Positions 1 to 64,000 of a stretch of DNA of 64,000 nucleotides are shown here, piece by piece. Position 1 is the first letter of the stretch, and each line of letters opens with the position of its first letter. The notes beneath the pieces are model-generated. The model was not told the DNA's origin. It did no database searches and saw nothing but the letters and a program-made list of their open reading frames with translations. The DNA comes from an uncultured Gammaproteobacteria bacterium. Lineage in GTDB: Bacteria > Patescibacteriota > Microgenomatia > Levybacterales > UBA12049. Made by a program: the position numbers and the translations under genes. The stretch spans positions 95,154-159,153 of the forward strand of contig CAZWXQ010000003.1 of assembly GCA_964637955.1 (NCBI GenBank), read 5' to 3'.

Positions 1-1
1 T

Positions 2-706
2 CATGCACCTGAAATGGGGCTTTTATATCTTGTTTCATTGCCATTTATTTTACTGGGAATGTACTTTTTTGTTAAAAACAAAATATCGGAATCTGTAGTT
101 ATTTTTATATGGTTATTATTGGCGCCTGTGGCTTCGTCATTGGCTGTTGAAGCTCCAAATGCATCGAGGAGCTTAATATTTTTACCTACTTGGGATATTT
201 TCTTCGCAGCAGGTATTGTTTTTTCTGAAAAAATTATTGCTAAAAAGTATTTAATCTATTTTAGAATTATTTTCTGGGGATTTTTGTTTATAAACTTTTT
301 GTATTTTACTCACCAATATTTTATTCATACTAATCAGTTAACTCAAAAAGATTGGCAATATGGATACAAAGAGGCAGTTGAGTTCGTTGAAAATGCAAGC
401 GCTGAATCTCCAGACGGTAAAATTATTTTTTCTCCTGACATTGAGCAAGGGTATGCATTTTATCTTTTCTACAGTAAATATTCTCCAAGTGAATATATTA
501 AAGAAGGCGGTTCAGATAGAATGTCTAGTGCTTGTTATTCGATAAAAAATTCTTATTTTGGAGATTGTAAGAATAATGCTAAGGCAGGTGACTTATTTGT
601 TACATCAAGAGAAACTCAAAATATTAATGAGCATGGGCTACAAAGTTTAAATGTTATAAAATTTGATAATGGATCGCCTGCAGTAATAATATATAAAGTG
701 AATTAG
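2..706 (+). CDS. C-terminal part of a polytopic membrane protein, GT-C-like glycosyltransferase paralog. N-terminus lies upstream of the window; ORF is open to position 2.
   Basis: TM-rich start followed by a soluble C-domain carrying 'WQYGYKEAVEFV...FYLFYSKYSPSEY'. This parallels the C-terminus of the next gene ('WQYGYKQAVRFA...YYLFFNKISPAQF'). No stop between position 2 and the first Met. Confidence 0.45.
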   Translation, partial: HAPEMGLLYLVSLPFILLGMYFFVKNKISESVVIFIWLLLAPVASSLAVEAPNASRSLIFLPTWDIFFAAGIVFSEKIIAKKYLIYFRIIFWGFLFINFLYFTHQYFIHTNQLTQKDWQYGYKEAVEFVENASAESPDGKIIFSPDIEQGYAFYLFYSKYSPSEYIKEGGSDRMSSACYSIKNSYFGDCKNNAKAGDLFVTSRETQNINEHGLQSLNVIKFDNGSPAVIIYKVN

Positions 707-707
707 T

Positions 708-2381
708 ATGACGCATAAGCAAATTATTAAGTCTCTTCTTGTATTAATTTTCATTCTTGGGTTTGTGGTCAGGTTTTATAAATTAGGCTCTGTTCCACCT
801 TCTTTAAATTGGGATGAAGTAGCATTTGGATATAACGCGTATTCAATTGGAACAACTGGAAGAGATGAATTTGGAAAATTTTTACCATATACAGCACTCG
901 AATCGTTTGGAGATTATAAGCCGCCAGTTTATGCATACCTGGATATAATTCCAATAAAGATATTTGGCCTTAATGAAATTGGCGTGAGATTTCCTTCAGC
1001 ATTTTTTGGAAGTTTGGCTATACTACTTACTTTCTTTTTAGTCAGGCAAATTTTCCCCAAAAAACAAAAGGAAGAGAAAGAGAAGATTGATTTTATAGCA
1101 TTAATGTCTTCATTTTTGCTTGCAATTTCACCGTGGCACATAATGCTTTCTCGAGGGGCCTTTGAAGCTAACATAGCGAGTTTTTTCATAATACTAGGGA
1201 GTTTGTTCTTTTTTCTGGGAATTAACAGTAAGAAGTACTATTTAATTTTTTCAGCAATATTTTTAGCCATTCCATTTTATACATTTAATTCTGCAAGGGT
1301 ATTTATTCCAATTTTTGTATTAGGACTTGGGGTGTTATTTTTTAAGAAATTATTTAACTCAAAAAAAGAAGTGTTAATAGCGACAATGATTGGATTTTTA
1401 TTATTAGCGCCTCTTGTGCCATTCTTACTTTCTCCTCAAGCAGGTACAAGATTTAAAGAAGTTAATATCTTTTCTGACCCTCAAATTGTTATTAATTCCA
1501 ACTCTCAAATAGAAAAACATGGAAATTCAACATTTGCCAAAATAGTATTTAACAGACGAGTTGGATATGGATTGTCGTTTGCTAAGCATTATACTGATAA
1601 TCTTTCTCCTAAGTTTTTATTTATAACAGGAGACGGAAATCCAAGATTTTCAATTCAAAAAGTAGGACAACTTTTGATTTGGGAATTACCATTTTTAATA
1701 TTTGGAATTTATTTCTTACTTAAAAAAAGAGAGGGGTATTGGTATGTTGTTCCGTTCTGGCTTTTGATTGGAATTATTCCAGCAGCAATTGCAAAGGAAA
1801 CACCTCATGCGTTAAGAATAGAATCCGTAATTCCAATGTTCCAGATTCTTGTAGCATATGGATTCGTTTATTTTATGAGCCTGTTTAGTAAAAGATATGT
1901 GAAATTTATCTCAATATTATTAATTTTCTTGCTTCTGATTAATTTTTCTTATTTTTATAAATCACTTATGTACAGCTATCCCAGTAAATATGCATCTGAA
2001 TGGCAATATGGATATAAGCAGGCAGTAAGATTTGCTCGTGAGAATAAGAATAATTATAAAAAGGTTTACTTTACTCAGAGGTTAGGTAGACCGTATGTTT
2101 ACTATTTATTTTTCAATAAAATTTCTCCTGCTCAGTTTAGAGAAGATTCGCTAATAAATAGAGATGTGTTTGGTTTTGTTGATGTAAAGAGAGTAGACGG
2201 AAATATTTTCTTCGTGAATAATCTTAGTGAGATGTACGCAAAAGATCCTGATAATCTATTTATTGAATATTTAGGTGATGAAAAAGATATGAAATTTGAT
2301 GTTCCTGATGGAGCGAGCGTGCTTTATAAAATGTTCTTGCCTAATGGAAAAGGATTGTTTGTCGCGTACACTCGAAAGTAA
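708..2381 (+). CDS. GT-C fold membrane glycosyltransferase (ArnT/PMT_2, GT39/GT83-like)
   Basis: 557 aa with ~11 predicted TM helices. N-terminal 'LNWDEVAFGYNAY' acidic motif in the first loop is typical of polyprenol-P-sugar-dependent GT-C enzymes. C-terminal soluble domain is shared with the upstream paralog. Confidence 0.6.
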   Translation: MTHKQIIKSLLVLIFILGFVVRFYKLGSVPPSLNWDEVAFGYNAYSIGTTGRDEFGKFLPYTALESFGDYKPPVYAYLDIIPIKIFGLNEIGVRFPSAFFGSLAILLTFFLVRQIFPKKQKEEKEKIDFIALMSSFLLAISPWHIMLSRGAFEANIASFFIILGSLFFFLGINSKKYYLIFSAIFLAIPFYTFNSARVFIPIFVLGLGVLFFKKLFNSKKEVLIATMIGFLLLAPLVPFLLSPQAGTRFKEVNIFSDPQIVINSNSQIEKHGNSTFAKIVFNRRVGYGLSFAKHYTDNLSPKFLFITGDGNPRFSIQKVGQLLIWELPFLIFGIYFLLKKREGYWYVVPFWLLIGIIPAAIAKETPHALRIESVIPMFQILVAYGFVYFMSLFSKRYVKFISILLIFLLLINFSYFYKSLMYSYPSKYASEWQYGYKQAVRFARENKNNYKKVYFTQRLGRPYVYYLFFNKISPAQFREDSLINRDVFGFVDVKRVDGNIFFVNNLSEMYAKDPDNLFIEYLGDEKDMKFDVPDGASVLYKMFLPNGKGLFVAYTRK

Positions 2382-2434
2382 AGCTAATCTGTTTATAGAA
2401 TATAATTATTTTATTGTGCTAGAATCAAATTAAT

Positions 2435-4183
2435 ATGGCTTTATTACCTTCTATTAAGAAGCGTCTTTCGCATATTGATCTATCCAGGTCAAATCTCCTT
2501 TCCAAAAATAAAATTGCTTTTTATCTCTTTTTCTTAATAATCACAGCAATATTTTTTATAAATGGTCTTCATGAGAGTTATCCTGATGAATTCGATAATA
2601 TTATGGGTGGCTGGTATTCTCTTCATGGACATTTAATATATAAAGATTGGTTTACTCATCATGGACCGATTGCATATTGGATAGCAGCGATTGTAGAAAT
2701 ATTTAGTGGACAATCTTTCTTCAGGTTCAGAATTATTTATTCAATTTTATTAGTTTTATATATTTTTGGAACCTATTTATATTTAAAAAAAAGCTTGGGA
2801 TTTGAGAGAACCAAATTTTACCTTGCGTTTATAGGAATAGTTTCTGTCGCAGCAACTTACTTTTGGGCGCATATGCTTTTAGCAGATAGTTTATCTGGAT
2901 TTTTACTAGTTCCTGTTTTTGGTTTAATAATCCTTAAAACATATTATAAAAAAAGTCTTTCAATAAAAGATTTAGTTTTTATTTCAGTGCTATGTTTCTT
3001 GTCAATTCTAAGCTCTTTGACTTTTACATATTTGATTGCAGGAATATATTTTACTTCGCTTTTTCTTTATTTCTTTTTTCCTGAAAAGAAAGAGATCTTT
3101 AAACTTAAAAGTTTTTTGCCTTTTATTATTTTAATTTTTCCTTTCTTATGTTTCTTGTTATATCTTGTTCTGACTGGATCATTTGCATATTACATTAAAG
3201 ATGCTGTTGTATTTAACCAGAAATTCTATATTTATAATTATCCACGTCCGGAAGGTCAAACATTCATTAATCCTATAAGATTTGCGATTTTAATTGCTCA
3301 AGAATTCCAAAACAATTTTTCAACGCTTTTGGTTCAAGCAAGAAATTTTGAATTTACATATCCGTTTAATATTACATTGGCGATCATCAACACTTCATTG
3401 GTTATCTATCTTATTCTCAAGAGGCGTTTTGCGCTAGCTCTCTTTGTTGTTTTTTGTTTAATTTACTCAAACGGAAGGAGTAATCCTTTGACTTCAAGAG
3501 AGACCGACTATCAATCTGCGGTTTATATTATGTTCTCATTTTTTAATATGACATTTCTTATCTATGCAATGTATGAAGAGTTAAAGAAAGATTTAGAATA
3601 TCCTAAAAAATTAATAATGTCAGCATTATTTATTTTAGTGCTCATTTATTCATTTTTTTGCACAACTTTTCTCGTGAGGAAGTTTTCTTATAAAGCGTAC
3701 GATAAGTATATGGGTAAATCTCCTACCATATATGATAGGCCTAAAATAGCTCCTATAATAAATAGCATGGTTAGTAAAGATGAATATGCATTAATCGGCC
3801 CCTTTGAATTTGAAGAGCTTTTCTATATGAATGCAAAGCTTCCGACCAAATATCAAATTCTTATTCCTGGAATGGGTAAGTCGCCCGAGATTCAGCAAGA
3901 AATGATTTCTGACTTGCAAAAAAATAAACCTAAAGTCATTTATTTTGATCGAAAATTTTTTATTTTGGGAAGTAATCCAGAAATGCATGGTAAATTTTTC
4001 TTGGACTATTTGGACAATAATTATGTGAAGTTAATGGATTATGATGATGGAGATAATACTTATCATTCTAAAATTCCAATCGATGGTAAACTTGATTTAG
4101 ATGCTAGGCTTTATTTAGATAAAGACCGTGCAGCCGAGATTATCAAGGAGTTACTAGAAAAAAATATTATAGAAGCAAATTAA
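2435..4183 (+). CDS. Polytopic membrane protein, possible GT-C glycosyltransferase; a Wzx/Wzy-type role is not excluded
   Basis: 582 aa, many TM helices, 'YPDEFDNIMGGWY' acidic motif near the N-terminus, C-terminal soluble domain. Confidence 0.35.
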   Translation: MALLPSIKKRLSHIDLSRSNLLSKNKIAFYLFFLIITAIFFINGLHESYPDEFDNIMGGWYSLHGHLIYKDWFTHHGPIAYWIAAIVEIFSGQSFFRFRIIYSILLVLYIFGTYLYLKKSLGFERTKFYLAFIGIVSVAATYFWAHMLLADSLSGFLLVPVFGLIILKTYYKKSLSIKDLVFISVLCFLSILSSLTFTYLIAGIYFTSLFLYFFFPEKKEIFKLKSFLPFIILIFPFLCFLLYLVLTGSFAYYIKDAVVFNQKFYIYNYPRPEGQTFINPIRFAILIAQEFQNNFSTLLVQARNFEFTYPFNITLAIINTSLVIYLILKRRFALALFVVFCLIYSNGRSNPLTSRETDYQSAVYIMFSFFNMTFLIYAMYEELKKDLEYPKKLIMSALFILVLIYSFFCTTFLVRKFSYKAYDKYMGKSPTIYDRPKIAPIINSMVSKDEYALIGPFEFEELFYMNAKLPTKYQILIPGMGKSPEIQQEMISDLQKNKPKVIYFDRKFFILGSNPEMHGKFFLDYLDNNYVKLMDYDDGDNTYHSKIPIDGKLDLDARLYLDKDRAAEIIKELLEKNIIEAN

Positions 4184-4185
4184 TA

Positions 4186-4944
4186 ATGCAAAAAATTTCT
4201 GTAACGCTCGCTACATTAAATGAAGAGAAAAATATTGCTAAGGTTCTTGAATCCGTAAAAGATTTGGCAGACGAGATAGTAATTGTTGACGGTACTTCCA
4301 AAGATAAAACTGTTGAAATTGCAAAAGGATTTGGAGCGCATGTTATTGTTCGGGAAAACCCCAAAATATTCCATATAAATAAACAGATTGCTAATGATAA
4401 TGCTACTATGCCCTGGATTTTACAAATGGATGCGGATGAAAAAATTACTCCAGAATTATCAAGAGAAATTAAAGAAAGAATTGAAAATGAAGAAGTAAAT
4501 GGATATTGGATTCCTCGAAAAAATTATTTCCTTGGTAGATATCTAATGAAAGGTGGACAATATCCAGACTATACGATTAGATTGTACAGAAAAAATAAAG
4601 GAAAGCTCCCGCAGAAAGATGTTCACGAGCAAGCTGAGGTTGAAGGAAAAGTTGAGCATATGAAGCATCCAATGGAACATTTCCCATATGAGAGCTTTTC
4701 AAACTACTTATTTAAGTGGAAGAGATATAATTCGATTTTTGCAGATCAAATTAAAGAAGAGAGAAAAAATAAAAATATACTATTCAAATTAATCAAATCA
4801 ATCGACTATTTAATTATCAAGCCAATTTATTGGTTCTTATTAACTTATTTGAGACATAAAGGATTTATGGATTCATGGCAGGGATTTGTATTTTCATTCT
4901 TTTCAGCTTTGCGTTTTCCTGCCTCGTTTATTAAATCCATTTGA
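4186..4944 (+). CDS. Glycosyltransferase family 2
   Basis: N-terminal 'VTLATLNEEKNIAKVLESV...IVIVDGTSKDKT' GT-A fold and 'QMDADE' DxD-type motif. Size is like LPS-core GT2 enzymes. Confidence 0.7.
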   Translation: MQKISVTLATLNEEKNIAKVLESVKDLADEIVIVDGTSKDKTVEIAKGFGAHVIVRENPKIFHINKQIANDNATMPWILQMDADEKITPELSREIKERIENEEVNGYWIPRKNYFLGRYLMKGGQYPDYTIRLYRKNKGKLPQKDVHEQAEVEGKVEHMKHPMEHFPYESFSNYLFKWKRYNSIFADQIKEERKNKNILFKLIKSIDYLIIKPIYWFLLTYLRHKGFMDSWQGFVFSFFSALRFPASFIKSI

Positions 4945-4988
4945 TATTTTTCTGCAATCAAGTTAATATTGAACGAAATTAGAAATAT

Positions 4989-6158
4989 ATGATTCTGTTA
5001 ATTAAATCAACATTTTATAATGAAGCTGATGTTAAGAAGAAGCTTGCAAAATTTATATTGAAATCAAAAAAACTAAGCTTTGGAGAGGAATGTGTTAAGT
5101 TCGAAAAAAATTTCTCTAAGTATCAATCAAGAAAGAGATGCGTATTCGTTAACAGTGGTAGTTCTGCAAATTTAGCATTAATCCAGGCGTTAATTAATCT
5201 TGGAAGATTGAAAAAAGGAGATAAGGTTGGTTTTTCTTCTTTATCATGGAGCACGAATGCTATGCCTTTAATCCAGTTAGGGCTTAATCCAGTGCCGATT
5301 GATATTGAACTTAATTCTCTGAATGTATCAAGCCACACATTTAAAAAAGTTTTAGAAAAACAAAAATTAAAAGCTTTATTTTTAACAAATTTACTTGGTT
5401 TTTGTGATGATATAGATGAAATTAAAAATATTTGTAAAAAAAATAAAACTATTCTTATTGAGGACAATTGCGAATCTTTAGGGACCTTATATAAGGGTAT
5501 TAAGCTAGGTAATTTTGGATTAGCTTCGACATTCTCATTTTATGTTGGTCATCATATGTCAACCATAGAAGGTGGAGCAATATGCACAGATGATCATGAG
5601 CTGGCAGATATGCTTTCTCTTGTAAGAGCACATGGGTGGGATAGAAATTTAGAATTTGCAAAGCAAGATGAAATTAGAAAAAAATTTAAGGTAAATTCCA
5701 CATTTTATTCAAGATATACTTTTTATGACTTGGGTTATAATTTAAGACCAACTGATATAAGTGGATTTATAGGAAATTTAGAGATTAAACACATTGATGA
5801 GATAAACAAAAAAAGAAATGAAAATTTTCTAGAAATTTCTTCATGGTTATATAAAAATGATAAATATATTCCAATTAAATTTGACCACATAGATTTTATA
5901 TCTAATTTTGCTATACCGGTTTTATGTAAGTCAAAAGAAATAAGGGATGATCTAGTTAGGAGATGTGAAAATAGAGTTGAAATAAGACCGATTGTGGGAG
6001 GAGATTTATCTAGACAACCATTTTTTAAAAAATATGTTAAAAATTCTCTTAAAAATAAAAATTCCAAATTGGTACATGAGCAAGGATTGTATTTCGGAAA
6101 TAATCCTGAACTTACAAAAAAAGACAAAGCAGTTATAAAGAGCATTTTTGCTGATTAA
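4989..6158 (+). CDS. DegT/DnrJ/EryC1/StrS-family PLP/PMP enzyme, most likely a sugar-nucleotide 3-dehydratase (ColD / E1 type)
   Basis: Family motif 'SFYVGHHMSTIEGG' aligns with aminotransferase 'SFH..K.....EGG', but His occupies the Schiff-base Lys position. This is the hallmark of ColD/E1 3-dehydratases. Length of 389 aa is similar to ColD (~388 aa). Confidence 0.6.
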   Translation: MILLIKSTFYNEADVKKKLAKFILKSKKLSFGEECVKFEKNFSKYQSRKRCVFVNSGSSANLALIQALINLGRLKKGDKVGFSSLSWSTNAMPLIQLGLNPVPIDIELNSLNVSSHTFKKVLEKQKLKALFLTNLLGFCDDIDEIKNICKKNKTILIEDNCESLGTLYKGIKLGNFGLASTFSFYVGHHMSTIEGGAICTDDHELADMLSLVRAHGWDRNLEFAKQDEIRKKFKVNSTFYSRYTFYDLGYNLRPTDISGFIGNLEIKHIDEINKKRNENFLEISSWLYKNDKYIPIKFDHIDFISNFAIPVLCKSKEIRDDLVRRCENRVEIRPIVGGDLSRQPFFKKYVKNSLKNKNSKLVHEQGLYFGNNPELTKKDKAVIKSIFAD

Positions 6159-6204
6159 GCATATACCACTTAATATTCCCTACCTATTTGTGTAAAATAG
6201 TTAT

Positions 6205-7182
6205 ATGAAGATACTTGTGACTGGGGGAGCAGGCTATATTGGAAGTTTCATGGTAGATTCCTTAGTAAAAAGAGGTGAAGAGGTTGTCGTAATTGACAAC
6301 TTAGAACGAGGCCATAGAGATGTAGTTAACGAACAGGCAAATTTTATTCAAGCAGATATACGAGATAGTGTAAAATTGGATGAGCTATTTTCGAATAGCA
6401 AGCTTGATGCAATAATACATTTTGCAGGTCTAATTTCCGTAGAAGAATCTACTAGGGAGCCCGAGCTTTATCATGAAATAAACGTAAATGGCTCAAATAA
6501 TTTGTTTACTTGTGCGATAAAGCATGGCATAAAAAATTTTATATTCAGTTCAACCGCGGCAGTTTATGGAAATCCAGAAGCTGTTCCTATTGTTGAAGAT
6601 CATCCTAAGAATCCCACGAGTCCATACGGAGAAACAAAACTTGAAACTGAGCGAAATCTAATTGAGCTTAGGGAAATGGATTCTGAAGTAAGCTTCGCTT
6701 GTCTAAGATATTTCAATGCTTGTGGGGCAGCTTTGGATGGGTCTATGGGGGAAGCGCATAGTCCAGAGACGCATATTATTCCACTTGCTATAAAAGCTAC
6801 GCTTAACAATCAAGCGTTTAAATTATTTGGTACGGATTATGATACCAAGGATGGAACTTGCGTTAGGGATTATATTCATGTTCTTGATTTGATTCAGGCT
6901 CATAATTTAGCGTTAGAAAAAATTTTAAATACCAAAGGTCAATATTTTTATAATGTTGGAACTGGTAATGGAATCACGAATAAAGAAGTTGCGCAAATGG
7001 TTATGAAAGTTAGCAGTTTAGATTTGAAGTTGGAAAATCATCCAAGAAGACCCGGTGATTCAGATAAATTAATAGCTGATTCAACTAAAATTAAAAATGA
7101 GTTAGGGTTTTTACCTGAATACTCAGATTTAGAAACAATAATTGGTTCGGCTTACAAATATCATGCAAAGCAAAGTGCTTAA
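6205..7182 (+). CDS. galE: UDP-glucose 4-epimerase
   Basis: 'MKILVTGGAGYIGS' Rossmann motif, 'YGETKLETE' YxxxK, ~325 aa, good co-linearity with GalE. Confidence 0.75.
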   Translation: MKILVTGGAGYIGSFMVDSLVKRGEEVVVIDNLERGHRDVVNEQANFIQADIRDSVKLDELFSNSKLDAIIHFAGLISVEESTREPELYHEINVNGSNNLFTCAIKHGIKNFIFSSTAAVYGNPEAVPIVEDHPKNPTSPYGETKLETERNLIELREMDSEVSFACLRYFNACGAALDGSMGEAHSPETHIIPLAIKATLNNQAFKLFGTDYDTKDGTCVRDYIHVLDLIQAHNLALEKILNTKGQYFYNVGTGNGITNKEVAQMVMKVSSLDLKLENHPRRPGDSDKLIADSTKIKNELGFLPEYSDLETIIGSAYKYHAKQSA

Positions 7183-7205
7183 TTTCTGCAAATAGCTTGA
7201 AATAA

Positions 7206-8267
7206 ATGAAAATTGGAATTGACATCTCACCATTAACGAGCGGACACTATTTACATCATAGGGTGAGAGGTACAGGATTTTATCTTACAAATTTAAAAGA
7301 TTCATTAGAAAAATATTTCCCTGAGAATGAATATTTATATTTTAAAAGAGGAGATGTAATTCCAAAAGATGTTGACTTGATTCATATTCCATACTTCGAG
7401 CCGTTTTTTTTAACTTTACCAATTATTAATAAACATAAACTCGTTGTTACAGTTCATGATTTAACTCCAATTGTATTTCCTAAAGAATTTCCTGCAGGGA
7501 TCAAAGGCAGATTAAAATGGGAAATGCAAAAAAATATTTTAAAAAGAGTAGATTCGATAATTACTGATTCAATTTCATCCAAAAAAGATCTTGAAAAATT
7601 TATAGGAATTAAATCAAATAAAATTGATGTAGTCCAACTAGCAGCAGCAGAGCATTTTCAAAATACAAAATCTAAAAATTTAAAAATAATTAGAAAATAT
7701 AATCTTCCCGAAAACTTCCTTTTGTATGTAGGAGATGCAACTTGGAATAAAAATCTTCCAAATATGATAAAAGCAGTAAACAAAACTGATTATAGTTTGG
7801 TTATAGTGGGTGGGGCTTTTACTAATAAAAACTATGATAAGAATAATCCTTGGAATAAAGATTTGCATGAGGCTCAGGTACTGGCTTCATCAAATGAAAA
7901 GATTTTACCACTAGGATTTATTCCAGATGAGGATTTGATTGAAATTTATAATCTAGCGACTTCGTTTATTATGCCCTCTTTTTACGAAGGATTTGGTTTG
8001 CCAGTTCTTGAAGCAATGCAGTCGGGATGTCCGGTAATAACTACAAAAGAAGGATCTCTTGCTGAAGTTAGTGACAGTGCGGCATATTTTGTAACTCCAT
8101 CTAGCATAGATTCAATTGAGGATGGAATCAGGGAAGTTATGGAAAGTAAAGATTTGCGTTTGGCGCTTTCAAAAAAAGGACTCGAACAGTCTAAGAAGTT
8201 TTCCTGGAGAGAAACTGCTCATAAAACAAATGAAGTTTATAAAAAGATATTGAATGAAAATTTATAA
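7206..8267 (+). CDS. Glycosyltransferase family 4
   Basis: C-terminal 'SFYEGFGLPVLEAMQSGCPVITT' GT-B/GT4 motif. N-terminal 'MKIGIDISPL' is typical of the WbnK/mannosyltransferase subfamily. Confidence 0.8.
   Translation: MKIGIDISPLTSGHYLHHRVRGTGFYLTNLKDSLEKYFPENEYLYFKRGDVIPKDVDLIHIPYFEPFFLTLPIINKHKLVVTVHDLTPIVFPKEFPAGIKGRLKWEMQKNILKRVDSIITDSISSKKDLEKFIGIKSNKIDVVQLAAAEHFQNTKSKNLKIIRKYNLPENFLLYVGDATWNKNLPNMIKAVNKTDYSLVIVGGAFTNKNYDKNNPWNKDLHEAQVLASSNEKILPLGFIPDEDLIEIYNLATSFIMPSFYEGFGLPVLEAMQSGCPVITTKEGSLAEVSDSAAYFVTPSSIDSIEDGIREVMESKDLRLALSKKGLEQSKKFSWRETAHKTNEVYKKILNENL
7981..8011 (+). repeat. 31-nt stretch identical to 36457..36487 (GT4 'YEGFGLPVLE' region)
   Basis: Exact match 'tttacgaaggatttggtttgccagttcttga' in both paralogous GT4 genes. 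Confidence 0.6.
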
Positions 8268-8299
8268 CATAATTTATATTTAAGGAAATTTCTTCAGTA

Positions 8300-8329
8300 T
8301 TGCTTCCAATTAGTCTTGTGCTGTATTAT
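8300..8329 (+). promoter_or_regulatory. Possible internal promoter: TTGCTT (8300-8305), 18-nt spacer, TATTAT (8324-8329), 10 nt upstream of the 8340 ATG
   Basis: One of the few >50-nt intergenic gaps in the island; hexamers read directly. Confidence 0.25.
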
Positions 8330-8339
8330 TTAAGAGACA

Positions 8340-8897
8340 ATGGAATTAATAAATTTAGAAAATAAAGATTCCCAGAAATTAATAAAAGACTTGATAATAC
8401 GACCCTTAAGGGTTAATTTAGATGAGACTGGAGGAGTTTTAGTGGAAACTCTTAGACGCGATTGGGACGATGTTTATGGTGAAGGACGTGAATTTGCAAT
8501 GCAATATTTTTCCGTTACTTCATCTGGACTTGCGCGTGATGAGAAGGATTGGCATTTGCACCACAAGCAAGAGGATAGGTTTTTAGTTGTTGGAGGAGAG
8601 ATAGTAGTTTCAGTTGCAGATTATAGGAAGGAGTCTGAAACAAATGGAGTATTAAATTTATTTCATATGAAAGCTACGGAAAAACCGTATTTAATTTTAA
8701 TTCCAAAAGGAACACTCCATGGATTTATGGTGGTTGGAGATAGTGATGCAACTTTATTAAATTTTCCAACTCAAGTTTATAATCCAGAAGATGAGCTTAG
8801 AGTTTCACATGAAGAAGCAAGCATAAAAACTTCTAGTGGGCAGTTTTTCACCTGGAATATGGTTAGGGAAAAATTTCCAAATCTAAAAAAACCGTAG
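8340..8897 (+). CDS. RmlC-like cupin (dTDP-4-dehydrorhamnose 3,5-epimerase family sugar epimerase/isomerase)
   Basis: 185 aa. 'DETGGVLVETLR', 'WHLHHKQEDRFLVVGG' and 'ILIPKGTLHGF' match RmlC motifs 'DERGFFMETF', 'LRGLH.Q' and 'IPEGFAHGF'. Confidence 0.55.
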   Translation: MELINLENKDSQKLIKDLIIRPLRVNLDETGGVLVETLRRDWDDVYGEGREFAMQYFSVTSSGLARDEKDWHLHHKQEDRFLVVGGEIVVSVADYRKESETNGVLNLFHMKATEKPYLILIPKGTLHGFMVVGDSDATLLNFPTQVYNPEDELRVSHEEASIKTSSGQFFTWNMVREKFPNLKKP

Positions 8898-8898
8898 T

Positions 8899-9630
8899 AT
8901 GGCACAGCGCCTTTTGTCTCTTGTTTTGCCTGCCTTCAAACAAGAAAAAACAATCACTAAAGATATTAAGAACCTTTCAAAGGTTCTTTCTCTTTTGAAT
9001 TTAAATCACGAAATAATTGTGGTTGTTGATGGATTTGTAGATAAAACTTATCAAAATGTAAAAAGAAATAAAAATCCTCACGTAATTTTAATCGGCTATG
9101 AAAAAAATCAAGGGAAGGGTTATGCTATAAAACGTGGGGTTGAGAAGGCGAATGGAGATATAATTGGATTTATAGATGCCGGAATGGACCTCGATCCTAA
9201 AGAGATATCATTAATGTTAAATATTATGGACTGGAACAAAGCAGATATTGTTCTGGGAAGTAAGCTTCATCCCGATTCAATAATAAATTATCCGACAAGT
9301 AGAAAAATTTTATCGTGGGGTTACAGATTGATTATAAAGATTTTATTTAAATTAAATGTTAAAGATACGCAGGTTGGACTAAAATTATTTAAAAGGAATG
9401 TTGCAAAAAACGTGTTTCCCAAGATTGTAGTAAAAGCGTTCGCGTTTGATGTAGAAGTGTTAGCGGTTGCTCAGTCTTTGGGATACGTGAAGATTTATGA
9501 GGCTCCAATAAAATTAAAGTTTCGACAGGGTTCCATAACATCATCGAACTTTTGGAAAGTAAGCTTTTGGACATTATGGGACACACTGGCTGTATTTTAT
9601 CGAATAAATATACTTAAATATTATAAATAA
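8899..9630 (+). CDS. GT2 glycosyltransferase, DPM1/ArnC-like polyprenol-phosphate sugar synthase candidate lacking C-terminal TM helices
   Basis: GT-A core 'IIVVVDGFVDKT...DIIGFIDAGMD'. Immediately followed by a GT-C-like membrane protein with a TAATG overlap, the classic donor-synthase / GT-C pairing. Confidence 0.55.
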   Translation: MAQRLLSLVLPAFKQEKTITKDIKNLSKVLSLLNLNHEIIVVVDGFVDKTYQNVKRNKNPHVILIGYEKNQGKGYAIKRGVEKANGDIIGFIDAGMDLDPKEISLMLNIMDWNKADIVLGSKLHPDSIINYPTSRKILSWGYRLIIKILFKLNVKDTQVGLKLFKRNVAKNVFPKIVVKAFAFDVEVLAVAQSLGYVKIYEAPIKLKFRQGSITSSNFWKVSFWTLWDTLAVFYRINILKYYK

Positions 9631-10961
9631 TGCACAAGTTATTATTCAAAAATAGAATACAACTGCTATTAATTTCAATAATCTTATTGGGATTGGTATT
9701 AAGAGCGCATAATCTTACAACTTGGCCTAGGTTTGGTGCCACATTTGATGAATATGCATGGACTTGGCTTGGAATAAGTCTTATCAATAATCAAGTGCCT
9801 TCATCATGGTCGAATTATGAGGTGCATATGGGGCACAGAAAGTTTAAAGAATATCAAGATGTGAAATTTTGGATCATAGAGCCATATTTAGAGCATCCTC
9901 CATTATTTGGATTAGTCGCAGGCGGATTTGCAAAGTTAAATGGAGTGGAGGAGATGTTTGATCTAAATATTTATAAAATTCGTCCGTTGGCACTTATTCT
10001 TGGGGTTTTATCTATTGGTGCTTTGTTTATTCTGGTTAAAGAGCTTTATGATGACAAGACAGCGCTTTTGGCAAGTTTATTGTTTGCAACTGTTCCTACT
10101 ATTGTAATTGGATCTAGATTGGTGCAGAATGAGAATTTTTTTATACCACTGTATTTATTGTCTTTATTTTTAATAGCAAGATTTATTAAAAGCAAAAATA
10201 TTAAATATTTGTTGACTGTATCAATAATCTGCGGATTACTTACATTAGCCAAGGTTCCGTGGTTTGCTGCAGGATTGTCTATGGGATTAATACTTCTATT
10301 CAATAAAAAATACAAACATTTGCTTTTATTTTCCGGAATTGTTATATCCATTTTCTCTTTATTTTTAATTTATGGTGCTTATTTTAATTTAGAACTTTTT
10401 GTAAATGTATGGAAGTTCCAAATGGAAAGATATGAAATGACATTTAATAGCGTATTTAGTTTGTTTACTCAGCCATTTTTAGCAGATAGATTTTTTATTG
10501 ATGGATGGATCTATTTTGGCTGGATAGCCTTTATTTTGGTTTTATTGAAAGATATAAAAAAGAATTACATTTTGATTTTTGGATTTTTAGGCTATTTTCT
10601 TATATATGTATTTGCCATACCTGATACGCCAGGCCATGGATGGTATAGGTATCCATTTTATCCTTTCTTGATTATATCCTTAGCAATATTTATTAAAGAA
10701 TATTTTAATAAAAATATTATTCTTACTTTCATGTTTATTTTATTGGTTGGTTTATCTCTTTTAGAGAATTCATTTAAGAGGCAATTTGGATTTTCATTCT
10801 CATTTTTTAGGCTATTTTTAATTGCATCATGCTTTACGCTCCTTCCCTTATTTTTTAAAAGTAAAAGAGTAGCTAATTACTCAAAATTGTTTAGTTTTTT
10901 TATGCTAATATTTCTTTTTGGTCTAAACGTTTGGAGCGTTATGGAGTATAACGAGCAATAA
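9630..10961 (+). CDS. GT-C fold membrane glycosyltransferase (ArnT/PMT-like)
   Basis: 443 aa polytopic protein. 'RFGATFDEYAWTWLG' acidic motif in the first loop. Start codon overlaps the stop of the GT2 at 8899. Confidence 0.55.
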   Translation: MHKLLFKNRIQLLLISIILLGLVLRAHNLTTWPRFGATFDEYAWTWLGISLINNQVPSSWSNYEVHMGHRKFKEYQDVKFWIIEPYLEHPPLFGLVAGGFAKLNGVEEMFDLNIYKIRPLALILGVLSIGALFILVKELYDDKTALLASLLFATVPTIVIGSRLVQNENFFIPLYLLSLFLIARFIKSKNIKYLLTVSIICGLLTLAKVPWFAAGLSMGLILLFNKKYKHLLLFSGIVISIFSLFLIYGAYFNLELFVNVWKFQMERYEMTFNSVFSLFTQPFLADRFFIDGWIYFGWIAFILVLLKDIKKNYILIFGFLGYFLIYVFAIPDTPGHGWYRYPFYPFLIISLAIFIKEYFNKNIILTFMFILLVGLSLLENSFKRQFGFSFSFFRLFLIASCFTLLPLFFKSKRVANYSKLFSFFMLIFLFGLNVWSVMEYNEQ

Positions 10962-12071
10962 ATGCATATTTTAATTTTAAATTGGAGAGACGTTAAAAAT
11001 CCGGCATCAGGTGGTGCTGAAATACTGACCCAAGAAATAGCATCTAGCTTAGTTAAAAAAGGACATAGAGTTAGCTATATTTCATCATATTTTAATAAAT
11101 CTAAGAAGCGTGAGAGTATAGACGGTGTTGAGATAATTAGGGTTGGAGATCCAGACGCAAGGAGGATTTTCAAATCAGTACACTTTAATGCATACAAATT
11201 ATATAAAAATGAATTTAAAGGAAATGTAGATTTAGTAATCGATGAAGTGCATGGAATCCCATTTTTTACCCCTTTTTATGTTAAAGAAAAGAAAATTGCT
11301 TTGATATGTGAGATTGCAGGTGACTTGTGGAGTTTGGCAGTTAGATTTCCGTTTAATTTGCTTGGCCAGCTTATTGAGAGAATTTATCCATATTTCTATA
11401 AAAAAATAAAAGTTATTACTATTTCAGAGTCTTCTAGAAAAGATTTAATCAAATACGGTTTTCCAAGTTCACATGTAAAGATTATACCCATGGGATCAAA
11501 TTCAAAAGTTGTAAGCAGGATTCCTAAAAAAGAAAAAAATAAAACTTTGATTTTTATCTCAAGATTATCGCCAACTAAAGGAGTTAGTGATGCAATTAAA
11601 TCAGTTGAAATTTTAAAAAAGACATTTCCCGATATCAAGCTTTGGATAGTCGGCAGAGGTGAAGATAGTTTTAAGCAAGAATTAAGCGCGTTAGTTAAGG
11701 ATTTGGATTTAACTGAAAATATTAAATTTTATGGGTTTATCTCAGATTCTGAAAAAGAAGAATTGTTATCAAAAGCACATATATTAATAGCACCATCTGT
11801 AAAAGAAGGTTGGGGCCTTACTGTTCATGAGGCAGGAGCACGAGGTACGCCAGCTGTAGTTTATAATGTAGCAGGCTTAAGAGATGTTGTAAAAAATAAT
11901 GTAAATGGATTGGTTTGTACCAGTAATACTCCCCAGATATTAGCAAAAAATATATCTACTATGTTATCAAGTCAAAAATTATATCTGAAACTACAAGCTG
12001 GGGCAATTAATGAGAGAAAAAAACATACTTGGGATAATACAGCTGATAAGTTTTTAGAATATGCAAAATAA
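10962..12071 (+). CDS. Glycosyltransferase family 4
   Basis: 'SVKEGWGLTVHEAGARGTPAVV' GT4 C-terminal motif. Confidence 0.75.
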   Translation: MHILILNWRDVKNPASGGAEILTQEIASSLVKKGHRVSYISSYFNKSKKRESIDGVEIIRVGDPDARRIFKSVHFNAYKLYKNEFKGNVDLVIDEVHGIPFFTPFYVKEKKIALICEIAGDLWSLAVRFPFNLLGQLIERIYPYFYKKIKVITISESSRKDLIKYGFPSSHVKIIPMGSNSKVVSRIPKKEKNKTLIFISRLSPTKGVSDAIKSVEILKKTFPDIKLWIVGRGEDSFKQELSALVKDLDLTENIKFYGFISDSEKEELLSKAHILIAPSVKEGWGLTVHEAGARGTPAVVYNVAGLRDVVKNNVNGLVCTSNTPQILAKNISTMLSSQKLYLKLQAGAINERKKHTWDNTADKFLEYAK

Positions 12072-12900
12072 TAAACCATTAGTTTCTATCATTATTCCAA
12101 CAAGAAACTCTGCTCTCTATTTAGGAAACTGTTTACATTCAATAAAATCACAGACTTACAAGAATATTGAAACAATTATTGTGGATGGTTCCTCGACAGA
12201 CAATATTCTAGAGATTATAAAAAAGTATGAAGTTAGATATTTGAATTTTTCACCAAAAGTGAAAAAAGGAAAATTTGATGCACCACAGAAAAGAAATTTT
12301 GGAGTTAGTAAGTCCAAAGGAAAATTTGTTTATTATGTCGATGCAGATATGGAATTAAGTAAAAATTTGGTTAGTGAAGCTGTAAGGCTTTGCAGCAGTA
12401 CATATGATGGTCTAATTATAGCTGAGGATTCATTTGGGAAGGGGATTTGGGCTAGTGCAAAGAATTTAGAGCGGAAATGTTATTGGGGAGATGATAAGAT
12501 TGAGGCTCCAAGATTTTTTAAGAAAAAAGTTTGGGAAAAGCTTGGAGGACTTGATGAAAGTTTAGGTGGTGGAGGAGATGATTGGGACTTATACCAAAAA
12601 GCATTAAATGATGGATTTAAAATTGGAAGAACAAAAAATATTATTAGGCATAACGAAGGTGATTTGAAATTGATGAACCTTTTTAAAAAAAGATTCAAAT
12701 ATGGAAGAGATTCGGTTAAATATATTTCTAAAAGACCAAAAGAGGGAATCTCTAGTTATTTTCCGATAAGAAAGGCATATATCAAAAATTGGAGATTGTT
12801 TTTAGGACGACCAATTGATTCAATAGCATTTGTTGTAATGAGAACAATTGAATATGCTGCTGGTTTAAGTGGTATATTGTATTCATTAATTAAGAGATGA
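12061..12900 (+). CDS. Glycosyltransferase family 2
   Basis: 'LVSIIIPTRNSALYLGNCLHSIKSQTYKNIETIIVDGSSTD', 'YVDADM' DxD motif. Confidence 0.75.
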   Translation: MQNNKPLVSIIIPTRNSALYLGNCLHSIKSQTYKNIETIIVDGSSTDNILEIIKKYEVRYLNFSPKVKKGKFDAPQKRNFGVSKSKGKFVYYVDADMELSKNLVSEAVRLCSSTYDGLIIAEDSFGKGIWASAKNLERKCYWGDDKIEAPRFFKKKVWEKLGGLDESLGGGGDDWDLYQKALNDGFKIGRTKNIIRHNEGDLKLMNLFKKRFKYGRDSVKYISKRPKEGISSYFPIRKAYIKNWRLFLGRPIDSIAFVVMRTIEYAAGLSGILYSLIKR

Positions 12901-13883
12901 GTAATTATTGGCAAAATAAAAAGGTATTAGTTACAGGTGGAGCTGGATTTATAGGTTCTCATGCTGCTTTAGAGTTATTTAAAAAAAAATCTAAAGTTAC
13001 AATTGTTGTTTCTACTGATACTAAATTGAATAGATTAAGAAAAATTTATGGTTTAAATCTGGAAAAAATAATAGTCAAAAAAATAGATTTGACAAATTTT
13101 GATAGTTTTAAAAATGTTACAAAAGATCAAGAGATAGTTTTAAATTTTGCAGGATTGGATGGAGGATCTAAATTTAAGGTAGAGCATTCAGCGGAAATAT
13201 TTAGGATTAATAATTTGATTACATTAAATTTATTAGAATCTTGCAGAATAAATAAGGTAAATAAGGTTTTAATTATGAGCTCTATCGATATATATACTCA
13301 GAAATTAAAATCACCTATTAGAGAAGATCAATTTTTAATTAATTCTTCAGATGATCTTAATGGTTATTCAATGTCTAAGATTTTTTCTGAAATTGCCGCA
13401 AAATTATATTTTGAACAATACGGTCTACAGATAGCAATTGCGAGATCAGGCAATGTTTATGGGCCAGGTGATTATTCCGGGCTAGAAAAGGGCAGGGTGA
13501 TTCCAACTTTTATTTTAAATGCAAATGAAAATAAAGATATTAAAATCTGGGGTGATGCAGATCAAAAAAAATCATTTATCTATGTTACTGATTTAATAGA
13601 AAACTTACTTAATCTTACGAAGAATTATTCAAATTCTGATCCTGTAAATATTGCAGGAAAAAAATATGTTAGCTTATTGGAATTAGCAAATAAAATTATT
13701 CAAATTACTGAAAGTGATAGTAAGGCTAGTATGTTGAATGTTAACAAGATAAATAAAAAAGAAAGAAAAATTAGCTTAAATAAAGCAAATAAAGTAATTA
13801 AATTTTATGAAAAAACATCGCTTGAAGAGGGTCTGAAAAATATTATATATTCGGAGGATAAAAAAAATGAAAAATGTATTTGA
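12897..13883 (+). CDS. NAD(P)-dependent sugar epimerase/dehydratase/reductase (extended SDR)
   Basis: 'VLVTGGAGFIGSH' and 'YSMSK' YxxxK. Confidence 0.7.
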   Translation: MSNYWQNKKVLVTGGAGFIGSHAALELFKKKSKVTIVVSTDTKLNRLRKIYGLNLEKIIVKKIDLTNFDSFKNVTKDQEIVLNFAGLDGGSKFKVEHSAEIFRINNLITLNLLESCRINKVNKVLIMSSIDIYTQKLKSPIREDQFLINSSDDLNGYSMSKIFSEIAAKLYFEQYGLQIAIARSGNVYGPGDYSGLEKGRVIPTFILNANENKDIKIWGDADQKKSFIYVTDLIENLLNLTKNYSNSDPVNIAGKKYVSLLELANKIIQITESDSKASMLNVNKINKKERKISLNKANKVIKFYEKTSLEEGLKNIIYSEDKKNEKCI

Positions 13884-14436
13884 ACTAATTAATTCTGATT
13901 GGCAAAGATATTATAAGTTACATAAAAAATTAAATATATTAATAAAACTGGTAATCTTTTTTCACAATCCAGGTATGTTATTTTCAATTATATACAGGTT
14001 TGAAAATTATTTATTTCAGAGTAATAATATAATATCGATTGTAATTAGAAATTTATTTTATCCATTTTATTTTATTTTTACATATTATATTCTAAATATA
14101 GATATTCCTCCTCAGGTATCAATCGGAAAAGGATTATATGTTCACAATAGAGGAATAATTTTCTCTCAATCAGTAAAAGCAGGAGACAACTTAACATTAA
14201 TTGGGCCTTTAACAATTGGAATGAAGGGTACAGTGACCGGTGGTGGACTTACACCATCGCTTGGAAATGACGTATTCGTTTTTTCAGGGGCTAGAGTTAT
14301 AGGGGGAATTAAAGTAGGCAATAATGTTTATATAGGAGCAAATGCGGTTGTTCTAAAAAACGTTCCTTCAAATTGTGTTGTTGGTGGGGTTCCGGCAAAA
14401 ATTATTAAAAGGTTGAAGAGAAATGAAATACTATAA
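13867..14436 (+). CDS. Hexapeptide-repeat (LbH) acetyltransferase, serine/sugar O-acetyltransferase-like
   Basis: Membrane-associated N-terminal half followed by 'IGKGLYVHNRGIIFSQ...GARVIGGIKVGNNVYIGANAVV...GGVPAKII' hexapeptide repeats. Confidence 0.65.
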   Translation: MKNVFELINSDWQRYYKLHKKLNILIKLVIFFHNPGMLFSIIYRFENYLFQSNNIISIVIRNLFYPFYFIFTYYILNIDIPPQVSIGKGLYVHNRGIIFSQSVKAGDNLTLIGPLTIGMKGTVTGGGLTPSLGNDVFVFSGARVIGGIKVGNNVYIGANAVVLKNVPSNCVVGGVPAKIIKRLKRNEIL

Positions 14437-14443
14437 TTAAGAT

Positions 14444-15178
14444 ATGAAGTTTATAAATATATTTAAAATAAAATATTCAAATCCAATGGAAATGATTTCT
14501 ATTATTAAGGATATTTTTGTTTTTCAGGAATATAAATTTACTTCAAAAAAAAAGAAACCATTTATAATTGACTGTGGATCTCATATTGGCCTTAGCATAA
14601 TTTATTTCAAAAAACTTTATCCGTCTGCATCAATAATAGGATTTGAGGCTAATCCGAAAACATATGCTCTTCTAGTTGAAAATATATCTAGAGACTCACT
14701 GACTAACGTAGAATTAGTAAATAAAGCTGTGGGAAAGTCATACGGGAAAATTGATTACTATGTTTCAGCTTTAACTAAAAATGCTTGGAGTTGGGGAGAT
14801 TCTGGGGTTAAAAATGCTTGGTATAACAGTCGTGACTATAAAACCATACAGGTGCCTTGTGTTAAGTTATCCAAATACATTAACAAAGAAGTTGATTTGA
14901 TAAAAATTGATATCGAAGGAATGGAGGAGATTGTTCTTCAGGAAATAAAACCTAAGCTTAAATATGTTAATGAAATTATAATGGAATATCATGGAAGTAA
15001 AAAAAGTAAAAATAATCAACTTAAAAACATACTTAATACATTAGAGGAAAATGGATTCGATTATAGGTTAAAATATCCATCATCTTTATTGCATCCATTT
15101 AGAAAAGAGATATCAAATATAGGGGATATTAAAACTGATGTTTATTTTTTAATTATTCATGCTCGAAAGATTGACTAA
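14444..15178 (+). CDS. FkbM-family SAM-dependent methyltransferase (sugar O-methyltransferase candidate)
   Basis: 'PFIIDCGSHIGLSIIYFKKLYPSASIIGFEANPKTYALL' is the FkbM-domain signature. Confidence 0.65.
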   Translation: MKFINIFKIKYSNPMEMISIIKDIFVFQEYKFTSKKKKPFIIDCGSHIGLSIIYFKKLYPSASIIGFEANPKTYALLVENISRDSLTNVELVNKAVGKSYGKIDYYVSALTKNAWSWGDSGVKNAWYNSRDYKTIQVPCVKLSKYINKEVDLIKIDIEGMEEIVLQEIKPKLKYVNEIIMEYHGSKKSKNNQLKNILNTLEENGFDYRLKYPSSLLHPFRKEISNIGDIKTDVYFLIIHARKID

Positions 15179-15246
15179 TTTTAAAATAAATTCTATAAAT
15201 GTAAATTGTAATCAATAATTACATTTGTTAATATTTAAATGTTTAA

Positions 15247-16044
15247 ATGGTAAAGAAAAAAATAGTTAATAAATCAATTCCAGTTGTAATATTCTGTGGA
15301 GGGCAAGGAACTCGAATGAAAGAAGAAACAGAATTTCGTCCAAAGCCAATGGTTTCTGTTGGTGGTATGCCAATTTTACTCCACATAATGAAAATATATT
15401 CCTATTATGGATTTAATAATTTTATTATTGCATTGGGATATAAAGGAGATTATATTAAAAATTATTTTATAGAAGAGGAATATCTGGCTCACGATTTTAC
15501 TATAAATACAAAGACTGGAAAAAAAGTTTTATATAGAAAAACAGGAGAGAGAAATGATGATTTTAATATAACTTTTGTAGATACAGGTCTTGAGACGTTA
15601 ACAGCTGAAAGACTTATTAAAGTTAAGTCATATATTAAATCTGATACTTTTATGGCAACTTATGGAGATGGTGTAGGTAGTGTTTCTATTGATAAATTAT
15701 TGGATTTTCATAAAAGCAAAAATATTATAGGAACGCTAACTGGTGTACATCCAAAATCTAAATGGGGTTTGGTTATTTCTGATAAAGAGAATATAGTCAA
15801 GAAGTTTGAGCAAAAACCTCAACTTAATCAGTATGTTAATGGAGGCTTTATGGTATTTAATAAAAAGATATTCGATTTTATTAAGCCAAATGAAATGATA
15901 GAGGTAGGACTGAATAGACTAATTGATAAAAGTCAGCTTGGTGTGTTTATTCATGATGGTTATTGGTCCGCGATGGACACATATCAAGATGTAGAGGAGA
16001 TGAATAATCAGTGGAATAATGATCCAAAATGGAAAGTCTGGTAG
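15247..16044 (+). CDS. rfbF: Glucose-1-phosphate cytidylyltransferase (CDP-glucose pyrophosphorylase)
   Basis: 'VVIFCGGQGTRMKEETEFRPKPMVSVGGMPILLHIMKIYSYYGFNNFIIALGYKGDYIKNYF' is co-linear with Salmonella RfbF ('AVILAGGLGTRLSEET..KPKPMVEIGGKPILWHIMK.YS..G..DFIIC.GYKG'). 265 aa. Confidence 0.8.
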   Translation: MVKKKIVNKSIPVVIFCGGQGTRMKEETEFRPKPMVSVGGMPILLHIMKIYSYYGFNNFIIALGYKGDYIKNYFIEEEYLAHDFTINTKTGKKVLYRKTGERNDDFNITFVDTGLETLTAERLIKVKSYIKSDTFMATYGDGVGSVSIDKLLDFHKSKNIIGTLTGVHPKSKWGLVISDKENIVKKFEQKPQLNQYVNGGFMVFNKKIFDFIKPNEMIEVGLNRLIDKSQLGVFIHDGYWSAMDTYQDVEEMNNQWNNDPKWKVW

Positions 16045-16141
16045 ACTTTTGTAAGAATCATTCAAACATTTGCTGATTAAATTTTGGAATAATCTACGCA
16101 AATTAATGCTTGAAAGTGATTTAGGATTTTAAAAAATAATT

Positions 16142-17170
16142 ATGAGAAATGTATTAGTTACAGGAGATCTAGGATATATAGGTTCAGTTTTGGTTCCTAA
16201 GATTATTGATAAAGGATTTGAAGTTATCGGTTTTGATACTGGTTATTTTGAAGAAATGATTGATGATAATCATAAGAAGCCAGTTTATAAAACAATTAAG
16301 AAAGATATTAGAAAAATAACAAAAAAAGATTTAGAAGGCATTGACTCAATTATTCATCTAAGTGCTTTGTCAAATGATCCAATGGGAGAAATTAATCCAA
16401 TGCTGACTGAAGAAATTAATTATAAAGCTTCGGTAAGGCTTGCAAGATTAGCAAAAGAGGCAGGAGTTAAAAGGTTTATTTTTTCTTCATCATGCAGCGT
16501 GTATGGATTTTCAGAGAATGGAATTGTTTCTGAAGAATCAAAAGCTAATCCTTTAACTGCGTATGCAGAGTCAAAAATTAAAACTGAGAAAAAAATTTCA
16601 AAACTTGCTGACGATAAATTTTTTGTAGGTATTCTTAGAAACTCTACAGTATATGGTTATTCCCCACGTTTTAGAAGTGATCTAGTGGTAAATAATTTAG
16701 TTTTATCAGCGTTACTTCACGATGAAATCAGAATAATGAGTGATGGTAGTCCATGGAGACCGCTTATTGATGTTAGAGATTTAAGTGATATTTTTATTCT
16801 ATTTTTAGAAACTAAAAAGAAGAGTTTAAATGGTAAAGTTGTAAATATTGGATTTGAGGAAAATAATTTTCAAGTTAAAAACTTGGCAAATATAATTAAA
16901 AAACAAATCCCAACCTGCAAGATTGTTTATACAGGTGAGCATGGTAAGGATAGCAGGAGTTATAAGGTAGACTTTACATTATTTAAAAATCTATTTCCTG
17001 ATCAAAAACAAAACTGGAACATGAATAAATCTGTAAAAAATTTAATTAAAGAACTCAAGAGTCTGGGTGTTGAAGACTCAAATTATAATTTGAATAATTT
17101 AATCAGAATAGAAGTTCTTAAGGACCTAATTAAGGATAAAAAAATAAATAATGAATTATATTGGATTTAG
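16142..17170 (+). CDS. NAD-dependent sugar-nucleotide epimerase/dehydratase (extended SDR)
   Basis: 'VLVTGDLGYIGS', 'SSCSVYG', 'YAESK'. Follows rfbF, so it could act as the 4,6-dehydratase step; that is unproven. Confidence 0.65.
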   Translation: MRNVLVTGDLGYIGSVLVPKIIDKGFEVIGFDTGYFEEMIDDNHKKPVYKTIKKDIRKITKKDLEGIDSIIHLSALSNDPMGEINPMLTEEINYKASVRLARLAKEAGVKRFIFSSSCSVYGFSENGIVSEESKANPLTAYAESKIKTEKKISKLADDKFFVGILRNSTVYGYSPRFRSDLVVNNLVLSALLHDEIRIMSDGSPWRPLIDVRDLSDIFILFLETKKKSLNGKVVNIGFEENNFQVKNLANIIKKQIPTCKIVYTGEHGKDSRSYKVDFTLFKNLFPDQKQNWNMNKSVKNLIKELKSLGVEDSNYNLNNLIRIEVLKDLIKDKKINNELYWI

Positions 17171-17239
17171 AACCAATTTCAATAAAATTTATATTTATTC
17201 TAGTTACAATTTATGCTAATATAACTTAATAATTGAATT

Positions 17240-17689
17240 ATGATTGATGGAGTAATAATTAAACAACTTAAAAAAATTCCCGATGAAAGAGGTACGATAA
17301 TGCATGTCCTTAGATCTGATGATAGTGAATTTACTAAATTCGGGGAAGTTTATATTTCAAAAGCATATCCAGGAGTAATTAAAGGATGGCACTTGCATAC
17401 CAAGATGACGCTTAATTACTGCGTGATAGAAGGAATGGCTAAATTAGTTTTATGTGATGATAGAAAAAAGTCTAAAACTTATAAAGAAATTCAGGAAATA
17501 TTTATGGGTGAAGACAATTACTGCTTAGTTCAGATTCCTCCTGGAGTTATGAATGGATATAAGACTATTGGCACTAAGCCTTCACTATTAATAAATTGTC
17601 CTGATTCTGCTCATGATCCTAAGGAGATGTTAAGATTCGATCCTCTTAGTAAAAAAGTACCTTATTCTTGGGATCTTGTTATGAGATAA
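17240..17689 (+). CDS. Small RmlC/FdtA-like cupin (sugar-nucleotide epimerase or 3,4-ketoisomerase)
   Basis: 149 aa. 'KIPDERGTIMHV' and 'GWHLH' match the cupin sugar-isomerase family. Confidence 0.5.
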   Translation: MIDGVIIKQLKKIPDERGTIMHVLRSDDSEFTKFGEVYISKAYPGVIKGWHLHTKMTLNYCVIEGMAKLVLCDDRKKSKTYKEIQEIFMGEDNYCLVQIPPGVMNGYKTIGTKPSLLINCPDSAHDPKEMLRFDPLSKKVPYSWDLVMR

Positions 17690-17723
17690 GCTGTCCAACG
17701 GGTCTCCGCAATGAATTTATTAC

Positions 17724-18593
17724 ATGAAAATATTTCTTATTGGTAAAAATGGACAACTCGGACATGAAATCGAGAAGCTCTCATTAAAAAATAATTATAA
17801 AATTTCCTCATTTGGTAAAGATGAATTAGATATCTTAAATTATAAGGATGTTAAAAAAAAGATATTAAGATTAAAGCCCGATGTTGTAATTAATACAGCT
17901 GCAATGCATGTTGTGCCCGACTGTGAGACAGATCCTATTAAAGCATTTCAAATAAATTCTTTTGCTCAAAAAAATATCGCTGAGATTTGTAATGAAAATA
18001 ATATTAAATCCGTTTATATCTCTACTGATAAGGTATTTGATGGTACAAAAAAAACTCCATACTCAGAAACTGATAGGCCAAATCCAATTCAAAATTATGG
18101 ATTATCAAAGCTTGCTGGGGAATTTTTAACTCTAAATAATAACAAAAATAGTTTAGTTATAAGAACATCGATTATATTTGGAGGGCTAGCTGGTAGCAGG
18201 CAGAAAAAAGGAAATTTCGTTTTGTACATTTTAAACAAAGCGAAAGAAGAAAAGCGATTGGAAATTTCCTCTGAGCAAATTACGAGCTTTGTATATGCTG
18301 ATGATTTAGCAAAATCTATTCTTGGGTTGGTTAAGAAGAAAAAAAATGGTATTTATAATGTTTCGAATCAGAAACATTCTTCATCAGCAATATTTGCAAA
18401 AGAAATTATAAAAATAAGAAGCTTAGATCTTAAAATAATCCCAGTTGATAGAGGAGGCTTTTATGGGCAAATGAGAACTCCAATCTTTACGGCTCTAAGT
18501 ACATCGAAATTAAAATCCGCAGGGATTACGCTTCCTGATTGGCAGACAAGTCTTAAGTGCTATTTAAAATATTTGGAGTCAAATGGGATATGA
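17724..18593 (+). CDS. RmlD-like NAD(P)H sugar-nucleotide 4-reductase (dTDP-4-dehydrorhamnose reductase family)
   Basis: 'MKIFLIGKNGQLG', 'YGLSKLAGE', ~289 aa. The same fold includes CDP-abequose/paratose synthases. Confidence 0.6.
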   Translation: MKIFLIGKNGQLGHEIEKLSLKNNYKISSFGKDELDILNYKDVKKKILRLKPDVVINTAAMHVVPDCETDPIKAFQINSFAQKNIAEICNENNIKSVYISTDKVFDGTKKTPYSETDRPNPIQNYGLSKLAGEFLTLNNNKNSLVIRTSIIFGGLAGSRQKKGNFVLYILNKAKEEKRLEISSEQITSFVYADDLAKSILGLVKKKKNGIYNVSNQKHSSSAIFAKEIIKIRSLDLKIIPVDRGGFYGQMRTPIFTALSTSKLKSAGITLPDWQTSLKCYLKYLESNGI

Positions 18594-19612
18594 GTAAACC
18601 ACTCGTATCTATAGTGATTTTAAATTGGAATGGTAAAAAAAGGCTTGAAGCGTGCTTAAAATCTCTAAAAAAAATTAAGTACCCCTCGATAGAGATTGTG
18701 CTTGTTAATAATGGTTCAACAGACAAAAGTAAAGAATTTGTTGAAAAAAATTACCCACAAATTAAGCTTATTAACTTAATAGATAATATTGGTTATGCGG
18801 GTGGAAAAAATCTTGGAGTAAAGCACGCATCCGGAAAATATATTCTTGCGTTAGATAATGATACGGTTGTTACTCCTGATTTTGTAGATGTTTTAGTTAA
18901 AGATTTAGAAAAGGATAAATCAATCGGAATAGTTCAGCCACAGATAAGAAGTATGTCAAATGAAAAATTATTAGACTCAGTAGTTTCATTTTTTACATTC
19001 ACTGGATTTTTATATCACTTTGGATATATGAAATCACACGAGAATAAAATTTATCAAACAAAAATGTTTGGGTATTCCATAAAAGGAGCCTGTTTTATGA
19101 TTTCAAAAGCTGATTATTTGAAGCTCGGGGGGCTGGACGAGTTATTTCTTTCTTATGTAGAGGAGACAGATCTCTGTCATAGGATGTGGATGTATGGGAA
19201 AAAAGTTTTATACGATCCGGAAAGTGTAATTTACCATTTTGGTGGAGGAGATACTTTGACCATGACAACAAGTAATGACTCTCTTTTTAGAGCATTTCGA
19301 AATAGATATTACTCATACATAAAAAATTTTAGCACTCTATATTTAATTAAAATTTTACCAGTCCATTTTATTATGTGTGAAATGTTTGTTGTTTTCTCTC
19401 TTCTCAAAAGAAATTTTAAACAGGCATATTATGTTCAAAAAGGGACGCTTTGTTGGGTATTGAAGTTACCAGCTCTATTAAAGAAGCGAAAATTAATTCA
19501 GAAAAAAATTAGAAAAAAGACTGATTCACAAATTGTTCCAGTTTTTACTAAAAATCCTAGATTTTCATATTATTTTTACCTAGGGAGTGGATTAGTAAAC
19601 TTTAAAGATTAA
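18590..19612 (+). CDS. Glycosyltransferase family 2 (rhamnosyltransferase-like). Start assigned to the ATG in the ATGA overlap with the upstream stop.
   Basis: 'PLVSIVILNWNGKKRLEACLKSL...IEIVLVNNGSTD', 'LDNDTVV' DxD motif. The ORF-track start at 18557 lies inside the previous gene. Confidence 0.7.
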   Translation: MSKPLVSIVILNWNGKKRLEACLKSLKKIKYPSIEIVLVNNGSTDKSKEFVEKNYPQIKLINLIDNIGYAGGKNLGVKHASGKYILALDNDTVVTPDFVDVLVKDLEKDKSIGIVQPQIRSMSNEKLLDSVVSFFTFTGFLYHFGYMKSHENKIYQTKMFGYSIKGACFMISKADYLKLGGLDELFLSYVEETDLCHRMWMYGKKVLYDPESVIYHFGGGDTLTMTTSNDSLFRAFRNRYYSYIKNFSTLYLIKILPVHFIMCEMFVVFSLLKRNFKQAYYVQKGTLCWVLKLPALLKKRKLIQKKIRKKTDSQIVPVFTKNPRFSYYFYLGSGLVNFKD

Positions 19613-19614
19613 TA

Positions 19615-22600
19615 ATGGAATTTCTAAAAAATAAAAAAACAATTCTTTTTGAAATATTATTCCTTTTTCTCCTTAGCCTTGTTCCACTGCTTTGGTTTGA
19701 TTCTGGAAAAGTTGTTGTAGGGCTTGATTCTGGTTATGCAATAGATCATCTTCAGTATTTTCTTCAAAGATCGTTTACATGGTTTGCTCCGCATAATTTT
19801 GGTGTTGATATGTCAATAGAAATTGGTGCTGTTATTTTTAGTTTGATACCGGCACTAGTTACGTTAATTGGATTACCTGATTTTCAAGTTCAAAAGGTTG
19901 TATTTGTATTTTGGTTTTTCATTTTGTCCTTGTCAATGTACTGCTTAACAAGTTATGTTTTTCCAAAAAGAGATCAATGGGGTATTAGAATCCTAGGTGT
20001 TATTTTATATATTTTTAATTTACATATTTATTCATTTTGGCTTCAAGGAGAACAAGCAATTTTCGCATCATATGCACTTTTACCACTAATTTTATTGGTT
20101 CTATTTAGGTTTGTTGATGAAAAAACTACACTTCTAAAGTACGCAATTTATCTAAATATAGTATATTTTCTATTTTCTTCAGGTGGTATAAGAGGAGTAT
20201 CGTTAGTAGGATCAACCTTAGCTTGTTTTTCTTTTGTGTTTTTATATTTTTTTATAGTTAATTTAAAACACAGTAGATTGGCATTCGTTAAAAGATTCTC
20301 CTCTTTACTACTCGTAAGTTTAATAATTTTTATATTCGTGAATATGTATTTCCTTCTTCCATTTCTTGCTTCTTTTGCAATGCAATATGGGAATCAAGTG
20401 AATATTGCAGGTGGAGTTGGTGGGGCTGTTGAATGGGCTCGCTCAATTAGTATTCACACGAGTTTAATAAATATTTTTAGATTAACAGGGGATAATAATT
20501 GGTATGATAAAAATTTTCTATGGTCTTATTCATACTTAACTAACTGGGGTTTGATTTCAATTAGTTTTATATTTCCAATTCTTGCATACACGTCAGTTCT
20601 ACTAGTTAAAGTAAAAAAAGAAAAAGTACTTATTTACTTTTTTGCTCTTTTAAGTCTTCTGGCGATTTTTCTTTCAGCAGGAACACACTCACCGCTAGGA
20701 GGATTGTATGTTTTTCTGATGGAAAAAGTCCCTGGCTTTGCGACTTTTAGGTCTCCATATTATAAATTCATGCCACTCGTATATTTAAGTTATGCATTTT
20801 TAATAAGTGCATCCGTATATTATCTGATTGAAAAATATAACAAAAATAAAAAAAATTTAATATATTCATTAGTCATATTAGGAGTTTTATTTTATAATTA
20901 TCCATTTTTTACTAAATCCAATTTCGTTTTTGATTTTCCGTTTCGATCAATGATGAAAGTACCAGACTATGTAAAGGAACTGCCTAAAGATGAGAAGATA
21001 GATCCTAAATATAGAACTTTAGTTGTTCCGCCATCAAGTTACTTTGCAAATTTACAAGCTTTTAAATGGGGCTATTGGGCAGGATACCCAATTTACTCAT
21101 TAGTTTCAGACAAGCAATTTATTACTAATGATGCATTTGGATTCCAAAAAAATGAAGATGATGTAATAAATGCATTTTATTCAGCTCTTCGAAACGAGCA
21201 ATTTGATCAGTTTAAAATCTTATCAAATAAAACCGCTACAAAATACATTTTAGTAACTAGAGATTTTGCCTATGATTATGACAAGTCAATTACTGAAAAT
21301 CCAGAAATTTATAATCAAATATTAAATAAAAATGATAAAATTTTTAAGAAAGTTCTGACAAAAGGTGAATGGGACTTATACGAAATAAATGACACAAGTC
21401 CTGAGATAATTAGAGTAATTGACAGTTTAGCTTCAATTTCTGAAAAAACTGATTTAGCGAATGCTTCAAGTGCTATAACAACTGATTTTGTATCAGAAAA
21501 AGATATATCAAATGTAAGACTTCCAATTAATGGTAGATTTACTAGTATAAATTGCTTGAGCTGTGATGTATTAGATCAAGGGTTAAGTAGTGATATTTTT
21601 GTGCCTCGTATAATGCCAAAATCGTTTTTTTATCCATACAAGATAAAACGGGAGAAAAATAATTTAAGTAAAATTAACGATAAAGAAGAAAAGCTTAATT
21701 ATTTATTAGGCTTATCGTTGAAAAGAGTTAATGAAATCCAAACAATTGATGTCAAAAGTGATTCATACGATGAATGGATAAATTCAGTAAATTTATGGAA
21801 ATCAAATTGGAATGAAATAAACAAAATTTACTTAGAGAATTATAATAATGAACAAAATCTTGTAATTTTAAAAAGAATATCTGATTACGCCGATCTGGAA
21901 GCAAATATAATAAATAGTAAATTAGATTTAACAAATATAGAACCTGAGAATAAATTGGGTAATTCTATATTGGAAAGTTTAAGCCAAATTAATTCTATTA
22001 ATAAATCTACTCAACAAGTGTTAAATTTTGCCAAATGGAAAGGGAAATATGTTTACGATGTTTCTGAAGTAAATCAAAAGATATATATAAACAAGACTAC
22101 TCTGCAAAAAAAATCTGATGGTGAAGTTTTATATCCAATCTCGTACGAAATTAATGGTGAAACTATAGAATATTCTCCGGAAGATAAATTTATAAAAATC
22201 CCTGAAAAAAATGACGGTAAATTAATTCTAAATTTTAATCTCCCTAACTTGTTTGCTGATGTAAAAAATATAAATTATATAGTTAAAGGGGAATCTAGAA
22301 AATGTTTAAGTTCTAGGGTTCCAGAATATTCTGGATATAAAAAATATTTTATAACTGCAGATCTAATTAAGGATAAAGAGGGTGAAGTTTATATAATTCG
22401 TAAGTTTAGTACTCTAAAAAATCAAAGTATTTCAAATGTTAATGATAAATCGTTAACGAGCTCTACAGCTACGTATAAGTATCCAAGCCCAAAATCAAAT
22501 GGTATTAGTATAAAATTTTCAGGTAATCTCAAAGACGAGAGCGTAGATATTTTATTTTGCTCAAATCAAGATAATATTCCCGAGGAGGTTTTTGATAAAA

Positions 22601-22995
22601 TCGTCGTGAATGAAATCTCAAAACCATCTTTATATGAGTATGAAATAGGAAATGCTAATGCAAATAGTCTGCCCAAAATCACATACGAAAAGATTAATCC
22701 TACAAAATATTCTGTTAAGATAAATGACGCAAAGCAGCCGTTTGTATTAAATTTTTCTGAGAGGTTTTCAACGATTTGGGGACTTAAGGTGAATGGCGAA
22801 AAAAATAATACCCATATAATGTTAAATGGTTTTTCGAATGGTTGGTATATAGATAAAAAAGGCAGTTATGAGATTATAATTTATTTTAATAATCAAAAAT
22901 TATTTAAAGTTGGATTGATTATAAGTTTGATTACATTTTTAATAATCTCAGCTTATTTAATTTGGGATTTTTTAAAGAAAAATGATAGAAAATAA
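19615..22995 (+). CDS. Giant membrane protein (1126 aa): N-terminal multi-TM domain, ~650-aa extracytoplasmic region, C-terminal TM anchor. GT-C-like / YfhO-like candidate.
   Basis: ~14 hydrophobic helices in residues 1-450, long hydrophilic K/N-rich middle, C-terminal 'FKVGLIISLITFLIISAYLIWDFLKK'. Architecture and C-terminal anchor are shared with 30670..32751. Confidence 0.4.
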   Translation: MEFLKNKKTILFEILFLFLLSLVPLLWFDSGKVVVGLDSGYAIDHLQYFLQRSFTWFAPHNFGVDMSIEIGAVIFSLIPALVTLIGLPDFQVQKVVFVFWFFILSLSMYCLTSYVFPKRDQWGIRILGVILYIFNLHIYSFWLQGEQAIFASYALLPLILLVLFRFVDEKTTLLKYAIYLNIVYFLFSSGGIRGVSLVGSTLACFSFVFLYFFIVNLKHSRLAFVKRFSSLLLVSLIIFIFVNMYFLLPFLASFAMQYGNQVNIAGGVGGAVEWARSISIHTSLINIFRLTGDNNWYDKNFLWSYSYLTNWGLISISFIFPILAYTSVLLVKVKKEKVLIYFFALLSLLAIFLSAGTHSPLGGLYVFLMEKVPGFATFRSPYYKFMPLVYLSYAFLISASVYYLIEKYNKNKKNLIYSLVILGVLFYNYPFFTKSNFVFDFPFRSMMKVPDYVKELPKDEKIDPKYRTLVVPPSSYFANLQAFKWGYWAGYPIYSLVSDKQFITNDAFGFQKNEDDVINAFYSALRNEQFDQFKILSNKTATKYILVTRDFAYDYDKSITENPEIYNQILNKNDKIFKKVLTKGEWDLYEINDTSPEIIRVIDSLASISEKTDLANASSAITTDFVSEKDISNVRLPINGRFTSINCLSCDVLDQGLSSDIFVPRIMPKSFFYPYKIKREKNNLSKINDKEEKLNYLLGLSLKRVNEIQTIDVKSDSYDEWINSVNLWKSNWNEINKIYLENYNNEQNLVILKRISDYADLEANIINSKLDLTNIEPENKLGNSILESLSQINSINKSTQQVLNFAKWKGKYVYDVSEVNQKIYINKTTLQKKSDGEVLYPISYEINGETIEYSPEDKFIKIPEKNDGKLILNFNLPNLFADVKNINYIVKGESRKCLSSRVPEYSGYKKYFITADLIKDKEGEVYIIRKFSTLKNQSISNVNDKSLTSSTATYKYPSPKSNGISIKFSGNLKDESVDILFCSNQDNIPEEVFDKIVVNEISKPSLYEYEIGNANANSLPKITYEKINPTKYSVKINDAKQPFVLNFSERFSTIWGLKVNGEKNNTHIMLNGFSNGWYIDKKGSYEIIIYFNNQKLFKVGLIISLITFLIISAYLIWDFLKKNDRK

Positions 22996-23308
22996 AATTT
23001 ATTTCGAGAAAAGAAGATTTTACTTAGGCTTACTTATTATATTTTTGAGTTTTGTTGTCCTGCCTCAAATTCCTTATTTAAATTTGATATTAACTTATTT
23101 AATGACAGGATTTATTTGTTTTGGAATAATATTAATTGTTGGATTTCGAGGATTGGATCTAGTAAGAGCTGGGATTTTATTGTTTGTGTGTATGCTATTT
23201 CTTGAATTATTTGGAAGTTCATATTTAGTTGAGGTTCTTGGAAATGTTGCTTATTTTATAATCCTGATAGGGTTACTTAGTCTAATTAGGTCACTTATTA
23301 AAAAATGA
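22982..23308 (+). CDS. Small membrane protein (108 aa, 3-4 TM), unknown function
   Basis: Hydrophobic segments only; translationally coupled to flanking genes. Confidence 0.3.
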   Translation: MIENKIYFEKRRFYLGLLIIFLSFVVLPQIPYLNLILTYLMTGFICFGIILIVGFRGLDLVRAGILLFVCMLFLELFGSSYLVEVLGNVAYFIILIGLLSLIRSLIKK

Positions 23309-23922
23309 ATATTACTAAAAGTTTTAAAAATAAAGGATTTAGGCTATCATCCTATTTGATATTCAAAGTTTTTTTAAATCGAATTCGTTCGAATTTAAGA
23401 ATATTGTTTTTTAATTTTTTAGGATTTAAAATTGATTCTTCCGTAACACTCGAAAAAAATATTGAACTATTCCAGGGTAAAAAAAACGCAATAAAAATTG
23501 GAGAGAAATCATTCATTGGGTATGGTGTAAGAATTAAAGCTGGATTTGATGGCGAGATAGAAATTGGCAAAAATGTTTACGTTCATGATTACACTTTTAT
23601 TTTTGCACATAGCAAGTTAATCATTGGTGACAATACGCTTATTTCGCCAAATGTTTTTATTACTGATTTTGATCATAAGTATCCTCACTCTAAATATAAA
23701 AATTTATTATCTAGTAAGGATGGTTATGTAGATAAAACTGTTTTTATCGGTAAAAATGTTTGGATCGGAGCTAATTCAGTGATTTTGCCAGGTGTTTCTA
23801 TCGGAGATGATTCTGTAGTCGGAGCTGGTTCAATTGTAACTAAAAATGTTCCTTCTGGTTCTATTGCTGTAGGAAATCCAGCAAGGGTTGTGAAAAAGAT
23901 TTATGAAACAAAAAAAAGATAA
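23305..23922 (+). CDS. Hexapeptide-repeat acetyltransferase (maltose/galactoside O-acetyltransferase-like)
   Basis: 'GKNVWIGANSVILPGVSIGDDSVVGAGSIVTKNVPSGSIAVGNPARVV'. Confidence 0.75.
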   Translation: MNITKSFKNKGFRLSSYLIFKVFLNRIRSNLRILFFNFLGFKIDSSVTLEKNIELFQGKKNAIKIGEKSFIGYGVRIKAGFDGEIEIGKNVYVHDYTFIFAHSKLIIGDNTLISPNVFITDFDHKYPHSKYKNLLSSKDGYVDKTVFIGKNVWIGANSVILPGVSIGDDSVVGAGSIVTKNVPSGSIAVGNPARVVKKIYETKKR

Positions 23923-24970
23923 ATACCCTCTAGTAAATATTATAATTTTAACTTTTAACCAGTTTAATTTTGTTGGGGAATGCATAGAAGCAGTAATCAA
24001 GAGTAATTATCCAAATTTAAAATTTTATTTGGTTGATAATAATTCGAATCATTCTGACTATAAAGAATTTTATGAGAAATTTAAAAATACGAATAATATT
24101 GAATTTTTTAGACTTAAAGAAAATATTGGTTTTGCTGGCGGATGTAACTATGCGTTAAAAAAAATTAAATCTGGATATATAGTTTTTTTAAATGATGATG
24201 TTATCGTAGATAAAGATTGGTTAATGCCAATAATTTCATACATGGAAGAAAATCCTGAAGTGGGTGCATGTCAGCCGAAGATAAAAAATATGAGAAAAAA
24301 GAATGAATTTGAGTACGCCGGTGCAGCAGGAGGATTTATGGATGTATATGGATATCCATTTGCGAGAGGTAGATTATTTTTTAACTATGAAAAAGATAAA
24401 GGTCAATATGATTCGATTACTGATTTAGTTTGGTGCTCTGGAGCATGTTTAATTACAAATGTAAATGTTATTAAAAATGTAGGTCTATTTGATGAAATAT
24501 TTTTTATATATGGAGATGAATCTGATTTATGTTGGCGTATGCATTTAAAAGGATACAAGTTAAAATACATTCCCGCTTCTGTCGTTTATCATCATGGATC
24601 GGGGACTATGAGTAAATTTAAATTTAAAAAAACATTTTTGCATCACAGAAATGGTCTTATTTTGCTTTTGAAAAATTATAGATTACATGAGTTGATTCGC
24701 TATCTACCTATTAGAATAGTTTTTGATTACATAGCTTTTTGGTATTATCTTTTAGTTAATCGTGAAATTAAAAATGCGATTGCAGTTCCGTTAGCGCATT
24801 TAAGTGTTCTATATAATTTTCCTTATTTATATTCATATAGAAAAAAAACGCTGAGAGATAATTTAAATTTTTCTGGTTACCCTTTGTATAAAAAAAGTAT
24901 AATAATAGAATATTTTTTACTTGGAAAGAAAAAATTTAGTCAATTAGATGATGGTAAATTTGTAAGATGA
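23903..24970 (+). CDS. Glycosyltransferase family 2
   Basis: 'LVNIIILTFNQFNFVGECIEAVIKSNYPNLKFYLVDNNS', 'LNDDVIV' DxD motif. Confidence 0.7.
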   Translation: MKQKKDKYPLVNIIILTFNQFNFVGECIEAVIKSNYPNLKFYLVDNNSNHSDYKEFYEKFKNTNNIEFFRLKENIGFAGGCNYALKKIKSGYIVFLNDDVIVDKDWLMPIISYMEENPEVGACQPKIKNMRKKNEFEYAGAAGGFMDVYGYPFARGRLFFNYEKDKGQYDSITDLVWCSGACLITNVNVIKNVGLFDEIFFIYGDESDLCWRMHLKGYKLKYIPASVVYHHGSGTMSKFKFKKTFLHHRNGLILLLKNYRLHELIRYLPIRIVFDYIAFWYYLLVNREIKNAIAVPLAHLSVLYNFPYLYSYRKKTLRDNLNFSGYPLYKKSIIIEYFLLGKKKFSQLDDGKFVR

Positions 24971-26004
24971 AAAAAAATACTAAACCAATATTAATAACAG
25001 GTGGTTGTGGATTTGTTGGTCGGAACCTGATCCGAAAATTAAAAAGCGAAAAAGATATTTGGGTGATTGATGATTTATCAATCGGTCAAGATCCTAAGAG
25101 ATGGTTGGGATCTTATAAATTAAAAAATAAGAAGAAAAACATGACTATTTATGAAGATAAAAATCAGTCAATAACTTTTATTAAAGCAGATTTGATAGAT
25201 GTTTTAAGAGCTGAAGAAAAAGATAAAAGATTGCCTAATTTTAATAAGATATATCATTTCGCATCAATAGTGGGGGGTAGAGCATTAATCGATGGAGATC
25301 CAATTCGGATTGGTAAAGATCTAGCTATTGATTCAATTTTCTTTTTTTGGCTAACCCAATTTAATAGAGAGGTCGATGGAGTCCTTTATGCCAGTTCCAG
25401 CGCTGCCTATCCAGTTTCTATTCAGAATAAGAAGAATGCAAAAGCATTAAAAGAAAAAGATTTAGATTTTTCATTAAATTTAGGAGTTCCCGATATGACA
25501 TATGGATGGAGTAAGTTAACTGGTGAATATCTAAGTAGATTAGCAGCCCAAAGGTATTCAATTCCAGTCTCTTGTGTGAGGCCATTTTCAGGGTATGGAG
25601 AAGATCAGGATTTCACTTATCCAATACCTGCAATTGCGAAAAGAGCAGTTCTTAAGGAGAATCCTTTTGATGTTTGGGGCAATGGAAAGCAAGGTAGAGA
25701 TTTTGTGCATATTGATGATTGTATCGCTGCATTTTTTATTATTATGAAAAATATTAAAGACGGTAAAGCATGTAATATTGGTAGCGGAAAGCTTACAACG
25801 TTTATCGATGTCATTAAAATTTTTACTTCTTTTTCTGATTATAGTCCAAAGATAAATAAACTTATAGATAAGCCAACTGGTGTTTCAGCCAGATATGCCG
25901 ATACTAAATTAATAAACAGTTTTGGGTGGAAGCCTAAAATTTCAAATACAGAGGGTTTTAAGCGCGTTTTTGATTATGTAAATGAAAGTATAATGGATAA
26001 ATAA
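24967..26004 (+). CDS. NAD-dependent sugar-nucleotide epimerase/dehydratase (extended SDR)
   Basis: 'ILITGGCGFVGRNL', 'YGWSKLTGE'. Confidence 0.65.
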   Translation: MKKNTKPILITGGCGFVGRNLIRKLKSEKDIWVIDDLSIGQDPKRWLGSYKLKNKKKNMTIYEDKNQSITFIKADLIDVLRAEEKDKRLPNFNKIYHFASIVGGRALIDGDPIRIGKDLAIDSIFFFWLTQFNREVDGVLYASSSAAYPVSIQNKKNAKALKEKDLDFSLNLGVPDMTYGWSKLTGEYLSRLAAQRYSIPVSCVRPFSGYGEDQDFTYPIPAIAKRAVLKENPFDVWGNGKQGRDFVHIDDCIAAFFIIMKNIKDGKACNIGSGKLTTFIDVIKIFTSFSDYSPKINKLIDKPTGVSARYADTKLINSFGWKPKISNTEGFKRVFDYVNESIMDK

Positions 26005-26005
26005 T

Positions 26006-27211
26006 ATGAAAACTGTTTTTGTAGCCAATTTTTTACCAGATACAAATTATACGAGAGATCTTAGTCAGGGTTTTATACAGATCATGAAAAAGAATGATGA
26101 ATTGTATCTTTGTGGAAGAAAAAATGAACCTGTTTTAGATGGAAAAATGCCTGAGGTAGATTTAGTTTGGAAAAAAGGGGTTTTCCCATATATTTCTATT
26201 ATCAAATATATATATTCTAAAAAGGCTCAAGTAGTACATGTTCAGCATGAATTCAAGACGTATGGAGGAATACTTTCGGCAATTCTTTTCCCATGGTTTA
26301 TACTAGCATTAAGATTATTGCGTCTTAAGGTAGTTATTACGTCTCATGGAATAGTTTCTAGAAAGCAGTTATCGAAAGATTTTCTAGAAGGTTTTGGTCT
26401 TAGCTATAATTTGTTAAATCTATTTTTAGTAAAAAGTTTTTTAACGTACAGCTATAAATTAATAATTTATTTTGCAAATTGCACTACGGTTCATTCGCCA
26501 TTTCTTAGAGAGATATTAACAAATGAGTATAAATGTAGTCCTAAGAAAGTAGTTTTTGTTGAACATGGAATTAGAGAAATTAAGGACATTTCACTTCTTC
26601 CTAAAAATCCTAAGATTTATAAAAAATATCCAAAACTTAAAAATAAGAATATTATTTTAGTCTTTGGATATTTTTCTCCGCGTAAAGGATTTGAATTTTT
26701 ACTCGAAGGATTTTCAGATTTAATAAAATCTGAAAAAGTTGATAATTGGATAATGGTTTTTGCTGGAGATGTGAATAAAGAATTTTTGCCATATAAATTA
26801 AAAATTGATAAATTAATAAAAAATAAAAAGCTTGATAAGTACACGCTGATTACTGGGTTTATAGATGCGGTTGAAGTTGACGAATTTTATAGACTGGCAA
26901 AAATTTCAGTAATTCCAGCTGCATATTCATTTAATACAAGTGGGGCTCTTGCTATGACTCTTGCATATAGAAAGCCTTTAATGGTTTCAAATGTTAAACC
27001 AATTTCTGAAGAAATAAGATTAAATAAATTCGGATTACTATACGATTTAGGTGGAAAAAATTCATTTGAAAATCAATTCAAGAAAATGATATCTGATAAG
27101 AAAACTTATTCTTTGATTAAGTCAACCCTAGATAAAGAAACTCCTAGAAGATTTTGGAAAAATATAGCACTTGAACACTATAAACTGTATTCTAAAATTT
27201 TAAAATCATGA
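26006..27211 (+). CDS. GT-B-fold glycosyltransferase (GT4-like, divergent)
   Basis: Two-domain size. C-terminal 'KISVIPAAYSFNTSGALAMTLAYRKPLMVS' resembles the GT4 C-terminal motif but lacks the E-x7-E. Confidence 0.45.
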   Translation: MKTVFVANFLPDTNYTRDLSQGFIQIMKKNDELYLCGRKNEPVLDGKMPEVDLVWKKGVFPYISIIKYIYSKKAQVVHVQHEFKTYGGILSAILFPWFILALRLLRLKVVITSHGIVSRKQLSKDFLEGFGLSYNLLNLFLVKSFLTYSYKLIIYFANCTTVHSPFLREILTNEYKCSPKKVVFVEHGIREIKDISLLPKNPKIYKKYPKLKNKNIILVFGYFSPRKGFEFLLEGFSDLIKSEKVDNWIMVFAGDVNKEFLPYKLKIDKLIKNKKLDKYTLITGFIDAVEVDEFYRLAKISVIPAAYSFNTSGALAMTLAYRKPLMVSNVKPISEEIRLNKFGLLYDLGGKNSFENQFKKMISDKKTYSLIKSTLDKETPRRFWKNIALEHYKLYSKILKS

Positions 27212-29007
27212 AGATATTAGGTATTCACTTAAGAACTCATGATACTTCTGTTGTTTTCATAGAAGATGGAAAAGTAGTTTATGGCGCTTCAAATGAACGA
27301 TTTTCTCGAGTAAAAATGGATAGAAATGCTCCTATTGGTGCATTAAAAAACTTTTTAGAATATACAAAAATAAAACCAAAGGATATAGATATAGTAACCT
27401 ATGTTGAAGATCCATTTCCAAAGTCACTGCTTTTAAATTTTAAGGAAAATAGTTGGCCAATAACGTCAACTAGAGGAGAATATTTATTGTGGCTTAAAAA
27501 GCCTTCGCTAATTATTGCAGAAATGTTAATTGCACCTGGAATTTTGAGCTATTTATATAGATATATCTATGCAAGGCTAAAGGTAAGAGGGTTACTGAAG
27601 GGGTTTAAAGGAAAAACTTATCTTGATCATCATCATATGGCTCATCTGCACTCAGCTTATTACACCTCTGGTTGGAAGGATTGTTTGGTAATGGCGAACG
27701 AAGGATCAGGTTTTCCTCAAACTCTTTCTATATATCATGTAAATAATGGAGTTTGGGAAAAGATTATTGAGAATAAGCTACCAAACTCGATGGGCAAATT
27801 TTATGAATTAGTTACTGAAATTCTTGGATTTAATAGGCATAGGCATCCAGGTAAGATAACTGGATTATCAGCATATGGAAACTCGAAAATCGCATATGGA
27901 TTCGTCAAGAAATTAATGTGGGTTAAGAATGACAAATTAATTTTGAACCACAGAATGTATCTTAAAATTTTAGCCTATTATCTTAATAATAAAAAAATCC
28001 CACCCGAGCTTAAGAATTATAAAAGAGAGGATATTTCCGCTGCTTTTCAAAAGCGCCTCGAAGATTGTATTTGCGAATTGGTCTCTTATGCAGCTAAAAA
28101 GACAGGTGAAAATAAAATTGCATTAGCTGGAGGAGTAGCAGCAAACGTTAAGGCGAACCAAAAAATATATGAGTTACCAGAAATTAAAGAAATATTTATT
28201 CATCAAGCAATGGGTGATGATGGTTTGGCAACCGGTGCAGCAATGCATGCTGCTTATTTGAATGGGGAAAATATTAAAAAGCCATCAAATGTTTACTTAG
28301 GACCCGATTTTTCAAATGTACAAATTGAAAAAACATTAAAGAAATTTAGTTTAAGATATAAAAAAGTTACAAATATTGAAAAGAAAGTCGCCGAAATACT
28401 TTCTGATGGAAAAGTAGTTGCTCGTTTTGAAGGTAGAATGGAGTACGGACCCAGAGCTTTAGGAAATAGGTCAATTTTATTCCATACTAAGGATAAAAGC
28501 GTAAATGATTGGCTTAATAAAAAATTAAAAAGAACCGAGTTTATGCCATTTGCTCCAGTTACACTCGAAGAATATGCAAATAATTGTTATAAAAATCTTG
28601 ATGGGGCAATGCACGCTGCTAAGTTCATGACCCTGACATTTGAATGCACGCCTTACATGAAAAAAGTAAGTCCAGCATGTGTTCATGTGGATAATACTGC
28701 TCGACCTCAAATAATTACAAAAACAGATAATCCAAAATATTATAAATTGTTATCCGAATATTTTAAACTAACTGGGATACCAAGCCTTGTTAATACAAGT
28801 TTTAACATGCATGAAGAGCCAATTGTTTGCACTCCAGATGACGCAGTGAGAGCATTTTTATCATCGCAAATTGACTACTTATCAATTGGTGATTTTTTAA
28901 TTAGTATTGATCAGAATATTAAGGTTTCTGAAAATTTCATAATGAATTTAGAAATAAAAAATAAAAATAAATCCAATAGTAATTTTATTAATTTTTTAAA
29001 TCATTAA
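27208..29007 (+). CDS. NodU/CmcH-family carbamoyltransferase
   Basis: N-terminal 'MKILGIHLRTHDTSVVFIEDGKVVYGASNERFSRVK' and 'HHHMAHLHSAYYTSG' HxxAH motif. ~599 aa is typical of O-carbamoyltransferases. Confidence 0.75.
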   Translation: MKILGIHLRTHDTSVVFIEDGKVVYGASNERFSRVKMDRNAPIGALKNFLEYTKIKPKDIDIVTYVEDPFPKSLLLNFKENSWPITSTRGEYLLWLKKPSLIIAEMLIAPGILSYLYRYIYARLKVRGLLKGFKGKTYLDHHHMAHLHSAYYTSGWKDCLVMANEGSGFPQTLSIYHVNNGVWEKIIENKLPNSMGKFYELVTEILGFNRHRHPGKITGLSAYGNSKIAYGFVKKLMWVKNDKLILNHRMYLKILAYYLNNKKIPPELKNYKREDISAAFQKRLEDCICELVSYAAKKTGENKIALAGGVAANVKANQKIYELPEIKEIFIHQAMGDDGLATGAAMHAAYLNGENIKKPSNVYLGPDFSNVQIEKTLKKFSLRYKKVTNIEKKVAEILSDGKVVARFEGRMEYGPRALGNRSILFHTKDKSVNDWLNKKLKRTEFMPFAPVTLEEYANNCYKNLDGAMHAAKFMTLTFECTPYMKKVSPACVHVDNTARPQIITKTDNPKYYKLLSEYFKLTGIPSLVNTSFNMHEEPIVCTPDDAVRAFLSSQIDYLSIGDFLISIDQNIKVSENFIMNLEIKNKNKSNSNFINFLNH

Positions 29008-30680
29008 TGTTAAAAAAATACAGAATTTATTTGTTATATTTCTTATTATTTTTTGGGTTAATTTTATTATTCACAAACGGACTTTTTAATAATTTTTTTG
29101 AACAAGATGAGTGGGGTGCTTTTGGAGATATAATCTATTTTCATAATCTAAATCCTATCGACTTTTTTATAAGTAAAGGTATCCATTTTACTCCGTTTGG
29201 ATTTATTTATTGGTTTATTCTTTATAAAATTTTTGCATTCAATGCTCAAGTATATATTTTAATTGAACTTCTGGTTCATACTTTTGCAAGTTTATTAGTT
29301 GTAATTCTTGCAACAAGACTTACTGGAAATAAAAAAATTGGTTTGTTAACTGGAATATTGTTTGCAACTAACGGTAGGGCTAATCAAGCATTCACTCATC
29401 TTGCAATTTTTTCTACGACAATTTCTGCATTTATTTTAATAATCTCCTTTTTTATCTATCTTAGTTATATTAAGGAGAAGAAAATATCTTATAAAAATAT
29501 TATTATTCTTTTTTTAATTTTTATCTCAGCACTCTTTTTTAGAGAAGAATGTTTTATAATAATCCCATTATTTATTTATTATTTATTTTTCTTCGATAGG
29601 TCTAAAATAAGTTCAAAAAATATACCTCAATTTTCATTATTTGCAGGCGGAATTATTTTATTTATTGTCTTTAGATTCGTATCGCAAATCTTCAATACGA
29701 CTCCCATACCCGTGGGGAGTGGAGTTTATAAATTATCAATTATTTATAACTTAGTTACATTACCATTTAAATTTATTGTTTTAAATTTAGTTGACGGAAT
29801 CAGAATTTTAAACTTCTTTGTTATCAACAGTCAAAGAATATATAACGACCAGCAAATTAATTTTATTCAAAATTATCCAGTTTTCATCGATATGGCGGTA
29901 TTTTTTATATTTTCAATCATTGGTATTTTATTTTCATTTTGGTTGTATAAATTTAATAATAAAAAAATATTAATTATTTTAGGATTTTCTTTGCTTTGGA
30001 TTTTATCTAATGTTCTTATTTTGTCAATTGTCGGAAGAAATTTATATGTCGTTGAGAGAAGATATTTATACTTCTCAAGCTTTCCAGTGCTTATGGTACT
30101 TTCTATGGTTTTATATTATGTTTATACATCTACATCATCGAAATTATTAACTTCTTATATAAAAAAATTTATTGTAATTTGCACTATTGCGATATTATTA
30201 ATTACATCTTATTCTGAGATTCAGCAAGAGGTTGCTTATAAAGAAAAGAATGCCAATGTAAGAAAAAAAATAATAAGCAGTATGCTTGAAAATTATCCTA
30301 CAATTCCCAAAGATACGATTTTTTATATCAATTGTAAGAATAAATGCTATAGCAATGTGACTTTTGGTATTCCAAATGAATATGTTTTGCCATTTTCTTC
30401 AGGTCCTGGTTGGATAATACTTACTCAGTACGCCAAGGGAAATGAGAAGACGTGGGGAAAATTATTAACAAATAATTTCCTCTTGGGACTTGGAAGTGAA
30501 GGATATAATAAGGAAGGTGATTATGGTTTTGGGTATTTTGTAGATTACAATAATCTGAAGTCTACCTTGAAAGAAAAAAAAATACCTACAAGTACTGTGA
30601 TTGCATTAAAATATGATGAGAAGAACTTTAAATTCATTGATGTTTCAAAGCAGATTAGAAATAAATTAAATGAAAATTAA
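29007..30680 (+). CDS. Polytopic membrane protein, GT-C-like glycosyltransferase candidate
   Basis: 557 aa, >10 TM helices, 'FFEQDEWGAFGD' acidic motif in the first loop, C-terminal soluble domain. Confidence 0.4.
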   Translation: MLKKYRIYLLYFLLFFGLILLFTNGLFNNFFEQDEWGAFGDIIYFHNLNPIDFFISKGIHFTPFGFIYWFILYKIFAFNAQVYILIELLVHTFASLLVVILATRLTGNKKIGLLTGILFATNGRANQAFTHLAIFSTTISAFILIISFFIYLSYIKEKKISYKNIIILFLIFISALFFREECFIIIPLFIYYLFFFDRSKISSKNIPQFSLFAGGIILFIVFRFVSQIFNTTPIPVGSGVYKLSIIYNLVTLPFKFIVLNLVDGIRILNFFVINSQRIYNDQQINFIQNYPVFIDMAVFFIFSIIGILFSFWLYKFNNKKILIILGFSLLWILSNVLILSIVGRNLYVVERRYLYFSSFPVLMVLSMVLYYVYTSTSSKLLTSYIKKFIVICTIAILLITSYSEIQQEVAYKEKNANVRKKIISSMLENYPTIPKDTIFYINCKNKCYSNVTFGIPNEYVLPFSSGPGWIILTQYAKGNEKTWGKLLTNNFLLGLGSEGYNKEGDYGFGYFVDYNNLKSTLKEKKIPTSTVIALKYDEKNFKFIDVSKQIRNKLNEN

Positions 30681-32751
30681 AATATTAACTTTTTTCGGAA
30701 TTCTTTTATTAATATTTATTGTTTTCAGAAATTGGTTTAGTTTAAATCCACTTTCGGCTGGGGACTGGGGTTATAAATTTTCAGAAACTATTGGAAAATA
30801 TCCCATCTTTCCATATGCTTGGGATTCGACAGGATTCTCAACGGGGCTTGGAAAAATTGTTATTTTTTTAATCGGCTTAAATTCATATTTTCTATCAACC
30901 ACCTCTTTATTATTTAATAATTTAAATATTCCATGGGTTTTAATTGAAAGGCTGATTTGGTTTTGGCCATTTTTATTCATCAGTTTAATAGCGCCATATC
31001 TTTTATTCTCAAAAATATTTTCAAAAAAATTTGCTTTTATATCTTCGCTCGTTTTTCTTTTTAATTCATACATCCTAATGATAGTTGGTGGTGGTCAAAT
31101 GGGAATTGCAATGGCTTACTCTTTAGCGCCTTTAATATTACTCGCAGAAATTACTTTATTAAGAAATTTAGATACAAATAAAATTTCAAGGTTGACTGAT
31201 AGGGAGCAATTAAATAGATCAATTTTACTTGGATTCTTATTTTGTTTTCAATTAATTTTAGATATAAGAATTGCTTATATAACAATTGCTATGATTCTTA
31301 TTTATCTTGGTCTATGGATTTTTACTTTCTCTTTAAATAATGGATCAAAAATCGGTAAAATAAAATTTTTAATTAAAATTATTTTTTATTCATTATTTTT
31401 ACCAGGATTAATAAGCTTACTGCTTAATTTATTTTGGATACTTCCAGGAATAATTTCAGGTAGTAATCCGATTAATGATTTAGGATCTGCATATTCATCG
31501 ATTGAAGCTGTTAAATTTTTCAGTTTTGTAAAATTAGAAAATTCTCTCAGTCTAATGCATCCATATTGGTCGGATAATATTTTTGGAAAAACACGTTTTC
31601 TTGATCCAATATTTATAATTATTCCCATTCTCGCATTCAGTTCTCTTATCTACATTAAAAACTTATCAAAAGAAAAGAAATTTTTTATTATATTTTTCAA
31701 CCTCCTTGGATTAATTGGTATTTTCTTAGCGAAGGGTTCAAGTGATCCTTTGGGAGAGATATATTTGTGGTTATTTAACTATTTTCCTGGATTTTTTATG
31801 TTTAGAGATTCATCTAAATGGTACTTATTCATAGTAATTTCTTATAGCATTTTGATTCCATTTACTATTAGTAAAATTTATGAGAGTATCGAAAAATTTG
31901 ATAATGTTAAAAAATTTACAAAAAATAAAATATTAAATCTTCAGAACATATTTTTAATTTTAATAGGTATTTATTTCTTAACTCTTTTAAAGCCTGCGCT
32001 ATTAGGTCAACTTAACGGTACATTTAAGTCAGCTCAAGTTCCATTTGAATATATTCAACTCAAGAATTTACTAGAGAAGGATAAAAATTTTTCGAGAGTA
32101 TTATGGGTACCTCAAGCATCTCGTTATGGATATTATTCAGGTGATCATCCTGCTGTTTTGGCACAAGATTATTTAAAAATTTACGACTCAGAAAAAATTA
32201 TAAAAGAACTTAAGCAAAATAAATCAAAAGACGTATTTAGTCGTGCAGGGGTTAAATATATTATTGTTCCATATGATAATTTAGGAGAAATATTTTTAGA
32301 AGATAGAAAATATAGTGATAAAAATTATTCACATTATGTAAATAGCTTGAATTCGATAGGATGGATAAAAAGAGTTGGAAATTTTGGGAAAATTGTAATT
32401 TATGAAGCTCAAGATCCAAAAGATCATTTTTGGTGTGATTGTAATGCCCAGATAAATTTTAAATATATAAATTCTACGCTTTATACAGTTAATCTAAAAA
32501 ATGTAAATAAAGGAGATAAGTTAATTTTTAACGAAGCATACGACAAAAAATGGATTATGAAAAATTCCAATTTAAATATAAATTCAGAAAAATATGATAA
32601 GAAATACAATAGTTTTGTTCTTCCCGAAGGCTCATATTCTGCTCAGATATATTATTCAGCTCAAGACTGGCTTAGGATTGGGTTGATAATAAGCTTAATA
32701 ACATTTTTTAGTTTAATGATTATTATTTTTTACTTATATAAGAAGTATTAA
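30670..32751 (+). CDS. Large membrane protein (693 aa), paralog of the C-terminal architecture of 19615..22995. GT-C/YfhO-like candidate.
   Basis: N-terminal multi-TM region ('LSAGDWGYKF' near the start), extracytoplasmic domain, C-terminal anchor 'LRIGLIISLITFFSLMIIIFYLYKKY' nearly identical in pattern to 'FKVGLIISLITFLIISAYLIW'. Confidence 0.4.
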   Translation: MKIKILTFFGILLLIFIVFRNWFSLNPLSAGDWGYKFSETIGKYPIFPYAWDSTGFSTGLGKIVIFLIGLNSYFLSTTSLLFNNLNIPWVLIERLIWFWPFLFISLIAPYLLFSKIFSKKFAFISSLVFLFNSYILMIVGGGQMGIAMAYSLAPLILLAEITLLRNLDTNKISRLTDREQLNRSILLGFLFCFQLILDIRIAYITIAMILIYLGLWIFTFSLNNGSKIGKIKFLIKIIFYSLFLPGLISLLLNLFWILPGIISGSNPINDLGSAYSSIEAVKFFSFVKLENSLSLMHPYWSDNIFGKTRFLDPIFIIIPILAFSSLIYIKNLSKEKKFFIIFFNLLGLIGIFLAKGSSDPLGEIYLWLFNYFPGFFMFRDSSKWYLFIVISYSILIPFTISKIYESIEKFDNVKKFTKNKILNLQNIFLILIGIYFLTLLKPALLGQLNGTFKSAQVPFEYIQLKNLLEKDKNFSRVLWVPQASRYGYYSGDHPAVLAQDYLKIYDSEKIIKELKQNKSKDVFSRAGVKYIIVPYDNLGEIFLEDRKYSDKNYSHYVNSLNSIGWIKRVGNFGKIVIYEAQDPKDHFWCDCNAQINFKYINSTLYTVNLKNVNKGDKLIFNEAYDKKWIMKNSNLNINSEKYDKKYNSFVLPEGSYSAQIYYSAQDWLRIGLIISLITFFSLMIIIFYLYKKY

Positions 32752-32787
32752 TAATACATTTAATATGATATTATTTTTTACGAAATT

Positions 32788-33810
32788 ATGAAAATACTTG
32801 TAACTGGAGCAGGGGGCTTTATGGGGAGCCATTTGGTGGATGGGCTTGTTAAAGAGAATCAAAAAGTTTTTGCAGTAGATGATTTGTCTGGAGGATTTAA
32901 AGAAAATTTAAATTCAAAAAGTTATTTCACAAAGCTTGATTTAAGAGATGAAAAAAAAGTTTCTAAATATATACAAGAAATAAAGCCTGATGTTATTTAT
33001 CATCTTGCAGCAGATGCAACAGAAGGCAGAAGTCAGTTTACCCCTATAAATTGTACAGCAAGAAATTATATGGCTTATCTTAATCTTCTTGTGCCAGCTA
33101 TAAATAATGGATTAAAGAAAATAATTTTAACCTCCTCAATGAGCGTATATGGTTCACAGAAGCCTCCTTTTAATGAGGACATGGAGAGATTGCCAGATGA
33201 CATTTATGGAGTGTCTAAAGCGTCAATGGAGAAATCGACTGAAATTCTATCAAGTGTCCATGGATTTAAATATGTAATTATCAGACCTCATAATGTTTAT
33301 GGACCCAGACAAAATATGCAAGATCCCTACAGAAACGTCATAGCAATCTTTATTAACTGCTTGTTGGGAAATAAAAACTATTATATATATGGAGAAGGGA
33401 AACAAAAAAGAGCGTTTACATATATAGATGATTTTACGCCATATATTATTAAAGCTGGGAATTTAAAGAAGGCAGAAGGTGAAATTTTCAACATTGGTCC
33501 TATGCAAGAATATACTATTAAAGAGCTGTCAGATATAATCTTAAGAAATTTTTTTCCAGATGGAGATATTCCAAAAAAATTACTACCAAAATATTTGCCA
33601 ATTAGGCCAATGGAAGTTGTTGATGCCTGGAGCACTGTTAGTAAGGCGGAAAAAATGCTCGGTTATAAAACCTCTGTTAACCTTGAAGATGGAGTTTCTA
33701 AAATGATTCAGTGGGCTAAGCCAAAAGGATATTCGAAGTTCAAGTACTTGTCTGACTTAGAAATAAACAGTGATAAAACCCCAAATACTTGGAAGAAAAA
33801 ACTAATTTAG
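32788..33810 (+). CDS. NAD-dependent sugar-nucleotide epimerase/dehydratase (extended SDR)
   Basis: 'MKILVTGAGGFMGSHL', 'YGVSKASME'. Confidence 0.7.
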   Translation: MKILVTGAGGFMGSHLVDGLVKENQKVFAVDDLSGGFKENLNSKSYFTKLDLRDEKKVSKYIQEIKPDVIYHLAADATEGRSQFTPINCTARNYMAYLNLLVPAINNGLKKIILTSSMSVYGSQKPPFNEDMERLPDDIYGVSKASMEKSTEILSSVHGFKYVIIRPHNVYGPRQNMQDPYRNVIAIFINCLLGNKNYYIYGEGKQKRAFTYIDDFTPYIIKAGNLKKAEGEIFNIGPMQEYTIKELSDIILRNFFPDGDIPKKLLPKYLPIRPMEVVDAWSTVSKAEKMLGYKTSVNLEDGVSKMIQWAKPKGYSKFKYLSDLEINSDKTPNTWKKKLI

Positions 33811-33837
33811 TCATTTAAATGATATAATTAGATTCAT

Positions 33838-34767
33838 ATGTTAAGTGTAGTTATTCCTGTTTTCAATGAAGAAGAAAGCATTGCTCATTTCTATGAGGAG
33901 CTAAAAAAGCTTCTTCCATCTATTTCAAAAGAAAACGAAATAATATTTGTTGATGATGGATCATTTGATAGCACTTTAGGTATTATTAAAGACTTTGAAA
34001 AAAAAGATAAGTCAGTGAGTGTATTTTCATTTAGGAGAAACCATGGAAAAGCAGAAGCATTAACTTATGGTTTTCAAAAAGCAGAAGGCGATTTGGTTCT
34101 AACACTTGATGCAGATCTTCAAGATAAGCCCTCTGAAGTACACAAATTACTGGAAAAACAAAAAGAAGGATATGATTTGGTTTCTGGATGGAGAAAAAAT
34201 AGAAAAGATTCATTTGCAAAAATAATATTTTCAAAGACTTTTAACGCAGTGGCAAGGGCTTTTTGGAAAACAAAACTTCATGATTATAATTGCGGGCTGA
34301 AGCTTTATACCAGAGATGCAGCAAAATCTCTAAATCTATATGGTGGAATGCATAGATTTATTCCGCTGCTGCTTGCTCAAGAGGGATTTAGAATAACAGA
34401 AGTAGCAGTTGAACATGATGTAAGGCGTTTTGGTAAGTCGAAATACAGTGCATGGAAGGTTCTTACGCAACTTCCAGATATGATGACTATGTTATTTTTG
34501 AGTAAATTTTCCCAAAGGCCTTCTCATTTTTTTGGATTCTTGGGGGCCGTAATGTCATTTTTTGGGATTTTAATATTATTTTATCTAACTATCATACATT
34601 TCCAAGGAGAATCAATTGGCACAAGGCCACTTTTGAATCTTGGAATGCTCTTAATAATAGCTGGAATTCAAGTAGGGCTAACGGGGCTAATTGGAGATAT
34701 GATTTTAAGTACATCCAAAAAAGACCAAGTAAAAATGATGGATTTAAAATACCCTGAAAGTGAGTGA
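33838..34767 (+). CDS. Polyprenol-phosphate glycosyltransferase (GT2; ArnC/GtrB/DPM1 family) with C-terminal TM helices
   Basis: 'MLSVVIPVFNEEESIAHFYEEL...EIIFVDDGSFDST...FRRNHGKAEALTYGFQKAEGDLVLTLDADLQD' plus two C-terminal TM helices, the canonical GtrB/ArnC layout. Confidence 0.8.
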   Translation: MLSVVIPVFNEEESIAHFYEELKKLLPSISKENEIIFVDDGSFDSTLGIIKDFEKKDKSVSVFSFRRNHGKAEALTYGFQKAEGDLVLTLDADLQDKPSEVHKLLEKQKEGYDLVSGWRKNRKDSFAKIIFSKTFNAVARAFWKTKLHDYNCGLKLYTRDAAKSLNLYGGMHRFIPLLLAQEGFRITEVAVEHDVRRFGKSKYSAWKVLTQLPDMMTMLFLSKFSQRPSHFFGFLGAVMSFFGILILFYLTIIHFQGESIGTRPLLNLGMLLIIAGIQVGLTGLIGDMILSTSKKDQVKMMDLKYPESE

Positions 34768-34994
34768 TGTATATAAAACCTCAAGATATTCTATTTATCT
34801 TAATATTGATTCCACTTCTATATAAGAGAAGTCCAAAATACTTTGTAATCGCAGGACTTACCTGTCTTTTAATTTCAATGCCTCTGTTTTATAAATGGAT
34901 TTTTTTCACTGCACAAAGGTTTACTCTTTATGCATTTATTTTTCTATTTATTGCAGTTCTTTTAAATCTACTTAAGATTAGGCATAATAAGTAA
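34764..34994 (+). CDS. Small membrane protein (76 aa, 2-3 TM), unknown. Positioned like a GtrA-type accessory protein.
   Basis: Hydrophobic helices; ATGA-type overlap with the upstream Und-P glycosyltransferase. Confidence 0.3.
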   Translation: MMYIKPQDILFILILIPLLYKRSPKYFVIAGLTCLLISMPLFYKWIFFTAQRFTLYAFIFLFIAVLLNLLKIRHNK

Positions 34995-35000
34995 ATGAGG

Positions 35001-35030
35001 CCCCGTTAGATTAATTTAATGGGGTTGTCT
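35001..35030 (+). terminator. Candidate intrinsic terminator: stem CCCCGUU/AAUGGGG (one G-U pair), 10-nt loop, followed by UUGUCUU
   Basis: Read directly from the sequence; the only GC-rich hairpin plus U-run seen inside the island. Confidence 0.3.
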
Positions 35031-35031
35031 T

Positions 35032-35601
35032 ATGGATAATATTAATAGTAAATCTAACGGGATAAAAATCGGAATTGATGTTAGTCAGCTTGCATACCCA
35101 AATACCGGAGTAGCAAATATTCTTAAAAATTTAATAAATACACTTCTTGAAACAGATAGAAAAAACGAATATGTTTTTTTCTTTTCGAGTTTACGCGGTA
35201 ATCTTGATCCAGAATTTTTAAAGCATCAAAAAAATCCTCAAGTGGAAATAAAAATGTTTAAATTTCCACCTTCTTTTTTAAACTTTTTATGGAACAAGCT
35301 TCATATCCTGCCTATAAATTATTTAATTGGCCCCGTTGATTTGTTTATTACTTCTGACTGGACTGAGCCCCCAATTAAAAAATCTAAAAAATTAACAATA
35401 ATTTATGATTTAGTTATTTTTAAAAGTCCCGAAGAAACGCATAATAAAATAGTAGAAACTCAAAAAAGAAAGCTTAAATGGGTAAAGAAGGAATCCGATA
35501 TGATTATAACTATTTCGCAGTCTAGCAAAAGAGATATTGAGAATATACTTCATATAGATTCTAAAAAAATAAGAGTAATATATCCCGGATTTAGCTTATG
35601 A
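35032..35601 (+). pseudogene. Truncated GT4 glycosyltransferase (N-terminal Rossmann domain only)
   Basis: 189 aa 'IGIDVSQLAYPNTGVANILKNL...NEYVFFF' aligns to the N-domains of the GT4s at 7206, 35598 and 44918. It ends ('IRVIYPGFSL*') where their C-terminal catalytic domain begins; no EGFG motif. Confidence 0.5.
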
Positions 35602-36737
35602 ATATAGGAATAAACGGTTATGAAGCAGTAGTTCCAAGGTTTGGATTTGAAAAGAACACAGGACTTCCAAATAGAGTGGGAAGTAGTGAGTTTTGTTATC
35701 AGCTTCTAATGGCACTCTCAAAAGTTGAGAATAAGAATAAATATTTTATTTATCTTCCAGTTGAGCCAACTTCAGATATGCCAAAAGAAACTTCTAATTG
35801 GAAATACGAAGTAATTAAGTCGAAGAAAATCTGGACAATTACAGCTTTGGGTAAAAAACTCATAAAAAATAATGACAAACTCGATGTATTTTTTAGTCCT
35901 ACTCACTATGTTCCATTTATGTTTTCAATTCCGACTGTAATTTCAATTCTAGATGTGTCTTATATTCATTTTCCAAAATTATTTAATAACAAAGATCTGA
36001 TAAAGTTAAAGTATTGGGGAAAATATTCGATTGGAAGATCTAAGAAAATTATTACGATAAGCGAATCAAGTAAGAGTGATATAATCAAAACATATCAGTT
36101 AAATTCCGAAACAGTAGAGGTAGTTTACCCCGGAGTTAAGAACGATCTGAATAAGAGTAAAAAAGAATTAAGTATGGATGATTTGAGTAAAAATTTTGGT
36201 GTCGATGAAAAATATATCCTGTTTGTTGGTACTCTTCAGCCTCGAAAAAATATCGTAAGACTTATTGAAGCATTTTCAAAAATTGACAGTAACGTATTGC
36301 TTGTAATAATTGGTCGAAAAGGATGGCAATTTGAAGAAATATTAGATGCACCGAATAAGTTTGAAGTTAAAGAAAGGGTGATATTCTTAGAAAATATTGT
36401 GGATGAGGATTTACCCGCGTTTTATGAAAATGCAGAGTTTTTTATTCTTCCAAGTCTTTACGAAGGATTTGGTTTGCCAGTTCTTGAGGCCATGAAGTAC
36501 GATTGTCCTGTCATAACAAGTAACGTAAGTAGTCTCCCAGAGGCAGGAGGGAACGCAGCTCTTTATGTGGATCCTAAAGACACAGATGATATTTCTAAAA
36601 ATATGCAAAAATTACTTGATGATAAAGAGTTGAGGTCTGAATTAGTAAAAAAAGGAAAAGAGCAAATTAAAAAATTCTCATGGCAGCAGTCTGCAAAAGA
36701 TACACTTAAGGTTTTAGAGGAGGTAGCAAATGCTTAG
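35598..36737 (+). CDS. Glycosyltransferase family 4
   Basis: 'SLYEGFGLPVLEAMKYDCPVITSNVSSLPE'; ATGA overlap with the upstream fragment. Confidence 0.8.
   Translation: MNIGINGYEAVVPRFGFEKNTGLPNRVGSSEFCYQLLMALSKVENKNKYFIYLPVEPTSDMPKETSNWKYEVIKSKKIWTITALGKKLIKNNDKLDVFFSPTHYVPFMFSIPTVISILDVSYIHFPKLFNNKDLIKLKYWGKYSIGRSKKIITISESSKSDIIKTYQLNSETVEVVYPGVKNDLNKSKKELSMDDLSKNFGVDEKYILFVGTLQPRKNIVRLIEAFSKIDSNVLLVIIGRKGWQFEEILDAPNKFEVKERVIFLENIVDEDLPAFYENAEFFILPSLYEGFGLPVLEAMKYDCPVITSNVSSLPEAGGNAALYVDPKDTDDISKNMQKLLDDKELRSELVKKGKEQIKKFSWQQSAKDTLKVLEEVANA
36457..36487 (+). repeat. 31-nt stretch identical to 7981..8011
   Basis: Exact match 'tttacgaaggatttggtttgccagttcttga'. Confidence 0.6.
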
Positions 36738-37284
36738 GAAGATTAAAAGAAGAACGAGTACTTTAATAAGAGAATTTGAGAATATGTTAATGGCTTGGTG
36801 TGGGCATGTTCCTTCTCATCATTTCAGAAGATTTATTTACCGACTTGGAGGAATGAAGATTGGAAAAGGATCCACAATTCATACAGAAGCCAAATTTTAT
36901 AATGCAAAAAATATAAAAATTGGAAAAGATACCATTATAGGAGAAGGAGCTGTTCTTGACGGACGCGATAAACTTCTGATTGGTGATCACGTGGATTTAG
37001 CATCAGAAGTGATGATTTATAATTGTGAACATGATGTTAATGATCCTGATTTCAAGTCGTCCTGTGGGGTTGTTGAAATTGGAGATTATGTATTCATCGG
37101 TCCAAGGGTGATAATTCTTCCTGGGGTAAAGATTGGAAAAGGAGCTGTAGTCGGGGCTGGAGCAGTTGTTACTAAAGACATCGAAGAATTTAAGATAGTT
37201 GGTGGAGTTCCCGCAAAAGAAATTGGTGAGCGAAAAAATAAAACCCCAAATTATAAATTAGGAAGAGCTGCCTGGTTTAGATAG
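36730..37284 (+). CDS. Hexapeptide-repeat (LbH) acetyltransferase
   Basis: 'VFIGPRVIILPGVKIGKGAVVGAGAVVTKDIEEFKIVGGVPAKEI'. Confidence 0.75.
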   Translation: MLRKIKRRTSTLIREFENMLMAWCGHVPSHHFRRFIYRLGGMKIGKGSTIHTEAKFYNAKNIKIGKDTIIGEGAVLDGRDKLLIGDHVDLASEVMIYNCEHDVNDPDFKSSCGVVEIGDYVFIGPRVIILPGVKIGKGAVVGAGAVVTKDIEEFKIVGGVPAKEIGERKNKTPNYKLGRAAWFR

Positions 37285-37285
37285 T

Positions 37286-38137
37286 ATGCCGGAAGTCACG
37301 ATAATTATTCTTACATATAACTCCGAAAGCTACATTGAAAGCTTACTAAAAAGTCTTAAGGATTTTGCAAAAGGTCAGGAGATTATCGTCGTGGATAATG
37401 CTTCGTCAGACGAAACTACAAAAATTGCTAAAAAATTTGATTCTTCAAAAGTTATAGAAACTGGAGAAAATTTAGGCTTTGCTAAAGGAATTAATTTGGG
37501 TTCTAAAAAAGCAAGAGGAAGGTTTTTGTTATTTTTAAATCCTGATGCAGCTTTTGAAAAAGGTAATATTGAAGATTTGACTAAGATATTTGAATCGCAT
37601 GAAAAAGTTGGCGTAGTAGGAGGCAAACTAATTGGGAAAGATGGAAAGCCTGAAAAATCTGCAGGCAAGTTTTTTAATTTTTTTGAAGTAGTAATGATTG
37701 CACTCGGACTCGATGAAAAATTTGGGCTGAGATATTCTCCTGAAAAAATCACCAAAGTTGATTTTGTAAGCGGTGGATTTATGATGGCAGAAAAAGAATT
37801 GTTCCAAAAATTAAGCGGCTTTGATGAAAATTTCTTTATGTACGTCGAGGATATGGAGCTTTGCTATAGAGTAAAGAAAAGTGGATATAAAGTTTATTTT
37901 ACACCTGAAGTAGTAATTTCACATGTTGGACAAGGAAGTAGTAATAGAAGTTTTGCCGTCATCAATATTTATAAAGGTATAATTTATTTCTTCAAAAAAC
38001 AAAAATATCCTATTGAATACTTTACTGTAAAATTGATATTTTGCTCTAAGGCTATTACGCTTTACTTACTAGGAATAATTTTAAATAACAGTTATTATAA
38101 AAGCACTTACAAAGAAGCTTTTAAAGCAATTAAATAA
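37286..38137 (+). CDS. Glycosyltransferase family 2
   Basis: 'VTIIILTYNSESYIESLLKSLKDF..EIIVVDNASSDET', 'YVEDMELCYR'. Confidence 0.75.
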   Translation: MPEVTIIILTYNSESYIESLLKSLKDFAKGQEIIVVDNASSDETTKIAKKFDSSKVIETGENLGFAKGINLGSKKARGRFLLFLNPDAAFEKGNIEDLTKIFESHEKVGVVGGKLIGKDGKPEKSAGKFFNFFEVVMIALGLDEKFGLRYSPEKITKVDFVSGGFMMAEKELFQKLSGFDENFFMYVEDMELCYRVKKSGYKVYFTPEVVISHVGQGSSNRSFAVINIYKGIIYFFKKQKYPIEYFTVKLIFCSKAITLYLLGIILNNSYYKSTYKEAFKAIK

Positions 38138-38138
38138 T

Positions 38139-41100
38139 ATGAAAAAGGTACTTAAACTTATTTGGGATAATATTTTATTCATAGAAACAATATTTCTGTT
38201 AATATTTATTCCACTTTATCCTAAGCTTCCACTTCTGGATATACGAAACACATGGGTGTATATAAGAGCTGAAGATTTTATAGTTTTTTTCGTTTTAATC
38301 TCATGGATCATCCTTTTAATAAAAGAAAAAATCACATTTAAGACTCCACTAACTATTCCAATTCTCCTGTTTTGGATAATTGGTGCTATCGCGACTACTC
38401 ATGGTGTTCTTCTTATCTTTCCTGAAATTTCAAATGTTTATCCGAATGTAGCTTTCCTGAGTCTAGTCAGACATATCGAATATATGAGCGTGTTCTTCAT
38501 CGCGTTCGCAGCGATAAAAACAAAGAAACAACTAAATATCGTTCTTGCAACAGTAGTAGGTACGCTAGTTGGGGTAATATTCTATGGTTTTGGTCAGAAA
38601 TATCTTGGATTCCCTGCATACCTTACAATGAACGAAGAGTTTGCGAAGGGAGTTCCATTGAAGCTGTCTGAATTATCTCGTGTCCCGTCGACTTTTGCAG
38701 GACATTATGATCTTGCAGCATATTTAGTTTTCGTTATTCCAATTCTAATAAGTCTTTTCTTTGGTGTAAAAAATTGGATTATTAAAATTGTGCTGCTCGT
38801 AATTTCATTTTTAGGCTTCATTTTGTTGTTTATGACAGTTTCAAGGGTTTCTTTCGTCGTTTTATTTGCTGCACTTTTGGTAGTTTTCTTTTTTCAAAAA
38901 AAGAAACTTGTTTTGCTTTCAATTCCTCTAGGAATCATATTTGTTGTATTCCTTCTTACTTTCCAGTCATCACTTTTTGATAGATTTAAGAGTACCGTTT
39001 CTGAGGTTGATGTAGTAGTTGATGCGAAAACCGGTGAATCGCTGGGGCATGTTAAGTTTGTAGATAAAGGGTATCTTAAAGATAAATTAGTTCTTCAAAA
39101 CCGAGTTAAGGATAGTAAAGAATTGGCAAAAGCTATTACAGATTTAGAGGGAAATTCCGAATATTATTCATCTTCATCTGCAATACTTCCATTCAGATAC
39201 ATTCCTCCTGAGGTTCCATTAGTTCAATCTGTAAACATATCAAACGGAGAAAGTCTCGGACAAGGAACAGGATATATCAATTTATATTTGTCACCAGTTG
39301 TAAAGAGAATTGGGAATTTTTATTTAGAACTTCCTCCTGATTTCAAATCATCTCCCTCCGCGCAATTTTTAGTGCTTCATGGAGATTTCATTGTAAAAAG
39401 AGCTTCTGCCTATGATTTATCTTTTACGACTAGATTCCAAGGAGAATGGCCGCATGCAATTGAGGCATTTAAGAGAAATGTCCTATTTGGTAGTGGTTAT
39501 GGCTCGGTAAGTCTAGCTGTGGATAATAATTATCTTAGAATTCTTGGGGAGATTGGAATCGTTGGATTCTTATCATTTTTCTTGATATTTCTTAGCCTCG
39601 CAATTTACATCAGGAAAGTTTTTCCAGACATAGATTCAAAATTTGTTAAAAGTTATATTATTGGGTTTGGTGCAGGTGTAATCGGGCTTGCTTTAAATGC
39701 AACTTTAATTGATGTTTTTGAAGCTTCAAAGATAGCATTTCTTCTTTGGATTATGTCAGGAGTTACTTTTGGGGTCCTTCTTTTATATCAAAAAACTAAA
39801 TTTGATCTTTTTGATGAAATTAAAAAAGTTGCCACTTCGACATATGCAATCATTATTTATTTATTCTTTGCATGTCTTCTTTTATTTTCACCTACCTTAA
39901 GTAATTATTTTGTTGGAGATGATTTTACTTGGCTGCGTTGGGCTGCAGATCCACAAGGGTCAAACTTTCTCTCTATTGTCACAAATTACTTTACGAAGTC
40001 AGATGGGTTCTTCTACAGACCAGGAACCAAATTGCTCTTTTATTTAATGTATGAATCATTTTGGCTAAATCAAATCATGTATCATCTAGTTTCGATGCTT
40101 CTTCATTTCAGTGTTGCTGCATTGTTTTATCTTCTTGCAAGAAAGATTTTTAAGAATAATGTCCTTGCAGCTACATCTGCATTTATTTTTGTAATTTTGA
40201 GTGGAACTGCAGAGGCTATTCTTTGGATTTCTTCAATTGGCCACTTGATTACAGCGGCGCTTGGACTTTTGGGCCTATTATTCTTTACTCTTTGGGACGA
40301 AAAGAAGAAAATATATTATTTCATTGGCACTATAATTTCATTTTCTCTAGCACTTCTTTTCCAGGAAATTTCAATCGCATTTCCGCTTCTCATCCCAGCC
40401 TATATTTTATTTAAAGATACTTCACTTGCTTCTCTCAAAAGTGCTCTAAAAAGATGGGACTTTTTAGCCCTGTTTATACCGGTATTAATTTATTTAGGAA
40501 TGAGATTTGTATCTCAAAGTCATTGGACAGGAGGAGATTATAGTTATAATCTTATCCTTTTACCTTTTAATTTCATTGGAAACGCTGTTGGATATGCGTT
40601 ACTAACGTTACTAGGTCCTTTGTCGATCTCGATTTATAACATTCTTAGAAATGTTATGCGAGAGAATATAGTTGTTGCCATTATAGCTTTACCTTTCATT
40701 GCTTTGTTTATATACGCTTCATATAAATTTATCTATAAATCATTAAATAAAAATGAAAAGAGCATTGTTATTTTTGGTCTTCTACTTTTTATAATTACTT
40801 TACTTCCAGTAATTGGGCTTGGCAATATAGCTTCCCGACACGCTTATTTTGCATCAATGGGGTTAGTTCTTGTTTTTGTTCTAGGACTTAAGAAAATATA
40901 TGAATATCTGCTTAGTAGTGGAAAAGAGATTGCGATAGGCACTGTTGTAGTGATATTTTCCGTTTTTGCACTTTTCCATATTATTCAAGTTCAGCAAAGT
41001 TATTTCGAATGGAGAGAAGCTGGAAATAGGGTAAAGAATTTCTTTATCTCCTATGATGCATTATATGAGTCGCAGTGGACAAGCCCTGAGGCACAATTTC

Positions 41101-41342
41101 ATTTTGTAAATGTTCCAACAAAAATCGGAAATGCATGGATATTTCCAGTAGGAATTAATGACGCAGTTTGGTTCGCATTTAGGAATAAAGATGCGAAGGT
41201 TTTTGTGCATCAAGATCTTAAAAATGCACTTGATCAAGCAGGATATTATAAATCCAGGCCAATTCTTCAGTTTAATGAAGATGGTTCTGTAAAACAGATT
41301 GATAAATTTAGAGGAGTACCTCCGGAATTGATAAAGCCGTAG
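38139..41342 (+). CDS. Fusion membrane protein (1067 aa): N-terminal O-antigen ligase/Wzy_C-like domain plus C-terminal GT-C-like domain
   Basis: Residues ~1-520: multi-TM with a large loop and terminal 'LFGSGYGSVSLAVDNNYLRILGEIGIVGFLSF' (compare WaaL/Wzy_C 'GxGxG..HNxYLqxLxExGiiG'). Residues ~570-1067: a second multi-TM module starting 'YFVGDDFTWLRWAADPQG' (GT-C acidic loop motif) with a C-terminal soluble domain. Confidence 0.5.
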   Translation: MKKVLKLIWDNILFIETIFLLIFIPLYPKLPLLDIRNTWVYIRAEDFIVFFVLISWIILLIKEKITFKTPLTIPILLFWIIGAIATTHGVLLIFPEISNVYPNVAFLSLVRHIEYMSVFFIAFAAIKTKKQLNIVLATVVGTLVGVIFYGFGQKYLGFPAYLTMNEEFAKGVPLKLSELSRVPSTFAGHYDLAAYLVFVIPILISLFFGVKNWIIKIVLLVISFLGFILLFMTVSRVSFVVLFAALLVVFFFQKKKLVLLSIPLGIIFVVFLLTFQSSLFDRFKSTVSEVDVVVDAKTGESLGHVKFVDKGYLKDKLVLQNRVKDSKELAKAITDLEGNSEYYSSSSAILPFRYIPPEVPLVQSVNISNGESLGQGTGYINLYLSPVVKRIGNFYLELPPDFKSSPSAQFLVLHGDFIVKRASAYDLSFTTRFQGEWPHAIEAFKRNVLFGSGYGSVSLAVDNNYLRILGEIGIVGFLSFFLIFLSLAIYIRKVFPDIDSKFVKSYIIGFGAGVIGLALNATLIDVFEASKIAFLLWIMSGVTFGVLLLYQKTKFDLFDEIKKVATSTYAIIIYLFFACLLLFSPTLSNYFVGDDFTWLRWAADPQGSNFLSIVTNYFTKSDGFFYRPGTKLLFYLMYESFWLNQIMYHLVSMLLHFSVAALFYLLARKIFKNNVLAATSAFIFVILSGTAEAILWISSIGHLITAALGLLGLLFFTLWDEKKKIYYFIGTIISFSLALLFQEISIAFPLLIPAYILFKDTSLASLKSALKRWDFLALFIPVLIYLGMRFVSQSHWTGGDYSYNLILLPFNFIGNAVGYALLTLLGPLSISIYNILRNVMRENIVVAIIALPFIALFIYASYKFIYKSLNKNEKSIVIFGLLLFIITLLPVIGLGNIASRHAYFASMGLVLVFVLGLKKIYEYLLSSGKEIAIGTVVVIFSVFALFHIIQVQQSYFEWREAGNRVKNFFISYDALYESQWTSPEAQFHFVNVPTKIGNAWIFPVGINDAVWFAFRNKDAKVFVHQDLKNALDQAGYYKSRPILQFNEDGSVKQIDKFRGVPPELIKP

Positions 41343-41362
41343 CTTTAGATTAGAATAAATTA

Positions 41363-42838
41363 ATGAAAAGACTGACAATCCTTCTTTTTCTCGGAATTCT
41401 TGCCCTTGGATTTCTTCTTAGACTTTATAGATTTGATAATCCAATTGCAGATTGGCATTCGTGGCGTCAAGTTGATACATCTTCTGTTTCAAGAAATTTT
41501 GCTGAAAATGGATTTGATTTACTTCACCCAAAATATCATGATTTATCAAATGTTCCTTCAGGGAAAGAAAATCCAAATGGTTATAGGTTCGTAGAGTTCC
41601 CAATATATAATGTTTTTCAAGCCGGAGGTTTTAAGTTAATTGGAATCATGTCGCTTGAAGAATGGGGAAGATTGGTGACCATAATCACCTCACTCTTTTC
41701 AATTACTTTCATATTCTTGTTGCTTAGAAAATATGCTGATGACAAAGTGGCCCTTTTTTCATCATTTTTGTTTGCTGTTATTCCTTACAATATTTACTAT
41801 GGTCGAGTTGTATTGCCAGATCCACTTATGGTGACAGCTGTACTTGGTGGAATTTATTTCTTTGATTTATGGATAAATAATGGGAAAAAACTTAATTTAT
41901 CTAAAGAGATTTTATTTGCAATCTTAACTCTTATTTTTACCGTGGGTGCATTTTTACTAAAACCATATGCTTTGATTTTTACACTTCCAATCGTTGCTAT
42001 TGCATACAATGCTTATGGTTTTTCAATGTTTAAAAAATGGAAACTTTGGGTTTTTGGAGTTCTTGCTATTTTGCCATTGGTTTTTTGGAGAATATGGATG
42101 CTAAATTATCCAGAAGGAATTCCTGTAAGCGACTGGCTCTTGAATGGAGGAGGTATAAGATTCAAGGGAGCATTTTTTTATTGGATTTTTGAAAACAGAA
42201 TTGGTGGATTAATTTTAAGTTTCTGGGGAGCGGGACTACTTGTTATGGGGCTACTTATAAATTCTAATTCTGAAAAATCTTATGGATTCAAGAAAGGTCA
42301 AATGCTTATTTTTTGGTCGTTTTTAGTTTCATCATTGGCATATCTAGTTATAATTGCGAGGGGAAATGTTCAACATGATTATTATCAGATTCTAATTATG
42401 CCAACACTTGTAATCTTTGCAGGTCTTGGTGCAAAATTATTCATAGATCCACCTTTTGATTTAATTAAAAAATATGTAAGTTACCCAATGCTTGCGGTTA
42501 TTACTTTTTTCATGATAGCTTTTGGGTGGTACGGTGTTCGAGACTATTTTAATATAAATAGATCCTCAATTTTAGTTGCCGGTGCAGCAGCAGATAGATT
42601 GCTTCCAAAAGACGCTTTAGTAATAGCCAACTACGAAGGAGACACCACATTTCTATATCAAACGAAAAGAAGTGGTTGGGCAAGCTACACAAAGGAGCTT
42701 CCTGAAATGATCAATATGGGTGCAGATTATTTGATTTTAGCGGATCCTAAGGAATCAGATTTAGAATTTGGAAATACCTATAAAATAATAGATCAAAAAC
42801 CAGAATACATAATTTTTGATCTTCATCAAAATCCATGA
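41363..42838 (+). CDS. GT-C fold membrane glycosyltransferase (ArnT/PMT_2-like)
   Basis: 491 aa polytopic protein. 'LRLYRFDNPIADWHSWRQVDTSSVSRNF' is typical of GT39/83-type N-termini. Confidence 0.5.
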   Translation: MKRLTILLFLGILALGFLLRLYRFDNPIADWHSWRQVDTSSVSRNFAENGFDLLHPKYHDLSNVPSGKENPNGYRFVEFPIYNVFQAGGFKLIGIMSLEEWGRLVTIITSLFSITFIFLLLRKYADDKVALFSSFLFAVIPYNIYYGRVVLPDPLMVTAVLGGIYFFDLWINNGKKLNLSKEILFAILTLIFTVGAFLLKPYALIFTLPIVAIAYNAYGFSMFKKWKLWVFGVLAILPLVFWRIWMLNYPEGIPVSDWLLNGGGIRFKGAFFYWIFENRIGGLILSFWGAGLLVMGLLINSNSEKSYGFKKGQMLIFWSFLVSSLAYLVIIARGNVQHDYYQILIMPTLVIFAGLGAKLFIDPPFDLIKKYVSYPMLAVITFFMIAFGWYGVRDYFNINRSSILVAGAAADRLLPKDALVIANYEGDTTFLYQTKRSGWASYTKELPEMINMGADYLILADPKESDLEFGNTYKIIDQKPEYIIFDLHQNP

Positions 42839-44007
42839 AAATTTTAGTGGTTTCATCATACCTTCCATATCCGTTAATTGATGGAGGAAAAATAAGATTA
42901 TTTAATATTCTAAAAATTTTAAGCGAAAACCATGAAATAACTTTAATTTGCGAAAAAAGGTCAAATCAAACGCAAAAAGATATTGCGGAAGTTTCTAAGA
43001 TTTGCAAAAAAGTTATTTATGTGGAAAGACCAAAAGCATGGTCTATATCTAATGTTTCCAAATCGCTTTTAACATTAGATCCTCTGTTAACAATCACCCA
43101 CTCAAGCAGGGAAATGAAATCTAAAATTTCTCAAGAGTTAAAAAATGAAAACTACGATCTTATTCATATTGAAACTTTTTACGTCATGCAAAATTTACCC
43201 AAAACTAGTATTCCAATTGTTCTTGCGGAGCATAATATTGAATACCAAGTTTATGAAAAATACGCATCCAAGGCATCAATTCTGATTCGTCCTGGATTAA
43301 AGTTTGATATTTTCAAATTAAAAAGACGCGAAATTCAGGCTTGGAAAAGAGCATCTAAAGTAGTTTCTGTTTCTCCAAAAGAACAAAAATTAATTGGTCC
43401 TAAAACAGGTCTAGTGTCAAATGGAGTTGATTTAAATAGATTTAAATTTGTAAAGAAAAATTTAAACAAGAAAGAGAAAAAAGTACTATTCATCGGAAAT
43501 TTTAGTTGGGTTCAAAATCGTGATTCAGTAGCATTCATAATAAGAAATATTTGGCCAAAGATAATTTTAAAAAATGAAAATTATAAGCTTTGGATTGTTG
43601 GGAAAAAAATTCCAGATTCTTTAAAAGTTCTTTCAGATAAATCAATTATTTTTGATGAAAACGCTCCAAGTGAAACTGAACTAATTTTCCAGGAAGCAGA
43701 TCTTCTTCTTTCTCCAATCCGAGTTGGGGGTGGAACCAATTTTAAAATACTTGAATCAATGGCAGTTGGGACGCCCGTGATTACTAGCTTTCTTGGAAAT
43801 GAAGGGTTAAGCGCTCAAAATATGAGTGAAATTTTAATTGCAGAAAAACCCGAAGAGTATGCCAGACTTTCATCGCAAATTCTTAATGATAATTATCTAT
43901 ATGAAAAAATTACTAGAAATGCAAGGACATTTATTGAAGAAAATTATGATTGGGTTAAAATTACTCAAAAATTAGAATCAATTTATAAAGAGGTAGTGAG
44001 AAAATAA
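42835..44007 (+). CDS. Glycosyltransferase family 4
   Basis: 'GGGTNFKILESMAVGTPVITS'. Confidence 0.75.
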   Translation: MKILVVSSYLPYPLIDGGKIRLFNILKILSENHEITLICEKRSNQTQKDIAEVSKICKKVIYVERPKAWSISNVSKSLLTLDPLLTITHSSREMKSKISQELKNENYDLIHIETFYVMQNLPKTSIPIVLAEHNIEYQVYEKYASKASILIRPGLKFDIFKLKRREIQAWKRASKVVSVSPKEQKLIGPKTGLVSNGVDLNRFKFVKKNLNKKEKKVLFIGNFSWVQNRDSVAFIIRNIWPKIILKNENYKLWIVGKKIPDSLKVLSDKSIIFDENAPSETELIFQEADLLLSPIRVGGGTNFKILESMAVGTPVITSFLGNEGLSAQNMSEILIAEKPEEYARLSSQILNDNYLYEKITRNARTFIEENYDWVKITQKLESIYKEVVRK

Positions 44008-44048
44008 TCTTTCGACTTCCTTAGGGTTATATTAATTATGTTTGAATT

Positions 44049-44921
44049 ATGAAAAAACTGACAATTTCGATTGTTAATTACAACAGTGGTGAGTATCTGA
44101 TAAATTGTCTTGAGTCGTTGAGAAAAATAAATTCAGAATTAGAATTTGACGTTATCATTCTTGATAATGATTCCAGCGATGAAAGTTTCATTATTGCTAA
44201 AAATAAATTTCCACAATTTGAATTTATAGATAATGAAGATAATTTAGGATTTGGTAAAGCACATAATATAGCTTTAAAAAAAGCAAAAACGTCATATCTG
44301 TTAACGCTTAATCCGGACTGTGAAGTTCCACCTAAAACTCTCAAATTTATTTATGATTTTATGGAGGAAAATTCTGATGTAGGAGTGGCAACGAGTAAGG
44401 TTGAAAAAGCAGATGGAACACTCGATATTGCTTCTCACAGAGGATTCCCGACTCCTAGAGCATCTTTCAAATATTTTTTTCTCAAAGACGATAAAGAGTA
44501 TCACCTGACAGATCGCGATATGAACGAAACACATGAAATCGACTCCGCTGTTGGAGCATTTATGTTTATGAGAAAAGAAGTGCTAGATAAAGTGGGATAT
44601 TTTGATGAAGATTATTTTCTTTATGGAGAAGATTTAGATTTATGTTTTAGGATTAAAAAAGCTGGATTTAAAGTAATCTATATACCGCAGGTAAAAGTGT
44701 TACACATAAAAGGAGTTTCTTCAGGAATTAAAAAGCATAGTCAGAATGTTTCCGGGGCAAATGAAAAAACAAAAAGCTTATCTACTTTTTATTTTTATGA
44801 CACAATGAAGATTTTTTACAAAAAACATTATGCAAAAAATTATCCGGGAATTTTTAACTGGTTTATTTATAGGGGAATTGATCTCAAACTTTTTATGGCA
44901 AAAAGAAAGAAAAATGTATGA
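44049..44921 (+). CDS. Glycosyltransferase family 2
   Basis: 'LTISIVNYNSGEYLINCLESL...DVIILDNDSSDES', 'GEDLDLCFR'. Confidence 0.75.
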   Translation: MKKLTISIVNYNSGEYLINCLESLRKINSELEFDVIILDNDSSDESFIIAKNKFPQFEFIDNEDNLGFGKAHNIALKKAKTSYLLTLNPDCEVPPKTLKFIYDFMEENSDVGVATSKVEKADGTLDIASHRGFPTPRASFKYFFLKDDKEYHLTDRDMNETHEIDSAVGAFMFMRKEVLDKVGYFDEDYFLYGEDLDLCFRIKKAGFKVIYIPQVKVLHIKGVSSGIKKHSQNVSGANEKTKSLSTFYFYDTMKIFYKKHYAKNYPGIFNWFIYRGIDLKLFMAKRKKNV

Positions 44922-46051
44922 CTATCGGAATTGATGCTAGGCTTTGGAATCAAACTGGAGTAGGAAGATATATAAGAAATTTGACTCTTAATTTACTTGA
45001 TATCGACAAAGAAAATAGTTATGTCTTATTTGTAAGAGCGTTAGATAGAGATGAAATCGAGAGTCAAATTTCTAAATTTAAAATTAAAAATTTAAAATTA
45101 GAAATTGTTATTGCCAATATTGCTTGGCATTCTCTTAAAGAGCAATTAAATTTCCCAAAAATAATTGATAAAGAAAATGTTGACGTAATGCATTTCACTT
45201 ATCAGCAAAGTGTCCCGATCTTTTATAAAAAACCCTATGTAATTACGATTCATGATTTAATAAAACATCATTATATAACCGGAAGATCTTCCACTAATCC
45301 ATATTGGCTTTTGGGATTTAAAATGATTGCGTATAAAACGCTTATAAATATCGGAAGTAAGAATGCAAATAAAATCATTGCTGTTTCCCAGAGTACAAGA
45401 GATGAGATAGTTGATCACCTCACTGTCAATAAAAGAAATATAGATGTAATTTATGAAGGGGTTGATGATTTTAAAATCTCAAAACCTGGAAAAAATGAAA
45501 TTGGGGATTATTTTTTATTTGTTGGAAATGTGTTTCAGCATAAAAATACAAATAATCTCATTAAAGCTTTTAAAAAAGTAATAGAAGCAAAAGATGTTAA
45601 ATTAGTTTTTCTTGGGAGACAGGATTATTTCTTAGAAAAACTTAAAAAGGATGTTAAAAAATTAATTGATTCAAATCAGATAATGTTTATAGAAAGTGCA
45701 AGCGATAGTGAAATGGCCACTTTGTATAAAAACTCAATCTGCTTGATTCGTCCATCTTTTATGGAGGGTTTTAGTCTTCCTCCTCTTGAGGCTTTTGAAT
45801 CTGGTACTTTGGCACTTGTTTCTGATATTCCAGTACACAAAGAAATTCTTAAAGACTTTGCAATTTATTTTAATCCGAGAGACTTCGTTGACATGGAAAG
45901 CAAAATGAATTATGTTTTAAGTCTAGATAAAAAGAAGCGCGAAGCAATGATTAAAAATGGCAAGAATCTTGCAGATAAATTTTCTTGGAAAAAAACAGCA
46001 GAAGAGACGCTTAAAGTTTATGAAAATATATTTTCTTTAAATTCAATCTGA
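44918..46051 (+). CDS. Glycosyltransferase family 4
   Basis: 'MTIGIDARLWNQTGVGRY' N-domain and 'SFMEGFSLPPLEAFESGT' C-motif. Confidence 0.75.
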   Translation: MTIGIDARLWNQTGVGRYIRNLTLNLLDIDKENSYVLFVRALDRDEIESQISKFKIKNLKLEIVIANIAWHSLKEQLNFPKIIDKENVDVMHFTYQQSVPIFYKKPYVITIHDLIKHHYITGRSSTNPYWLLGFKMIAYKTLINIGSKNANKIIAVSQSTRDEIVDHLTVNKRNIDVIYEGVDDFKISKPGKNEIGDYFLFVGNVFQHKNTNNLIKAFKKVIEAKDVKLVFLGRQDYFLEKLKKDVKKLIDSNQIMFIESASDSEMATLYKNSICLIRPSFMEGFSLPPLEAFESGTLALVSDIPVHKEILKDFAIYFNPRDFVDMESKMNYVLSLDKKKREAMIKNGKNLADKFSWKKTAEETLKVYENIFSLNSI

Positions 46052-46069
46052 TATCTTCTTAAGACAGAA

Positions 46070-47149
46070 ATGAAAGTTGCGATAGTTTATGACAGGTTAA
46101 ATAAGTGGGGTGGTGCAGAAAGAGTTCTCTTAGCGCTGCATAAAATATTTCCAGAAGCTCCTCTTTTTACCTCAGTTTACAGTAAAGATGGAACTGCTTG
46201 GGCGGATTCTTTCGATGTGAAACCATCTTTTCTTCAGAATTTAAAATTTATGCAAAAACATAATGAAATGCTTGCGCTTCTAATGCCAGTTTCATTTGAG
46301 TCATTTAATTTTGATGAGTATGATTTGGTTATTTCTGTAACGAGTGAGTCTGCAAATGGAATTATTACTAAGCCTGGTACACTTCATGTTTGTTACTGTC
46401 TCACCCCCACAAGGTACCTGTGGAGCGGGTATGATGAGTATTTTAGAGGAGGATTTATGAAAACTATGTCATTGCCTGCGTTAAAATACTTGAGGCGATG
46501 GGATAAATTATCTTCTTCTAGGCCTGATGATTATATTGCTATATCTACTGAGGTGAAGAATAGAATAAAGAAATTTTATGATAAGGATTCCGAAATAATT
46601 TTCCCGCCAGTTATGATTGATCAAAAGGTTTTAAAAAAAGAAAAAAGCGAGGATTTTTATCTCCTAGTCTCAAGATTGTCGCGTCTTTCTTATTATAAAA
46701 AGGTTGATTTGGCGATCGATGCATTTAATAAAACTGGTTTAAATCTGAAAATTGTTGGAAGTGGTCCACTTGAAAAAAAACTTAAGAAAAATGCACGAAG
46801 TAATATAGAATTTTTAGGGCATTTGACAGATGATGCACTTAGCTATTACTATGAAAAGTGCAAAGCTTTAGTGTTTCCAGGTCTCGAAGATTTTGGACTC
46901 GTAATGGCAGAAGCACAGTTATTTGGAAAGCCTGTTATAGCATATGGAGCAGGTGGAGCTCTTGATATAGTAAAAGATGGAAAGACTGGAAAATTGTTTT
47001 ATAAGCAGGAAACAGATGTGCTTGTCAATGCATTGAAAAGCTTCGATGAAAGTGTTTATAATAAGCGGGATATTCAAGAAAGCGCGAAGAGATTTAGCTT
47101 TGAAAAGTTCAAGTTAGATTTAGAAAATTATATAAGTAAAAGAATATAA
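46070..47149 (+). CDS. Glycosyltransferase family 4
   Basis: 'GLEDFGLVMAEAQLFGKPVIAYGAGGALDIV'. Confidence 0.7.
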   Translation: MKVAIVYDRLNKWGGAERVLLALHKIFPEAPLFTSVYSKDGTAWADSFDVKPSFLQNLKFMQKHNEMLALLMPVSFESFNFDEYDLVISVTSESANGIITKPGTLHVCYCLTPTRYLWSGYDEYFRGGFMKTMSLPALKYLRRWDKLSSSRPDDYIAISTEVKNRIKKFYDKDSEIIFPPVMIDQKVLKKEKSEDFYLLVSRLSRLSYYKKVDLAIDAFNKTGLNLKIVGSGPLEKKLKKNARSNIEFLGHLTDDALSYYYEKCKALVFPGLEDFGLVMAEAQLFGKPVIAYGAGGALDIVKDGKTGKLFYKQETDVLVNALKSFDESVYNKRDIQESAKRFSFEKFKLDLENYISKRI

Positions 47150-47151
47150 AT

Positions 47152-48237
47152 ATGAAAGTTGTTATTTTTGCAGGGGGAGTAGGAACAAGACTTTGGCCAT
47201 TGAGCCGAAAAAATTCCCCAAAGCAATTTGAAAAAATTGTTGGTGATAATTCGATGATTCAAATTGCGGTAAATAAATTAATGCCCGATTTCTCGTGGAA
47301 CGATATTTACATCTCTACGGGTAAAGACTATGCAAGTTTGTTAAAAGATCAGCTTCCAAATCTTCCTGAAGAAAATATTATAGTTGAGCCTGCAACTCGT
47401 GATGTAGGTCCAGCGGTGGGTTTAGTTACAGCAAAATTTGTTAAAGAGTTTCCAGATGAGCCTTTTGCGATTCTTTGGGGAAGTGACCATTTGGTAAAAG
47501 AGGAAGATTTATTTAGAAGAACACTTCTTGCTGCAGAGCAAGTGGTTAAAGACGATTCGAATAAGATCGTATTTGTAGGTCAAAAGCCAAGATTTGCAAG
47601 TCAGAATTTGGGATATATAGAATTTGGCGATAAAATATCTGAAGTAAATGGAACTTCTGTTTTTGAATTTAGCGGATTTAAGTATAGACCCGACCTTGAA
47701 ACAGCGGAAGAGTTTTTAAATGATGGAAAGCACTCATGGAACTTGGGTTACTTCGTAACTACTCCTAAATTTCTTTGGAAATGTTTTGAGCAGTCAGAGC
47801 CAGGTCTTTTTGCTCAGCTTTCAGAAATTAATAAAGCTGTTGGAACTGATAAATTTGACCAAGTTTTAAATGAAATTTATCCTACCATTGATAAGATTTC
47901 ATTTGATAATGCAATTTTAGAGAAACTTGATAAGAAATTTGGAAATGTTATTTCAGTAGATATGGGATGGAGCGATATTGGGGCATGGGAAGCATTAAAA
48001 GAGGCTCTCTCTGAATCCGCGGATGAAAATGTTACGAAAGGACACGTCATGATTGAAGATTCACGTGACAGCTTGATGTTTAATTATACTAAGCAACTTG
48101 TTGTAGGAATTGATTTGGAAGAAATGCTCGTAATTAGTACTGATGATGTTGTCTTGGTGTGCCCCAAAACTTCGGTTCCAAAAATAAAAAAACTTGTTGA
48201 GAGTTTAGCAGGAACTCCCCTTGAGCATCTTACTTAA
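47152..48237 (+). CDS. manC: Mannose-1-phosphate guanylyltransferase (nucleotidyltransferase domain only, no PMI domain)
   Basis: 'MKVVIFAGGVGTRLWPLSRKNSPKQF' and 'VDMGWSDIGAWEAL' match ManC/GMP motifs ('GGSGSRLWPLSR', 'MDAGWSDVGSW'). Confidence 0.75.
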   Translation: MKVVIFAGGVGTRLWPLSRKNSPKQFEKIVGDNSMIQIAVNKLMPDFSWNDIYISTGKDYASLLKDQLPNLPEENIIVEPATRDVGPAVGLVTAKFVKEFPDEPFAILWGSDHLVKEEDLFRRTLLAAEQVVKDDSNKIVFVGQKPRFASQNLGYIEFGDKISEVNGTSVFEFSGFKYRPDLETAEEFLNDGKHSWNLGYFVTTPKFLWKCFEQSEPGLFAQLSEINKAVGTDKFDQVLNEIYPTIDKISFDNAILEKLDKKFGNVISVDMGWSDIGAWEALKEALSESADENVTKGHVMIEDSRDSLMFNYTKQLVVGIDLEEMLVISTDDVVLVCPKTSVPKIKKLVESLAGTPLEHLT

Positions 48238-48240
48238 TTT

Positions 48241-48906
48241 ATGCCCTACGTTGAAATAAAAAAAAGCTTTTTTTACGAAACTATTAAAAGGGTTATTGAT
48301 ATAGTTTTATCTATTGTTTTAATACTTTTATTTTCTCCAGTTATTATTATTGTTGCTATTGCAATAAAAATAAATTCTAAAGGTCCTATTCTTGCAGATA
48401 CACCAGAGAGGGTAGGAAGAAGTGGAACTTTATTTAAGATGTATAAGTTTCGCTCCATGGTCGAGAATGCACATGAATTGCTTCGTGAAGACCCTGAATT
48501 TGCACAGCTTTATAAGGACTATAAAAAAGGTAGTTATAAATTAAAAGATGACCCAAGAATTACTGGAGTTGGTCATTTCATTAGAAAGCACTCTCTTGAT
48601 GAAGTGCCTCAATTTTTTAATATTTTAAAAGGGGAGATGAGTTTAGTCGGACCCCGAGCATACTATCCTGATGAATTACGTGATCAGCAGTTAAGATATC
48701 CGCACACAAGAGAATCAGTAAAAGTCGTGCTTTCTGTGCGTCCTGGTGTAACCGGCTTCTGGCAGGTTTCAGGAAGAAGTGAGATAAACTTTGATAAAAG
48801 AATAGAAATGGATGCCGAATATGTTAAAAAAAGATCAATTATTTATGACATGAAGCTTATCTTCAGAACCCCAGGTGCCATGATCTCCGGTAAAGGCGCA
48901 CTTTAG
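48241..48906 (+). CDS. Small monotopic polyprenyl-phosphate phosphoglycosyltransferase (PglC/WbaP C-domain type 'bacterial sugar transferase')
   Basis: 'KGPILADTPERVGRSGTLFKMYKFRSM' and 'DEVPQFFNILKGEMSLVGPR' signature; 221 aa with one N-terminal membrane helix. Confidence 0.85.
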   Translation: MPYVEIKKSFFYETIKRVIDIVLSIVLILLFSPVIIIVAIAIKINSKGPILADTPERVGRSGTLFKMYKFRSMVENAHELLREDPEFAQLYKDYKKGSYKLKDDPRITGVGHFIRKHSLDEVPQFFNILKGEMSLVGPRAYYPDELRDQQLRYPHTRESVKVVLSVRPGVTGFWQVSGRSEINFDKRIEMDAEYVKKRSIIYDMKLIFRTPGAMISGKGAL

Positions 48907-48907
48907 A

Positions 48908-48936
48908 TTGACACGGCAGGTGAATCGTGATAAATT
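48908..48936 (+). promoter_or_regulatory. Sigma70-like promoter candidate: TTGACA (48908-48913), 17-nt spacer, TAAATT (48931-48936). ATG at 48945, only 8 nt downstream, so leaderless-type.
   Basis: Hexamers and spacing read directly; no SD possible in the 8-nt gap. Confidence 0.4.
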
Positions 48937-48944
48937 GTCTGATT

Positions 48945-49787
48945 ATGGCAAGTGAAGAAGGAAGATTAATTAGTGACCAAAGTGGATTTGTAGCAATTGG
49001 AGTAAATCCTCCCAGTGAGCAAGAACTATCTGACTCAGTAGATATTCTTTTACCGGTTCCTAATCTCAGACAAGAAGCTTATGCTGTTTTGTCAAACGCA
49101 AGACCTCCTACGCAGGAAGAAAAAAGAGCGTTTGGATCTCAGTGGGAGTTTTATAATACAGAACCACTTTCAGTAAGACAGATATTGGCTCGAGCACAGG
49201 GAGTCGACCTTTATGGGGAAGATGAAGCATTACGTAGGTACTATCTGGATAGTGGTTATGTTCCTGCGGCTCTTACAGTAGCTTTTCAAACCGCTTTATA
49301 TGATCAAAGAGCGGGAGACCTAACTGTAACTAACGATTTTACGCCACTTCCTCAGCAGTTAGATCAAATCGAAGAGCTTTCAAGGCAGGCTCAAAGCATA
49401 GCTCCTGACGCGCGTCTAATTATGCCACCTGCATCTGTGTATTTGCAGGCAGCGATTCAAAGCTTTCGAAGAACAGGTCACCCCATAAACACAAGATCAC
49501 GTTTTGTTACTTCCGAGAAGACGACTAGAGGCATGAATTACGTAACAGTGCTAGACGCGACTGATCCAGGTTCCGTTGGAGCTGTTAAGACCACTATTTC
49601 TAATCGTCTTGATCGAAGAAGATCCAGTAATCAGACGCTTATGAGCTTAGAAGTTTTTGGACACGATCCCAGGAATCCAGATTTTCCGCTCCAAATGGAT
49701 ATAGATTTTAATGGTTGGCAAACTGTTGTGGGTGGATCAGCTGCAGTTCCAGCTTTAGTTTTTGTTAATCCTCGTATGCAAGCCTAG
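48945..49787 (+). CDS. Hypothetical protein, compositional outlier (Q/R/A/P-rich, only a few Lys). ORF-track start 48927 is a GTG inside the promoter; the ATG at 48945 is preferred.
   Basis: 280 aa with no TM and no motif recognised. Visibly higher GC and different amino-acid usage than every neighbour. Confidence 0.4.
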   Translation: MASEEGRLISDQSGFVAIGVNPPSEQELSDSVDILLPVPNLRQEAYAVLSNARPPTQEEKRAFGSQWEFYNTEPLSVRQILARAQGVDLYGEDEALRRYYLDSGYVPAALTVAFQTALYDQRAGDLTVTNDFTPLPQQLDQIEELSRQAQSIAPDARLIMPPASVYLQAAIQSFRRTGHPINTRSRFVTSEKTTRGMNYVTVLDATDPGSVGAVKTTISNRLDRRRSSNQTLMSLEVFGHDPRNPDFPLQMDIDFNGWQTVVGGSAAVPALVFVNPRMQA

Positions 49788-49789
49788 AT

Positions 49790-49819
49790 TTGACACGCCT
49801 TAAGCTTAATTAGTAAAAT
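49790..49819 (+). promoter_or_regulatory. Sigma70-like promoter candidate: TTGACA (49790-49795), 18-nt spacer, TAAAAT (49814-49819). ATG at 49826, 6 nt downstream (leaderless-type).
   Basis: Read directly from the sequence. Confidence 0.4.
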
Positions 49820-49825
49820 ATCTAG

Positions 49826-51793
49826 ATGGACGGATTTGAAAAAATTGAACTAAGCTCTACTCCTAATAAGGCCAGCTCTCCAGAGAAAGCTCAAAAAACC
49901 CAGCTAGACGCAGTAAATAAAAAGCCAAAGAAGTCAAAATTCAGGAGATTAAAAAATAAAAAAGTTGTAGGAGTGATAGTTGGAGTATTTATAATACTTT
50001 TGGTTTTATTCGTGATTCCTTCGCTTCTAGTTTATTCATCAGCTAAAAAAACCTATGCTCAGGCAAAAGTTACTTCAGCTGCATTAAAAAATCAGGACAT
50101 AGAGCAAGCTCAAGTTGAGCTTAAAAAAACCCGTGAAAGACTTAAGGATACTCAAAGTAAAATGAATCTTTTGGTGGCGCTTAAATTTGTTCCAGGTCCA
50201 AATATTTATTATAACGATGCACAGCATATGATTAAAGCTGGTTTTTATGGTCTGGATGCTGCTGATACTTTTGTAGCTTCAGTTGAACCTTATGCAGATG
50301 TACTTGGGCTTAAGGGGGGGGATTCATTCACCGGAGGATCTGCTGAAAATAGAATTGAAACCGCTGTAAAAACCCTAGATAAGGTAACTCCTAAAATTGA
50401 CGATATATCTGAAGATATGAAGAAGGCTCAAAAAGAGATTGCTTACGTAAATCCTGATGATTATCCGTCTTTCATAGCGGGCGGGAAAGTTCATGAAGGA
50501 ATGAAGACTATGAGAACTCTTGCAGATGATGGTACAACTTTTATTGATCAGGCAAGGCCACTTATTAAAGTTCTTCCAGAGCTTTTGGGGCAACCAAATT
50601 CTAAAAAATATTTAGTTGTTTTCCAAAACGATAAAGAGCTTAGGCCAACAGGTGGATTCTTAACAGCATACGCTATTTTTAGAATTGATAAAGGTGTAAT
50701 TCATGTTGAGCAATCTGAAGATATTTATAAACTCGATGCTTCAGTCCCAAATAAGCAAAAGGCGCCAGCTCCAATTCTAAAATATCTTCCTAAGGTTTAC
50801 GAATTAAATTTAAGAGATAGTAATCTTTCGCCTGATTTCCAGGAATCTATGAAAGAATTCAGAGAAATTTATGATACTGCTGGAAATAAAGTAGATGTTG
50901 ATGGAATCGTAGCTCTTGATACGAGTGCATTGGTAGCAGTCATGCAGATCCTAGGAGATGTTGAGGTAAATGGAAAGAAATTGACCACGCAAACTGATCC
51001 GCGATGTGATTGTCCTCAGGTAATTTATGAATTAGAGTCAGAAGCCGGAACTAGAACCCAATATATAAGAGAAGACAGAAAAAGCATAATCGGAGATCTT
51101 ATGTATGCGATCATGAATAAAGCTTTCTCATCATCCCCATCTCAATATTGGGGGCCACTAGTTCAAGTTATGTTTGGTCAAATTGCTCAGAAGCATGTAC
51201 TGTTTAGTCTAGAAAATAAAGATGCTCAAAAAGGACTTTCAGCGGTTAACGCAGCTGGCGAAATAAAACCATTTGAAGGTGATTATCTTCATATTAACGA
51301 AGCAAATTTTGGAGGAGCTAAATCAAATCTTTTCGTTGATCAAGGAGTCGAGCAGGAATACAATGTGTCTAAAGATGGAACTATCACTAAAACTGTAACT
51401 GTAAGCTACAAGAATCCTCATGCTCCTTCCAATTGTAATCTCGAAAAAGAGTTTGCGCTTTGTCTTAATGCGCCACTTAGAGATTGGGTAAGAATTTATG
51501 TCCCAGAAGGAAGTAAATTAACTGACTCAAGTGGCTCTGAGGTTAAAATGAGCACTTATAAAGAACTTGGAAAAACAGTATTTGAAGGATTTACTACGAT
51601 AAGACCTCTTGGAGTTGGAAAGTACAGTATTACTTATACTCTTCCATTTAAGCTTAAGAAAGACTCTCCTCTACCTCTCATGATTCAAAAACAACCAGGA
51701 ACTGCAGAAGATGAGTACAGCATAAAAGTCAACGGGAAGCTAAAAGAAAAGTTTGTGCTTGACACAGACAAGACTTTAAATCTAGACTTTTAA
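49826..51793 (+). CDS. Membrane-anchored extracytoplasmic protein (655 aa), unknown function. A DUF4012-like architecture is possible but unverified.
   Basis: Charged N-terminus, single TM 'VVGVIVGVFIILLVLFVIPSLLVY', then a large hydrophilic domain with coiled-coil-like segment. Confidence 0.35.
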   Translation: MDGFEKIELSSTPNKASSPEKAQKTQLDAVNKKPKKSKFRRLKNKKVVGVIVGVFIILLVLFVIPSLLVYSSAKKTYAQAKVTSAALKNQDIEQAQVELKKTRERLKDTQSKMNLLVALKFVPGPNIYYNDAQHMIKAGFYGLDAADTFVASVEPYADVLGLKGGDSFTGGSAENRIETAVKTLDKVTPKIDDISEDMKKAQKEIAYVNPDDYPSFIAGGKVHEGMKTMRTLADDGTTFIDQARPLIKVLPELLGQPNSKKYLVVFQNDKELRPTGGFLTAYAIFRIDKGVIHVEQSEDIYKLDASVPNKQKAPAPILKYLPKVYELNLRDSNLSPDFQESMKEFREIYDTAGNKVDVDGIVALDTSALVAVMQILGDVEVNGKKLTTQTDPRCDCPQVIYELESEAGTRTQYIREDRKSIIGDLMYAIMNKAFSSSPSQYWGPLVQVMFGQIAQKHVLFSLENKDAQKGLSAVNAAGEIKPFEGDYLHINEANFGGAKSNLFVDQGVEQEYNVSKDGTITKTVTVSYKNPHAPSNCNLEKEFALCLNAPLRDWVRIYVPEGSKLTDSSGSEVKMSTYKELGKTVFEGFTTIRPLGVGKYSITYTLPFKLKKDSPLPLMIQKQPGTAEDEYSIKVNGKLKEKFVLDTDKTLNLDF

Positions 51794-51794
51794 T

Positions 51795-52331
51795 ATGAGG
51801 TCATTTCGACTCGAGGCGATAATAATAAAAAGAAAAGATATCGGTGAAGCAGATCGTATCCTCACATTAATGACTCGCCACCAAGGAAAAATTAGTGTAG
51901 TTGCTAAGGGAGTAAGGAAAATAAATAGTAGACGCGCAGCTCACATAGAACTTCTTAATCATTGCATCTTAAATCTTCATGAATCAAGGCTTCCAATTGT
52001 TACTGAAGCCGAAACTTTAAATCATTTCTCGGTTCTTAAAAATGATCTGAATAGAGCGGGATACGCTTTTTATATTTGTGAGCTTGTGGATGGTCTTATC
52101 GCAGACCATCAGGAAAATAGGATGGCATTTGAACTCGTTGAAAAAACTTTAAAAAGACTTGAAGCTAGCGAAAATCCAAAAATGCTTATAAAAGGTTTTG
52201 AGCAGGAGCTCTTGACGCTCCTAGGATTCTGGCCAGAAAAACAACAGCTTGCTATCCAAGACAGTGATGCATTTATAGAAAGCATCATCGAGCGAAAAAT
52301 AAAAACCAAAAGAATCCTCAATCTCATCTAA
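51795..52331 (+). CDS. recO: RecO-like DNA repair protein (short form, 178 aa)
   Basis: 'FRLEAIIIKRKDIGEADRILTLMTRHQGKISVVAKGVRK' is co-linear with E. coli RecO '[36 protein letters not shown]'. 'YICELVDGL' matches 'YINELLSRV'. Confidence 0.65.
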   Translation: MRSFRLEAIIIKRKDIGEADRILTLMTRHQGKISVVAKGVRKINSRRAAHIELLNHCILNLHESRLPIVTEAETLNHFSVLKNDLNRAGYAFYICELVDGLIADHQENRMAFELVEKTLKRLEASENPKMLIKGFEQELLTLLGFWPEKQQLAIQDSDAFIESIIERKIKTKRILNLI

Positions 52332-52351
52332 TGACTCGTGAATATTAAATT

Positions 52352-52942
52352 ATGGAAGAAGTAGTAGATTTAGCTCCAGAAGCGAGTTCTCTTCAATTAG
52401 AAGGTGGTATTGTTACGCCAAGATTAGAAGAGCAATTAAGAGAAGTTTATAGTCCGGATTTTTCTACCTTAGGACATGGAACTATTCCTGAGGTTGCTGA
52501 GGAGATTATGTTAACTGGGCTAAGATATAAAGATCCTGATTTATCATTAACCGCCGTTCCTCTATATGACGCAAAAATTCCTTACGACGAGCAATCGGGA
52601 GAAGTTGTTCAGAAAATTACTCATTGGCCCCATAAAGATCGAAAGGGAGTAGTGATTTTGATGATACCAAATCCCGCGGAAGATCAGCAGGGAGGAAACG
52701 CTTATTTTAATTCGGTTTTTGAAGAAAGACCTATTGAAGGAAGAAGTGATAGATACATAATTGATCCAAAATACATAAAAGGATATGTGGATGTTGAAGC
52801 AGGAAAATTCGTGCCTAATCCAAATTTTAATCCAACTCCTATAGTTTTCAAAGGAGGATTACAGGAAACGAAAATTAATGCTTCTGCAGTATCCCAACAG
52901 GTGCCAATTCCTTCTGCATCTGGGTTAAGTGAAGTTTGGTAA
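52352..52942 (+). CDS. Hypothetical soluble protein (196 aa)
   Basis: ORF with coding-like composition; no motif recognised. Confidence 0.35.
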   Translation: MEEVVDLAPEASSLQLEGGIVTPRLEEQLREVYSPDFSTLGHGTIPEVAEEIMLTGLRYKDPDLSLTAVPLYDAKIPYDEQSGEVVQKITHWPHKDRKGVVILMIPNPAEDQQGGNAYFNSVFEERPIEGRSDRYIIDPKYIKGYVDVEAGKFVPNPNFNPTPIVFKGGLQETKINASAVSQQVPIPSASGLSEVW

Positions 52943-53031
52943 AAGTCTGAAAAACCTCAAGGGAACTTGCTTCATTGAAGCGACGTAAATTCAGGATGAC
53001 AGCAAGGCTATTTTTTTGTTATCATTGCCGT

Positions 53032-54414
53032 ATGGATGACAAAATGCACAAAGTAATAGCGCTGACCAAGAGGCGTGGTTTTATTTATCCTGGAAGTGAT
53101 ATCTATGGTGGTTTGGCAAATAGTTATGACTACGGACCACTTGGAGCAGAGCTTCTTAGGAATCTTCGAAATCTTTGGTGGAAATTCTTTATTCAGAATA
53201 GGTCAGATATGGTAGGTCTTGACTCCAGTATTATTTCTCACCACAAGGTTTGGGAGGCCTCAGGACATGTAGCAGGATTTGCCGATGCCATGATTGATTG
53301 CAAAAACTGTAAGGCTAGAATGAGAGCTGATCATTTGATCGAAGGTTACTTTGAAAAGAAAGGTGAAAAAAAACAGGTGGAAGGTTTGTCTCCTGAGGAG
53401 CTGAGTCAAATAATTAAAGAAAATGAAATAAAGTGCCCGGTTTGCAGAAAATTTGACTGGACTGATGTTAGAAGGTTTAATCTTCTTTTTCCAGTTCAGC
53501 TAGGAATCGTAGAAGGTGAACAGGGACAGGCCTATTTAAGGGGGGAAACAGCTCAAGGAATATTTATTAATTTTAAAAATGTAATAGATTCCAATCGCGT
53601 TAAATTGCCCTTCGGTATTGGTCAAATAGGAAAAAGTTTTCGTAATGAAATTACTCCGGGAAATTCTATTTTTAGGACTATCGAATTTGAGCAAGCTGAA
53701 ATAGAATATTTCTTTGATCCTGAAAGGTCAAATTGGGAAGAGCTTTTTAATGAATGGAAAGAGCGAATCTTCGAGTTTGTGCTAAAAGACTTAGGAATTA
53801 ATGAAGAAAATCTTAGATGGCGTGAGCATGATGAAAAAGAAAGGTCATTTTATAGTAAAAGAACAGAGGACTTGGAATATAACTTTCCATTTGGATTTAA
53901 AGAGCTATGGGGGCTCGCATACCGAACTAACTATGATTTGACCAAGCATTCTGATGCTTCGAAAAAAGATTTAACCATAATGGACCCAGTAACTAACGAG
54001 AAAATTCTTCCCCATGTTATAGAGCCAGCAGTAGGAATTAATCGTTTACTCTTAATGACATTGATTGATTCATATACCGAAAATGATGGTAGAGTGCTAT
54101 TGAAATTAAATCCTAAGCTTTCTCCATACAAAGCTGCTATATTTCCACTTCTAGCAAATAAGCCTGAGCTTGTAGAGAAAGCCAGGGGTATTTTTGATGA
54201 TCTTAAATCTGAATTTAACGTGGCTTGGGATGACAGGGGAAACATAGGAAAGCGTTATCTATCTCAAGATGAAGCAGGAACGCCATATTGCATTACGGTG
54301 GACTTTGAAACTCTTGAAGATGACGCTGTTACAATTAGAGACCGTGACACTGCTACTCAGGAGAGAATAAAAATAGATGAGCTCAAAGTCTACATTTCAT
54401 CCAAATTATCCTAG
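53032..54414 (+). CDS. glyQS: Glycine--tRNA ligase (alpha2 GlyQS type). Start placed at the internal ATG (53032; 53044 is also possible), not the ORF-track start 52975.
   Basis: 'RRGFIYPGSDIYGGLANSYDYGPLGAELLRNL...WW' and 'DSSIISHHKVWEASGHVAGFAD...DCKNCK...R' are class II GlyRS motifs. Confidence 0.8.
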   Translation: MDDKMHKVIALTKRRGFIYPGSDIYGGLANSYDYGPLGAELLRNLRNLWWKFFIQNRSDMVGLDSSIISHHKVWEASGHVAGFADAMIDCKNCKARMRADHLIEGYFEKKGEKKQVEGLSPEELSQIIKENEIKCPVCRKFDWTDVRRFNLLFPVQLGIVEGEQGQAYLRGETAQGIFINFKNVIDSNRVKLPFGIGQIGKSFRNEITPGNSIFRTIEFEQAEIEYFFDPERSNWEELFNEWKERIFEFVLKDLGINEENLRWREHDEKERSFYSKRTEDLEYNFPFGFKELWGLAYRTNYDLTKHSDASKKDLTIMDPVTNEKILPHVIEPAVGINRLLLMTLIDSYTENDGRVLLKLNPKLSPYKAAIFPLLANKPELVEKARGIFDDLKSEFNVAWDDRGNIGKRYLSQDEAGTPYCITVDFETLEDDAVTIRDRDTATQERIKIDELKVYISSKLS

Positions 54415-54415
54415 C

Positions 54416-54444
54416 TTGACAACCAAAACGTAAAAATGTATATT
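54416..54444 (+). promoter_or_regulatory. Sigma70-like promoter candidate: TTGACA (54416-54421), 17-nt spacer, TATATT (54439-54444). ATG at 54453, 8 nt downstream (leaderless-type).
   Basis: Read directly from the sequence. Confidence 0.4.
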
Positions 54445-54452
54445 TCGTGGAT

Positions 54453-54974
54453 ATGTCACGAAGTTTAGAGGTCAGGTCTTATAATCCAGAACGAGAACAA
54501 ACAGAGCATGGTTTATTGGCTGAAGATGTATATCAAAATATTGCAGAAGTTTTAGGATCAAATCCTGACTTTCAAAAAGCACTTGCGAAAGCTTTTTTTG
54601 CCCCAAAAGATATCCATTCAGAGAAAAAAGTTAGAGAAATGTATGAATTAATTCCTGATTTTGAAGTGGAATATCCTGGTTCGAATGGAGACTTAGTTAT
54701 AGTTGGTGTTAAAAGTACTAAGCAAACGGAAGGTTATAATAGGAGATGGATGTCTCAAGAATTAAGTTATAAGACGCGTGGACTTGAATTTTTGGTAACT
54801 TCTAGCTATTACCAATTTCTTAATGAACCTACAAAAAATCACTATGGAGAAATACTTTTAAGAGATAGTAAAGGGCATCAAATTGCTTCTGGTTTAGAGG
54901 CGCTTGCTAAGTCTGCTGAGCTTCTGCCTGAGCTGGGTATTGAAGTTCCCTTACATCCTCAAGCCACTCCTTGA
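54453..54974 (+). CDS. Hypothetical soluble protein (~173 aa from the ATG at 54453)
   Basis: ORF; no motif recognised. Confidence 0.35.
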   Translation: MSRSLEVRSYNPEREQTEHGLLAEDVYQNIAEVLGSNPDFQKALAKAFFAPKDIHSEKKVREMYELIPDFEVEYPGSNGDLVIVGVKSTKQTEGYNRRWMSQELSYKTRGLEFLVTSSYYQFLNEPTKNHYGEILLRDSKGHQIASGLEALAKSAELLPELGIEVPLHPQATP

Positions 54975-54999
54975 CTTGATAGTTAAATCAAAGTAATAT
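54971..54999 (+). promoter_or_regulatory. Sigma70-like promoter candidate: TTGACT (54971-54976), 17-nt spacer, TAATAT (54994-54999). ATG at 55013, a 13-nt leader with no SD.
   Basis: Read directly from the sequence. Confidence 0.35.
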
Positions 55000-55012
55000 G
55001 GCTATGGAATAA

Positions 55013-56068
55013 ATGGGACCTATAAAACTCGCATTATCATATAACGATGTACTTCTTGTCCCACAGTACTCAGAAATTTCTTCACGAGGTGATGTAGATC
55101 TTTCTACGCAAATTGCTCCAGATATTACTTTAAAAATTCCTTTAATCGCAGCAAATATGGACACTGTTACAGGTGTAGAAATGGCTGTAGCTATGAATAA
55201 GCTTGGAGGGATGGCATTTATTGGTCGTTTTGATACTCCAAAAATTCAAGCCGATAAAGTTGCAAAAATTAAGAAGAAAGGGGCAGAGTCTATTGGAGTG
55301 ATTGGAGTTAAAGACGATTATATTAAAAGAGCAGAAATGCTTCTCAAGGCAGGTTCAATTGCGCTTCACTTAGATATTGCTCATGCACATGCAGCGCACG
55401 GTATAAAAGTTATAAGAGACGTTAAAAAGGCATATCCAAAAATAGCTCTTATTGCAGGTACAGTAGCTTCGTATCAGGGCGCATATGATCTTTTAGAGGC
55501 TGGAGCAGATACGCTGAAAGTAGGAATAGGTGCAGGATCAATTTGTATAACTAGAGTAGCAACTGGTCATGGAGTTCCTCAAATAACGGCTGTTATGGAA
55601 GCTGTGAGAGCAAAAAATAAGTTTAAAAATCGATTTATTATTGCTGATGCTGGAGCTTCAAATTCGGGAGATATTGTTAAAGTGTTAGCTGCTGGAGCGA
55701 GCGCGTATGAAGGTGGATCTCTTTTTGCAGGAACTGATGAGACACCTGGTAAAATAATTCGAAGAAATGGAATTTTTTATAAAGAATATAATGGTTCAAC
55801 TTCTCTTGAAGAAAAAGTTAGACAGCTTAAAAAAGACGCTACAAACAAAAAACCACATTATGCTATTCATGTAGAAGGAGTTGAGGCTATGGTTAAGTAT
55901 AAGGGCCCGCTTGGTGAGGTCGTAGATTCACTTACAGCTGGAATTAAAAGCGGGTATAGCTATTCAGGCGCTAAGAATATAAAAGAGCTTTGGAAAAAAG
56001 CGCAGTTTATTCAAATAACTGGAGCTGGATACAGGGAAAGTCAGTCTCACGATGTAATTTTGAGGTAG
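55013..56068 (+). CDS. IMP dehydrogenase / GMP reductase family TIM-barrel enzyme (no CBS domains, 351 aa)
   Basis: 'YNDVLLVPQYSEISSR.DVDLST', 'IPLIAANMDTVTG', 'GIGAGSICITR' catalytic-Cys loop. Confidence 0.75.
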   Translation: MGPIKLALSYNDVLLVPQYSEISSRGDVDLSTQIAPDITLKIPLIAANMDTVTGVEMAVAMNKLGGMAFIGRFDTPKIQADKVAKIKKKGAESIGVIGVKDDYIKRAEMLLKAGSIALHLDIAHAHAAHGIKVIRDVKKAYPKIALIAGTVASYQGAYDLLEAGADTLKVGIGAGSICITRVATGHGVPQITAVMEAVRAKNKFKNRFIIADAGASNSGDIVKVLAAGASAYEGGSLFAGTDETPGKIIRRNGIFYKEYNGSTSLEEKVRQLKKDATNKKPHYAIHVEGVEAMVKYKGPLGEVVDSLTAGIKSGYSYSGAKNIKELWKKAQFIQITGAGYRESQSHDVILR

Positions 56069-56099
56069 GATTCGAGCCTTACTGATCTATTTGCACTTT

Positions 56100-56215
56100 T
56101 CTCACCTGCTTTGCATGTGTTCGAAGAGTACTGCGCGCATAAGCGCTTGCACCGCTTGCTTCGCAACGGCACTGCGTCGGTCGTCAAGGGTGACCTCCTT
56201 GACAACTAATCAAAT
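56100..56215. other. GC-rich intergenic island, candidate structured ncRNA or RNA element (unclassified)
   Basis: The ~165-nt gap between the guaB-like gene and the next gene contains a segment far more GC-rich than any flanking DNA ('ctgcgcgcataagcgcttgcaccgcttgcttcgcaacggcactgcgtcggtcgtcaagggtgacc'). It has a GCGC-ataa-GCGC hairpin and other short stems. No ORF of 60 aa or more on the + strand. Confidence 0.2.
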
Positions 56216-56235
56216 TTTCCTATATTCTTGTATCA

Positions 56236-56742
56236 ATGGAATCACTTAAAAATAAAAAAATACTCTCAATAATTGCAGTAATTGCGGTAGTTCTTCTTCT
56301 TGTGGGCGGAGGGTTCTTCTTTTTTAAAAACCAGTCATCAAGCGCTTCTGATGAAAGTGAAAATGAACTAATGGATGCTTCTGATCTTCCTGAGTTGTCT
56401 CCTGAGGAAATTGGGATGATAGTGACTCTTCGAAAAGATAATAAAGCTCTGATGTTCGAGCTTACTAAAGCAAGTAAGATTGAAAAAGTAGAATATACCA
56501 TTGAATATGAGGCTACTACTGACGAAGGTACTGCGAATCAAGGTATTTTTGGAGAAATGAATATTGGAAAAGACGGTATTACTAAAACGGACTTTAGAGA
56601 ATTTGGGACATGTTCAGCAGGGAAATGCAGATATGATAATGTGTCCTCAGACGTAACTATAAATCTAAAAGTCACAATGAAAGATGGTAAAGAGTATCAA
56701 GTTAAAAAAGTCGTAAAACTTTCAGAACCTTCTGATGAATGA
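56236..56742 (+). CDS. Small membrane-anchored/secreted protein (168 aa), unknown function
   Basis: N-terminal TM 'ILSIIAVIAVVLLLVGGGFFFF' then acidic soluble domain; overlaps the next gene (ATGA). Confidence 0.4.
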   Translation: MESLKNKKILSIIAVIAVVLLLVGGGFFFFKNQSSSASDESENELMDASDLPELSPEEIGMIVTLRKDNKALMFELTKASKIEKVEYTIEYEATTDEGTANQGIFGEMNIGKDGITKTDFREFGTCSAGKCRYDNVSSDVTINLKVTMKDGKEYQVKKVVKLSEPSDE

Positions 56743-58202
56743 AAAGTTCTAGCTTAGTTAAGAACTTAAAATCTACTATAAAGAAAAAACCCGATTACTT
56801 GATTGCTTTTTTTGTCTGTTCAGTATTTTTGTTAGCATATCTAACTCTCTCATTAATTAAACATACACATTTTGGAACTGGATATGATCTTGCAATAGCC
56901 AATCAAGTGGTATGGGAATATAGCAAATTTTTATCTCCAATTTCTTCAGTACATGCATTTGCTTTTTCTTCAGTTCTTGTAGATCACATTGAATTCATTT
57001 ACATTTTTCTTTCGCCTCTTTATTGGTTATTTCCTGATGCAAAAACTTTGATAATCTTGCAATCTATCTTAATTGGTGTGTCAGGAATACCAATTTATTT
57101 GCTGGCCAGAAAATACAAAATTAATATTTACTTAAGTTTAAGTATTTTGATTTCTTATTTCATGTTTTATGGGGTTCAGAATGCTTTGTGGTCAGATGTT
57201 CATAGCTTGGTTTTCGGAGCAGTTTTTTTAAGTTTCTTTATTTTCTTTCTAGATACTGATAGGAAATTGCCAACGATATTATTTTTTTTCTTGGCAATCA
57301 CTTCAAAAGAAGACATAGCACTATTAACATTTTTAATTTCATTGGTTTACTTTATACGTACCAGAAATAGATTGCCAATTTATTTAATGCTTGGTTCCAT
57401 TATCTATTCTTTTTTAATTTTCTTTGTTTATTTCCCGCATATGGGTGGATATAGGTTTGCTAATGAAAATGGACTCCTTTCAAACATAAATTTACTAAAT
57501 TTTTTTAATACAAGAGAAAAAATCAATGTTTTCTTTTACTCTTTCTTGTCTTTTGGATTTTTACCTGTTCTAAATCCTCTTGCTTTGATTCCATTTCTGG
57601 GAGATTTAGCGCATTATTTTATTCTGGGAAATGATACTGTCACATCTGCGCAGTCAATTTTTATGCATTATAGAGTTACAGACGCGCTTTTATTGACGTG
57701 GCCTTTAATATTAGTGATTGGAAAATATAATAGATTAAACAATAAGTACCTATCTGTCTATTTACTGGGTTTTGCATTTCTGACTACATATCTGCTTCAT
57801 GCTCCTTTAACTTATCTATCTAAGTCTTGGTTTTGGACTAGACCATCTGGAGTAAATAATATAAATCAAGCAATTAGTTTTATTCCAAGTGACGCATACG
57901 TAGCTACGCAAACAAATATTTCCCCTCACATCTCAAATAGACGAATGATAGTTACTATGTGGGGAGAGAGAAAAGATTTCAATTTGGTTGATTCACCTTG
58001 CGGAAAAGTAAATTGCGCATGGTTTAAATGGGCAGGAAAGCCAGAGTATATTATCGTAGACACTTCTCCGGAATGGGATGCACGTCATTTGCTTGCAAAT
58101 AGACCAGATTTCATTGAAGGTTTGGAAAATATGGAAAAAGCAGGGAAAATCAAACTAATTAAAGAATTTAATACCTCAAAAATTTATAAGATCATCTATT
58201 AG
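56739..58202 (+). CDS. Polytopic membrane protein, DUF2079-like (GT-C-related predicted membrane glycosyltransferase)
   Basis: 487 aa. N-terminal 'HTHFGTGYDLAIANQVVWEY' resembles the DUF2079 family start; many TM helices and a C-terminal soluble domain. Confidence 0.45.
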   Translation: MKSSSLVKNLKSTIKKKPDYLIAFFVCSVFLLAYLTLSLIKHTHFGTGYDLAIANQVVWEYSKFLSPISSVHAFAFSSVLVDHIEFIYIFLSPLYWLFPDAKTLIILQSILIGVSGIPIYLLARKYKINIYLSLSILISYFMFYGVQNALWSDVHSLVFGAVFLSFFIFFLDTDRKLPTILFFFLAITSKEDIALLTFLISLVYFIRTRNRLPIYLMLGSIIYSFLIFFVYFPHMGGYRFANENGLLSNINLLNFFNTREKINVFFYSFLSFGFLPVLNPLALIPFLGDLAHYFILGNDTVTSAQSIFMHYRVTDALLLTWPLILVIGKYNRLNNKYLSVYLLGFAFLTTYLLHAPLTYLSKSWFWTRPSGVNNINQAISFIPSDAYVATQTNISPHISNRRMIVTMWGERKDFNLVDSPCGKVNCAWFKWAGKPEYIIVDTSPEWDARHLLANRPDFIEGLENMEKAGKIKLIKEFNTSKIYKIIY

Positions 58203-58281
58203 TAATTTGTAGCAAATTAATATAAGCCTATTAGATATAGTGTTTGATTTTTATTGCAACGCTATTTTGCCTTATTACCTA

Positions 58282-58310
58282 TTGACACTTTTCACAAAAA
58301 ATTTCACAAT
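58282..58310 (+). promoter_or_regulatory. mraZ promoter candidate: -35 TTGACA (58282-58287), 17-nt spacer, weak -10 CACAAT (58305-58310)
   Basis: Read directly from the sequence; lies 110 nt upstream of mraZ. Confidence 0.3.
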
Positions 58311-58318
58311 GTAAATAT

Positions 58319-58360
58319 TGATTCAAAGTGGGAAAAAGTGGGAAATAAATCTTTGAATCA
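58319..58360 (+). promoter_or_regulatory. Probable MraZ operator: two direct AAAGTGGG boxes (58325-58332, 58335-58342; 10-bp period) enclosed by a perfect 10-bp inverted repeat TGATTCAAAG / CTTTGAATCA (58319-58328 / 58351-58360)
   Basis: GTGGG direct repeats at 10-bp spacing upstream of mraZ are the known MraZ binding-site architecture (E. coli, Mollicutes). Repeats and IR read directly from the sequence. Confidence 0.55.
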
Positions 58361-58396
58361 CCACAGGCAGTCCCGTCTGTTGACGGGATAGGAAAT

Positions 58397-58852
58397 ATGT
58401 TACTCGGGCAGGTTAACAATAAGCTGGATGATAAGAACAGGCTTTCTTTTCCTTCGAAATTTCGAAAGGAATTGGGAAATAATTTAATTATTACTCAAAA
58501 TATGGAAGGTTCGCTTTTGGTAGTCTCCGAGAGTCGCTATAAGACGCTTTTAGAGGGTACCGAAAACAAGCCATTCATTTTAAAAGAAGTTCGTGAAGTT
58601 CAAAGATTTTTGTTTGGCTCTGCAGTTGAAATTGAGCTAGATGAAAAAGGAAGATTTATTCTTCCAGAACATTTAAAAGTTTATAGTGGAATTGAATCTG
58701 AAGCAGTTTTTGTTGGCGTTTATAACAGAGTTGAGATTTGGGACAAGCAGCGTTGGGAAGAGTATAATAAGAGCCATTTGAATAAGCATATTTCAGAAAT
58801 ATCACAGAAACTGTCCAGAGATGCAGGAGGCGTCTTGGAAGATAAGAGATGA
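58397..58852 (+). CDS. mraZ: Transcriptional regulator MraZ
   Basis: 'MLLGQVNNKLDDKNRLSFPSKFR' and a second 'LDEKGRFILPEHL' half-domain (duplicated DxxxR motifs). First gene of the dcw cluster. Confidence 0.85.
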   Translation: MLLGQVNNKLDDKNRLSFPSKFRKELGNNLIITQNMEGSLLVVSESRYKTLLEGTENKPFILKEVREVQRFLFGSAVEIELDEKGRFILPEHLKVYSGIESEAVFVGVYNRVEIWDKQRWEEYNKSHLNKHISEISQKLSRDAGGVLEDKR

Positions 58853-59739
58853 ATTATCACATAAGCGTACTTTTACATGAAGCGATTGACAGTTTAAAAG
58901 TCAAAAGCGGACAAAAATACATAGATGCAACTCTTGGAGGAGGTGGTCATACTAAAGAAATTTTAAGTCTTGGAGGAGTTGTTCTTGGAATCGATCAAGA
59001 TCAGGATGCCATTGATTACGTAAGCGAAAATTTGAAATTTGAAATTCGAAATTTGAAATTGAATTTAGCACGAGGAAACTTTAGCGATATTGATCAAATA
59101 GCAAATGAGAATGGGTTTGAGAAAGTCTCTGGAATATTATTCGACTTAGGAGTTTCATCGCATCAGATCGATAGCAAAGATCGAGGGTTTTCCTACCTTA
59201 GCTCTGGGCCTTTGGACATGAGAATGGATCAAAGACTAGGAGTTAAGGCAGCAGATTTAGTAAATGCGTTAGGAAAGAAAGAACTATATGATTTATTTAG
59301 AACGCTTGGTGACGAGCGTAATGCTCATGATATTAGTGAGCGTATTGTTAATGAGCGCAAGATAAAGCCGTTTGAAACGACTGATGAACTAGCAAGAGTA
59401 CTCGCCCACTCTTATGGTTTTTCTGAACCTTCAGATTTTGCGAAAGCAACTTCGGGGAAAAAAGTCTTTCAAGCGCTTAGGATTGCGGTGAATGATGAGC
59501 TGGGAAGCTTAGAAGATGCTCTTCCAAAAGCTTTGGAGCTGTTGGAAGAAAATGGAAAACTGGTAATTATTACTTTTCATTCCCTAGAAGACAGGATAGT
59601 CAAAAGAGCATTTCTTGAATTTGAGAGAGAAGGAAAAGGAAAAGTAGTTACCAAAAAACCAATATTACCAAGTAGAGAAGAAACTGACGAAAACTCAAGA
59701 AGTAAAAGTGCAAAGCTGCGGGTTTTCGAACGTTCTTAA
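58849..59739 (+). CDS. rsmH: 16S rRNA (cytosine1402-N4)-methyltransferase RsmH/MraW
   Basis: 'HISVLLHEAIDSL', 'YIDATLGGGGHT', 'GILFDLGVSSHQID', 'ITFHSLEDRIVK'. Confidence 0.9.
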   Translation: MNYHISVLLHEAIDSLKVKSGQKYIDATLGGGGHTKEILSLGGVVLGIDQDQDAIDYVSENLKFEIRNLKLNLARGNFSDIDQIANENGFEKVSGILFDLGVSSHQIDSKDRGFSYLSSGPLDMRMDQRLGVKAADLVNALGKKELYDLFRTLGDERNAHDISERIVNERKIKPFETTDELARVLAHSYGFSEPSDFAKATSGKKVFQALRIAVNDELGSLEDALPKALELLEENGKLVIITFHSLEDRIVKRAFLEFEREGKGKVVTKKPILPSREETDENSRSKSAKLRVFERS

Positions 59740-59747
59740 AAAGAATA

Positions 59748-60035
59748 ATGAAAAAACCGTTTTTTGTAATATTTTTACTATTTTTAACAATTGGAGTGCT
59801 TCTTGGAGTTAGAACAGTGGTATCTGCTAGAATTACTACATCTGGTTTAGAGCTTGGAAAAATTCAAGATGAAGCAAATGAAATAAAGACCCAAAATGCT
59901 ATTTTAAAGGAAAAGATTTTTTCATTGTCTTCTTTGACACATGTTTCAGAAATTGCTTCAAAGGATGGGTTTGTGGAAAGCAAGCAAGCCTTTGCAGTCT
60001 CCGGCGCTCGCCCAATTGCTAGAGCAAATGATTAG
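59748..60035 (+). CDS. ftsL: FtsL-like cell-division protein (small bitopic membrane protein)
   Basis: 95 aa: N-terminal TM, then a coiled-coil-like segment. Position between rsmH and ftsI; stop overlaps the ftsI start (ATGATTAG). Confidence 0.5.
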   Translation: MKKPFFVIFLLFLTIGVLLGVRTVVSARITTSGLELGKIQDEANEIKTQNAILKEKIFSLSSLTHVSEIASKDGFVESKQAFAVSGARPIARAND

Positions 60036-61710
60036 ATATAGGACAGTACTTTTTGTAATAACATTATTTTTCGGATTAATTTTGCTTCGTCTTTTTTACT
60101 GGCAAGTAGTAAAAGCTGATGAGTTAGCTAGTCTTGGCCAAACTCAATACGGAAAATCCATAAAAATAGAGCCAATCCGTGGAGAAATAAAAACGTCTGA
60201 TGGATTTCCAATTGTCGCAAATAAGATCTCATATCTCCTTTATGCAAATCCAAAAGAAGTAGAAAATAAGAACGTTTTGGCTTCATTTCTCGCACAAAAG
60301 CTTAAAGTAGATGAAGCTTCAGTTAGCGCACAACTTTCTCAAGATCTTTTTTGGGTTCCTTTAGGGAGGCATCTTGAATCTAGCGTAAAAGATGAGATAG
60401 AAAAGAGTGAATTTAAAGGACTTGGATTTGAGCAGGAGTTTGAAAGGTATTATCCAGAAGCATCTATGGCTGCAAATCTACTTGGATTTGTGGGAAGAGA
60501 TGAAAGTGGGAATACTAAGGGTTATTTTGGGATAGAAGGGTATTATGATCGACTTCTTCGTGGGAAAAGCAGTAGTGCGGTCCAAATTAATGATGCATTG
60601 GGGCGTCCCATACTAGCTAGGGTTGATAATAAAGATTCATTTGGTACAGACGGTAGCAGCCTTGTCCTTAATGTTAATCGTTCAATCCAGTTTCTGGCAG
60701 AAAAAGAGCTGAAAGAAGGAATTGAGCGCTACGGTGCAGTTGGAGGAATGGTGGGAATTATGGATCCAAAAACAGGAGCAGTTCTCGCAATGGTAAATTA
60801 TCCAACTTTTGATCCAAGGCAGTATCAAGAATATACAGATGATTTATATAAAAATAAGTTTATATCTAATCTGTACGAGCCTGGATCTACATTTAAGCCG
60901 CTCGTAATGTCAAGTGCATTTAATGAAAAGTTATTTACTCCCAAAAGTAAATGTCCAATATGTGGGGGTCCCGTTTCAGTGGGTGGTTATGATCTTCACA
61001 CTTGGGATGATAAATATTTTGCAGATACCACTATGCTTGAGGTTATTCAGCATTCTGATAATACGGGAATGGTATATACGGCTCAGAAATTGGGACTCTC
61101 AAGAATGCTTAAATATATAAATGCTTTTGGTATTGGAAAGATCACGGGTATTGATTTGGAGGGGGAAGTCGCACCAGAAATAAAACCTCAAAATGATTGG
61201 CATGAAGTAGATTTAGCAACAACAGGATTTGGTCAAGGAATATCAGTAACTCCAATTGAATTAATGAGCGCATTTTCATCAATCGCAAATAAGGGAGTCA
61301 TGATGGAGCCTCGCATAGTTTCTTCAGTAGTCGATGTTAATGGAAAAGAAACCAAAATTGAGCCCAAAGAAATTGGTCGTCCTATCTCTCAGGAAACTGC
61401 AGCAGTTATGACTGAAGTTTTGGTTAACGCAGTAAGCAAAGGAGAGGCAAAATGGGCGAAAATTCCGGGTTACAGAGTGGCTGGAAAAACTGGCACAGCC
61501 TCTATTCCTATTGAAGGCAAATATGATCCTACAAAAACAATAGCTTCATTTATAGGGTTTGCACCTGCAAATAATCCAAAATTCATAATGTTAGTGATTT
61601 TAGACCGTCCAACTGCTAGAATATATGGCGCAGAAACTGCAGCGCCTGTATTCTTTGCAATTGCTAAGAATTTGTTTACTTATTATGGCTTAGCGCCTGA
61701 TGAAAAGTAG
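60028..61710 (+). CDS. ftsI: Penicillin-binding protein 2 / FtsI-type class B transpeptidase. Start set at the ATG overlapping the ftsL stop.
   Basis: TM 'VLFVITLFFGLILLRLFYWQV', then 'GSTFKP' (SxxK), 'HSDN' (SxN) and 'AGKTGTA' (KTG) motifs. Confidence 0.85.
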   Translation: MIRYRTVLFVITLFFGLILLRLFYWQVVKADELASLGQTQYGKSIKIEPIRGEIKTSDGFPIVANKISYLLYANPKEVENKNVLASFLAQKLKVDEASVSAQLSQDLFWVPLGRHLESSVKDEIEKSEFKGLGFEQEFERYYPEASMAANLLGFVGRDESGNTKGYFGIEGYYDRLLRGKSSSAVQINDALGRPILARVDNKDSFGTDGSSLVLNVNRSIQFLAEKELKEGIERYGAVGGMVGIMDPKTGAVLAMVNYPTFDPRQYQEYTDDLYKNKFISNLYEPGSTFKPLVMSSAFNEKLFTPKSKCPICGGPVSVGGYDLHTWDDKYFADTTMLEVIQHSDNTGMVYTAQKLGLSRMLKYINAFGIGKITGIDLEGEVAPEIKPQNDWHEVDLATTGFGQGISVTPIELMSAFSSIANKGVMMEPRIVSSVVDVNGKETKIEPKEIGRPISQETAAVMTEVLVNAVSKGEAKWAKIPGYRVAGKTGTASIPIEGKYDPTKTIASFIGFAPANNPKFIMLVILDRPTARIYGAETAAPVFFAIAKNLFTYYGLAPDEK

Positions 61711-61712
61711 TT

Positions 61713-63041
61713 ATGAAAAAATATTTTATTAATGTATTTCTTTGGTATTTGAGATCTCTTGCTAAGATCCAACTCAATAAAATTAATCCAGTTATAGTTG
61801 GAATTGGGGGAGCAAGCGGAAAAAGTTCATTAACGCAAATTACTTCAGATTTATTAAGTCAAAAATACACAGTGAAGCAAGGAAAAGGGAAAAATAGCGA
61901 AACCGGAATTCCTTTAAACATCCTAGACATAGATATTGAAAATTATGATTTAAAAAGTTGGATAAAAATTGCTTTCTTAGCTCCATTAAAGTTAATAACA
62001 AACAATAAAAAATATGACATTTTCGTGATGGAAATGGGGATTGATAGTCCGTATCCTCCCAAAAACATGAGCTATTTGCTTAGTTTTATAAAGCCTAGGA
62101 TTGGGGTTCTTACGAACATAACTATTGAGCATTCTGGAAGTTTTGAAGAATTTTCAAAGAGTGAGGATTCTGATTCGAGAAAAAATGAAATCCTTGAAAA
62201 AATAGCATCTGAAGAAAAACTACTTATTACTTCTATTGATTCCTCAGGACGCGCGATCATTAACTTAGATGATCCCTATATTAAAAGTACAATGCCAACA
62301 GTAGCAAAAGCTTTAACTGTATCTATGTCCGATAGGAGTGCAGATTTTTATATTGAAAAAACTGTAACTACTGAAAGTTCATTTAATATTAAATTTACTT
62401 TTCTTAAAGAAAATTATCAAATCACTATTAGCCAGCCTCTTCCAAAATATTATTCCCATGTGTTTATTTATGCCATAGCTATAGCATTTTCAAATGAAAT
62501 CAATATAAGTGATTCTATTAATTTTATTCAGAATAATTTTAAACTTCCTCCTGGTAGATTTAGCGTATTGAAAGGTATAAAAAGTTCAACAATTTTTGAT
62601 TCATCATATAATTCATCTCTGGAGGCAGCAGTTGGAGCTATTGATGTGCTGAAGGAAATTGGAAAAGACAAAAGAAAAGTTGGAGTTTTAGGAGACATGA
62701 GAGAGCTTGGAAGTTTAAGTCAGATACAGCATGAATTATTAGCAAAAGAGATTGTAAGAAAGTTGGATTTTACAATTTTAATTGGTCCTCAAATGAAAGA
62801 ATATGTAATTCCAATTCTTGAAAAAAATAACTTTCCATTTAAATCATTTGAAAATTTTAAAGAAGCAAAAGAATTTATTCCTGAGTTTGTTAAAAGAAAT
62901 GATTTGATTTTGGTAAAAGGTTCTCAGAATACTTTATTTTTGGAAAGAGCTGTTGAATTATTACTATTTGATAAAAAAGATAAGGAATTTTTATGTCGAC
63001 GAGGTAAGTATTGGGATACCCAGAGGCAAAGAGCAAATTAG
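61713..63041 (+). CDS. murF: Mur ligase, MurF-like (UDP-MurNAc-tripeptide--D-Ala-D-Ala ligase family)
   Basis: 'VGIGGASGKSSLTQITSDLLSQ' matches 'LTGSSGKTSVKEMTAAILSQ'. 'NSETGIPLNIL', 'FDSSYNSSLEAAVGAIDVL' and 'VGVLGDMRELG' are co-linear with E. coli MurF. The P-loop sits ~30 aa from the N-terminus. Confidence 0.6.
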   Translation: MKKYFINVFLWYLRSLAKIQLNKINPVIVGIGGASGKSSLTQITSDLLSQKYTVKQGKGKNSETGIPLNILDIDIENYDLKSWIKIAFLAPLKLITNNKKYDIFVMEMGIDSPYPPKNMSYLLSFIKPRIGVLTNITIEHSGSFEEFSKSEDSDSRKNEILEKIASEEKLLITSIDSSGRAIINLDDPYIKSTMPTVAKALTVSMSDRSADFYIEKTVTTESSFNIKFTFLKENYQITISQPLPKYYSHVFIYAIAIAFSNEINISDSINFIQNNFKLPPGRFSVLKGIKSSTIFDSSYNSSLEAAVGAIDVLKEIGKDKRKVGVLGDMRELGSLSQIQHELLAKEIVRKLDFTILIGPQMKEYVIPILEKNNFPFKSFENFKEAKEFIPEFVKRNDLILVKGSQNTLFLERAVELLLFDKKDKEFLCRRGKYWDTQRQRAN

Positions 63042-63057
63042 GTAGTATAATAATTAA

Positions 63058-63999
63058 ATGATTAGAAAAGCCAAAAACTTTTATCATAAAATAAACGCTT
63101 CAATCTCAAATCTAATATACTTTTTCCCTGGGAAGAAACTAAAAGTAATTGGAGTTACAGGTACAGACGGTAAAACTACAACAGTTAATCTTATATACCA
63201 TATTTTAAAGGAAAACAATAAATCAGTATCTATGCTGACTAGTATTGGTGCTGTGGTAGGATCTGTAAAGTATGATACTGGCTTTCACGTCACAACTCCT
63301 AGTTCATACATGCTCCAGAAGCTTCTTCGTAAAGCTGTAAAAGAAAAATCTGAATACTTCGTGCTTGAAGTAACCTCGCATGCTCTAGATCAATATAGAG
63401 TTCTGGGGATACCGTTTTCTATTGGAATTATAACCAATGTTACAAGTGAACATTTGGATTATCATAAAACATTTGATAATTATTTAAGGACGAAGGAAAA
63501 GCTCTTAAAGATGTCAGAAGTAGCAGTGGTAAATAAGGATGATGCTTCCTATACATTGTTCTCTGTATCAAAGAATCAAAAAAGTAATTCTAACTGGATC
63601 ACTTATGGTTTTTCTGATTCTTCTGATGTGAATTTAAATAATTTTTATTTTGAGTCAAAAAACTTATTGGGAGATTTTAATAAGTATAATGTTCTTGCAG
63701 CTGTTGCATGTTGTAGGAAATTGGGCCTCTTGGATAATGAAATACGATCTGCATTAAAGACATTTAAGATGCCACTTGGTAGAGTTGACTTTGTTTATCA
63801 AAATGATTATTCCGTTATAATAGATTTTGCGCATACTCCAAATGCTTTTGAACAACTTTTATCATCACTTCGAAAAACCACTAATGGTCGAATAATTCAT
63901 GTGTTCGGATCTGCAGGAGAACGCGATCATGCTAAGAGACCTTTTATGGGAGAAATTTCTTCTAAGTACGCGGACATTTTATTCTTAACAGCTGAAGAT
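63058..63999 (+). CDS. murE: Mur ligase, MurE-like (UDP-MurNAc-dipeptide--diamino-acid ligase); 3' end beyond the window
   Basis: 'VIGVTGTDGKTTT', 'VLEVTSHALDQYRV' and 'IITNVTSEHLDYH' match MurE 'GITGTNGKTTT', 'MEVSSHGLVQHRV' and 'FTNLSRDHLDYH'. No stop before the window end. Confidence 0.6.
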   Translation, partial: MIRKAKNFYHKINASISNLIYFFPGKKLKVIGVTGTDGKTTTVNLIYHILKENNKSVSMLTSIGAVVGSVKYDTGFHVTTPSSYMLQKLLRKAVKEKSEYFVLEVTSHALDQYRVLGIPFSIGIITNVTSEHLDYHKTFDNYLRTKEKLLKMSEVAVVNKDDASYTLFSVSKNQKSNSNWITYGFSDSSDVNLNNFYFESKNLLGDFNKYNVLAAVACCRKLGLLDNEIRSALKTFKMPLGRVDFVYQNDYSVIIDFAHTPNAFEQLLSSLRKTTNGRIIHVFGSAGERDHAKRPFMGEISSKYADILFLTAED

Positions 64000-64000
64000 C

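Follow-up and report, generated by a model that had tools for sequence, protein, structure and literature searches.

3,6-Dideoxyhexoses are known mainly from the O-antigens of Gram-negative bacteria. The best-described enzyme close to the gene product considered here is ColD (WbdK), the GDP-4-keto-6-deoxy-D-mannose 3-dehydratase of E. coli O55 and Yersinia pseudotuberculosis (PDB 2gms, 2r0t, 3b8x and 3gr9), a DegT-fold protein of about 390 amino acids with His188 in place of the Lys and with no Fe-S motif. In its structures, Asp159, Glu162, Ser183, Arg219 and Arg331 presumably have cofactor- and phosphate-binding roles. The residue preceding the His is small (Ser187), and we take the S187N replacement to be required for turning ColD into an aminotransferase; the title of entry 3gr9 names the S187N/H188K mutant. 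[quoted passage not shown] The C. jejuni enzymes follow ColD-type chemistry with L-glutamate, are 62–67% identical to ColD and fall into its clade, and their product passes to a separate cupin epimerase and then to an SDR C4-reductase. E1 (RfbH/DdhC/AscC; PDB 3bcx and 3bb8), the CDP-6-deoxy-L-threo-D-glycero-4-hexulose 3-dehydrase, has 437 amino acids and a four-Cys [2Fe-2S] site and requires E3. SpnQ-type dTDP-4-keto-2,6-dideoxyglucose 3-dehydratases and PDB 9wvy are likewise DegT-fold 3-dehydratases of the His type, the former being Fe-S dependent and acting on dTDP substrates in actinomycete antibiotic pathways.

The gene described here lies in a 64-kb window (the whole stretch of DNA analysed) from a CPR bacterium, unlike the Gram-negative, O-antigen-bearing hosts of ColD. 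Judged from its sequence, the product would be an iron-sulfur-free, ColD-like 3-dehydratase of an activated 4-keto sugar.

Active site and enzyme class

4989..6158, + strand: predicted ColD-type (Fe-S-free, His188) PMP-dependent nucleotide-sugar 3-dehydratase, 389 aa, ATG start
5535..5576, + strand: active-site motif SFYVGHHMSTIEGG, residues 183–196

The DegT_DnrJ_EryC1 domain (Pfam PF01041, E 3.6e-60) covers residues 18–386, and the Schiff-base Lys position of aminotransferases is occupied by His188 (codon CAT, 5550–5552) in the motif SFYVGHHMSTIEGG. An earlier note on this DNA had read the motif in the same way, and the phmmer alignments agree: the first His of the query 'GHH' stands in the column that holds H in wild-type ColD (2gms), K in ColD H188K (2r0t) and N in ColD H188N (3b8x), with the same residue number as in ColD. 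It also aligns with His220 of E1, the first His of the E1 'AHH' motif. A nearby Lys, named beforehand as a possible refutation, does not occur: K172 is the sole Lys in residues 170–205, and it aligns with a Lys of ColD; no Lys near His188 therefore restores the aminotransferase motif. Residue 187 is Gly, where ColD has Ser; among 114 sequences it is Gly in 56, Ser in 42, Ala in 16 and Asn in none. The cofactor- and phosphate-binding residues are all present, namely D159 and E162 (in 'EDNCE'), S183, R219 and R333 (Arg331 in ColD). Together with H188, they are invariant in 36 close homologues; among the 114 sequences, H188 is invariant and the others are nearly so. All 111 full-length representatives of the nearest 50%-identity clusters keep His188, and with the Pfam score and this invariance a chance origin of the motif is dismissed. 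Strong purifying selection acts on the gene (dN/dS 0.026 against a 92%-identical orthologue). Two antisense ORFs within it (5123–5467 and 5735–6145) were taken as spurious products of AT-rich sequence.

Among solved relatives, ColD is the best (E 7.8e-59, 202.7 bits, 36% identity over 369 columns), followed by E1 (E 2.7e-40, 141.7 bits); 9wvy matches more weakly (113.7 bits), and aminotransferases begin at about 92 bits. The predicted fold (AF2 pLDDT 83.5) has ColD as its top Foldseek matches (TM 0.80), and the aminotransferases in the Foldseek list are Lys mutants (ArnB K188A, PglE K184A, perosamine synthase K186A). Homologues at NCBI are named 'DegT/DnrJ/EryC1/StrS aminotransferase' or 'aminotransferase class V-fold PLP-dependent enzyme', and the fold is indeed common to the query and such enzymes. 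However, an ordinary DegT/DnrJ/EryC1/StrS sugar aminotransferase is very improbable. An invariant His takes the place of the Schiff-base Lys, and no Lys compensates for it (none in 173–205). At residue 187 the family has Gly, Ser or Ala, in contrast to the Asn of the engineered ColD aminotransferase S187N/H188K. Dehydratases, with ColD at their head, score more than 100 bits above aminotransferases. On these grounds the aminotransferase reading was dropped.

An enzyme of the E1/SpnQ type, needing a [2Fe-2S] cluster and an external reductase, would also fit the alignment with His220 and the rank of E1 as the second-best solved relative, and the same first half-reaction is predicted for both. 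Against it, the four-Cys region of E1 ('rdCyCapgCdntC') pairs with 'ahgwdrnlefakqdeirkkf' in the query, where no Cys is found. None of the 111 nearest representatives has a Cys in the [2Fe-2S] Cys columns either, which hold gaps or other residues, and none of the query Cys residues (35, 51, 139, 149, 161, 199, 313 and 326) aligns with the E1 cluster. Pfam scans of the 64-kb window found no E3-like, ferredoxin or flavodoxin-reductase-type gene. With both the Cys motif and E3 missing, the E1 reading was dropped and its chance is practically nil. The checks suggested in the earlier note all turned out in favour of its reading. The absence of the E1 ligands had been expected there, and its call of a ColD-type, E3-independent 3-dehydratase is supported as the right one at the level of sequence comparison, because ColD is the best match (202.7 bits, above 141.7 for E1), the E1 Cys cluster is missing and the window has no ferredoxin-reductase-type gene.

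The likeness to ColD stops short of orthology in the sense of a shared clade and high identity. In a neighbor-joining tree of the 114 sequences, the query, at 36% identity, belongs to a large clade separate from that of ColD and the C. jejuni enzymes, with His188 invariant throughout.

Nucleotide-sugar genes of the window and of related loci

6205..7182, + strand: UDP-glucose 4-epimerase GalE, immediate downstream neighbour (TIGR01179, STAAVYG motif)
8340..8897, + strand: RmlC-like cupin (PF00908)
12897..13883, + strand: extended SDR of the Fcl/GME/UXS branch (best solved relatives UXS, GME and Fcl)
15247..16044, + strand: RfbF-like glucose-1-phosphate cytidylyltransferase (TIGR02623, PDB 1tzf)
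16142..17170, + strand: SDR without the dehydratase acid/base pair (PDB 6vo6, E 5.9e-31; motif SSSCSVYG)
17240..17689, + strand: second RmlC-like cupin (PF00908, E 1e-12)
17724..18593, + strand: RmlD-type 4-ketoreductase (TIGR01214, 228.1 bits against a cutoff of 224.05)
47152..48237, + strand: ManC, mannose-1-phosphate guanylyltransferase without a PMI domain, GDP-mannose source (TIGR01479)

ManC matches TIGR01479 with 226 bits over model positions 3–346 of 467 and is 30% identical to E. coli CpsB. GalE (383.5 bits against a cutoff of 262.3) is probably unrelated to the 3-dehydratase step, and the RfbF-like gene (238.5 bits, under the 300.25 cutoff of TIGR02623; 1tzf, E 1.1e-51) probably supplies a separate CDP-sugar branch. 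The SDR at 12897, which is 35% identical to Fcl-like SDRs adjoining the 3-dehydratase in relatives, has Ser and Asp at the positions of GMD T133 and E135 and misses the Fcl pair Cys109/His179; it may work together with the 3-dehydratase, as a candidate 4-ketoreductase or non-canonical 4,6-dehydratase. The SDR at 16142 is related to 6vo6, which we take to be Cj1427, the GDP-heptose C4-dehydrogenase of C. jejuni. The cupin at 8340 belongs to a cluster (cupinA) found in 10 loci, the island layout being conserved in CPR relatives. By analogy with the 3,6-dideoxyheptose pathway of C. jejuni, in which a separate cupin serves as C5-epimerase (PMC10440746), it is a possible C5 or C3/C5 epimerase of a 4-keto intermediate. 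The window thus has the same kinds of genes as that pathway (cupins 8340 and 17240, SDRs 12897 and 17724), albeit with no sign of a heptose substrate for the query.

Searches with NCBIfam models, motif inspection, blastp and tblastn found no GMD (GDP-mannose 4,6-dehydratase), RmlB-type or CDP-glucose-type 4,6-dehydratase in the 64-kb window. Its six SDRs were rejected as canonical 4,6-dehydratases: none has a T-D-E, T-S-E or S-D-K motif and none comes near the gmd, RmlB or CDP-dehydratase cutoffs. No window SDR has the epimerase Cys/His pair of Fcl, and a canonical ColC is absent; the window also contains no SDK-type or TIGR02622-level SDR, no 2,3-dehydratase and no RmlA/RmlB. In the syntenic locus of the 92%-identical orthologue (L095), the 10 kb upstream of the 3-dehydratase contain no 4,6-dehydratase and no gmd, only PMT_2-type membrane proteins. 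With ManC in the window but neither a recognisable 4,6-dehydratase nor a canonical ColC, the visible pathway has gaps, and its end sugar is a deduction. The earlier note had proposed a 3,6-dideoxyhexose in the glycan; the 3-dehydratase part of this proposal held, whereas the sugar itself is reached across a missing step, since the obligatory 4,6-dehydratase and the canonical ColC are not in the window.

The linkage that is missing beside the query gene exists in its clade, where gmd and fcl/colC-like genes accompany the 3-dehydratase of relatives, as with ColD. A scan of genome contigs with the query protein, which used poorly conserved peptides, returned one true relative (L005, Peribacteria, 53% identity), with GMD (TIGR01472, 525 bits) directly downstream of the 3-dehydratase. 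At 48% identity to the query, locus L092 has a GMD 65% identical to E. coli Gmd and an Fcl-like gene (52%) that overlaps the 3-dehydratase gene at the start of the latter, and it is flanked by GT10 and GT11 genes of the fucosyltransferase families. In L093/L094 (46% identity), GMD (50%) and an Fcl-like SDR come after the 3-dehydratase, and an Fcl-like gene lies two genes downstream in L098 (64% identity; Fcl-like gene 47%) and directly downstream in L099. A survey of 77 non-redundant loci, 66–75% identical to the query and 58 of them with enough flank, found a 'SSACVYP' Fcl/GME-type SDR keeping the Cys109/His179 pair in 19/77 and a truer Fcl-like SDR in 10/77; one or the other stands directly downstream of the 3-dehydratase in at least 13 of the 58. 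GMD linkage thus occurs in the more distant clade members and linkage to an Fcl-like (ColC-like) reductase across the clade.

Other sugar genes also accompany the 3-dehydratase in the surveyed loci. RfbF-like genes were found in 6/77 and SDRs with an 'SDK' motif in 5/77, the latter having CDP-glucose 4,6-dehydratase as their best family (194–223 bits). This RfbF-like/SDK pair lies about 5–8 kb from the 3-dehydratase, beside a C-methyltransferase. Directly upstream of the 3-dehydratase there are 'TSH' SDRs in at least six loci, SDRs of the 12897 subtype in L025, L043 and L044, and a 32.5%-identical homologue of the 16142 SDR in L098.

Substrate and route

It is likely that the enzyme acts as a ColD-type 3-dehydratase on GDP-4-keto-6-deoxy-D-mannose, leading to a GDP-3,6-dideoxyhexose for a surface glycan. 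GDP-4-keto-6-deoxy-D-mannose is the most likely substrate, and is favoured over a CDP sugar because of the Fcl-like/GMD linkage in the clade and the locus with GT10 and GT11. Moreover, the characterised Fe-S-free 3-dehydratases that were found (ColD of E. coli and Yersinia, C. jejuni HS:5/HS:11) are all GDP-sugar enzymes, and ManC is present in the island. What tells against the GDP-sugar route is the lack of a 4,6-dehydratase in the window and upstream in L095, the lack of the Fcl Cys/His pair in the window SDRs, the RfbF-like gene in the island, a CDP-glucose-4,6-dehydratase-like SDR in some relatives, the RfbH model as top NCBIfam match, and the position of the query, 36% identical to ColD, in a different clade whose members are all uncharacterised.

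Along the GDP-sugar route, ManC would supply GDP-mannose, to be converted by a 4,6-dehydratase that the window does not show. By analogy with ColD, whose mechanism is established (PMC8987622, PMC10440746), PLP would be converted to PMP by transamination with L-glutamate, and PMP would form a ketimine with C4 of the NDP-4-keto-6-deoxyhexose. His188 would then take the C4' proton, the 3-hydroxyl being expelled to give a 3,4-ene intermediate. As there is neither a [2Fe-2S] cluster nor an E3 reductase, this intermediate would be set free hydrolytically, yielding NDP-4-keto-3,6-dideoxyhexose, ammonia and PLP. The product might be epimerised and/or reduced by the island cupins (8340, 17240) and SDRs (12897, 17724), and the resulting GDP-3,6-dideoxyhexose (colitose or an isomer) would reach the surface glycan through one of the many glycosyltransferases.

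The same E3-independent C3-deoxygenation might instead be applied to CDP-4-keto-6-deoxy-D-glucose, giving a CDP-3,6-dideoxyhexose of the paratose, abequose, tyvelose or ascarylose type, with no Fe-S cluster involved. This is quite unlikely. The RfbF-like gene at 15247 and the RfbF-like and SDK genes of related islands (6/77 and 5/77) would suit it, and so would the RfbH model NF011936, which tops the NCBIfam matches of the query (207.4 bits, far under its 423 cutoff). The cupin and RmlD-like reductase adjoining the RfbF-like gene in the window also resemble what we take to be the AscE/AscF steps of ascarylose synthesis. However, in relatives the RfbF-like/SDK pair neighbours the C-methyltransferase rather than the 3-dehydratase, the SDK-type SDRs stay under the equivalog cutoff of 278, and the window itself has no SDK-type SDR. 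Throughout the clade it is Fcl-like genes and GMD that adjoin the 3-dehydratase, and E1, the known CDP-type enzyme, requires an Fe-S cluster and E3. In comparison with E1 loci, the window has the RfbF-like gene but no rfbG (CDP-glucose 4,6-dehydratase) and no rfbI (E3). The earlier note had listed the RfbF-like gene, the RmlD-like reductase and the cupins in support of a dideoxyhexose; a role in the same pathway is not demonstrable for them, and the context in relatives is that of a GDP route, not a CDP route.

An equally small chance is given to a non-canonical 4-keto sugar as the substrate. The Cj1427-like C4-dehydrogenase at 16142 might provide a GDP-4-keto-hexose or -heptose and hence a 3-deoxy, not 3,6-dideoxy, sugar; or a non-canonical 4,6-dehydratase of the 12897 type, or the 'TSH' type of relatives, might provide a 4-keto-6-deoxy substrate. 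The missing canonical 4,6-dehydratase in the window speaks for this, as do the upstream positions of the 16142-type (L098), 12897-type (L025, L043, L044; Ser and Asp/Glu at GMD T133/E135) and 'TSH' SDRs and the acceptance of heptose substrates by the ColD-type enzymes of C. jejuni. Yet the reading draws purely on gene position and two residues, L025 has two GMD-type genes beside its 12897-type SDR, a GMD may lie elsewhere in the 300-kb source contig, and the characterised 3-dehydratases all take 6-deoxy substrates. For CPR islands in general, it is unlikely that an unusual upstream SDR rather than a canonical GMD feeds the ColD-type enzyme, or that a CDP sugar is deoxygenated without Fe-S and E3. 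Candidates for such feeding would be the 12897-type (Ser and Asp/Glu), 'TSH'-type and Cj1427-like 16142-type SDRs. An unusual SDR in this role would mean a new class of 4,6-dehydratases or a route to 3-deoxy sugars, and either this or the use of CDP sugars would mean a conserved, uncharacterised deoxysugar pathway decorating the cell surfaces of many Microgenomates.

Distribution and annotation of the family

To return to the favoured GDP-sugar route, the surface glycan of the CPR host probably contains a colitose-like 3,6-dideoxy sugar, because the gene encodes a ColD-like enzyme removing a sugar 3-hydroxyl. If this is true, Microgenomates-type CPR bacteria produce a colitose-like 3,6-dideoxyhexose for their surface glycans, which would be a concrete, testable piece of the nearly unknown cell-surface chemistry of uncultivated episymbionts, and the widespread 'aminotransferase' annotation of the query family would be corrected. 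A literature search for dideoxyhexoses in CPR bacteria found nothing. The enzyme chemistry itself is textbook.

The earlier note had called such a sugar in a CPR-like glycan notable, which overstates the case. In the homologue search, 7940 of the 8000 word-sharing candidates scored reached E<=1e-20, and thousands of metagenome homologues exist. All 120 matches listed are at least 67% identical to the query, and those few that name an organism come mostly from Levybacteria, Microgenomates or Patescibacteria. Family members already carry the JGI automatic name 'CDP-6-deoxy-D-xylo-4-hexulose-3-dehydrase'. Within a very large enzyme family that automatic annotation already covers, the query is nothing out of the ordinary, and a specialist would not be surprised by it, since the family is abundant and one pipeline already names it a 3-dehydrase. 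Some phages and giant viruses also carry members of the query clade; these, too, would produce a colitose-like sugar if the proposed route is true.

Active site and class of the query enzyme

The query gene and its active-site motif are located as follows:
4989-6158, + strand: 3-dehydratase ORF, ATG start, 389 aa
5535-5576, + strand: active-site motif SFYVGHHMSTIEGG, residues 183-196 (His188 is codon 5550-5552)

Pfam DegT_DnrJ_EryC1 spans the whole query protein (E 3.6e-60). When all solved structures were searched, the best match was ColD (2gms; 7.8e-59, 202.7 bits), the GDP-4-keto-6-deoxy-D-mannose 3-dehydratase of the colitose pathway, followed by E1 (3bcx; 2.7e-40) and 9wvy, a putative NDP-4-keto-6-deoxyglucose 3-dehydratase (8.5e-32), with the aminotransferases beginning at about 1e-25. 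A structure search with the AlphaFold2 model (pLDDT 83.5, pTM 0.84) placed ColD chains on top (TM 0.80), then E1 and then sugar aminotransferases, whose Lys mutants (K184A, K186A, K188A) occupy the position equivalent to His188. The earlier note had read a His at the catalytic Lys position, and the alignments bear this out: the first His of 'GHH' lines up with residue 188 of ColD, which is H in the wild type and K or N in the H188K (2r0t) and H188N (3b8x) variants. No nearby Lys restores the aminotransferase motif, the single Lys in residues 170-205 being K172, also present in ColD.

Sugar 3-dehydratases are defined by this His-for-Lys exchange; E1 and SpnQ contain a [2Fe-2S] cluster and require a reductase, and ColD works without the cluster, its PMP being recycled with glutamate (PMC8987622). 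The E1 iron-sulfur stretch 'rdCyCapgCdntC' pairs with the cysteine-free query segment 'ahgwdrnlefakqdeirkkf', and no ferredoxin-reductase-type E3 was found by Pfam scans of the window ORFs, both as anticipated in the earlier note. The His-for-Lys exchange, the lack of Fe-S cysteines and the lack of an E3 in the window therefore define a ColD-type anatomy. The query agrees with the Fe-S-free 3-dehydratase class in every structural feature and motif tested, and its predicted mechanism is ColD-like, which supports the class and mechanism first proposed. An E1 identity was ruled out by the missing Cys cluster, a score under the RfbH cutoff and the lack of E3, and an aminotransferase identity by the absent Schiff-base Lys. 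Purifying selection on the gene is strong (dN 0.044, dS 1.67, dN/dS 0.026 against the 92%-identical syntenic orthologue in metagenome locus L095).

Family, phylogeny and viral members

Scoring in the homology search covered 8000 word-sharing candidates, 7940 of which were found at E<=1e-20. All 120 matches listed were at least 67% identical to the query, and the few organism-named ones among them were mostly Levybacteria, Microgenomates or Patescibacteria. With close homologues this plentiful in CPR metagenomes, the argument that such an enzyme is rare in a CPR-like glycan loses weight. Homologues are named 'aminotransferase' by NCBI and 'CDP-6-deoxy-D-xylo-4-hexulose-3-dehydrase' by JGI. When HMMER was run over the complete set of 1.84 billion 50%-identity representatives, 677 proteins reached E<=1e-30; His188 was present in all 111 full-length nearest representatives and the E1 Cys cluster in none of them. 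Residues H188, G187, H189, D159, E162, S183, R219 and R333 were invariant across 36 homologues.

In the NJ tree, the query and ColD fell in different clades, that of the query being sizeable, with members 40-72% identical to the query, so the query is ColD-like rather than a ColD orthologue; orthology was ruled out by this separation together with the 36% identity to ColD (BLASTP, 369 columns). No characterised member of the query clade was apparent in the literature found, which covers ColD, E1, SpnQ and the Campylobacter jejuni heptose C3-dehydratases, the last being 62-67% identical to ColD (PMC10440746). The query is best filed as a further member of an already known enzyme class, the Fe-S-free 3-dehydratases.

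Clade members, 44-47% identical to the query, were also found on viral contigs:
L093 8001-11046 and L094 3546-6591: giant-virus contigs
L099 8001-10198 and L100 6970-9164: phage-like contigs

An NCLDV major capsid gene lies on L093 and L094 together with DVNP and PCNA, and capsid, portal and protease genes of HK97 type lie on L099. The 3-dehydratase accompanied by GDP-mannose 4,6-dehydratase (GMD) and/or an Fcl-like SDR on viral contigs suggests that viruses may make a colitose-like sugar.

Gene context and candidate substrate

Neighbours were clustered for 80 metagenome loci with 66-75%-identical homologues, and more distant clade members were also examined. The layout conserved in CPR loci includes the run GT4 - Wzx - cupin - GT2 - GT4 - GT2 - [SDR] - 3-dehydratase - [Fcl-like SDR] and, after a gap, continues as GT4 - C-methyltransferase - x - GT2 - RfbF-like - [SDR with S-D-K]. 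It is shared by the following, in rearranged form in the window:
window 7206-13883 and 15247-19612
loci L014, L019, L024, L053, L072, L078, L083 and L086

An SDR of the GDP-fucose-synthase/GME branch was the most frequent sugar-modifying neighbour in the relatives' loci. The 'SSACVYP' subtype, with equivalents of Fcl Cys109 and His179, occurs in 19 of 77 non-redundant loci and a truer Fcl-like SDR in another 10. Among the 58 loci that have sufficient flank, at least 13 carry an Fcl/GME-type SDR directly downstream of the 3-dehydratase. ColC is an Fcl homologue acting after ColD. GMD is adjacent or nearby in more distant members of the query clade.

Neighbours of more distant clade members (identity to the query in brackets)
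L005, Peribacteria (53%): GMD (TIGR01472, 525 bits) directly downstream
L092 (48%): GMD, 65% identical to E. coli Gmd; Fcl-like gene (52%) overlapping the 3-dehydratase gene start; GT10 and GT11 (fucosyltransferase-family) flanking both sides
L093/L094, giant-virus contigs (46%): 3-dehydratase, then GMD (50% to E. coli Gmd), then Fcl-like SDR
L098, Patescibacteria (64%): Fcl-like gene (47%) two genes downstream
L099, phage contig (47%): Fcl-like gene directly downstream

Judging from sequence and gene context, the substrate is most likely GDP-4-keto-6-deoxy-D-mannose; a GDP substrate is common to the characterised Fe-S-free 3-dehydratases found in the literature. Less likely alternatives are a CDP sugar or a sugar that is not 6-deoxy as substrate, or a 4-keto substrate supplied by an unconventional enzyme. 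In the relatives, the RfbF-like gene is accompanied by a CDP-dehydratase-like SDR about 5-8 kb from the 3-dehydratase, beside the C-methyltransferase; these SDRs score 194-223 bits, under the cutoff of 278, and the pair looks like a second deoxysugar branch. In the window, no SDR came near the gmd, RmlB or CDP-dehydratase cutoffs or had a T-D-E, T-S-E or S-D-K motif, and tblastn found nothing above GalE with E. coli Gmd and E. coli RmlB, with a GMD from CPR or with a CDP-dehydratase-like SDR as query. With no recognisable 4,6-dehydratase among the window SDRs, the window lacks the step that has to come before the 3-dehydratase, and gmd and colC are both absent from the query's gene context there. 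The proposed 3,6-dideoxyhexose pathway is plausible but lacks its first step in the window.

Two further gene types recur near the 3-dehydratase in relatives:
L014 9051-9974, L019 9047-9985, L024 9009-9944, L056 9088-10005, L061 85-1014, L074 696-1628: 'TSH' SDR (313 aa), directly upstream
L062 14538-15776, L098 352-1590, L004 16892-18142: sugar C-methyltransferases (Methyltransf_13/14), a few kb away

The 'TSH' SDR reads A-S-T-S-H-V-Y-G at the 4,6-dehydratase T-D-E / T-S-E / S-D-K site, and its top family match is CDP-glucose 4,6-dehydratase with only 155 bits. The C-methyltransferases, which are TylCIII-like, hint at a branched-chain deoxysugar in those relatives; none was found in the window.

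Island layout and host

The glycan island (about 48 kb, entirely + strand) contains numerous GT2, GT4 and PMT_2 genes, along with (all + strand):
6205: GalE
8340, 17240: RmlC-like cupins
12897, 16142, 24967, 32788: SDRs
13867, 23305, 36730: hexapeptide acetyltransferases
14444: FkbM methyltransferase
15247: RfbF-like cytidylyltransferase (PDB 1tzf, 1.1e-51; TIGR02623, 238 bits, below the cutoff of 300)
17724: RmlD
27208-29007: carbamoyltransferase (Carbam_trans_N and Carbam_trans_C)
47152: ManC without PMI domain
48241: Bac_transf priming transferase

By comparison with the conserved layout, the window is rearranged, the 3-dehydratase having moved to the island front, adjoining GalE; in L095 it likewise stands at the front beside GalE. 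The slot after GT2a (12061) is filled by SDR 12897, which shares 35% identity with the 'SSACVYP' type and has lost the Cys/His pair. It shares the SSIDIYT and GRVIPT motifs with its L095 orthologue, retains Ser and an acidic residue where GMD has Thr133 and Glu135, and has GDP-fucose synthase, GDP-mannose 3,5-epimerase and UXS as closest solved relatives. In L025, L043 and L044, an SDR of this type sits immediately upstream of the 3-dehydratase. SDR 12897 may act simply as a 4-ketoreductase, or it may be a non-canonical 4,6-dehydratase. In the C. jejuni 3,6-dideoxyheptose pathway, a separate cupin epimerase and an SDR reductase act after the ColD-type enzyme, in place of a bifunctional ColC (PMC10440746), and such cupin and SDR gene kinds are also in the window (8340, 17240, 17724).

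Four consecutive genes at 15247-18593 encode the RfbF-like cytidylyltransferase, an SDR (closest solved relative 6vo6, without the dehydratase acid/base pair), a cupin epimerase and an RmlD-type reductase. These four recall the C. jejuni route of oxidation, epimerisation and reduction (Cj1427/1430/1428), which gives an epimerised sugar without deoxygenation. The carbamoyltransferase, FkbM methyltransferase and hexapeptide acetyltransferases suggest a heavily decorated glycan. Five large island ORFs had no Pfam match at E<=1e-5:
2435-4183: 582 aa
19615-22995: 1126 aa
29007-30680: 557 aa
30670-32751: 693 aa
38139-41342: 1067 aa

The named best matches of RsmH (58849-59739) are Levybacteria, Microgenomates and Patescibacteria, in agreement with the GC content of about 30% and the one-strand gene order, and the 'CPR-like' label given to the host earlier is reasonable. 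Of the 58 window ORFs of at least 110 aa, only three short ones, nested antisense within longer genes, are not on the + strand. The GC content is 27-35% in the glycan island and 36-39% from about 48 kb onwards, where the housekeeping genes encode RecO, a class II tRNA synthetase, IMPDH, MraZ/RsmH, a PBP and a Mur ligase.

Follow-up and report, generated by a model that had tools for sequence, protein, structure and literature searches.

Two Predicted GT-C Glycosyltransferase Paralogues Resembling AftD in a Glycan-Synthesis Locus of Microgenomates

The 64,000-nt stretch of DNA analysed here (the window) encodes two large membrane proteins, ORF A and ORF B, which are best explained as paralogues that diverged long ago within a single uncharacterised subfamily of GT-C membrane glycosyltransferases with the GT-C_A fold, the nearest characterised relative being mycobacterial AftD. 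We propose that they are two lipid-linked-sugar-dependent enzymes of a multi-component extracytoplasmic glycosylation system, and we put the probability of this explanation as a whole at roughly three in four. Outside the cell, they probably attach sugars to a surface glycan.

Paralogy and domain architecture

ORF calling on the window returned the two proteins at the positions and lengths given by the initial annotation (Table 1), and public gene calls are identical to ORF A (P0121) and ORF B (P0001) at 100% identity and 100% coverage. The two had been proposed to be paralogues, and the pairwise alignment bears this out. By BLASTP, residues 85-413 of A align with residues 85-415 of B at 28% identity (E=1e-18), and the C-terminal ∼130 residues (A 993-1115, B 572-689) align at 33% identity (E=1e-8). 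Profile-profile comparison with hhalign joins A 14-558 to B 18-536 at a probability of 100% (E=2.8e-43). Because this homology extends through the entire transmembrane (TM) core into the first outer domain and also includes the final beta-sandwich, the alternative that the similarity is confined to the anchor fails, and sequence comparison indicates that A and B are true paralogues whose likeness extends well beyond the anchor. Judged by the low identity of the core and by the retention of the pair across Microgenomates, the duplication is ancient, which does not fit the earlier suggestion of repeated duplication within the island. At least 249 homologues of ORF B were found, almost none of which is named.

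AF2 models were obtained for A (pLDDT 85, pTM 0.80) and for B (pLDDT 88.5, pTM 0.89). The multi-TM N-terminal block that had been noted in both proteins is evident from hydropathy, with ∼10 peaks ahead of residue 360 of A and ∼13 ahead of residue 446 of B, and from the models, which predict ∼11 TM helices in each. In the predicted core, an outer loop of ∼45 residues separates helix 1 from ∼10 more membrane helices. An Asp in this first outer loop is invariant in each family (D38 in the A family, alignment A2; D32 in the B family, alignment A1), and the two residues align with one another. A PGFxxFR motif (aa 373-379 of A) is common to both proteins, and the core of B carries the motifs GGGQ, AKG..P.G, and PGFxMFRDxxKW. 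According to the models, the core leads into an outer alpha/beta domain, one beta-sandwich in B or two in A, and a C-terminal helix that returns through the membrane, such that the N- and C-termini of both proteins are predicted to be cytoplasmic.

Relative to B, A is predicted to have two additional parts, a four-helix bundle and a second beta-sandwich. The bundle has a weak match to DUF5667 (PF18915; 22.1 bits, under the cut-off of 27), a family matched by 6 of 30 A-family members, and the A2 profile retrieved from the PDB only designed or natural helical bundles. The additional beta-sandwich (aa 811-985) is a candidate carbohydrate-binding module (CBM) by analogy with the CBMs of AftD.

Table 1. 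Positions of ORF A, ORF B, their predicted domains, and neighbouring genes in the window.
Feature	Position	Strand	Basis or remark
Nucleotidyltransferase, SDR, RmlC-like cupin, RmlD, GT2	15247..19612	+	NCBIfam; upstream of A, same orientation
ORF A, 1126 aa	19615..22995	+	Window ORF calling
A aa 1-432, predicted polytopic GT-C membrane core, ∼11 helices	19615..20910	+	DSSP of model, A2 alignment, hhalign to B
A D38 codon	19726..19728	+	Alignment A2
A aa 438-660, predicted mixed alpha/beta extracytoplasmic domain	20926..21594	+	DSSP, hhalign; common to B up to ∼aa 558
A aa 673-805, predicted four long helices (helical bundle)	21631..22029	+	DSSP; not in B
A aa 811-985, predicted first beta-sandwich	22045..22569	+	DSSP; not in B
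A aa 993-1091, predicted membrane-proximal beta-sandwich	22591..22887	+	BLASTP, DSSP; common to B
A aa 1092-1125, predicted C-terminal re-entry TM helix	22888..22989	+	G-xx-I-S-xx-T face, basic cytoplasmic tail
Small membrane protein, 108 aa, apparently 4 TM	22982..23308	+	Start overlaps A stop by 14 nt
PMT_2/ArnT-type GT-C, 557 aa, polytopic	29007..30680	+	Stop overlaps B start by 11 nt
ORF B, 693 aa	30670..32751	+	Window ORF calling
B aa 1-446, predicted polytopic GT-C core	30670..32007	+	A1 invariants, DSSP, hhalign
B D32 codon	30763..30765	+	Alignment A1
B aa 447-662, predicted alpha/beta domain (447-565) and beta-sandwich (566-662)	32008..32655	+	BLASTP, DSSP
B aa 664-691, predicted C-terminal TM helix	32659..32742	+
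SDR epimerase/dehydratase, between B and ArnC-like gene	32788..33810	+	NCBIfam, all matches under curated cut-offs
GT2 with C-terminal TM segments, ArnC/GtrB-type polyprenyl-phosphate sugar synthase	33838..34767	+	PDB matches
Initiating phosphoglycosyltransferase (Bac_transf)	48241..48906		Pfam

Relationship to AftD and other GT-C enzymes

Foldseek returned AftD (6W98) as the first match for both models. For A, the match had E=2.2e-16 over 1456 alignment columns, three AftD entries scored E≤1.5e-13, STT3 came next (1.4e-5), and the top 6 matches were all GT-C. For B, AftD scored E=4.4e-7 and the top 15 PDB matches were all GT-C proteins (AftD, STT3, AglB, PglB, AftA, and ArnT) at a probability of 1.00. 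These are distant relationships, with identities of only ∼10% and TM-scores of ∼0.5 in the structural alignments of A and B with AftD. In Pfam and NCBIfam, neither protein reaches any glycosyltransferase model, and PF11847 (GT-C_AftD) gave no match to A or B at E≤0.1. At E≤0.01, PF11847 is matched by 12 of 30 A-family and 2 of 34 B-family members; the homologues P0134 (37.1 bits) and P0177 (50.1 bits) pass its gathering score of 26, and P0125, P0157, and P0068 fall just under it (24.5-25.6 bits). PF11847 is the Pfam family most often matched by homologues of A and B. Apart from the helical bundles retrieved with A2, the sequence profiles of the two families found no solved structure.

Among the families that the initial annotation had named, the arabinofuranosyltransferase-like one is favoured by both the Foldseek ranking and the PF11847 matches, the likeness to ArnT holds structurally but ranks lower than that to AftD, and the others found little or no support. 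YfhO (PF09586) does not match A or B and is matched by 1 of 34 B-family members (E=8e-5) and 0 of 30 A-family members. DUF6541 (PF20176) likewise does not match either protein, with weak matches in 2 of 34 B-family and 1 of 30 A-family members and a score of 31.6 bits for the very distant homologue P0183, and EmbC was never among the matches of A, B, or their homologues.

AftD is an α-(1→3)-arabinofuranosyltransferase of Mycobacterium in which residues K39, D41, E251, K361, and D474 are essential (6W98 study). Its homologues, which that study reported only in Actinobacteria, consist of an N-terminal TM region, a long outer region, and a C-terminal TM region. A and B resemble AftD in having a predicted GT-C core of ∼11 helices, a first-loop Asp, an alpha/beta outer domain, beta-sandwiches, a helix that re-enters the membrane, and cytoplasmic termini. 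D38 of A and D32 of B may be equivalent to the essential D41 by loop position only, and the C-terminal helix of A would correspond to TM12 of AftD by its position in the chain. In AftD, TM12 is followed by four further helices (TM13-16) that make up a distinct domain for binding acyl carrier protein, whereas A and B each have one C-terminal helix. AftD also has three CBMs and a structural sandwich in place of one or two beta-sandwiches, and a four-helix bundle like that of A has not been described for it. Finally, A and B differ from AftD in that they are two paralogues accompanied by a coupled ORF for a small membrane protein, in that they occur in Patescibacteria, and in that an ArnC-type synthase is encoded in the locus. 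AftD transfers arabinofuranose from decaprenyl-phospho-arabinose, and among the annotated ORFs of the window no genes for making this donor were noticed. The name arabinofuranosyltransferase should not pass to A or B, for which donor sugar and acceptor are inferred only.

STT3, AglB, PglB, ArnT, and AftA belong to the same fold class (GT-C_A) and occupy structural ranks 3-15 for B and 4-6 for A. We considered whether A and/or B could be oligosaccharyltransferases or ligases that, like PglB, AglB, and STT3, move a finished lipid-pyrophosphate-linked glycan en bloc to a protein (e.g., an S-layer protein or pilin) or to the wall, instead of adding sugars one at a time. STT3, AglB, and PglB do follow AftD structurally (E=1e-5 to 1e-4 for B and 1e-5 to 2e-3 for A), and the initiating phosphoglycosyltransferase of the window would begin an Und-PP-linked glycan. 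However, the scores of these enzymes against A are much weaker than that of AftD, which is ahead of the oligosaccharyltransferases by eleven orders of magnitude; they have no family-model matches, and the Pfam family that the homologues do match is PF11847 rather than an STT3 model. A WWD motif is the hallmark of the catalytic subunits of oligosaccharyltransferases. It is absent from the translations of both A and B, and an ArnC-type synthase of a monosaccharide-lipid is encoded near B. We regard en bloc transfer as quite unlikely.

A non-enzymatic role, in which A and B would serve as membrane scaffolds or deliver lipids or glycolipids and would have no more than a GT-C-like fold in common with the enzymes, would account for the lack of a direct glycosyltransferase-model match and for weak NCBIfam matches to MmpA ("trehalose lipid delivery"; A, 19.8 bits; B, 25.1 bits). 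These scores are about one-tenth of the curated cut-off of 210 bits, hundreds of homologues keep the first-loop Asp and many closely spaced loop motifs unchanged, as is typical of an active site, and in every genome examined the A- and B-type genes sit within glycan-synthesis operons. Such a role is very improbable.

Gene neighbourhood and proposed pathway

The window locus is rich in glycan-synthesis genes. Genes of a 6-deoxyhexose pathway precede A, with the GT2 gene ending 2 nt before the A start. RmlD scores 228 bits in NCBIfam (cut-off 224); the glucose-1-phosphate (G1P) cytidylyltransferase-like match (238 bits, cut-off 300) and the rhamnosyltransferase-subfamily match of the GT2 are under their cut-offs. 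The same upstream gene order is found in loci L002, L003, and L005-L014. The 557-aa protein encoded immediately before B has an invariant D34-E35-W36 motif (alignment A4), and PF13231 (PMT_2) is matched by 5 of 33 members of its family, which hhalign relates to the B family at 77% over the first loop to TM3.

The second gene after B encodes the ArnC/GtrB-like protein, for which the NCBIfam ArnC and PgfS models are under cut-off and matches in the PDB are ArnC (9hwj, E=8e-42), GtrB (5eke, E=9e-36), and DPMS (5mlz, E=1e-13). This enzyme is a candidate for making the lipid-linked donor, and the intervening SDR is a candidate for modifying the nucleotide-sugar substrate.

The survey of A-type genes covered 73 genomes at species level, nearly all of them from Microgenomates. 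In 50 of the 73, A is followed by a B-type gene no more than 10 kb downstream, and in 31 by one within 600 nt; in these 31, A, the small TM gene, and B are contiguous. The small ORF alone separates A and B in most other genomes, whereas ∼7.7 kb of other glycan genes intervene in this genome and its close relatives. The PMT_2/ArnT-type gene is present in 43 of the 73 A-type loci and the ArnC-like gene in 31, immediately after B in 13. The conserved order is 6-deoxyhexose genes, GT2, A, small TM protein, and acetyltransferase, followed further on by the PMT_2-like GT-C and B. The pair is not obligatory: among the A-type loci whose sequence continues for 8 kb or more downstream, 15 lack a B-type ORF of full length (≥400 aa) in that region; in one of these, L005, the B-type gene is split into two ORFs. 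Throughout Microgenomates (candidate phyla radiation), the genes for A, the small membrane protein, and B are thus kept together as a conserved module.

Within this module, the small membrane protein is a conserved, translationally coupled partner of A. In 67 of 76 loci, the start of a ∼105-135-aa ORF is found no more than 150 nt from the A stop, and in alignment A3 P31 is invariant and Y32 and N34 are near-invariant. Searches found no Pfam, PDB, or named homologue of the protein; at E≤0.05, the GtrA model matches 0 of 43 members and no other Pfam family is matched consistently. A possible fused homologue is P0185 (hhalign 49%). In size and helix count the protein resembles GtrA-type flippases, which have 3-4 TM helices, and it is possible that it is a functional analogue of GtrA. 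Of the window ORFs that were scanned, none could be recognised as a flippase of the GtrA, Wzx, or MATE type. By analogy, the protein may be a flippase or a counterpart of the C-terminal four-helix domain of AftD (TM13-16), although a PDB sequence search gave no match for the latter comparison.

We propose a pathway in which the membrane-anchored ArnC/GtrB-like GT2 would transfer a sugar from a nucleotide sugar to polyprenyl phosphate at the cytoplasmic face, the lipid-linked sugar would be flipped to the outer face, and A and B would each transfer sugar there onto a growing or finished cell-surface glycan held by their beta-sandwich modules. The glycan backbone would be the product of nearby-encoded GT2/GT4 enzymes in the cytoplasm and of the 6-deoxyhexose pathway in the same region, and the two paralogues could form different linkages or act at different acceptor positions. 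For Gram-positive wall polymers and O antigens, such a division of labour between a lipid-sugar synthase, a flippase, and a GT-C has been established (PMC8035078; PMC11127046). The Gram-positive systems (CsbB/GtlA with GtcA and YfhO/GtlB; GacI/J/K/L), O-antigen Gtr, and GT136 all combine a membrane-linked lipid-phosphate-sugar synthase of the GT-A/GT2 kind with a flippase that is small or dedicated and with a GT-C enzyme, which in some cases has a carbohydrate-binding module. They are found in clusters that build rhamnose-type polymers, and a small 3-4-TM protein is encoded alongside, as here. Unlike in these systems, A and B are not YfhO, GtrII, or GT136 proteins, to which there are one or two isolated weak matches; the small membrane protein matches neither GtrA nor another Pfam family; and two paralogous GT-Cs occur together with a third of the PMT_2 type.

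Alternatively, A, the small membrane protein, and B could form one processive extracytoplasmic polymerase complex that builds the main chain of a wall polymer from lipid-linked monosaccharides, comparable to Emb/Aft arabinan synthesis, in place of decorating a cytoplasmically made polymer. The role of AftD in polymer building, the overlapping or abutting frames of the 31 contiguous loci, and the extra putative glycan-binding modules of A are consistent with this. However, the many cytoplasmic GT2/GT4 enzymes and the initiating transferase are enough for a conventional backbone, and A and B are well separated in the window, so we consider a dedicated polymerase unlikely. A more speculative idea, to which we give a low but appreciable probability, is that the three proteins make up a "split AftD", a heteromeric machine that has not been recognised before and is restricted to Microgenomates. 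As a detached counterpart of TM13-16 or as a new flippase for lipid-sugars, the small four-helix protein would link the delivery of the donor to two catalytic subunits that together polymerise or pattern a lineage-specific wall glycan with 6-deoxyhexose and acetyl or carbamoyl groups.

The C-terminal anchor and residue composition

Both proteins end, as had been noted, in a single hydrophobic helix, and the anchor sequences quoted in the initial annotation are exact, with nine identical residues in a row (GLIISLITF). The near identity that was read into them is not special to this pair. Across 50 genomes, the mean A-B anchor identity is 0.19 within genomes versus 0.20 between genomes, and the value in the window (0.38) belongs to the top 1.4% of cross-genome comparisons; what is conserved in the 50 genomes is the motif G-x-x-[IV]-[ST]-x-x-[ST]. 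Similarly, the outer domains are rich in lysine and asparagine (K+N = 0.21), but cytoplasmic enzymes in the same window have values of 0.17-0.20, and the richness follows from a genome GC of only 28-30%.

Layout and paralogy of the two large membrane proteins

Between 15.2 and 34.8 kb, the window consists of tightly packed plus-strand genes with 28-31% GC, among which ORF A and ORF B encode two large membrane proteins whose translations match the gene calls in public assemblies exactly. As described in the initial annotation, each protein was confirmed to begin with a polytopic block, continue through a long hydrophilic stretch, and end in a lone hydrophobic helix, whose sequence is the one cited there. 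The proposal that A and B are paralogues was also borne out by pairwise alignment, which showed that the similarity is not limited to the C-terminal anchor and extends far past it. By BLASTP, residues 85-413 of A align with residues 85-415 of B (28% identity, E=1e-18), and residues 993-1115 of A align with residues 572-689 of B (33% identity, E=1e-8). A comparison of the family profiles with hhalign (A2, built from 30 A-family sequences; A1, from 34 B-family sequences) gave a probability of 100% (E=2.8e-43) over A 14-558 and B 18-536. Common to both families, and invariant or nearly so, are an Asp in the first outer loop (D38 in A, D32 in B), a Trp ∼18 residues C-terminal to it, and the motif PGFxxFR(S/D)xxK(F/W) at aa 373-384 of either protein. 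Relative to B, A carries ∼430 extra residues at about aa 559-992.

The anchors had been called near-identical. An identical nine-residue run is indeed present, but the resemblance is not peculiar to this pair, as A-B anchor identity across 50 genomes averages 0.19 for pairs from one genome and 0.20 for pairs from different genomes, and conservation is limited to a G-x-x-[IV]-[ST]-x-x-[ST] face. The anchor pair in the window falls in the top 1.4% of the cross-genome comparisons. Gene conversion or concerted evolution of the anchors was rejected on the within- and between-genome values. The Lys/Asn richness noted in the outer domains is at the same level in the remainder of the window and is explained by base-composition bias. 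Recent duplication inside the island was rejected because the A/B pair is conserved throughout Microgenomates; the duplication is ancient and lineage-wide rather than a local expansion.

Features of the window, with domain boundaries taken from the structural models
Feature	Coordinates	Strand	Description
Glycan island	1..48906	+	∼48 kb, single strand
ORF A	19615..22995	+	1126 aa; begins 2 nt past the end of the upstream GT2
A, membrane and inner outer part			core aa 1-432; alpha/beta 438-660; four-helix bundle 673-805
A, outer C-terminal part			beta-sandwiches 811-985 and 993-1091; helix 1092-1125
A, four-helix bundle	21631..22029		aa 673-805
Small ORF	22982..23308	+	108 aa, apparently four helices; 14-nt overlap with the A stop
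NodU-like carbamoyltransferase	27208..29007		within the island
557-aa polytopic ORF	29007..30680	+	PMT_2/ArnT-type GT-C; no direct Pfam match; stop overlaps the B start
ORF B	30670..32751	+	693 aa; start 11 nt inside the 3' end of the 557-aa ORF
B, domains			membrane core 1-446; alpha/beta 447-565; beta-sandwich 566-662; helix 664-691
ArnC/GtrB-like GT2	33838..34767	+	C-terminal TM segments; two genes past B
Apparent fusion protein	38139..41342	+	1067 aa, ∼20 TM segments
Initiating Bac_transf	48241..48906		within the island
DUF2079 membrane protein	56739..58202	+	131 bits; large and polytopic; beyond the island

Fold class and comparison with AftD

Direct scans gave little for either protein. 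B had no Pfam match, A matched DUF5667 only, below threshold, and in NCBIfam both reached MmpA alone, at approximately one tenth of the cut-off. The 557-aa and 108-aa proteins yielded nothing usable from direct Pfam and NCBIfam scans, and Rfam returned no RNA family for the window. Searches of PDB sequences with phmmer returned no match for A or B, and across the PDB sequence searches with A, B, the A1 and A2 profiles, and the homologues P0177 and P0185 as queries, neither AftD nor any other GT-C enzyme was reached. The link to AftD, a mycobacterial arabinofuranosyltransferase, therefore rests on Pfam matches of the homologues and on fold comparison. Among the homologues, the sole recurring Pfam family was PF11847 (GT-C_AftD), matched by 12/30 members of the A family and 2/34 of the B family, and two tested homologues scored above the gathering threshold (37 and 50 bits versus 26). 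YfhO, DUF6541, and GtrII appeared only as isolated weak matches. By model match, A and B are not members of YfhO, DUF6541, ArnT, or Emb.

AlphaFold2 models were built from the family alignments, with a pLDDT of 88.5 and a pTM of 0.89 for B and values of 85.0 and 0.80 for A. When the B model was compared to the PDB with Foldseek, AftD from M. abscessus (6W98) ranked first (E=4.4e-7, TM 0.51 on the query), followed by STT3, AglB, PglB, AftA, and ArnT, and all 15 of the top 15 matches were GT-C enzymes. The A model retrieved three AftD entries (E between 2e-16 and 1.5e-13); STT3, at 1.4e-5, was the next family. AftD is therefore the top structural match for both proteins, which supports the original view of A and B as membrane glycosyltransferase paralogues of an AftD/YfhO/ArnT-like kind. 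As modeled, A and B are an unannotated form of a known kind of enzyme, the GT-C fold class, and the sequence and model comparisons indicate that they are distant relatives of AftD that are expected to work alike. AftD-like enzymes have been studied as a mycobacterial drug-target family.

The published plan of AftD comprises TM1-11 with the GT-C fold, an outer alpha/beta domain and beta-sandwich carbohydrate-binding modules, TM12, which re-enters the membrane after the outer domains, and a distinct acyl carrier protein (ACP)-binding domain formed by TM13-16, with both termini being cytoplasmic (bioRxiv 10.1101/2019.12.22.885152). The models of A and B show this plan from the TM core through the outer domains to the re-entry helix. 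Unlike AftD, A and B end at that single C-terminal helix, do not carry the ACP-binding domain, and do not themselves reach the Pfam model. In addition, no genes of the decaprenyl-phospho-arabinose donor pathway were noticed among the annotated ORFs of the window. For these reasons, we do not class A and B as arabinofuranosyltransferases. Features of their own are the retained pair of paralogues, a small coupled membrane protein that belongs to no known family, and the helical-bundle insertion in A. This bundle, which sits in the outer part of A, showed weak DUF5667 matches in 6/30 family members, and its PDB matches were designed or natural helical bundles only. AftD homologues have been reported in Actinobacteria only (bioRxiv 10.1101/2019.12.22.885152), and we found no paper tying Patescibacteria to GT-C or AftD-like enzymes. 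Our comparisons suggest that Microgenomates harbor a large sister group of the AftD-like enzymes, one that has diverged deeply and has its own conserved partners.

Distribution and the small membrane protein

At least 249 homologues of B were found (35-49% identity among the 120 listed) and 66 of A in a word-limited search, nearly all of them unnamed. An exhaustive search with the A2 profile against 50%-identity cluster representatives returned 12,041 sequences at E≤1e-3, 8,149 at 1e-10, and 2,799 at 1e-30. To place these in context, the A profile was scanned against one genome per species (the window's own genome not among them), giving 79 loci in which ORFs were re-called and scored with HMMs of the window's genes. 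Informative record titles name Levy-, Gottesman-, Roizman-, Davies-, Blackburn-, and Woesebacteria or "Microgenomates," with a single Parcubacteria and a single Omnitrophota record outside these. A B-type gene lies within 10 kb downstream of a full-length A-type gene in 50/73 loci and within 600 nt in 31/73. About 40 of the 79 loci (within L005-L083) come from TPA MAG records whose titles read "uncultured Gammaproteobacteria" or "Pseudomonadales." These labels look wrong or like placeholders because the gene cluster is of the same low-GC, Microgenomates type, and the former title is probably a placeholder.

The neighborhood of A and B is conserved. Elsewhere, the genes most often run GT2, PMT_2-like GT-C, A, small ORF, B, ArnC-like GT2, acetyltransferase, and GT2. 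In the window, as in L003 and L007, its closest relatives, six genes are inserted from the small ORF up to and including the PMT_2-like GT-C preceding B, encoding an acetyltransferase, a GT2, an SDR, a GT4, a NodU-like carbamoyltransferase, and that GT-C. Several genomes of Blackburn- or Daviesbacteria type have longer B-type proteins of 830-1045 aa (L015, L021, L040, L042, L053, L077, and L082), so the outer-domain complement of B is also variable. In L005, the B-type gene is split into ORFs of 390 and 276 aa, reflecting a frameshift, a pseudogene, or an assembly error.

The ∼350-nt "gap" between A and B that recurs elsewhere is occupied by the small membrane ORF. An ORF of 105-135 aa begins at most 150 nt from the A stop in 67/76 loci, usually overlapping it by 4-60 nt. 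A P-Y-x-N motif marks its family (A3), with the Pro invariant and the Tyr and Asn nearly so; searches of Pfam and the PDB gave no match, and no named homologue was found. Two identities were considered and dropped: GtrA, since the members matched neither it nor any other Pfam family consistently, and a GacJ-type protein, an activator of lipid-sugar synthase, which lacked family support. A distant A homologue, P0185 (1051 aa), has five additional C-terminal helices, and this tail aligns with the final helix of the small proteins (domain E=3.8e-6 by hmmsearch, 49% by hhalign). P0185 may therefore carry the small protein as a C-terminal fusion, and the same tail is the one hint that the small protein may be the counterpart of AftD TM13-16. 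Its candidate roles are donor flipping, stabilization of A, or standing in for the TM13-16 domain. The iterated small-protein HMM also caught ORFs of 71-77 aa that directly follow the B-type gene in ∼20 loci (e.g., L018, L019, L023, L024, and L026-L029) and lie 2.3-4.4 kb past the A stop; either the profile has drifted onto hydrophobic sequence, or another mini membrane ORF is conserved there.

Partner genes, proposed mechanism, and the glycan island

The 557-aa protein belongs to a family with an invariant D-E-W after helix 1, of which 5/33 members match PMT_2; hhalign relates it to the B family at 77%, from the first loop to TM3, and a gene of this type accompanies the A/B module in 43/73 loci. 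Past B, the GT2 with C-terminal TM segments is clearly homologous to ArnC (E=8e-42) and GtrB (E=9e-36), which are makers of polyprenyl-phosphate sugars. An ArnC-like gene is present in 31 A-type loci and is immediately 3' of B in 13. The genes 5' of A encode a nucleotidyltransferase for sugar-1-phosphate, which most resembles the CDP-glucose type without reaching the cut-off, along with an SDR, an RmlC-like cupin, and RmlD, which does pass its equivalog cut-off (NCBIfam models in both cases); together they make up a 6-deoxyhexose pathway.

We propose that the ArnC-like GT2 would supply a polyprenyl-phosphate sugar as the donor. A and B would act as lipid-linked-sugar-dependent glycosyltransferases on the outer side of the membrane, passing the sugar onto a surface glycan held by their beta-sandwich modules, and A-type proteins would require the small protein as a partner. 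Because the paralogues have long been kept side by side, the simplest reading is that they would form two different linkages or serve different acceptor positions. The same logic is found in the multi-component transmembrane glycosylation systems of Gram-positive wall polymers (PMC8035078) and in O-antigen three-component systems, where the transferase was shown to be a GT-C bearing a C-terminal CBM (PMC11127046).

Candidate phyla radiation (CPR) bacteria have tiny genomes, and to our knowledge there is almost no experimental information on their cell envelopes. Despite the small genome, roughly 48 kb is given here to one glycan island holding several GT-C enzymes. Two large families listed in public databases as "hypothetical protein" without a domain now have a fold and a probable reaction class, and the three-gene module defined here can be used as a marker of surface-glycan loci in CPR genomes. 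The result aids the annotation of CPR envelopes and is conceptually no surprise; no concept is overturned because the chemistry expected is that of known GT-C systems.

The island encodes at least seven GT-C-like membrane proteins, starting at 708, 9630, 41363, 19615, 29007, and 30670 and including the C-half of the protein at 38139. Direct PMT_2 matches were obtained for those at 708, 9630, and 41363, and a polytopic ORF at 2435 has no assignment. Many GT2/GT4 genes are also present, together with ArnC/GtrB-like GT2s at 8899 and 33838, an FkbM methyltransferase, acetyltransferases, the NodU-like carbamoyltransferase, and the initiating Bac_transf. GtrA, Wzx, or a MATE flippase was not recognized among the window ORFs scanned. 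The protein at 38139 looks like a fusion: its N-half weakly matches an O-antigen ligase/polymerase (Wzy_C, 22.8 bits, below cut-off), and its C-half (aa 575-1003) shares 27% identity with the 557-aa GT-C (E=8e-12). Beyond the island, a further large polytopic membrane protein belongs to DUF2079.

Follow-up and report, generated by a model that had tools for sequence, protein, structure and literature searches.

The O-antigen ligase WaaL (GT121; PDB 7TPG) has 12 transmembrane (TM) helices in a GT-C_B fold; TM9 and TM10 are separated by an extended outside loop, and the signature has the form GxGxG...xNxYLxxLxExGxxG. O-ligases carry two arginines and a histidine, whereas SEDS proteins and inverting BP-Pols have an aspartate or glutamate at the histidine position (PMC10920833). 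Inverting Wzy-type polymerases and the SEDS proteins RodA and FtsW (GT-C1; GT119, GT125-129) combine the clan-level fold with conserved arginines and this acidic residue (PMC10920833); Wzy enzymes usually stand alone and are very variable. In WadA of Brucella and Mesorhizobium (GT121 + GT25), one chain joins a Wzy_C-type module to a further glycosyltransferase that works on the same glycoconjugate, an earlier example of coupling (PMC10920833, PMC9938171); the partner in WadA is a globular Leloir-type GT25. PMT (GT39), ArnT (GT83), the GtrC-type enzymes and the GT136 three-component systems share the multi-TM GT-C_A fold; their first outside loop carries an acidic pair, and their C-terminal domain lies outside; an ArnC/GtrB-like polyprenyl-phosphate-sugar synthase is co-encoded with such GT-C_A systems (PMC11127046). 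STT3 and PglB (GT66) have an outside domain of ~250 aa or more and a WWDYG motif. This study describes a protein of Microgenomatia in which a Wzy/WaaL-like module and a GT-C_A module are parts of a single polypeptide.

The fused protein is encoded on contig CAZWXQ010000003.1 in a window of 64,000 nt, which is the whole stretch of DNA analysed. The ORF (38139..41342, + strand) is a single uninterrupted frame of 1067 aa, exactly as the first-pass annotation had described it from the letters alone, and the motifs quoted there lie at the places given. It begins with ATG, and its product has ~23 predicted TM helices. At least 120 full-length homologues (1046-1089 aa, 55-100% identity) are present in NCBI, JGI, ENA and Logan assemblies, and 475 loci in GTDB species-representative genomes encode relatives. 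The hosts of the homologues are Levy-, Roizman-, Woese- and Gottesmanbacteria, which have the operon in common, and identity is at least ~50% across several candidate phyla. Because the same ORF occurs in many independent assemblies, the fusion is no assembly artefact, and its layout of two modules goes far beyond chance; the 1067-aa protein is genuine and widely conserved in the Microgenomates (CPR). Among characterised proteins such an architecture is unusual, yet it is the rule in Microgenomatia, and no description of it was found in the literature on Wzy_C with PMT_2 or on O-antigen ligases in CPR/Patescibacteria.

The N-terminal module (aa 1-552; 38139..39794, +) is a divergent Wzy_C or GT-C_B protein of the WaaL/Wzy/SEDS type. 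Of 41 N-halves of the family, 31 match Pfam Wzy_C (PF04932), with a best E of 5.8e-8 and no other family matched. Wzy_C is the sole Pfam family matched in eight of nine full-length homologues; it is also the precomputed annotation of two homologues (P0092, P0103) and of a split orthologue (L005). The window protein itself scores 22.8 bits at full length and 26.1 bits as an N-half (E 8e-6 to 9e-5), below the Pfam gathering score of 31.7 bits, in the Wzy_C scan proposed in the first-pass annotation. A weak match to IctB (TIGR00947) was also seen, and the identity of "bicarbonate transporter" was dropped, since that family name misleads when the protein is a relative of Wzy_C. In the AF2 model of the full-length protein (pLDDT 79, pTM 0.79), read together with the positive-inside rule, the module has 12 predicted TM helices and cytoplasmic termini, and a long outside loop (aa 276-464) lies between TM9 and TM10. 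Foldseek aligns the full-length model to WaaL chain 7tpg_B with TMt 0.60; for the isolated N-half, 7TPG is the sole confident structure (prob 1.00, TMt 0.53), with FtsW and RodA as weak fold matches behind it. The N-half modelled alone from a shallower alignment is poorer (pLDDT 64.7). Helix number, the long loop near the C-terminus and similarity to WaaL thus identify a GT-C_B fold, in agreement with the WaaL-like assignment made from sequence. The module differs from WaaL in its subthreshold Pfam score, in the fused second membrane glycosyltransferase and in a beta-rich loop insertion of ~140 aa (aa ~287-426; 38997..39416, +), which cuts the Wzy_C match in two and is variable in distant and split homologues.

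R236, in the motif TVSRVSF (38844..38846, +), corresponds to R215 of E. coli WaaL (EcWaaL) by hhalign and local alignment, and is a putative ligand of the undecaprenyl-pyrophosphate (Und-PP) phosphates; the hhalign comparison of the N-half profile with EcWaaL is marginal (E 0.05) and aligns the R215 region sensibly. The Wzy_C C-terminal signature, GSGYGSVSLAVDNNYLRILGEIGIVG (aa 451-476; 39489..39566, +), was located as a motif and aligned to EcWaaL. Within it, D462 (39522-39524, +) stands where WaaL has its catalytic histidine, in an ungapped alignment with EcWaaL H338 that is anchored on GxxG, an equivalence that rests on the motif-anchored alignment, the loop having low pLDDT in the model. 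A gapped local alignment of the same motif was set aside, as it landed on the upstream AEHNRLR repeat and not on H338. All 92 N-halves share R236, R432 and D462, and R467 is likewise invariant; either R432 or R467 is a candidate for the second arginine (cf. EcWaaL R288, or R265 of 7TPG). The aspartate that the first-pass annotation had noticed in place of the usual histidine is therefore a fixed feature of the family. The acceptor-activating histidine of GT121 ligases (His313 of 7TPG, H338 of EcWaaL) is replaced by aspartate in all 92 sequences, and D462, R236 and R432 together reproduce the residue pattern of inverting BP-Pols and SEDS proteins (PMC10920833). Because aspartate at this position marks SEDS proteins and inverting Wzy-type polymerases and not O-antigen ligases, the N-half is better termed Wzy/WaaL-like than a ligase; of the earlier name "O-antigen ligase" the family assignment stands, whereas "ligase" appears doubtful as a label.

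The C-terminal module consists of a membrane part of ~11 TM helices (aa 568-974; 39840..41060, +) and an extracytoplasmic alpha/beta domain of ~95 aa (aa 975-1067; 41061..41339, +), the latter delimited from model secondary structure and topology. Foldseek and profile searches assign the membrane part to the GT-C_A fold. Its structural matches include STT3, PglB, Pmt4, AftA and ALG9, all with probabilities of ~1. Foldseek E-values are modest throughout (3e-3 to 4e-2), and the full-length model is matched best by STT3/PglB (E 3e-3, prob 1.00). An oligosaccharyltransferase identity was nevertheless rejected: the protein has no WWDYG motif, the WW dipeptide is absent from its entire length, its outside domain is small, and its sequence links lead to PMT_2 and not to STT3. 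These links are transitive. The PMT_2-type domain scan suggested in the first-pass annotation gave no match of the C-half to any Pfam or NCBIfam model, PMT_2 included, even at E<=1. A profile search with the C-half recovered 37,568 relatives, PMT_2-positive proteins among them; one relative (P0249) matches both the C-half profile (1e-30) and PMT_2 (41.7 bits), and a PMT_2 ORF of the window (708-2381) matches the broad C-half profile at 3e-9. No signal was obtained when the C-half profile was compared by hhalign with the adjoining downstream PMT_2 protein, and nothing meaningful emerged from the PDB when it was searched with sequence profiles of the whole protein, the C-half or the N-half. The C-module thus represents a large, unannotated GT-C_A family that has no Pfam or NCBIfam model.

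The acidic motif that is characteristic of GT-C_A enzymes lies in the first extracytoplasmic loop (FVGDDFTW, aa 591-598), after the first TM helix, within the longer motif FVGDDFTWLRW (aa 591-601; 39909..39941, +), which contains the presumed catalytic pair D594-D595. Among 75 C-halves, fused and stand-alone, F591 and D595 are kept in all and D594 in 70; D594, R627, H649, E692, E743, R789 and R900 are each kept in at least 88% of the same set. The fold matches, the invariant loop and the transitive PMT_2 link together bear out the earlier proposal of a second GT-C-like module with an acidic loop. The C-terminal outside domain may possibly bind the acceptor or the glycan, if it is analogous to the CBM found at the C-terminus of the GT136 protein ORF12 (PMC11127046). 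In contrast to PMT, ArnT, GtrC and GT136 enzymes, the C-module has no direct PMT_2 match, has no recognised GtrA- or MATE-type flippase near its gene, and is fused to a Wzy_C module. The fused protein also departs from WadA, which retains the histidine of the ligase family signature where the fused protein has aspartate; Glyco_transf_25 (GT25) has no Pfam match in the fused protein, and the partner module is instead a polytopic GT-C_A protein with an outside-facing site that presumably uses a lipid-phosphate-sugar. Over the whole protein, the predicted topology places 98 of 472 outside residues in the invariant class against 1 of 73 inside residues, and the density of Lys and Arg is 0.29 inside and 0.06 outside.

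In related lineages, the two halves are encoded as adjacent genes in the same synteny, a point that the first-pass annotation had proposed to check. Some pairs are translationally coupled, and the junctions consist of a TGATG overlap, a 12-nt spacer or a 22-nt spacer. As related lineages encode the halves side by side, the two halves are a functional unit. A C-half is also found without a Wzy_C neighbour (L007), so its activity would not be strictly dependent on the N-module. Two further candidates for stand-alone C-half proteins (P0121, P0125) were rejected as contig-edge fragments.

The fused gene belongs to a strongly conserved operon of roughly 14 genes, whose product is probably a surface glycan distinctive of the Microgenomatia. 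An ArnC/PgfS/GtrB-like GT2 (33838..34767, +), matched over its full length by the NCBIfam models ArnC (E 1e-48) and PgfS (E 2e-45), both under the equivalog cutoffs, is likely a polyprenyl-phosphate-sugar synthase supplying the GT-C_A donor, and it is retained at two related loci (L001 and L003). It is followed by conserved genes for a GT4 N-domain protein, a GT4, a hexapeptide acyltransferase and a GT2 (35032..38137, +), the last of which adjoins the fused gene in 63 of 73 loci. Downstream, a stand-alone PMT_2 GT-C gene (41363..42838, +) adjoins it in 69 of 73 loci, and the remaining conserved genes encode GT4, GT2, GT4 and GT4 enzymes, a sugar-1-phosphate nucleotidyltransferase and a Bac_transf priming phosphoglycosyltransferase (42835..48906, +). 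The genes recognised in the 64-kb window include neither a Wzx/MOP flippase nor an ABC transporter nor a Wzz-type regulator of chain length, and no LPS genes were seen there. To our knowledge, Patescibacteria are generally held to have no outer membrane, and in a monoderm-type CPR host the lipid A-core acceptor of WaaL is not expected. The window contains no RNA genes according to Rfam, and no tRNAs.

The Wzy/WaaL-like and PMT-like pairing probably couples two steps of cell-surface glycan assembly outside the membrane. In the reading that we prefer, with a probability of roughly 60%, the fused protein is a bifunctional extracytoplasmic enzyme that combines en-bloc polymerisation or transfer of an Und-PP-glycan with glycosylation from an Und-P-sugar. 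The cytoplasmic Bac_transf, GT4 and GT2 enzymes of the operon would build an Und-PP-linked oligosaccharide, and module 1 (aa 1-552; GT-C_B, CAZy clan GT-C1) would take this as donor and transfer it en bloc; R236 and R432 would hold the pyrophosphate, and D462 would activate the acceptor. As the activating residue would be aspartate and not histidine, module 1 is most likely a polymerase that joins repeat units as Wzy does, and not a ligase of the classical kind. Module 2 (aa 568-1067; PMT/ArnT-type GT-C_A) would use the polyprenyl-phosphate monosaccharide made by the GT2 at 33838-34767 and add this sugar, via the D594-D595 loop, either to that glycan or to the acceptor of the glycan, the C-terminal outside domain probably aiding acceptor binding. 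Fusion, or coupling of adjacent genes, would hold the two outside-facing active sites together and so link the steps, in whichever order they occur.

The most substantial alternative, which we consider tenable though rather improbable, makes the N-module a true ligase or O-oligosaccharyltransferase (WaaL, PglL or WsfB-like) that would deliver the completed Und-PP-linked glycan to a final acceptor, either a protein of the surface or S-layer, a glycolipid or peptidoglycan; the C-module would first place a monosaccharide on that acceptor or bind it. WadA would be analogous, its fused glycosyltransferase adding the final sugar of the core, which the ligase then uses. WaaL is the nearest solved structure, some homologues carry the NCBI name "O-antigen ligase family protein", WadA provides a precedent for a ligase fused to an acceptor-completing glycosyltransferase (PMC10920833, PMC9938171), and the relatives of the C-half include PMT_2, a family that contains protein O-mannosyltransferases. 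Two observations favour a ligase and count against a polymerase: no Wzx or Wzz was found in the window, which leaves a complete Wzy-dependent pathway hypothetical, and the fused protein is highly conserved, which suits a fixed acceptor and is unlike the typical hypervariable Wzy polymerases. This level of conservation recalls WzyE and SEDS. Against the ligase stands the histidine that defines O-ligases and PglL-type enzymes, which here is an invariant aspartate, the SEDS/polymerase state (PMC10920833). An aspartate could still serve as the base in a ligase, and the substitution weakens this explanation without removing it. A bolder reading, which we think unlikely, places the fusion at the core of a Microgenomatia-specific and possibly essential machine for envelope assembly. 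An Asp-base SEDS/Wzy-like polymerase would there be permanently tied to a PMT-like GT-C of a hitherto unclassified family, and this GT-C would either prime the acceptor, a protein or peptidoglycan, or link the polymer to it. A single protein would then carry out the polymerisation of a conserved wall glycopolymer as well as its anchoring or decoration, in place of the separate Wzy, Wzz, ligase or LCP functions that other bacteria have.

It is far less plausible that only one module is catalytic, with the C-half a degenerate GT-C that serves the Wzy_C module as a scaffold, holds the acceptor or controls chain length, or with the roles exchanged. Membrane glycosyltransferase complexes with pseudo-enzyme partners are known, and the absence of a Pfam or NCBIfam match for the C-half would fit such a role. 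However, both modules retain invariant charged residues on the outside face, a pattern typical of active GT-C enzymes, and those of the C-half are also kept in stand-alone homologues. The frameshift-made or assembly-made fusion of two adjacent genes that the first-pass annotation had warned of has a negligible probability. A-rich runs are present at the junction, genuine two-gene versions exist, and at one locus (L005) the halves overlap by 20 nt at an A-run, possibly through a frameshift. The junction (nt 39760-39860) is nevertheless read through in frame, and it encodes a cytoplasmic Lys-rich linker with a short helix in the AF2 model (aa 551-567; 39789..39839, +) whose sequence is kept among homologues; the two-gene relatives have a stop/start junction instead. 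The continuous ORF recurs in more than 120 clusters from many studies and assemblers and in the complete chromosome CP066685.1, and in 77 of the best 80 of the 475 loci an ORF of 1000 aa or more runs without a break, two of the remaining three being interrupted by contig ends.

A GT-C_B lipid-PP-glycan polymerase or ligase physically joined to a GT-C_A lipid-P-sugar transferase was not found described, the known bimodular WadA having a soluble GT25. The fused and split pairs amount to Rosetta-stone evidence that two classes of extracytoplasmic enzyme act as a complex, an idea that is relevant to better-studied Wzy-dependent systems with post-polymerisation glycosylation. The invariant His-to-Asp change offers a simple marker by which to ask if proteins annotated as "O-antigen ligase family" in the genomes of monoderm and CPR bacteria are in fact polymerases. 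The window also encodes a stand-alone paralogue of the C-module, a protein of 557 aa (29007..30680, +) with the loop motif FFEQDEW, which hmmsearch matches to the broad C-half profile with E 1.4e-41.

The ORF at window positions 38139-41342 (+ strand) starts with an ATG two bases downstream of the stop codon of the upstream GT2 gene, and its 1067 codons read in frame through the junction between the N-half (aa 1-552) and the C-half (aa 568-1067), as expected of the single 1067-aa polypeptide described in the first-pass annotation. Both of the motifs quoted there were recovered, GSGYGSVSLAVDNNYLRILGEIGIVG at aa 451-476 of the N-half and FVGDDFTWLRW at aa 591-601 of the C-half. A search of a 5.8-billion-protein collection returned 1344 matches to the fusion; the best 120, drawn from NCBI, JGI, ENA, and Logan assemblies, are 1046-1089 aa long, with query coverage of 97-100% and identity of 55-100%. 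Named homologues among these 120 belong to Levybacteria, Roizmanbacteria, or the "Patescibacteria group" and are labeled "hypothetical protein" or "O-antigen ligase family protein"; public database labels of the fusion reflect the N-half only. Scanning GTDB at one genome per species identified 475 loci encoding relatives, the best 80 of which are all full length and derive from Levy-, Roizman-, Woese-, and Gottesmanbacteria, the complete chromosome CP066685.1 among them. The ORF is uninterrupted over at least 1000 aa in 77 of these 80 loci, and contig ends cut two of the other three. Given full-length homologues across independent assemblies, the possibility of an assembly error joining two genes can be dismissed: the fusion is not an artefact, and it is widespread in Microgenomatia. 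The G+C content of the window (~30%) and the location of all genes on one strand are typical of these organisms. Although the gene is specific to Microgenomatia, many TPA MAG records in which it has the same gene neighbourhood (L009-L088, relatives' loci) are titled "uncultured Gammaproteobacteria bacterium"; some of their contigs measure 0.56-0.94 Mb, as a near-complete CPR genome would, and these titles look like mislabels.

Both modules of the fusion belong to known superfamilies, GT-C_B (Wzy_C) for the N-half and GT-C_A (PMT_2-like) for the C-half. The sole Pfam match of the N-half is Wzy_C, which scores 22.8 bits with the full protein and 26.1 bits with the N-half alone, both below the Pfam gathering score of 31.7. 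An insertion interrupts the domain, since the match is split between aa ~222-295 (profile positions 2-72) and aa ~420-481 (profile positions 67-149). A weak NCBIfam match is to the IctB family, a relative of Wzy_C. An AlphaFold2 model of the whole fusion (64-sequence alignment, mean pLDDT 79.4, pTM 0.79) has 12 transmembrane (TM) helices in the N-half, of which TM9 and TM10 are connected by a long loop (aa 276-464) that bears a beta-rich insertion at aa ~287-426. In fold searches, the comparison with WaaL (PDB 7TPG) proposed earlier gave a match to the whole-fusion model (prob 1.00, TMt 0.60); for a separate N-half model (pLDDT 64.7), 7TPG is the only confident match (E 0.039, prob 1.00, TMt 0.53), and FtsW and RodA rank far below it. 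Across the family, 31 of 41 N-halves match Wzy_C (best E 5.8e-8) and no other Pfam family; with the WaaL fold, this supports the description of the N-half as O-antigen-ligase/Wzy_C-like.

Catalytic residues were compared using the E. coli K-12 WaaL sequence from NC_000913, in which R215, R288, and H338 lie at the expected positions. By hhalign and local alignment, R236 of the fusion (TVSRVSF) aligns with R215 of WaaL (TQTRATL). Anchoring an ungapped alignment at the GxxG just before TM10 puts D462 opposite H338 (DNNYLRILGEIGIVG in the fusion, HNEIIEAGSLKGLMG in WaaL), in agreement with the earlier observation that Asp replaces the usual His of the Wzy_C/WaaL signature. A set of 92 N-halves that takes in split-gene forms as well as distant fused representatives shows no variation at R236, R432, D462, R467, E471, or eleven further charged positions. 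The beta-rich insertion (window 38997-39416, in an outside loop) contains a strongly conserved, low-confidence segment, STGExLPQGTGYINLxLSPV, where split-gene relatives have a different sequence instead.

The C-half of the fusion and of nine homologues has no Pfam or NCBIfam match even at E<=1, and its GT-C_A family has no curated model. It is modeled confidently, mostly at pLDDT 85-97: a first TM helix is followed by an outside loop with short helices that bears D594-D595, then by about ten TM helices; a second outside loop (S794-Y803) is flexible yet conserved, and the chain ends in an alpha/beta domain of ~95 aa. In the fold search, the whole-fusion model matches STT3 and PglB best (prob 1.00, E 3e-3 to 7e-2), with Pmt4, Pmt1/2, AftA, ALG6, ALG9, AftD, AftB, and EmbB next; all of these are GT-C_A enzymes. 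Together with the acidic loop, these matches support the proposed second, GT-C-like multi-TM module. A profile built from 12 C-halves and searched against 1.84 billion representative proteins yielded 37,568 matches at E<=1e-3, of which 129 reach E<=1e-30; Pfam PMT_2 is present in two distant stand-alone matches, P0249 (E 1e-30) and P0270, and the PMT_2 ORF at window 708-2381 matches a broadened C-half profile (E 3e-9). Among 75 C-half homologues (including 27 fused and 37 stand-alone), F591 and D595 are invariant; conservation is at least 88% at each of D594, R627, P628, H649, E692, W696, E743, R789, R900, and W958. The fusion has no WW dipeptide and therefore no WWDYG motif, and assignment of the C-half as an OST was rejected on this ground.

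Helices were taken from the model and sides assigned by alternation. In this predicted topology, K+R density is 0.29 in cytoplasmic loops versus 0.06 in short outside loops, and invariant residues make up 98 of 472 outside positions versus 1 of 73 inside. Both active sites are therefore predicted to face outside; the model also places the linker (aa 551-567) in the cytoplasm and the C-terminal domain outside.

About 35 of the best 150 C-half-profile representatives (at 50% identity) are fusions of ~1000 aa that also match the N-half profile; the rest include many fragments and some proteins of 450-540 aa with the C-half alone. P0121 and P0125, considered as stand-alone C-half proteins, proved to be fragments at contig edges. 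Two-gene homologues, whose existence the first-pass annotation had raised, were found at three loci (L006, L090, and L091), where an N-half homologue lies immediately 5' of the C-half gene and the synteny is unchanged; the two genes either overlap (TGATG) or are separated by 12 or 22 nt. These split N-halves match the N profile at E 1e-124 to 1e-129 and are 37% identical to that of the window. In a further locus (L005) the genes overlap by 20 nt at an A-run, which could be a frameshift. At L007 the C-half lies between GT2 and GT4 genes, near ABC-2 transporter genes and with no adjoining Wzy_C. All split N-halves retain the Asp; adjacent split genes in the same synteny thus indicate that the pair is a conserved functional unit, fused in one large clade.

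The operon genes around the fusion include, in order, an epimerase at window 32788 and an ArnC/PgfS/GtrB-like GT2 (33838-34767; full-length matches to ArnC, E 1e-48, and PgfS, E 2e-45, both below equivalog cutoffs). Next come a GT4 N-domain protein, a GT4, a hexapeptide acyltransferase, a GT2, and the fusion; downstream are a PMT_2 GT-C, a GT4, a GT2, two GT4s, a sugar-1-P nucleotidyltransferase, and a Bac_transf phosphoglycosyltransferase. The same order occurs in relatives (contigs of 0.86-0.94 Mb). In the 73 informative loci of the 80, the PMT_2 gene adjoins the fusion downstream in 69 and the GT2 adjoins it upstream in 63. The epimerase and GT2 (window 32788-34767) resemble PgfE-PgfS from the Pgf system for protein glycosylation in Streptococcus mutans, as well as the ArnC step in lipid A modification, and probably supply the many GT-C genes with their lipid-P-sugar donor. 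The GT4 N-domain protein (35032-35601, 189 aa, Glyco_transf_4 only) directly precedes the complete GT4 (35598-36737), and the pair is kept in relatives (177+383 aa in L001 and 189+374 aa in L005) and occurs in 62 of 80 loci; the 189-aa protein looks like a conserved stand-alone half-GT4, not a broken gene.

The best-supported reading is that the fusion is a bifunctional, outside-facing enzyme. Its folds, families, residues, topology, and gene linkage are established by the data above; the donors, the acceptors, the order of steps, and the choice of polymerase over ligase are inferred. Bac_transf, GT4, and GT2 enzymes would build an Und-PP-linked oligosaccharide, to be flipped before the N-module step; the N-module would then transfer it en bloc, with R236 and R432 on the pyrophosphate and D462 as base. 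Because an Asp is present, this reaction is most likely of the polymerase type rather than a ligation. The main rival would make the fusion a ligase-plus-priming enzyme by analogy with WadA (PMC10920833, PMC9938171). In the bifunctional enzyme, the C-module would attach a sugar donated by the polyprenyl-P-sugar product of the ArnC-like GT2, following the logic of three-component extracytoplasmic glycosylation systems, whose GT-C has a C-terminal glycan-binding domain (PMC11127046). The literature searched contained no description of an Asp-type Wzy_C module fused covalently to a polytopic GT-C_A module whose family lacks a curated model. The fusion is mechanistically suggestive.

The first ~52 kb of the window (1-51800) is a continuous run of + strand genes for glycan biosynthesis. 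At least four encode PMT_2-type GT-Cs (708-2381, 9630-10961, 41363-42838, and the fusion), and the region also holds a carbamoyltransferase (27208-29007), many GT2/GT4 genes, several epimerases/dehydratases, an aminotransferase, and an FkbM methyltransferase. The region has no recognisable MOP/Wzx flippase, ABC transporter, or Wzz-type protein. Three polytopic proteins lack a Pfam assignment. One, at 29007-30680, is a stand-alone C-half paralogue of 557 aa (E 1.4e-41 to the C-half family profile, loop FFEQDEW), also with no NCBIfam match. The others, at 2435-4183 (582 aa) and 30670-32751 (693 aa; a weak MmpA-like NCBIfam match alone, E 6e-6), could represent the missing flippase or additional GT-C enzymes. 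At 19615-23308, a 1126-aa protein whose sole match is a weak one to DUF5667 precedes a 108-aa multi-TM protein; a similar pair (1129 and 122 aa) lies at 163-3905 of L007, upstream of the stand-alone C-half gene, and may represent a conserved surface-protein module linked to glycosylation genes. A putative GTG-initiated gene at 48927-49787 (286 aa, odd Arg/Gln/Pro-rich composition, no family match and no Rfam RNA) sits where G+C climbs from ~0.30 to ~0.39. Beyond a DUF2079 membrane protein (56739-58202), the division/cell-wall (dcw) cluster starts at 58397-63041, in the order MraZ-like ORF (recognised by eye from its translation), MraW, class B PBP, and Mur ligase. The organism therefore makes peptidoglycan, a possible acceptor for the glycopolymer.
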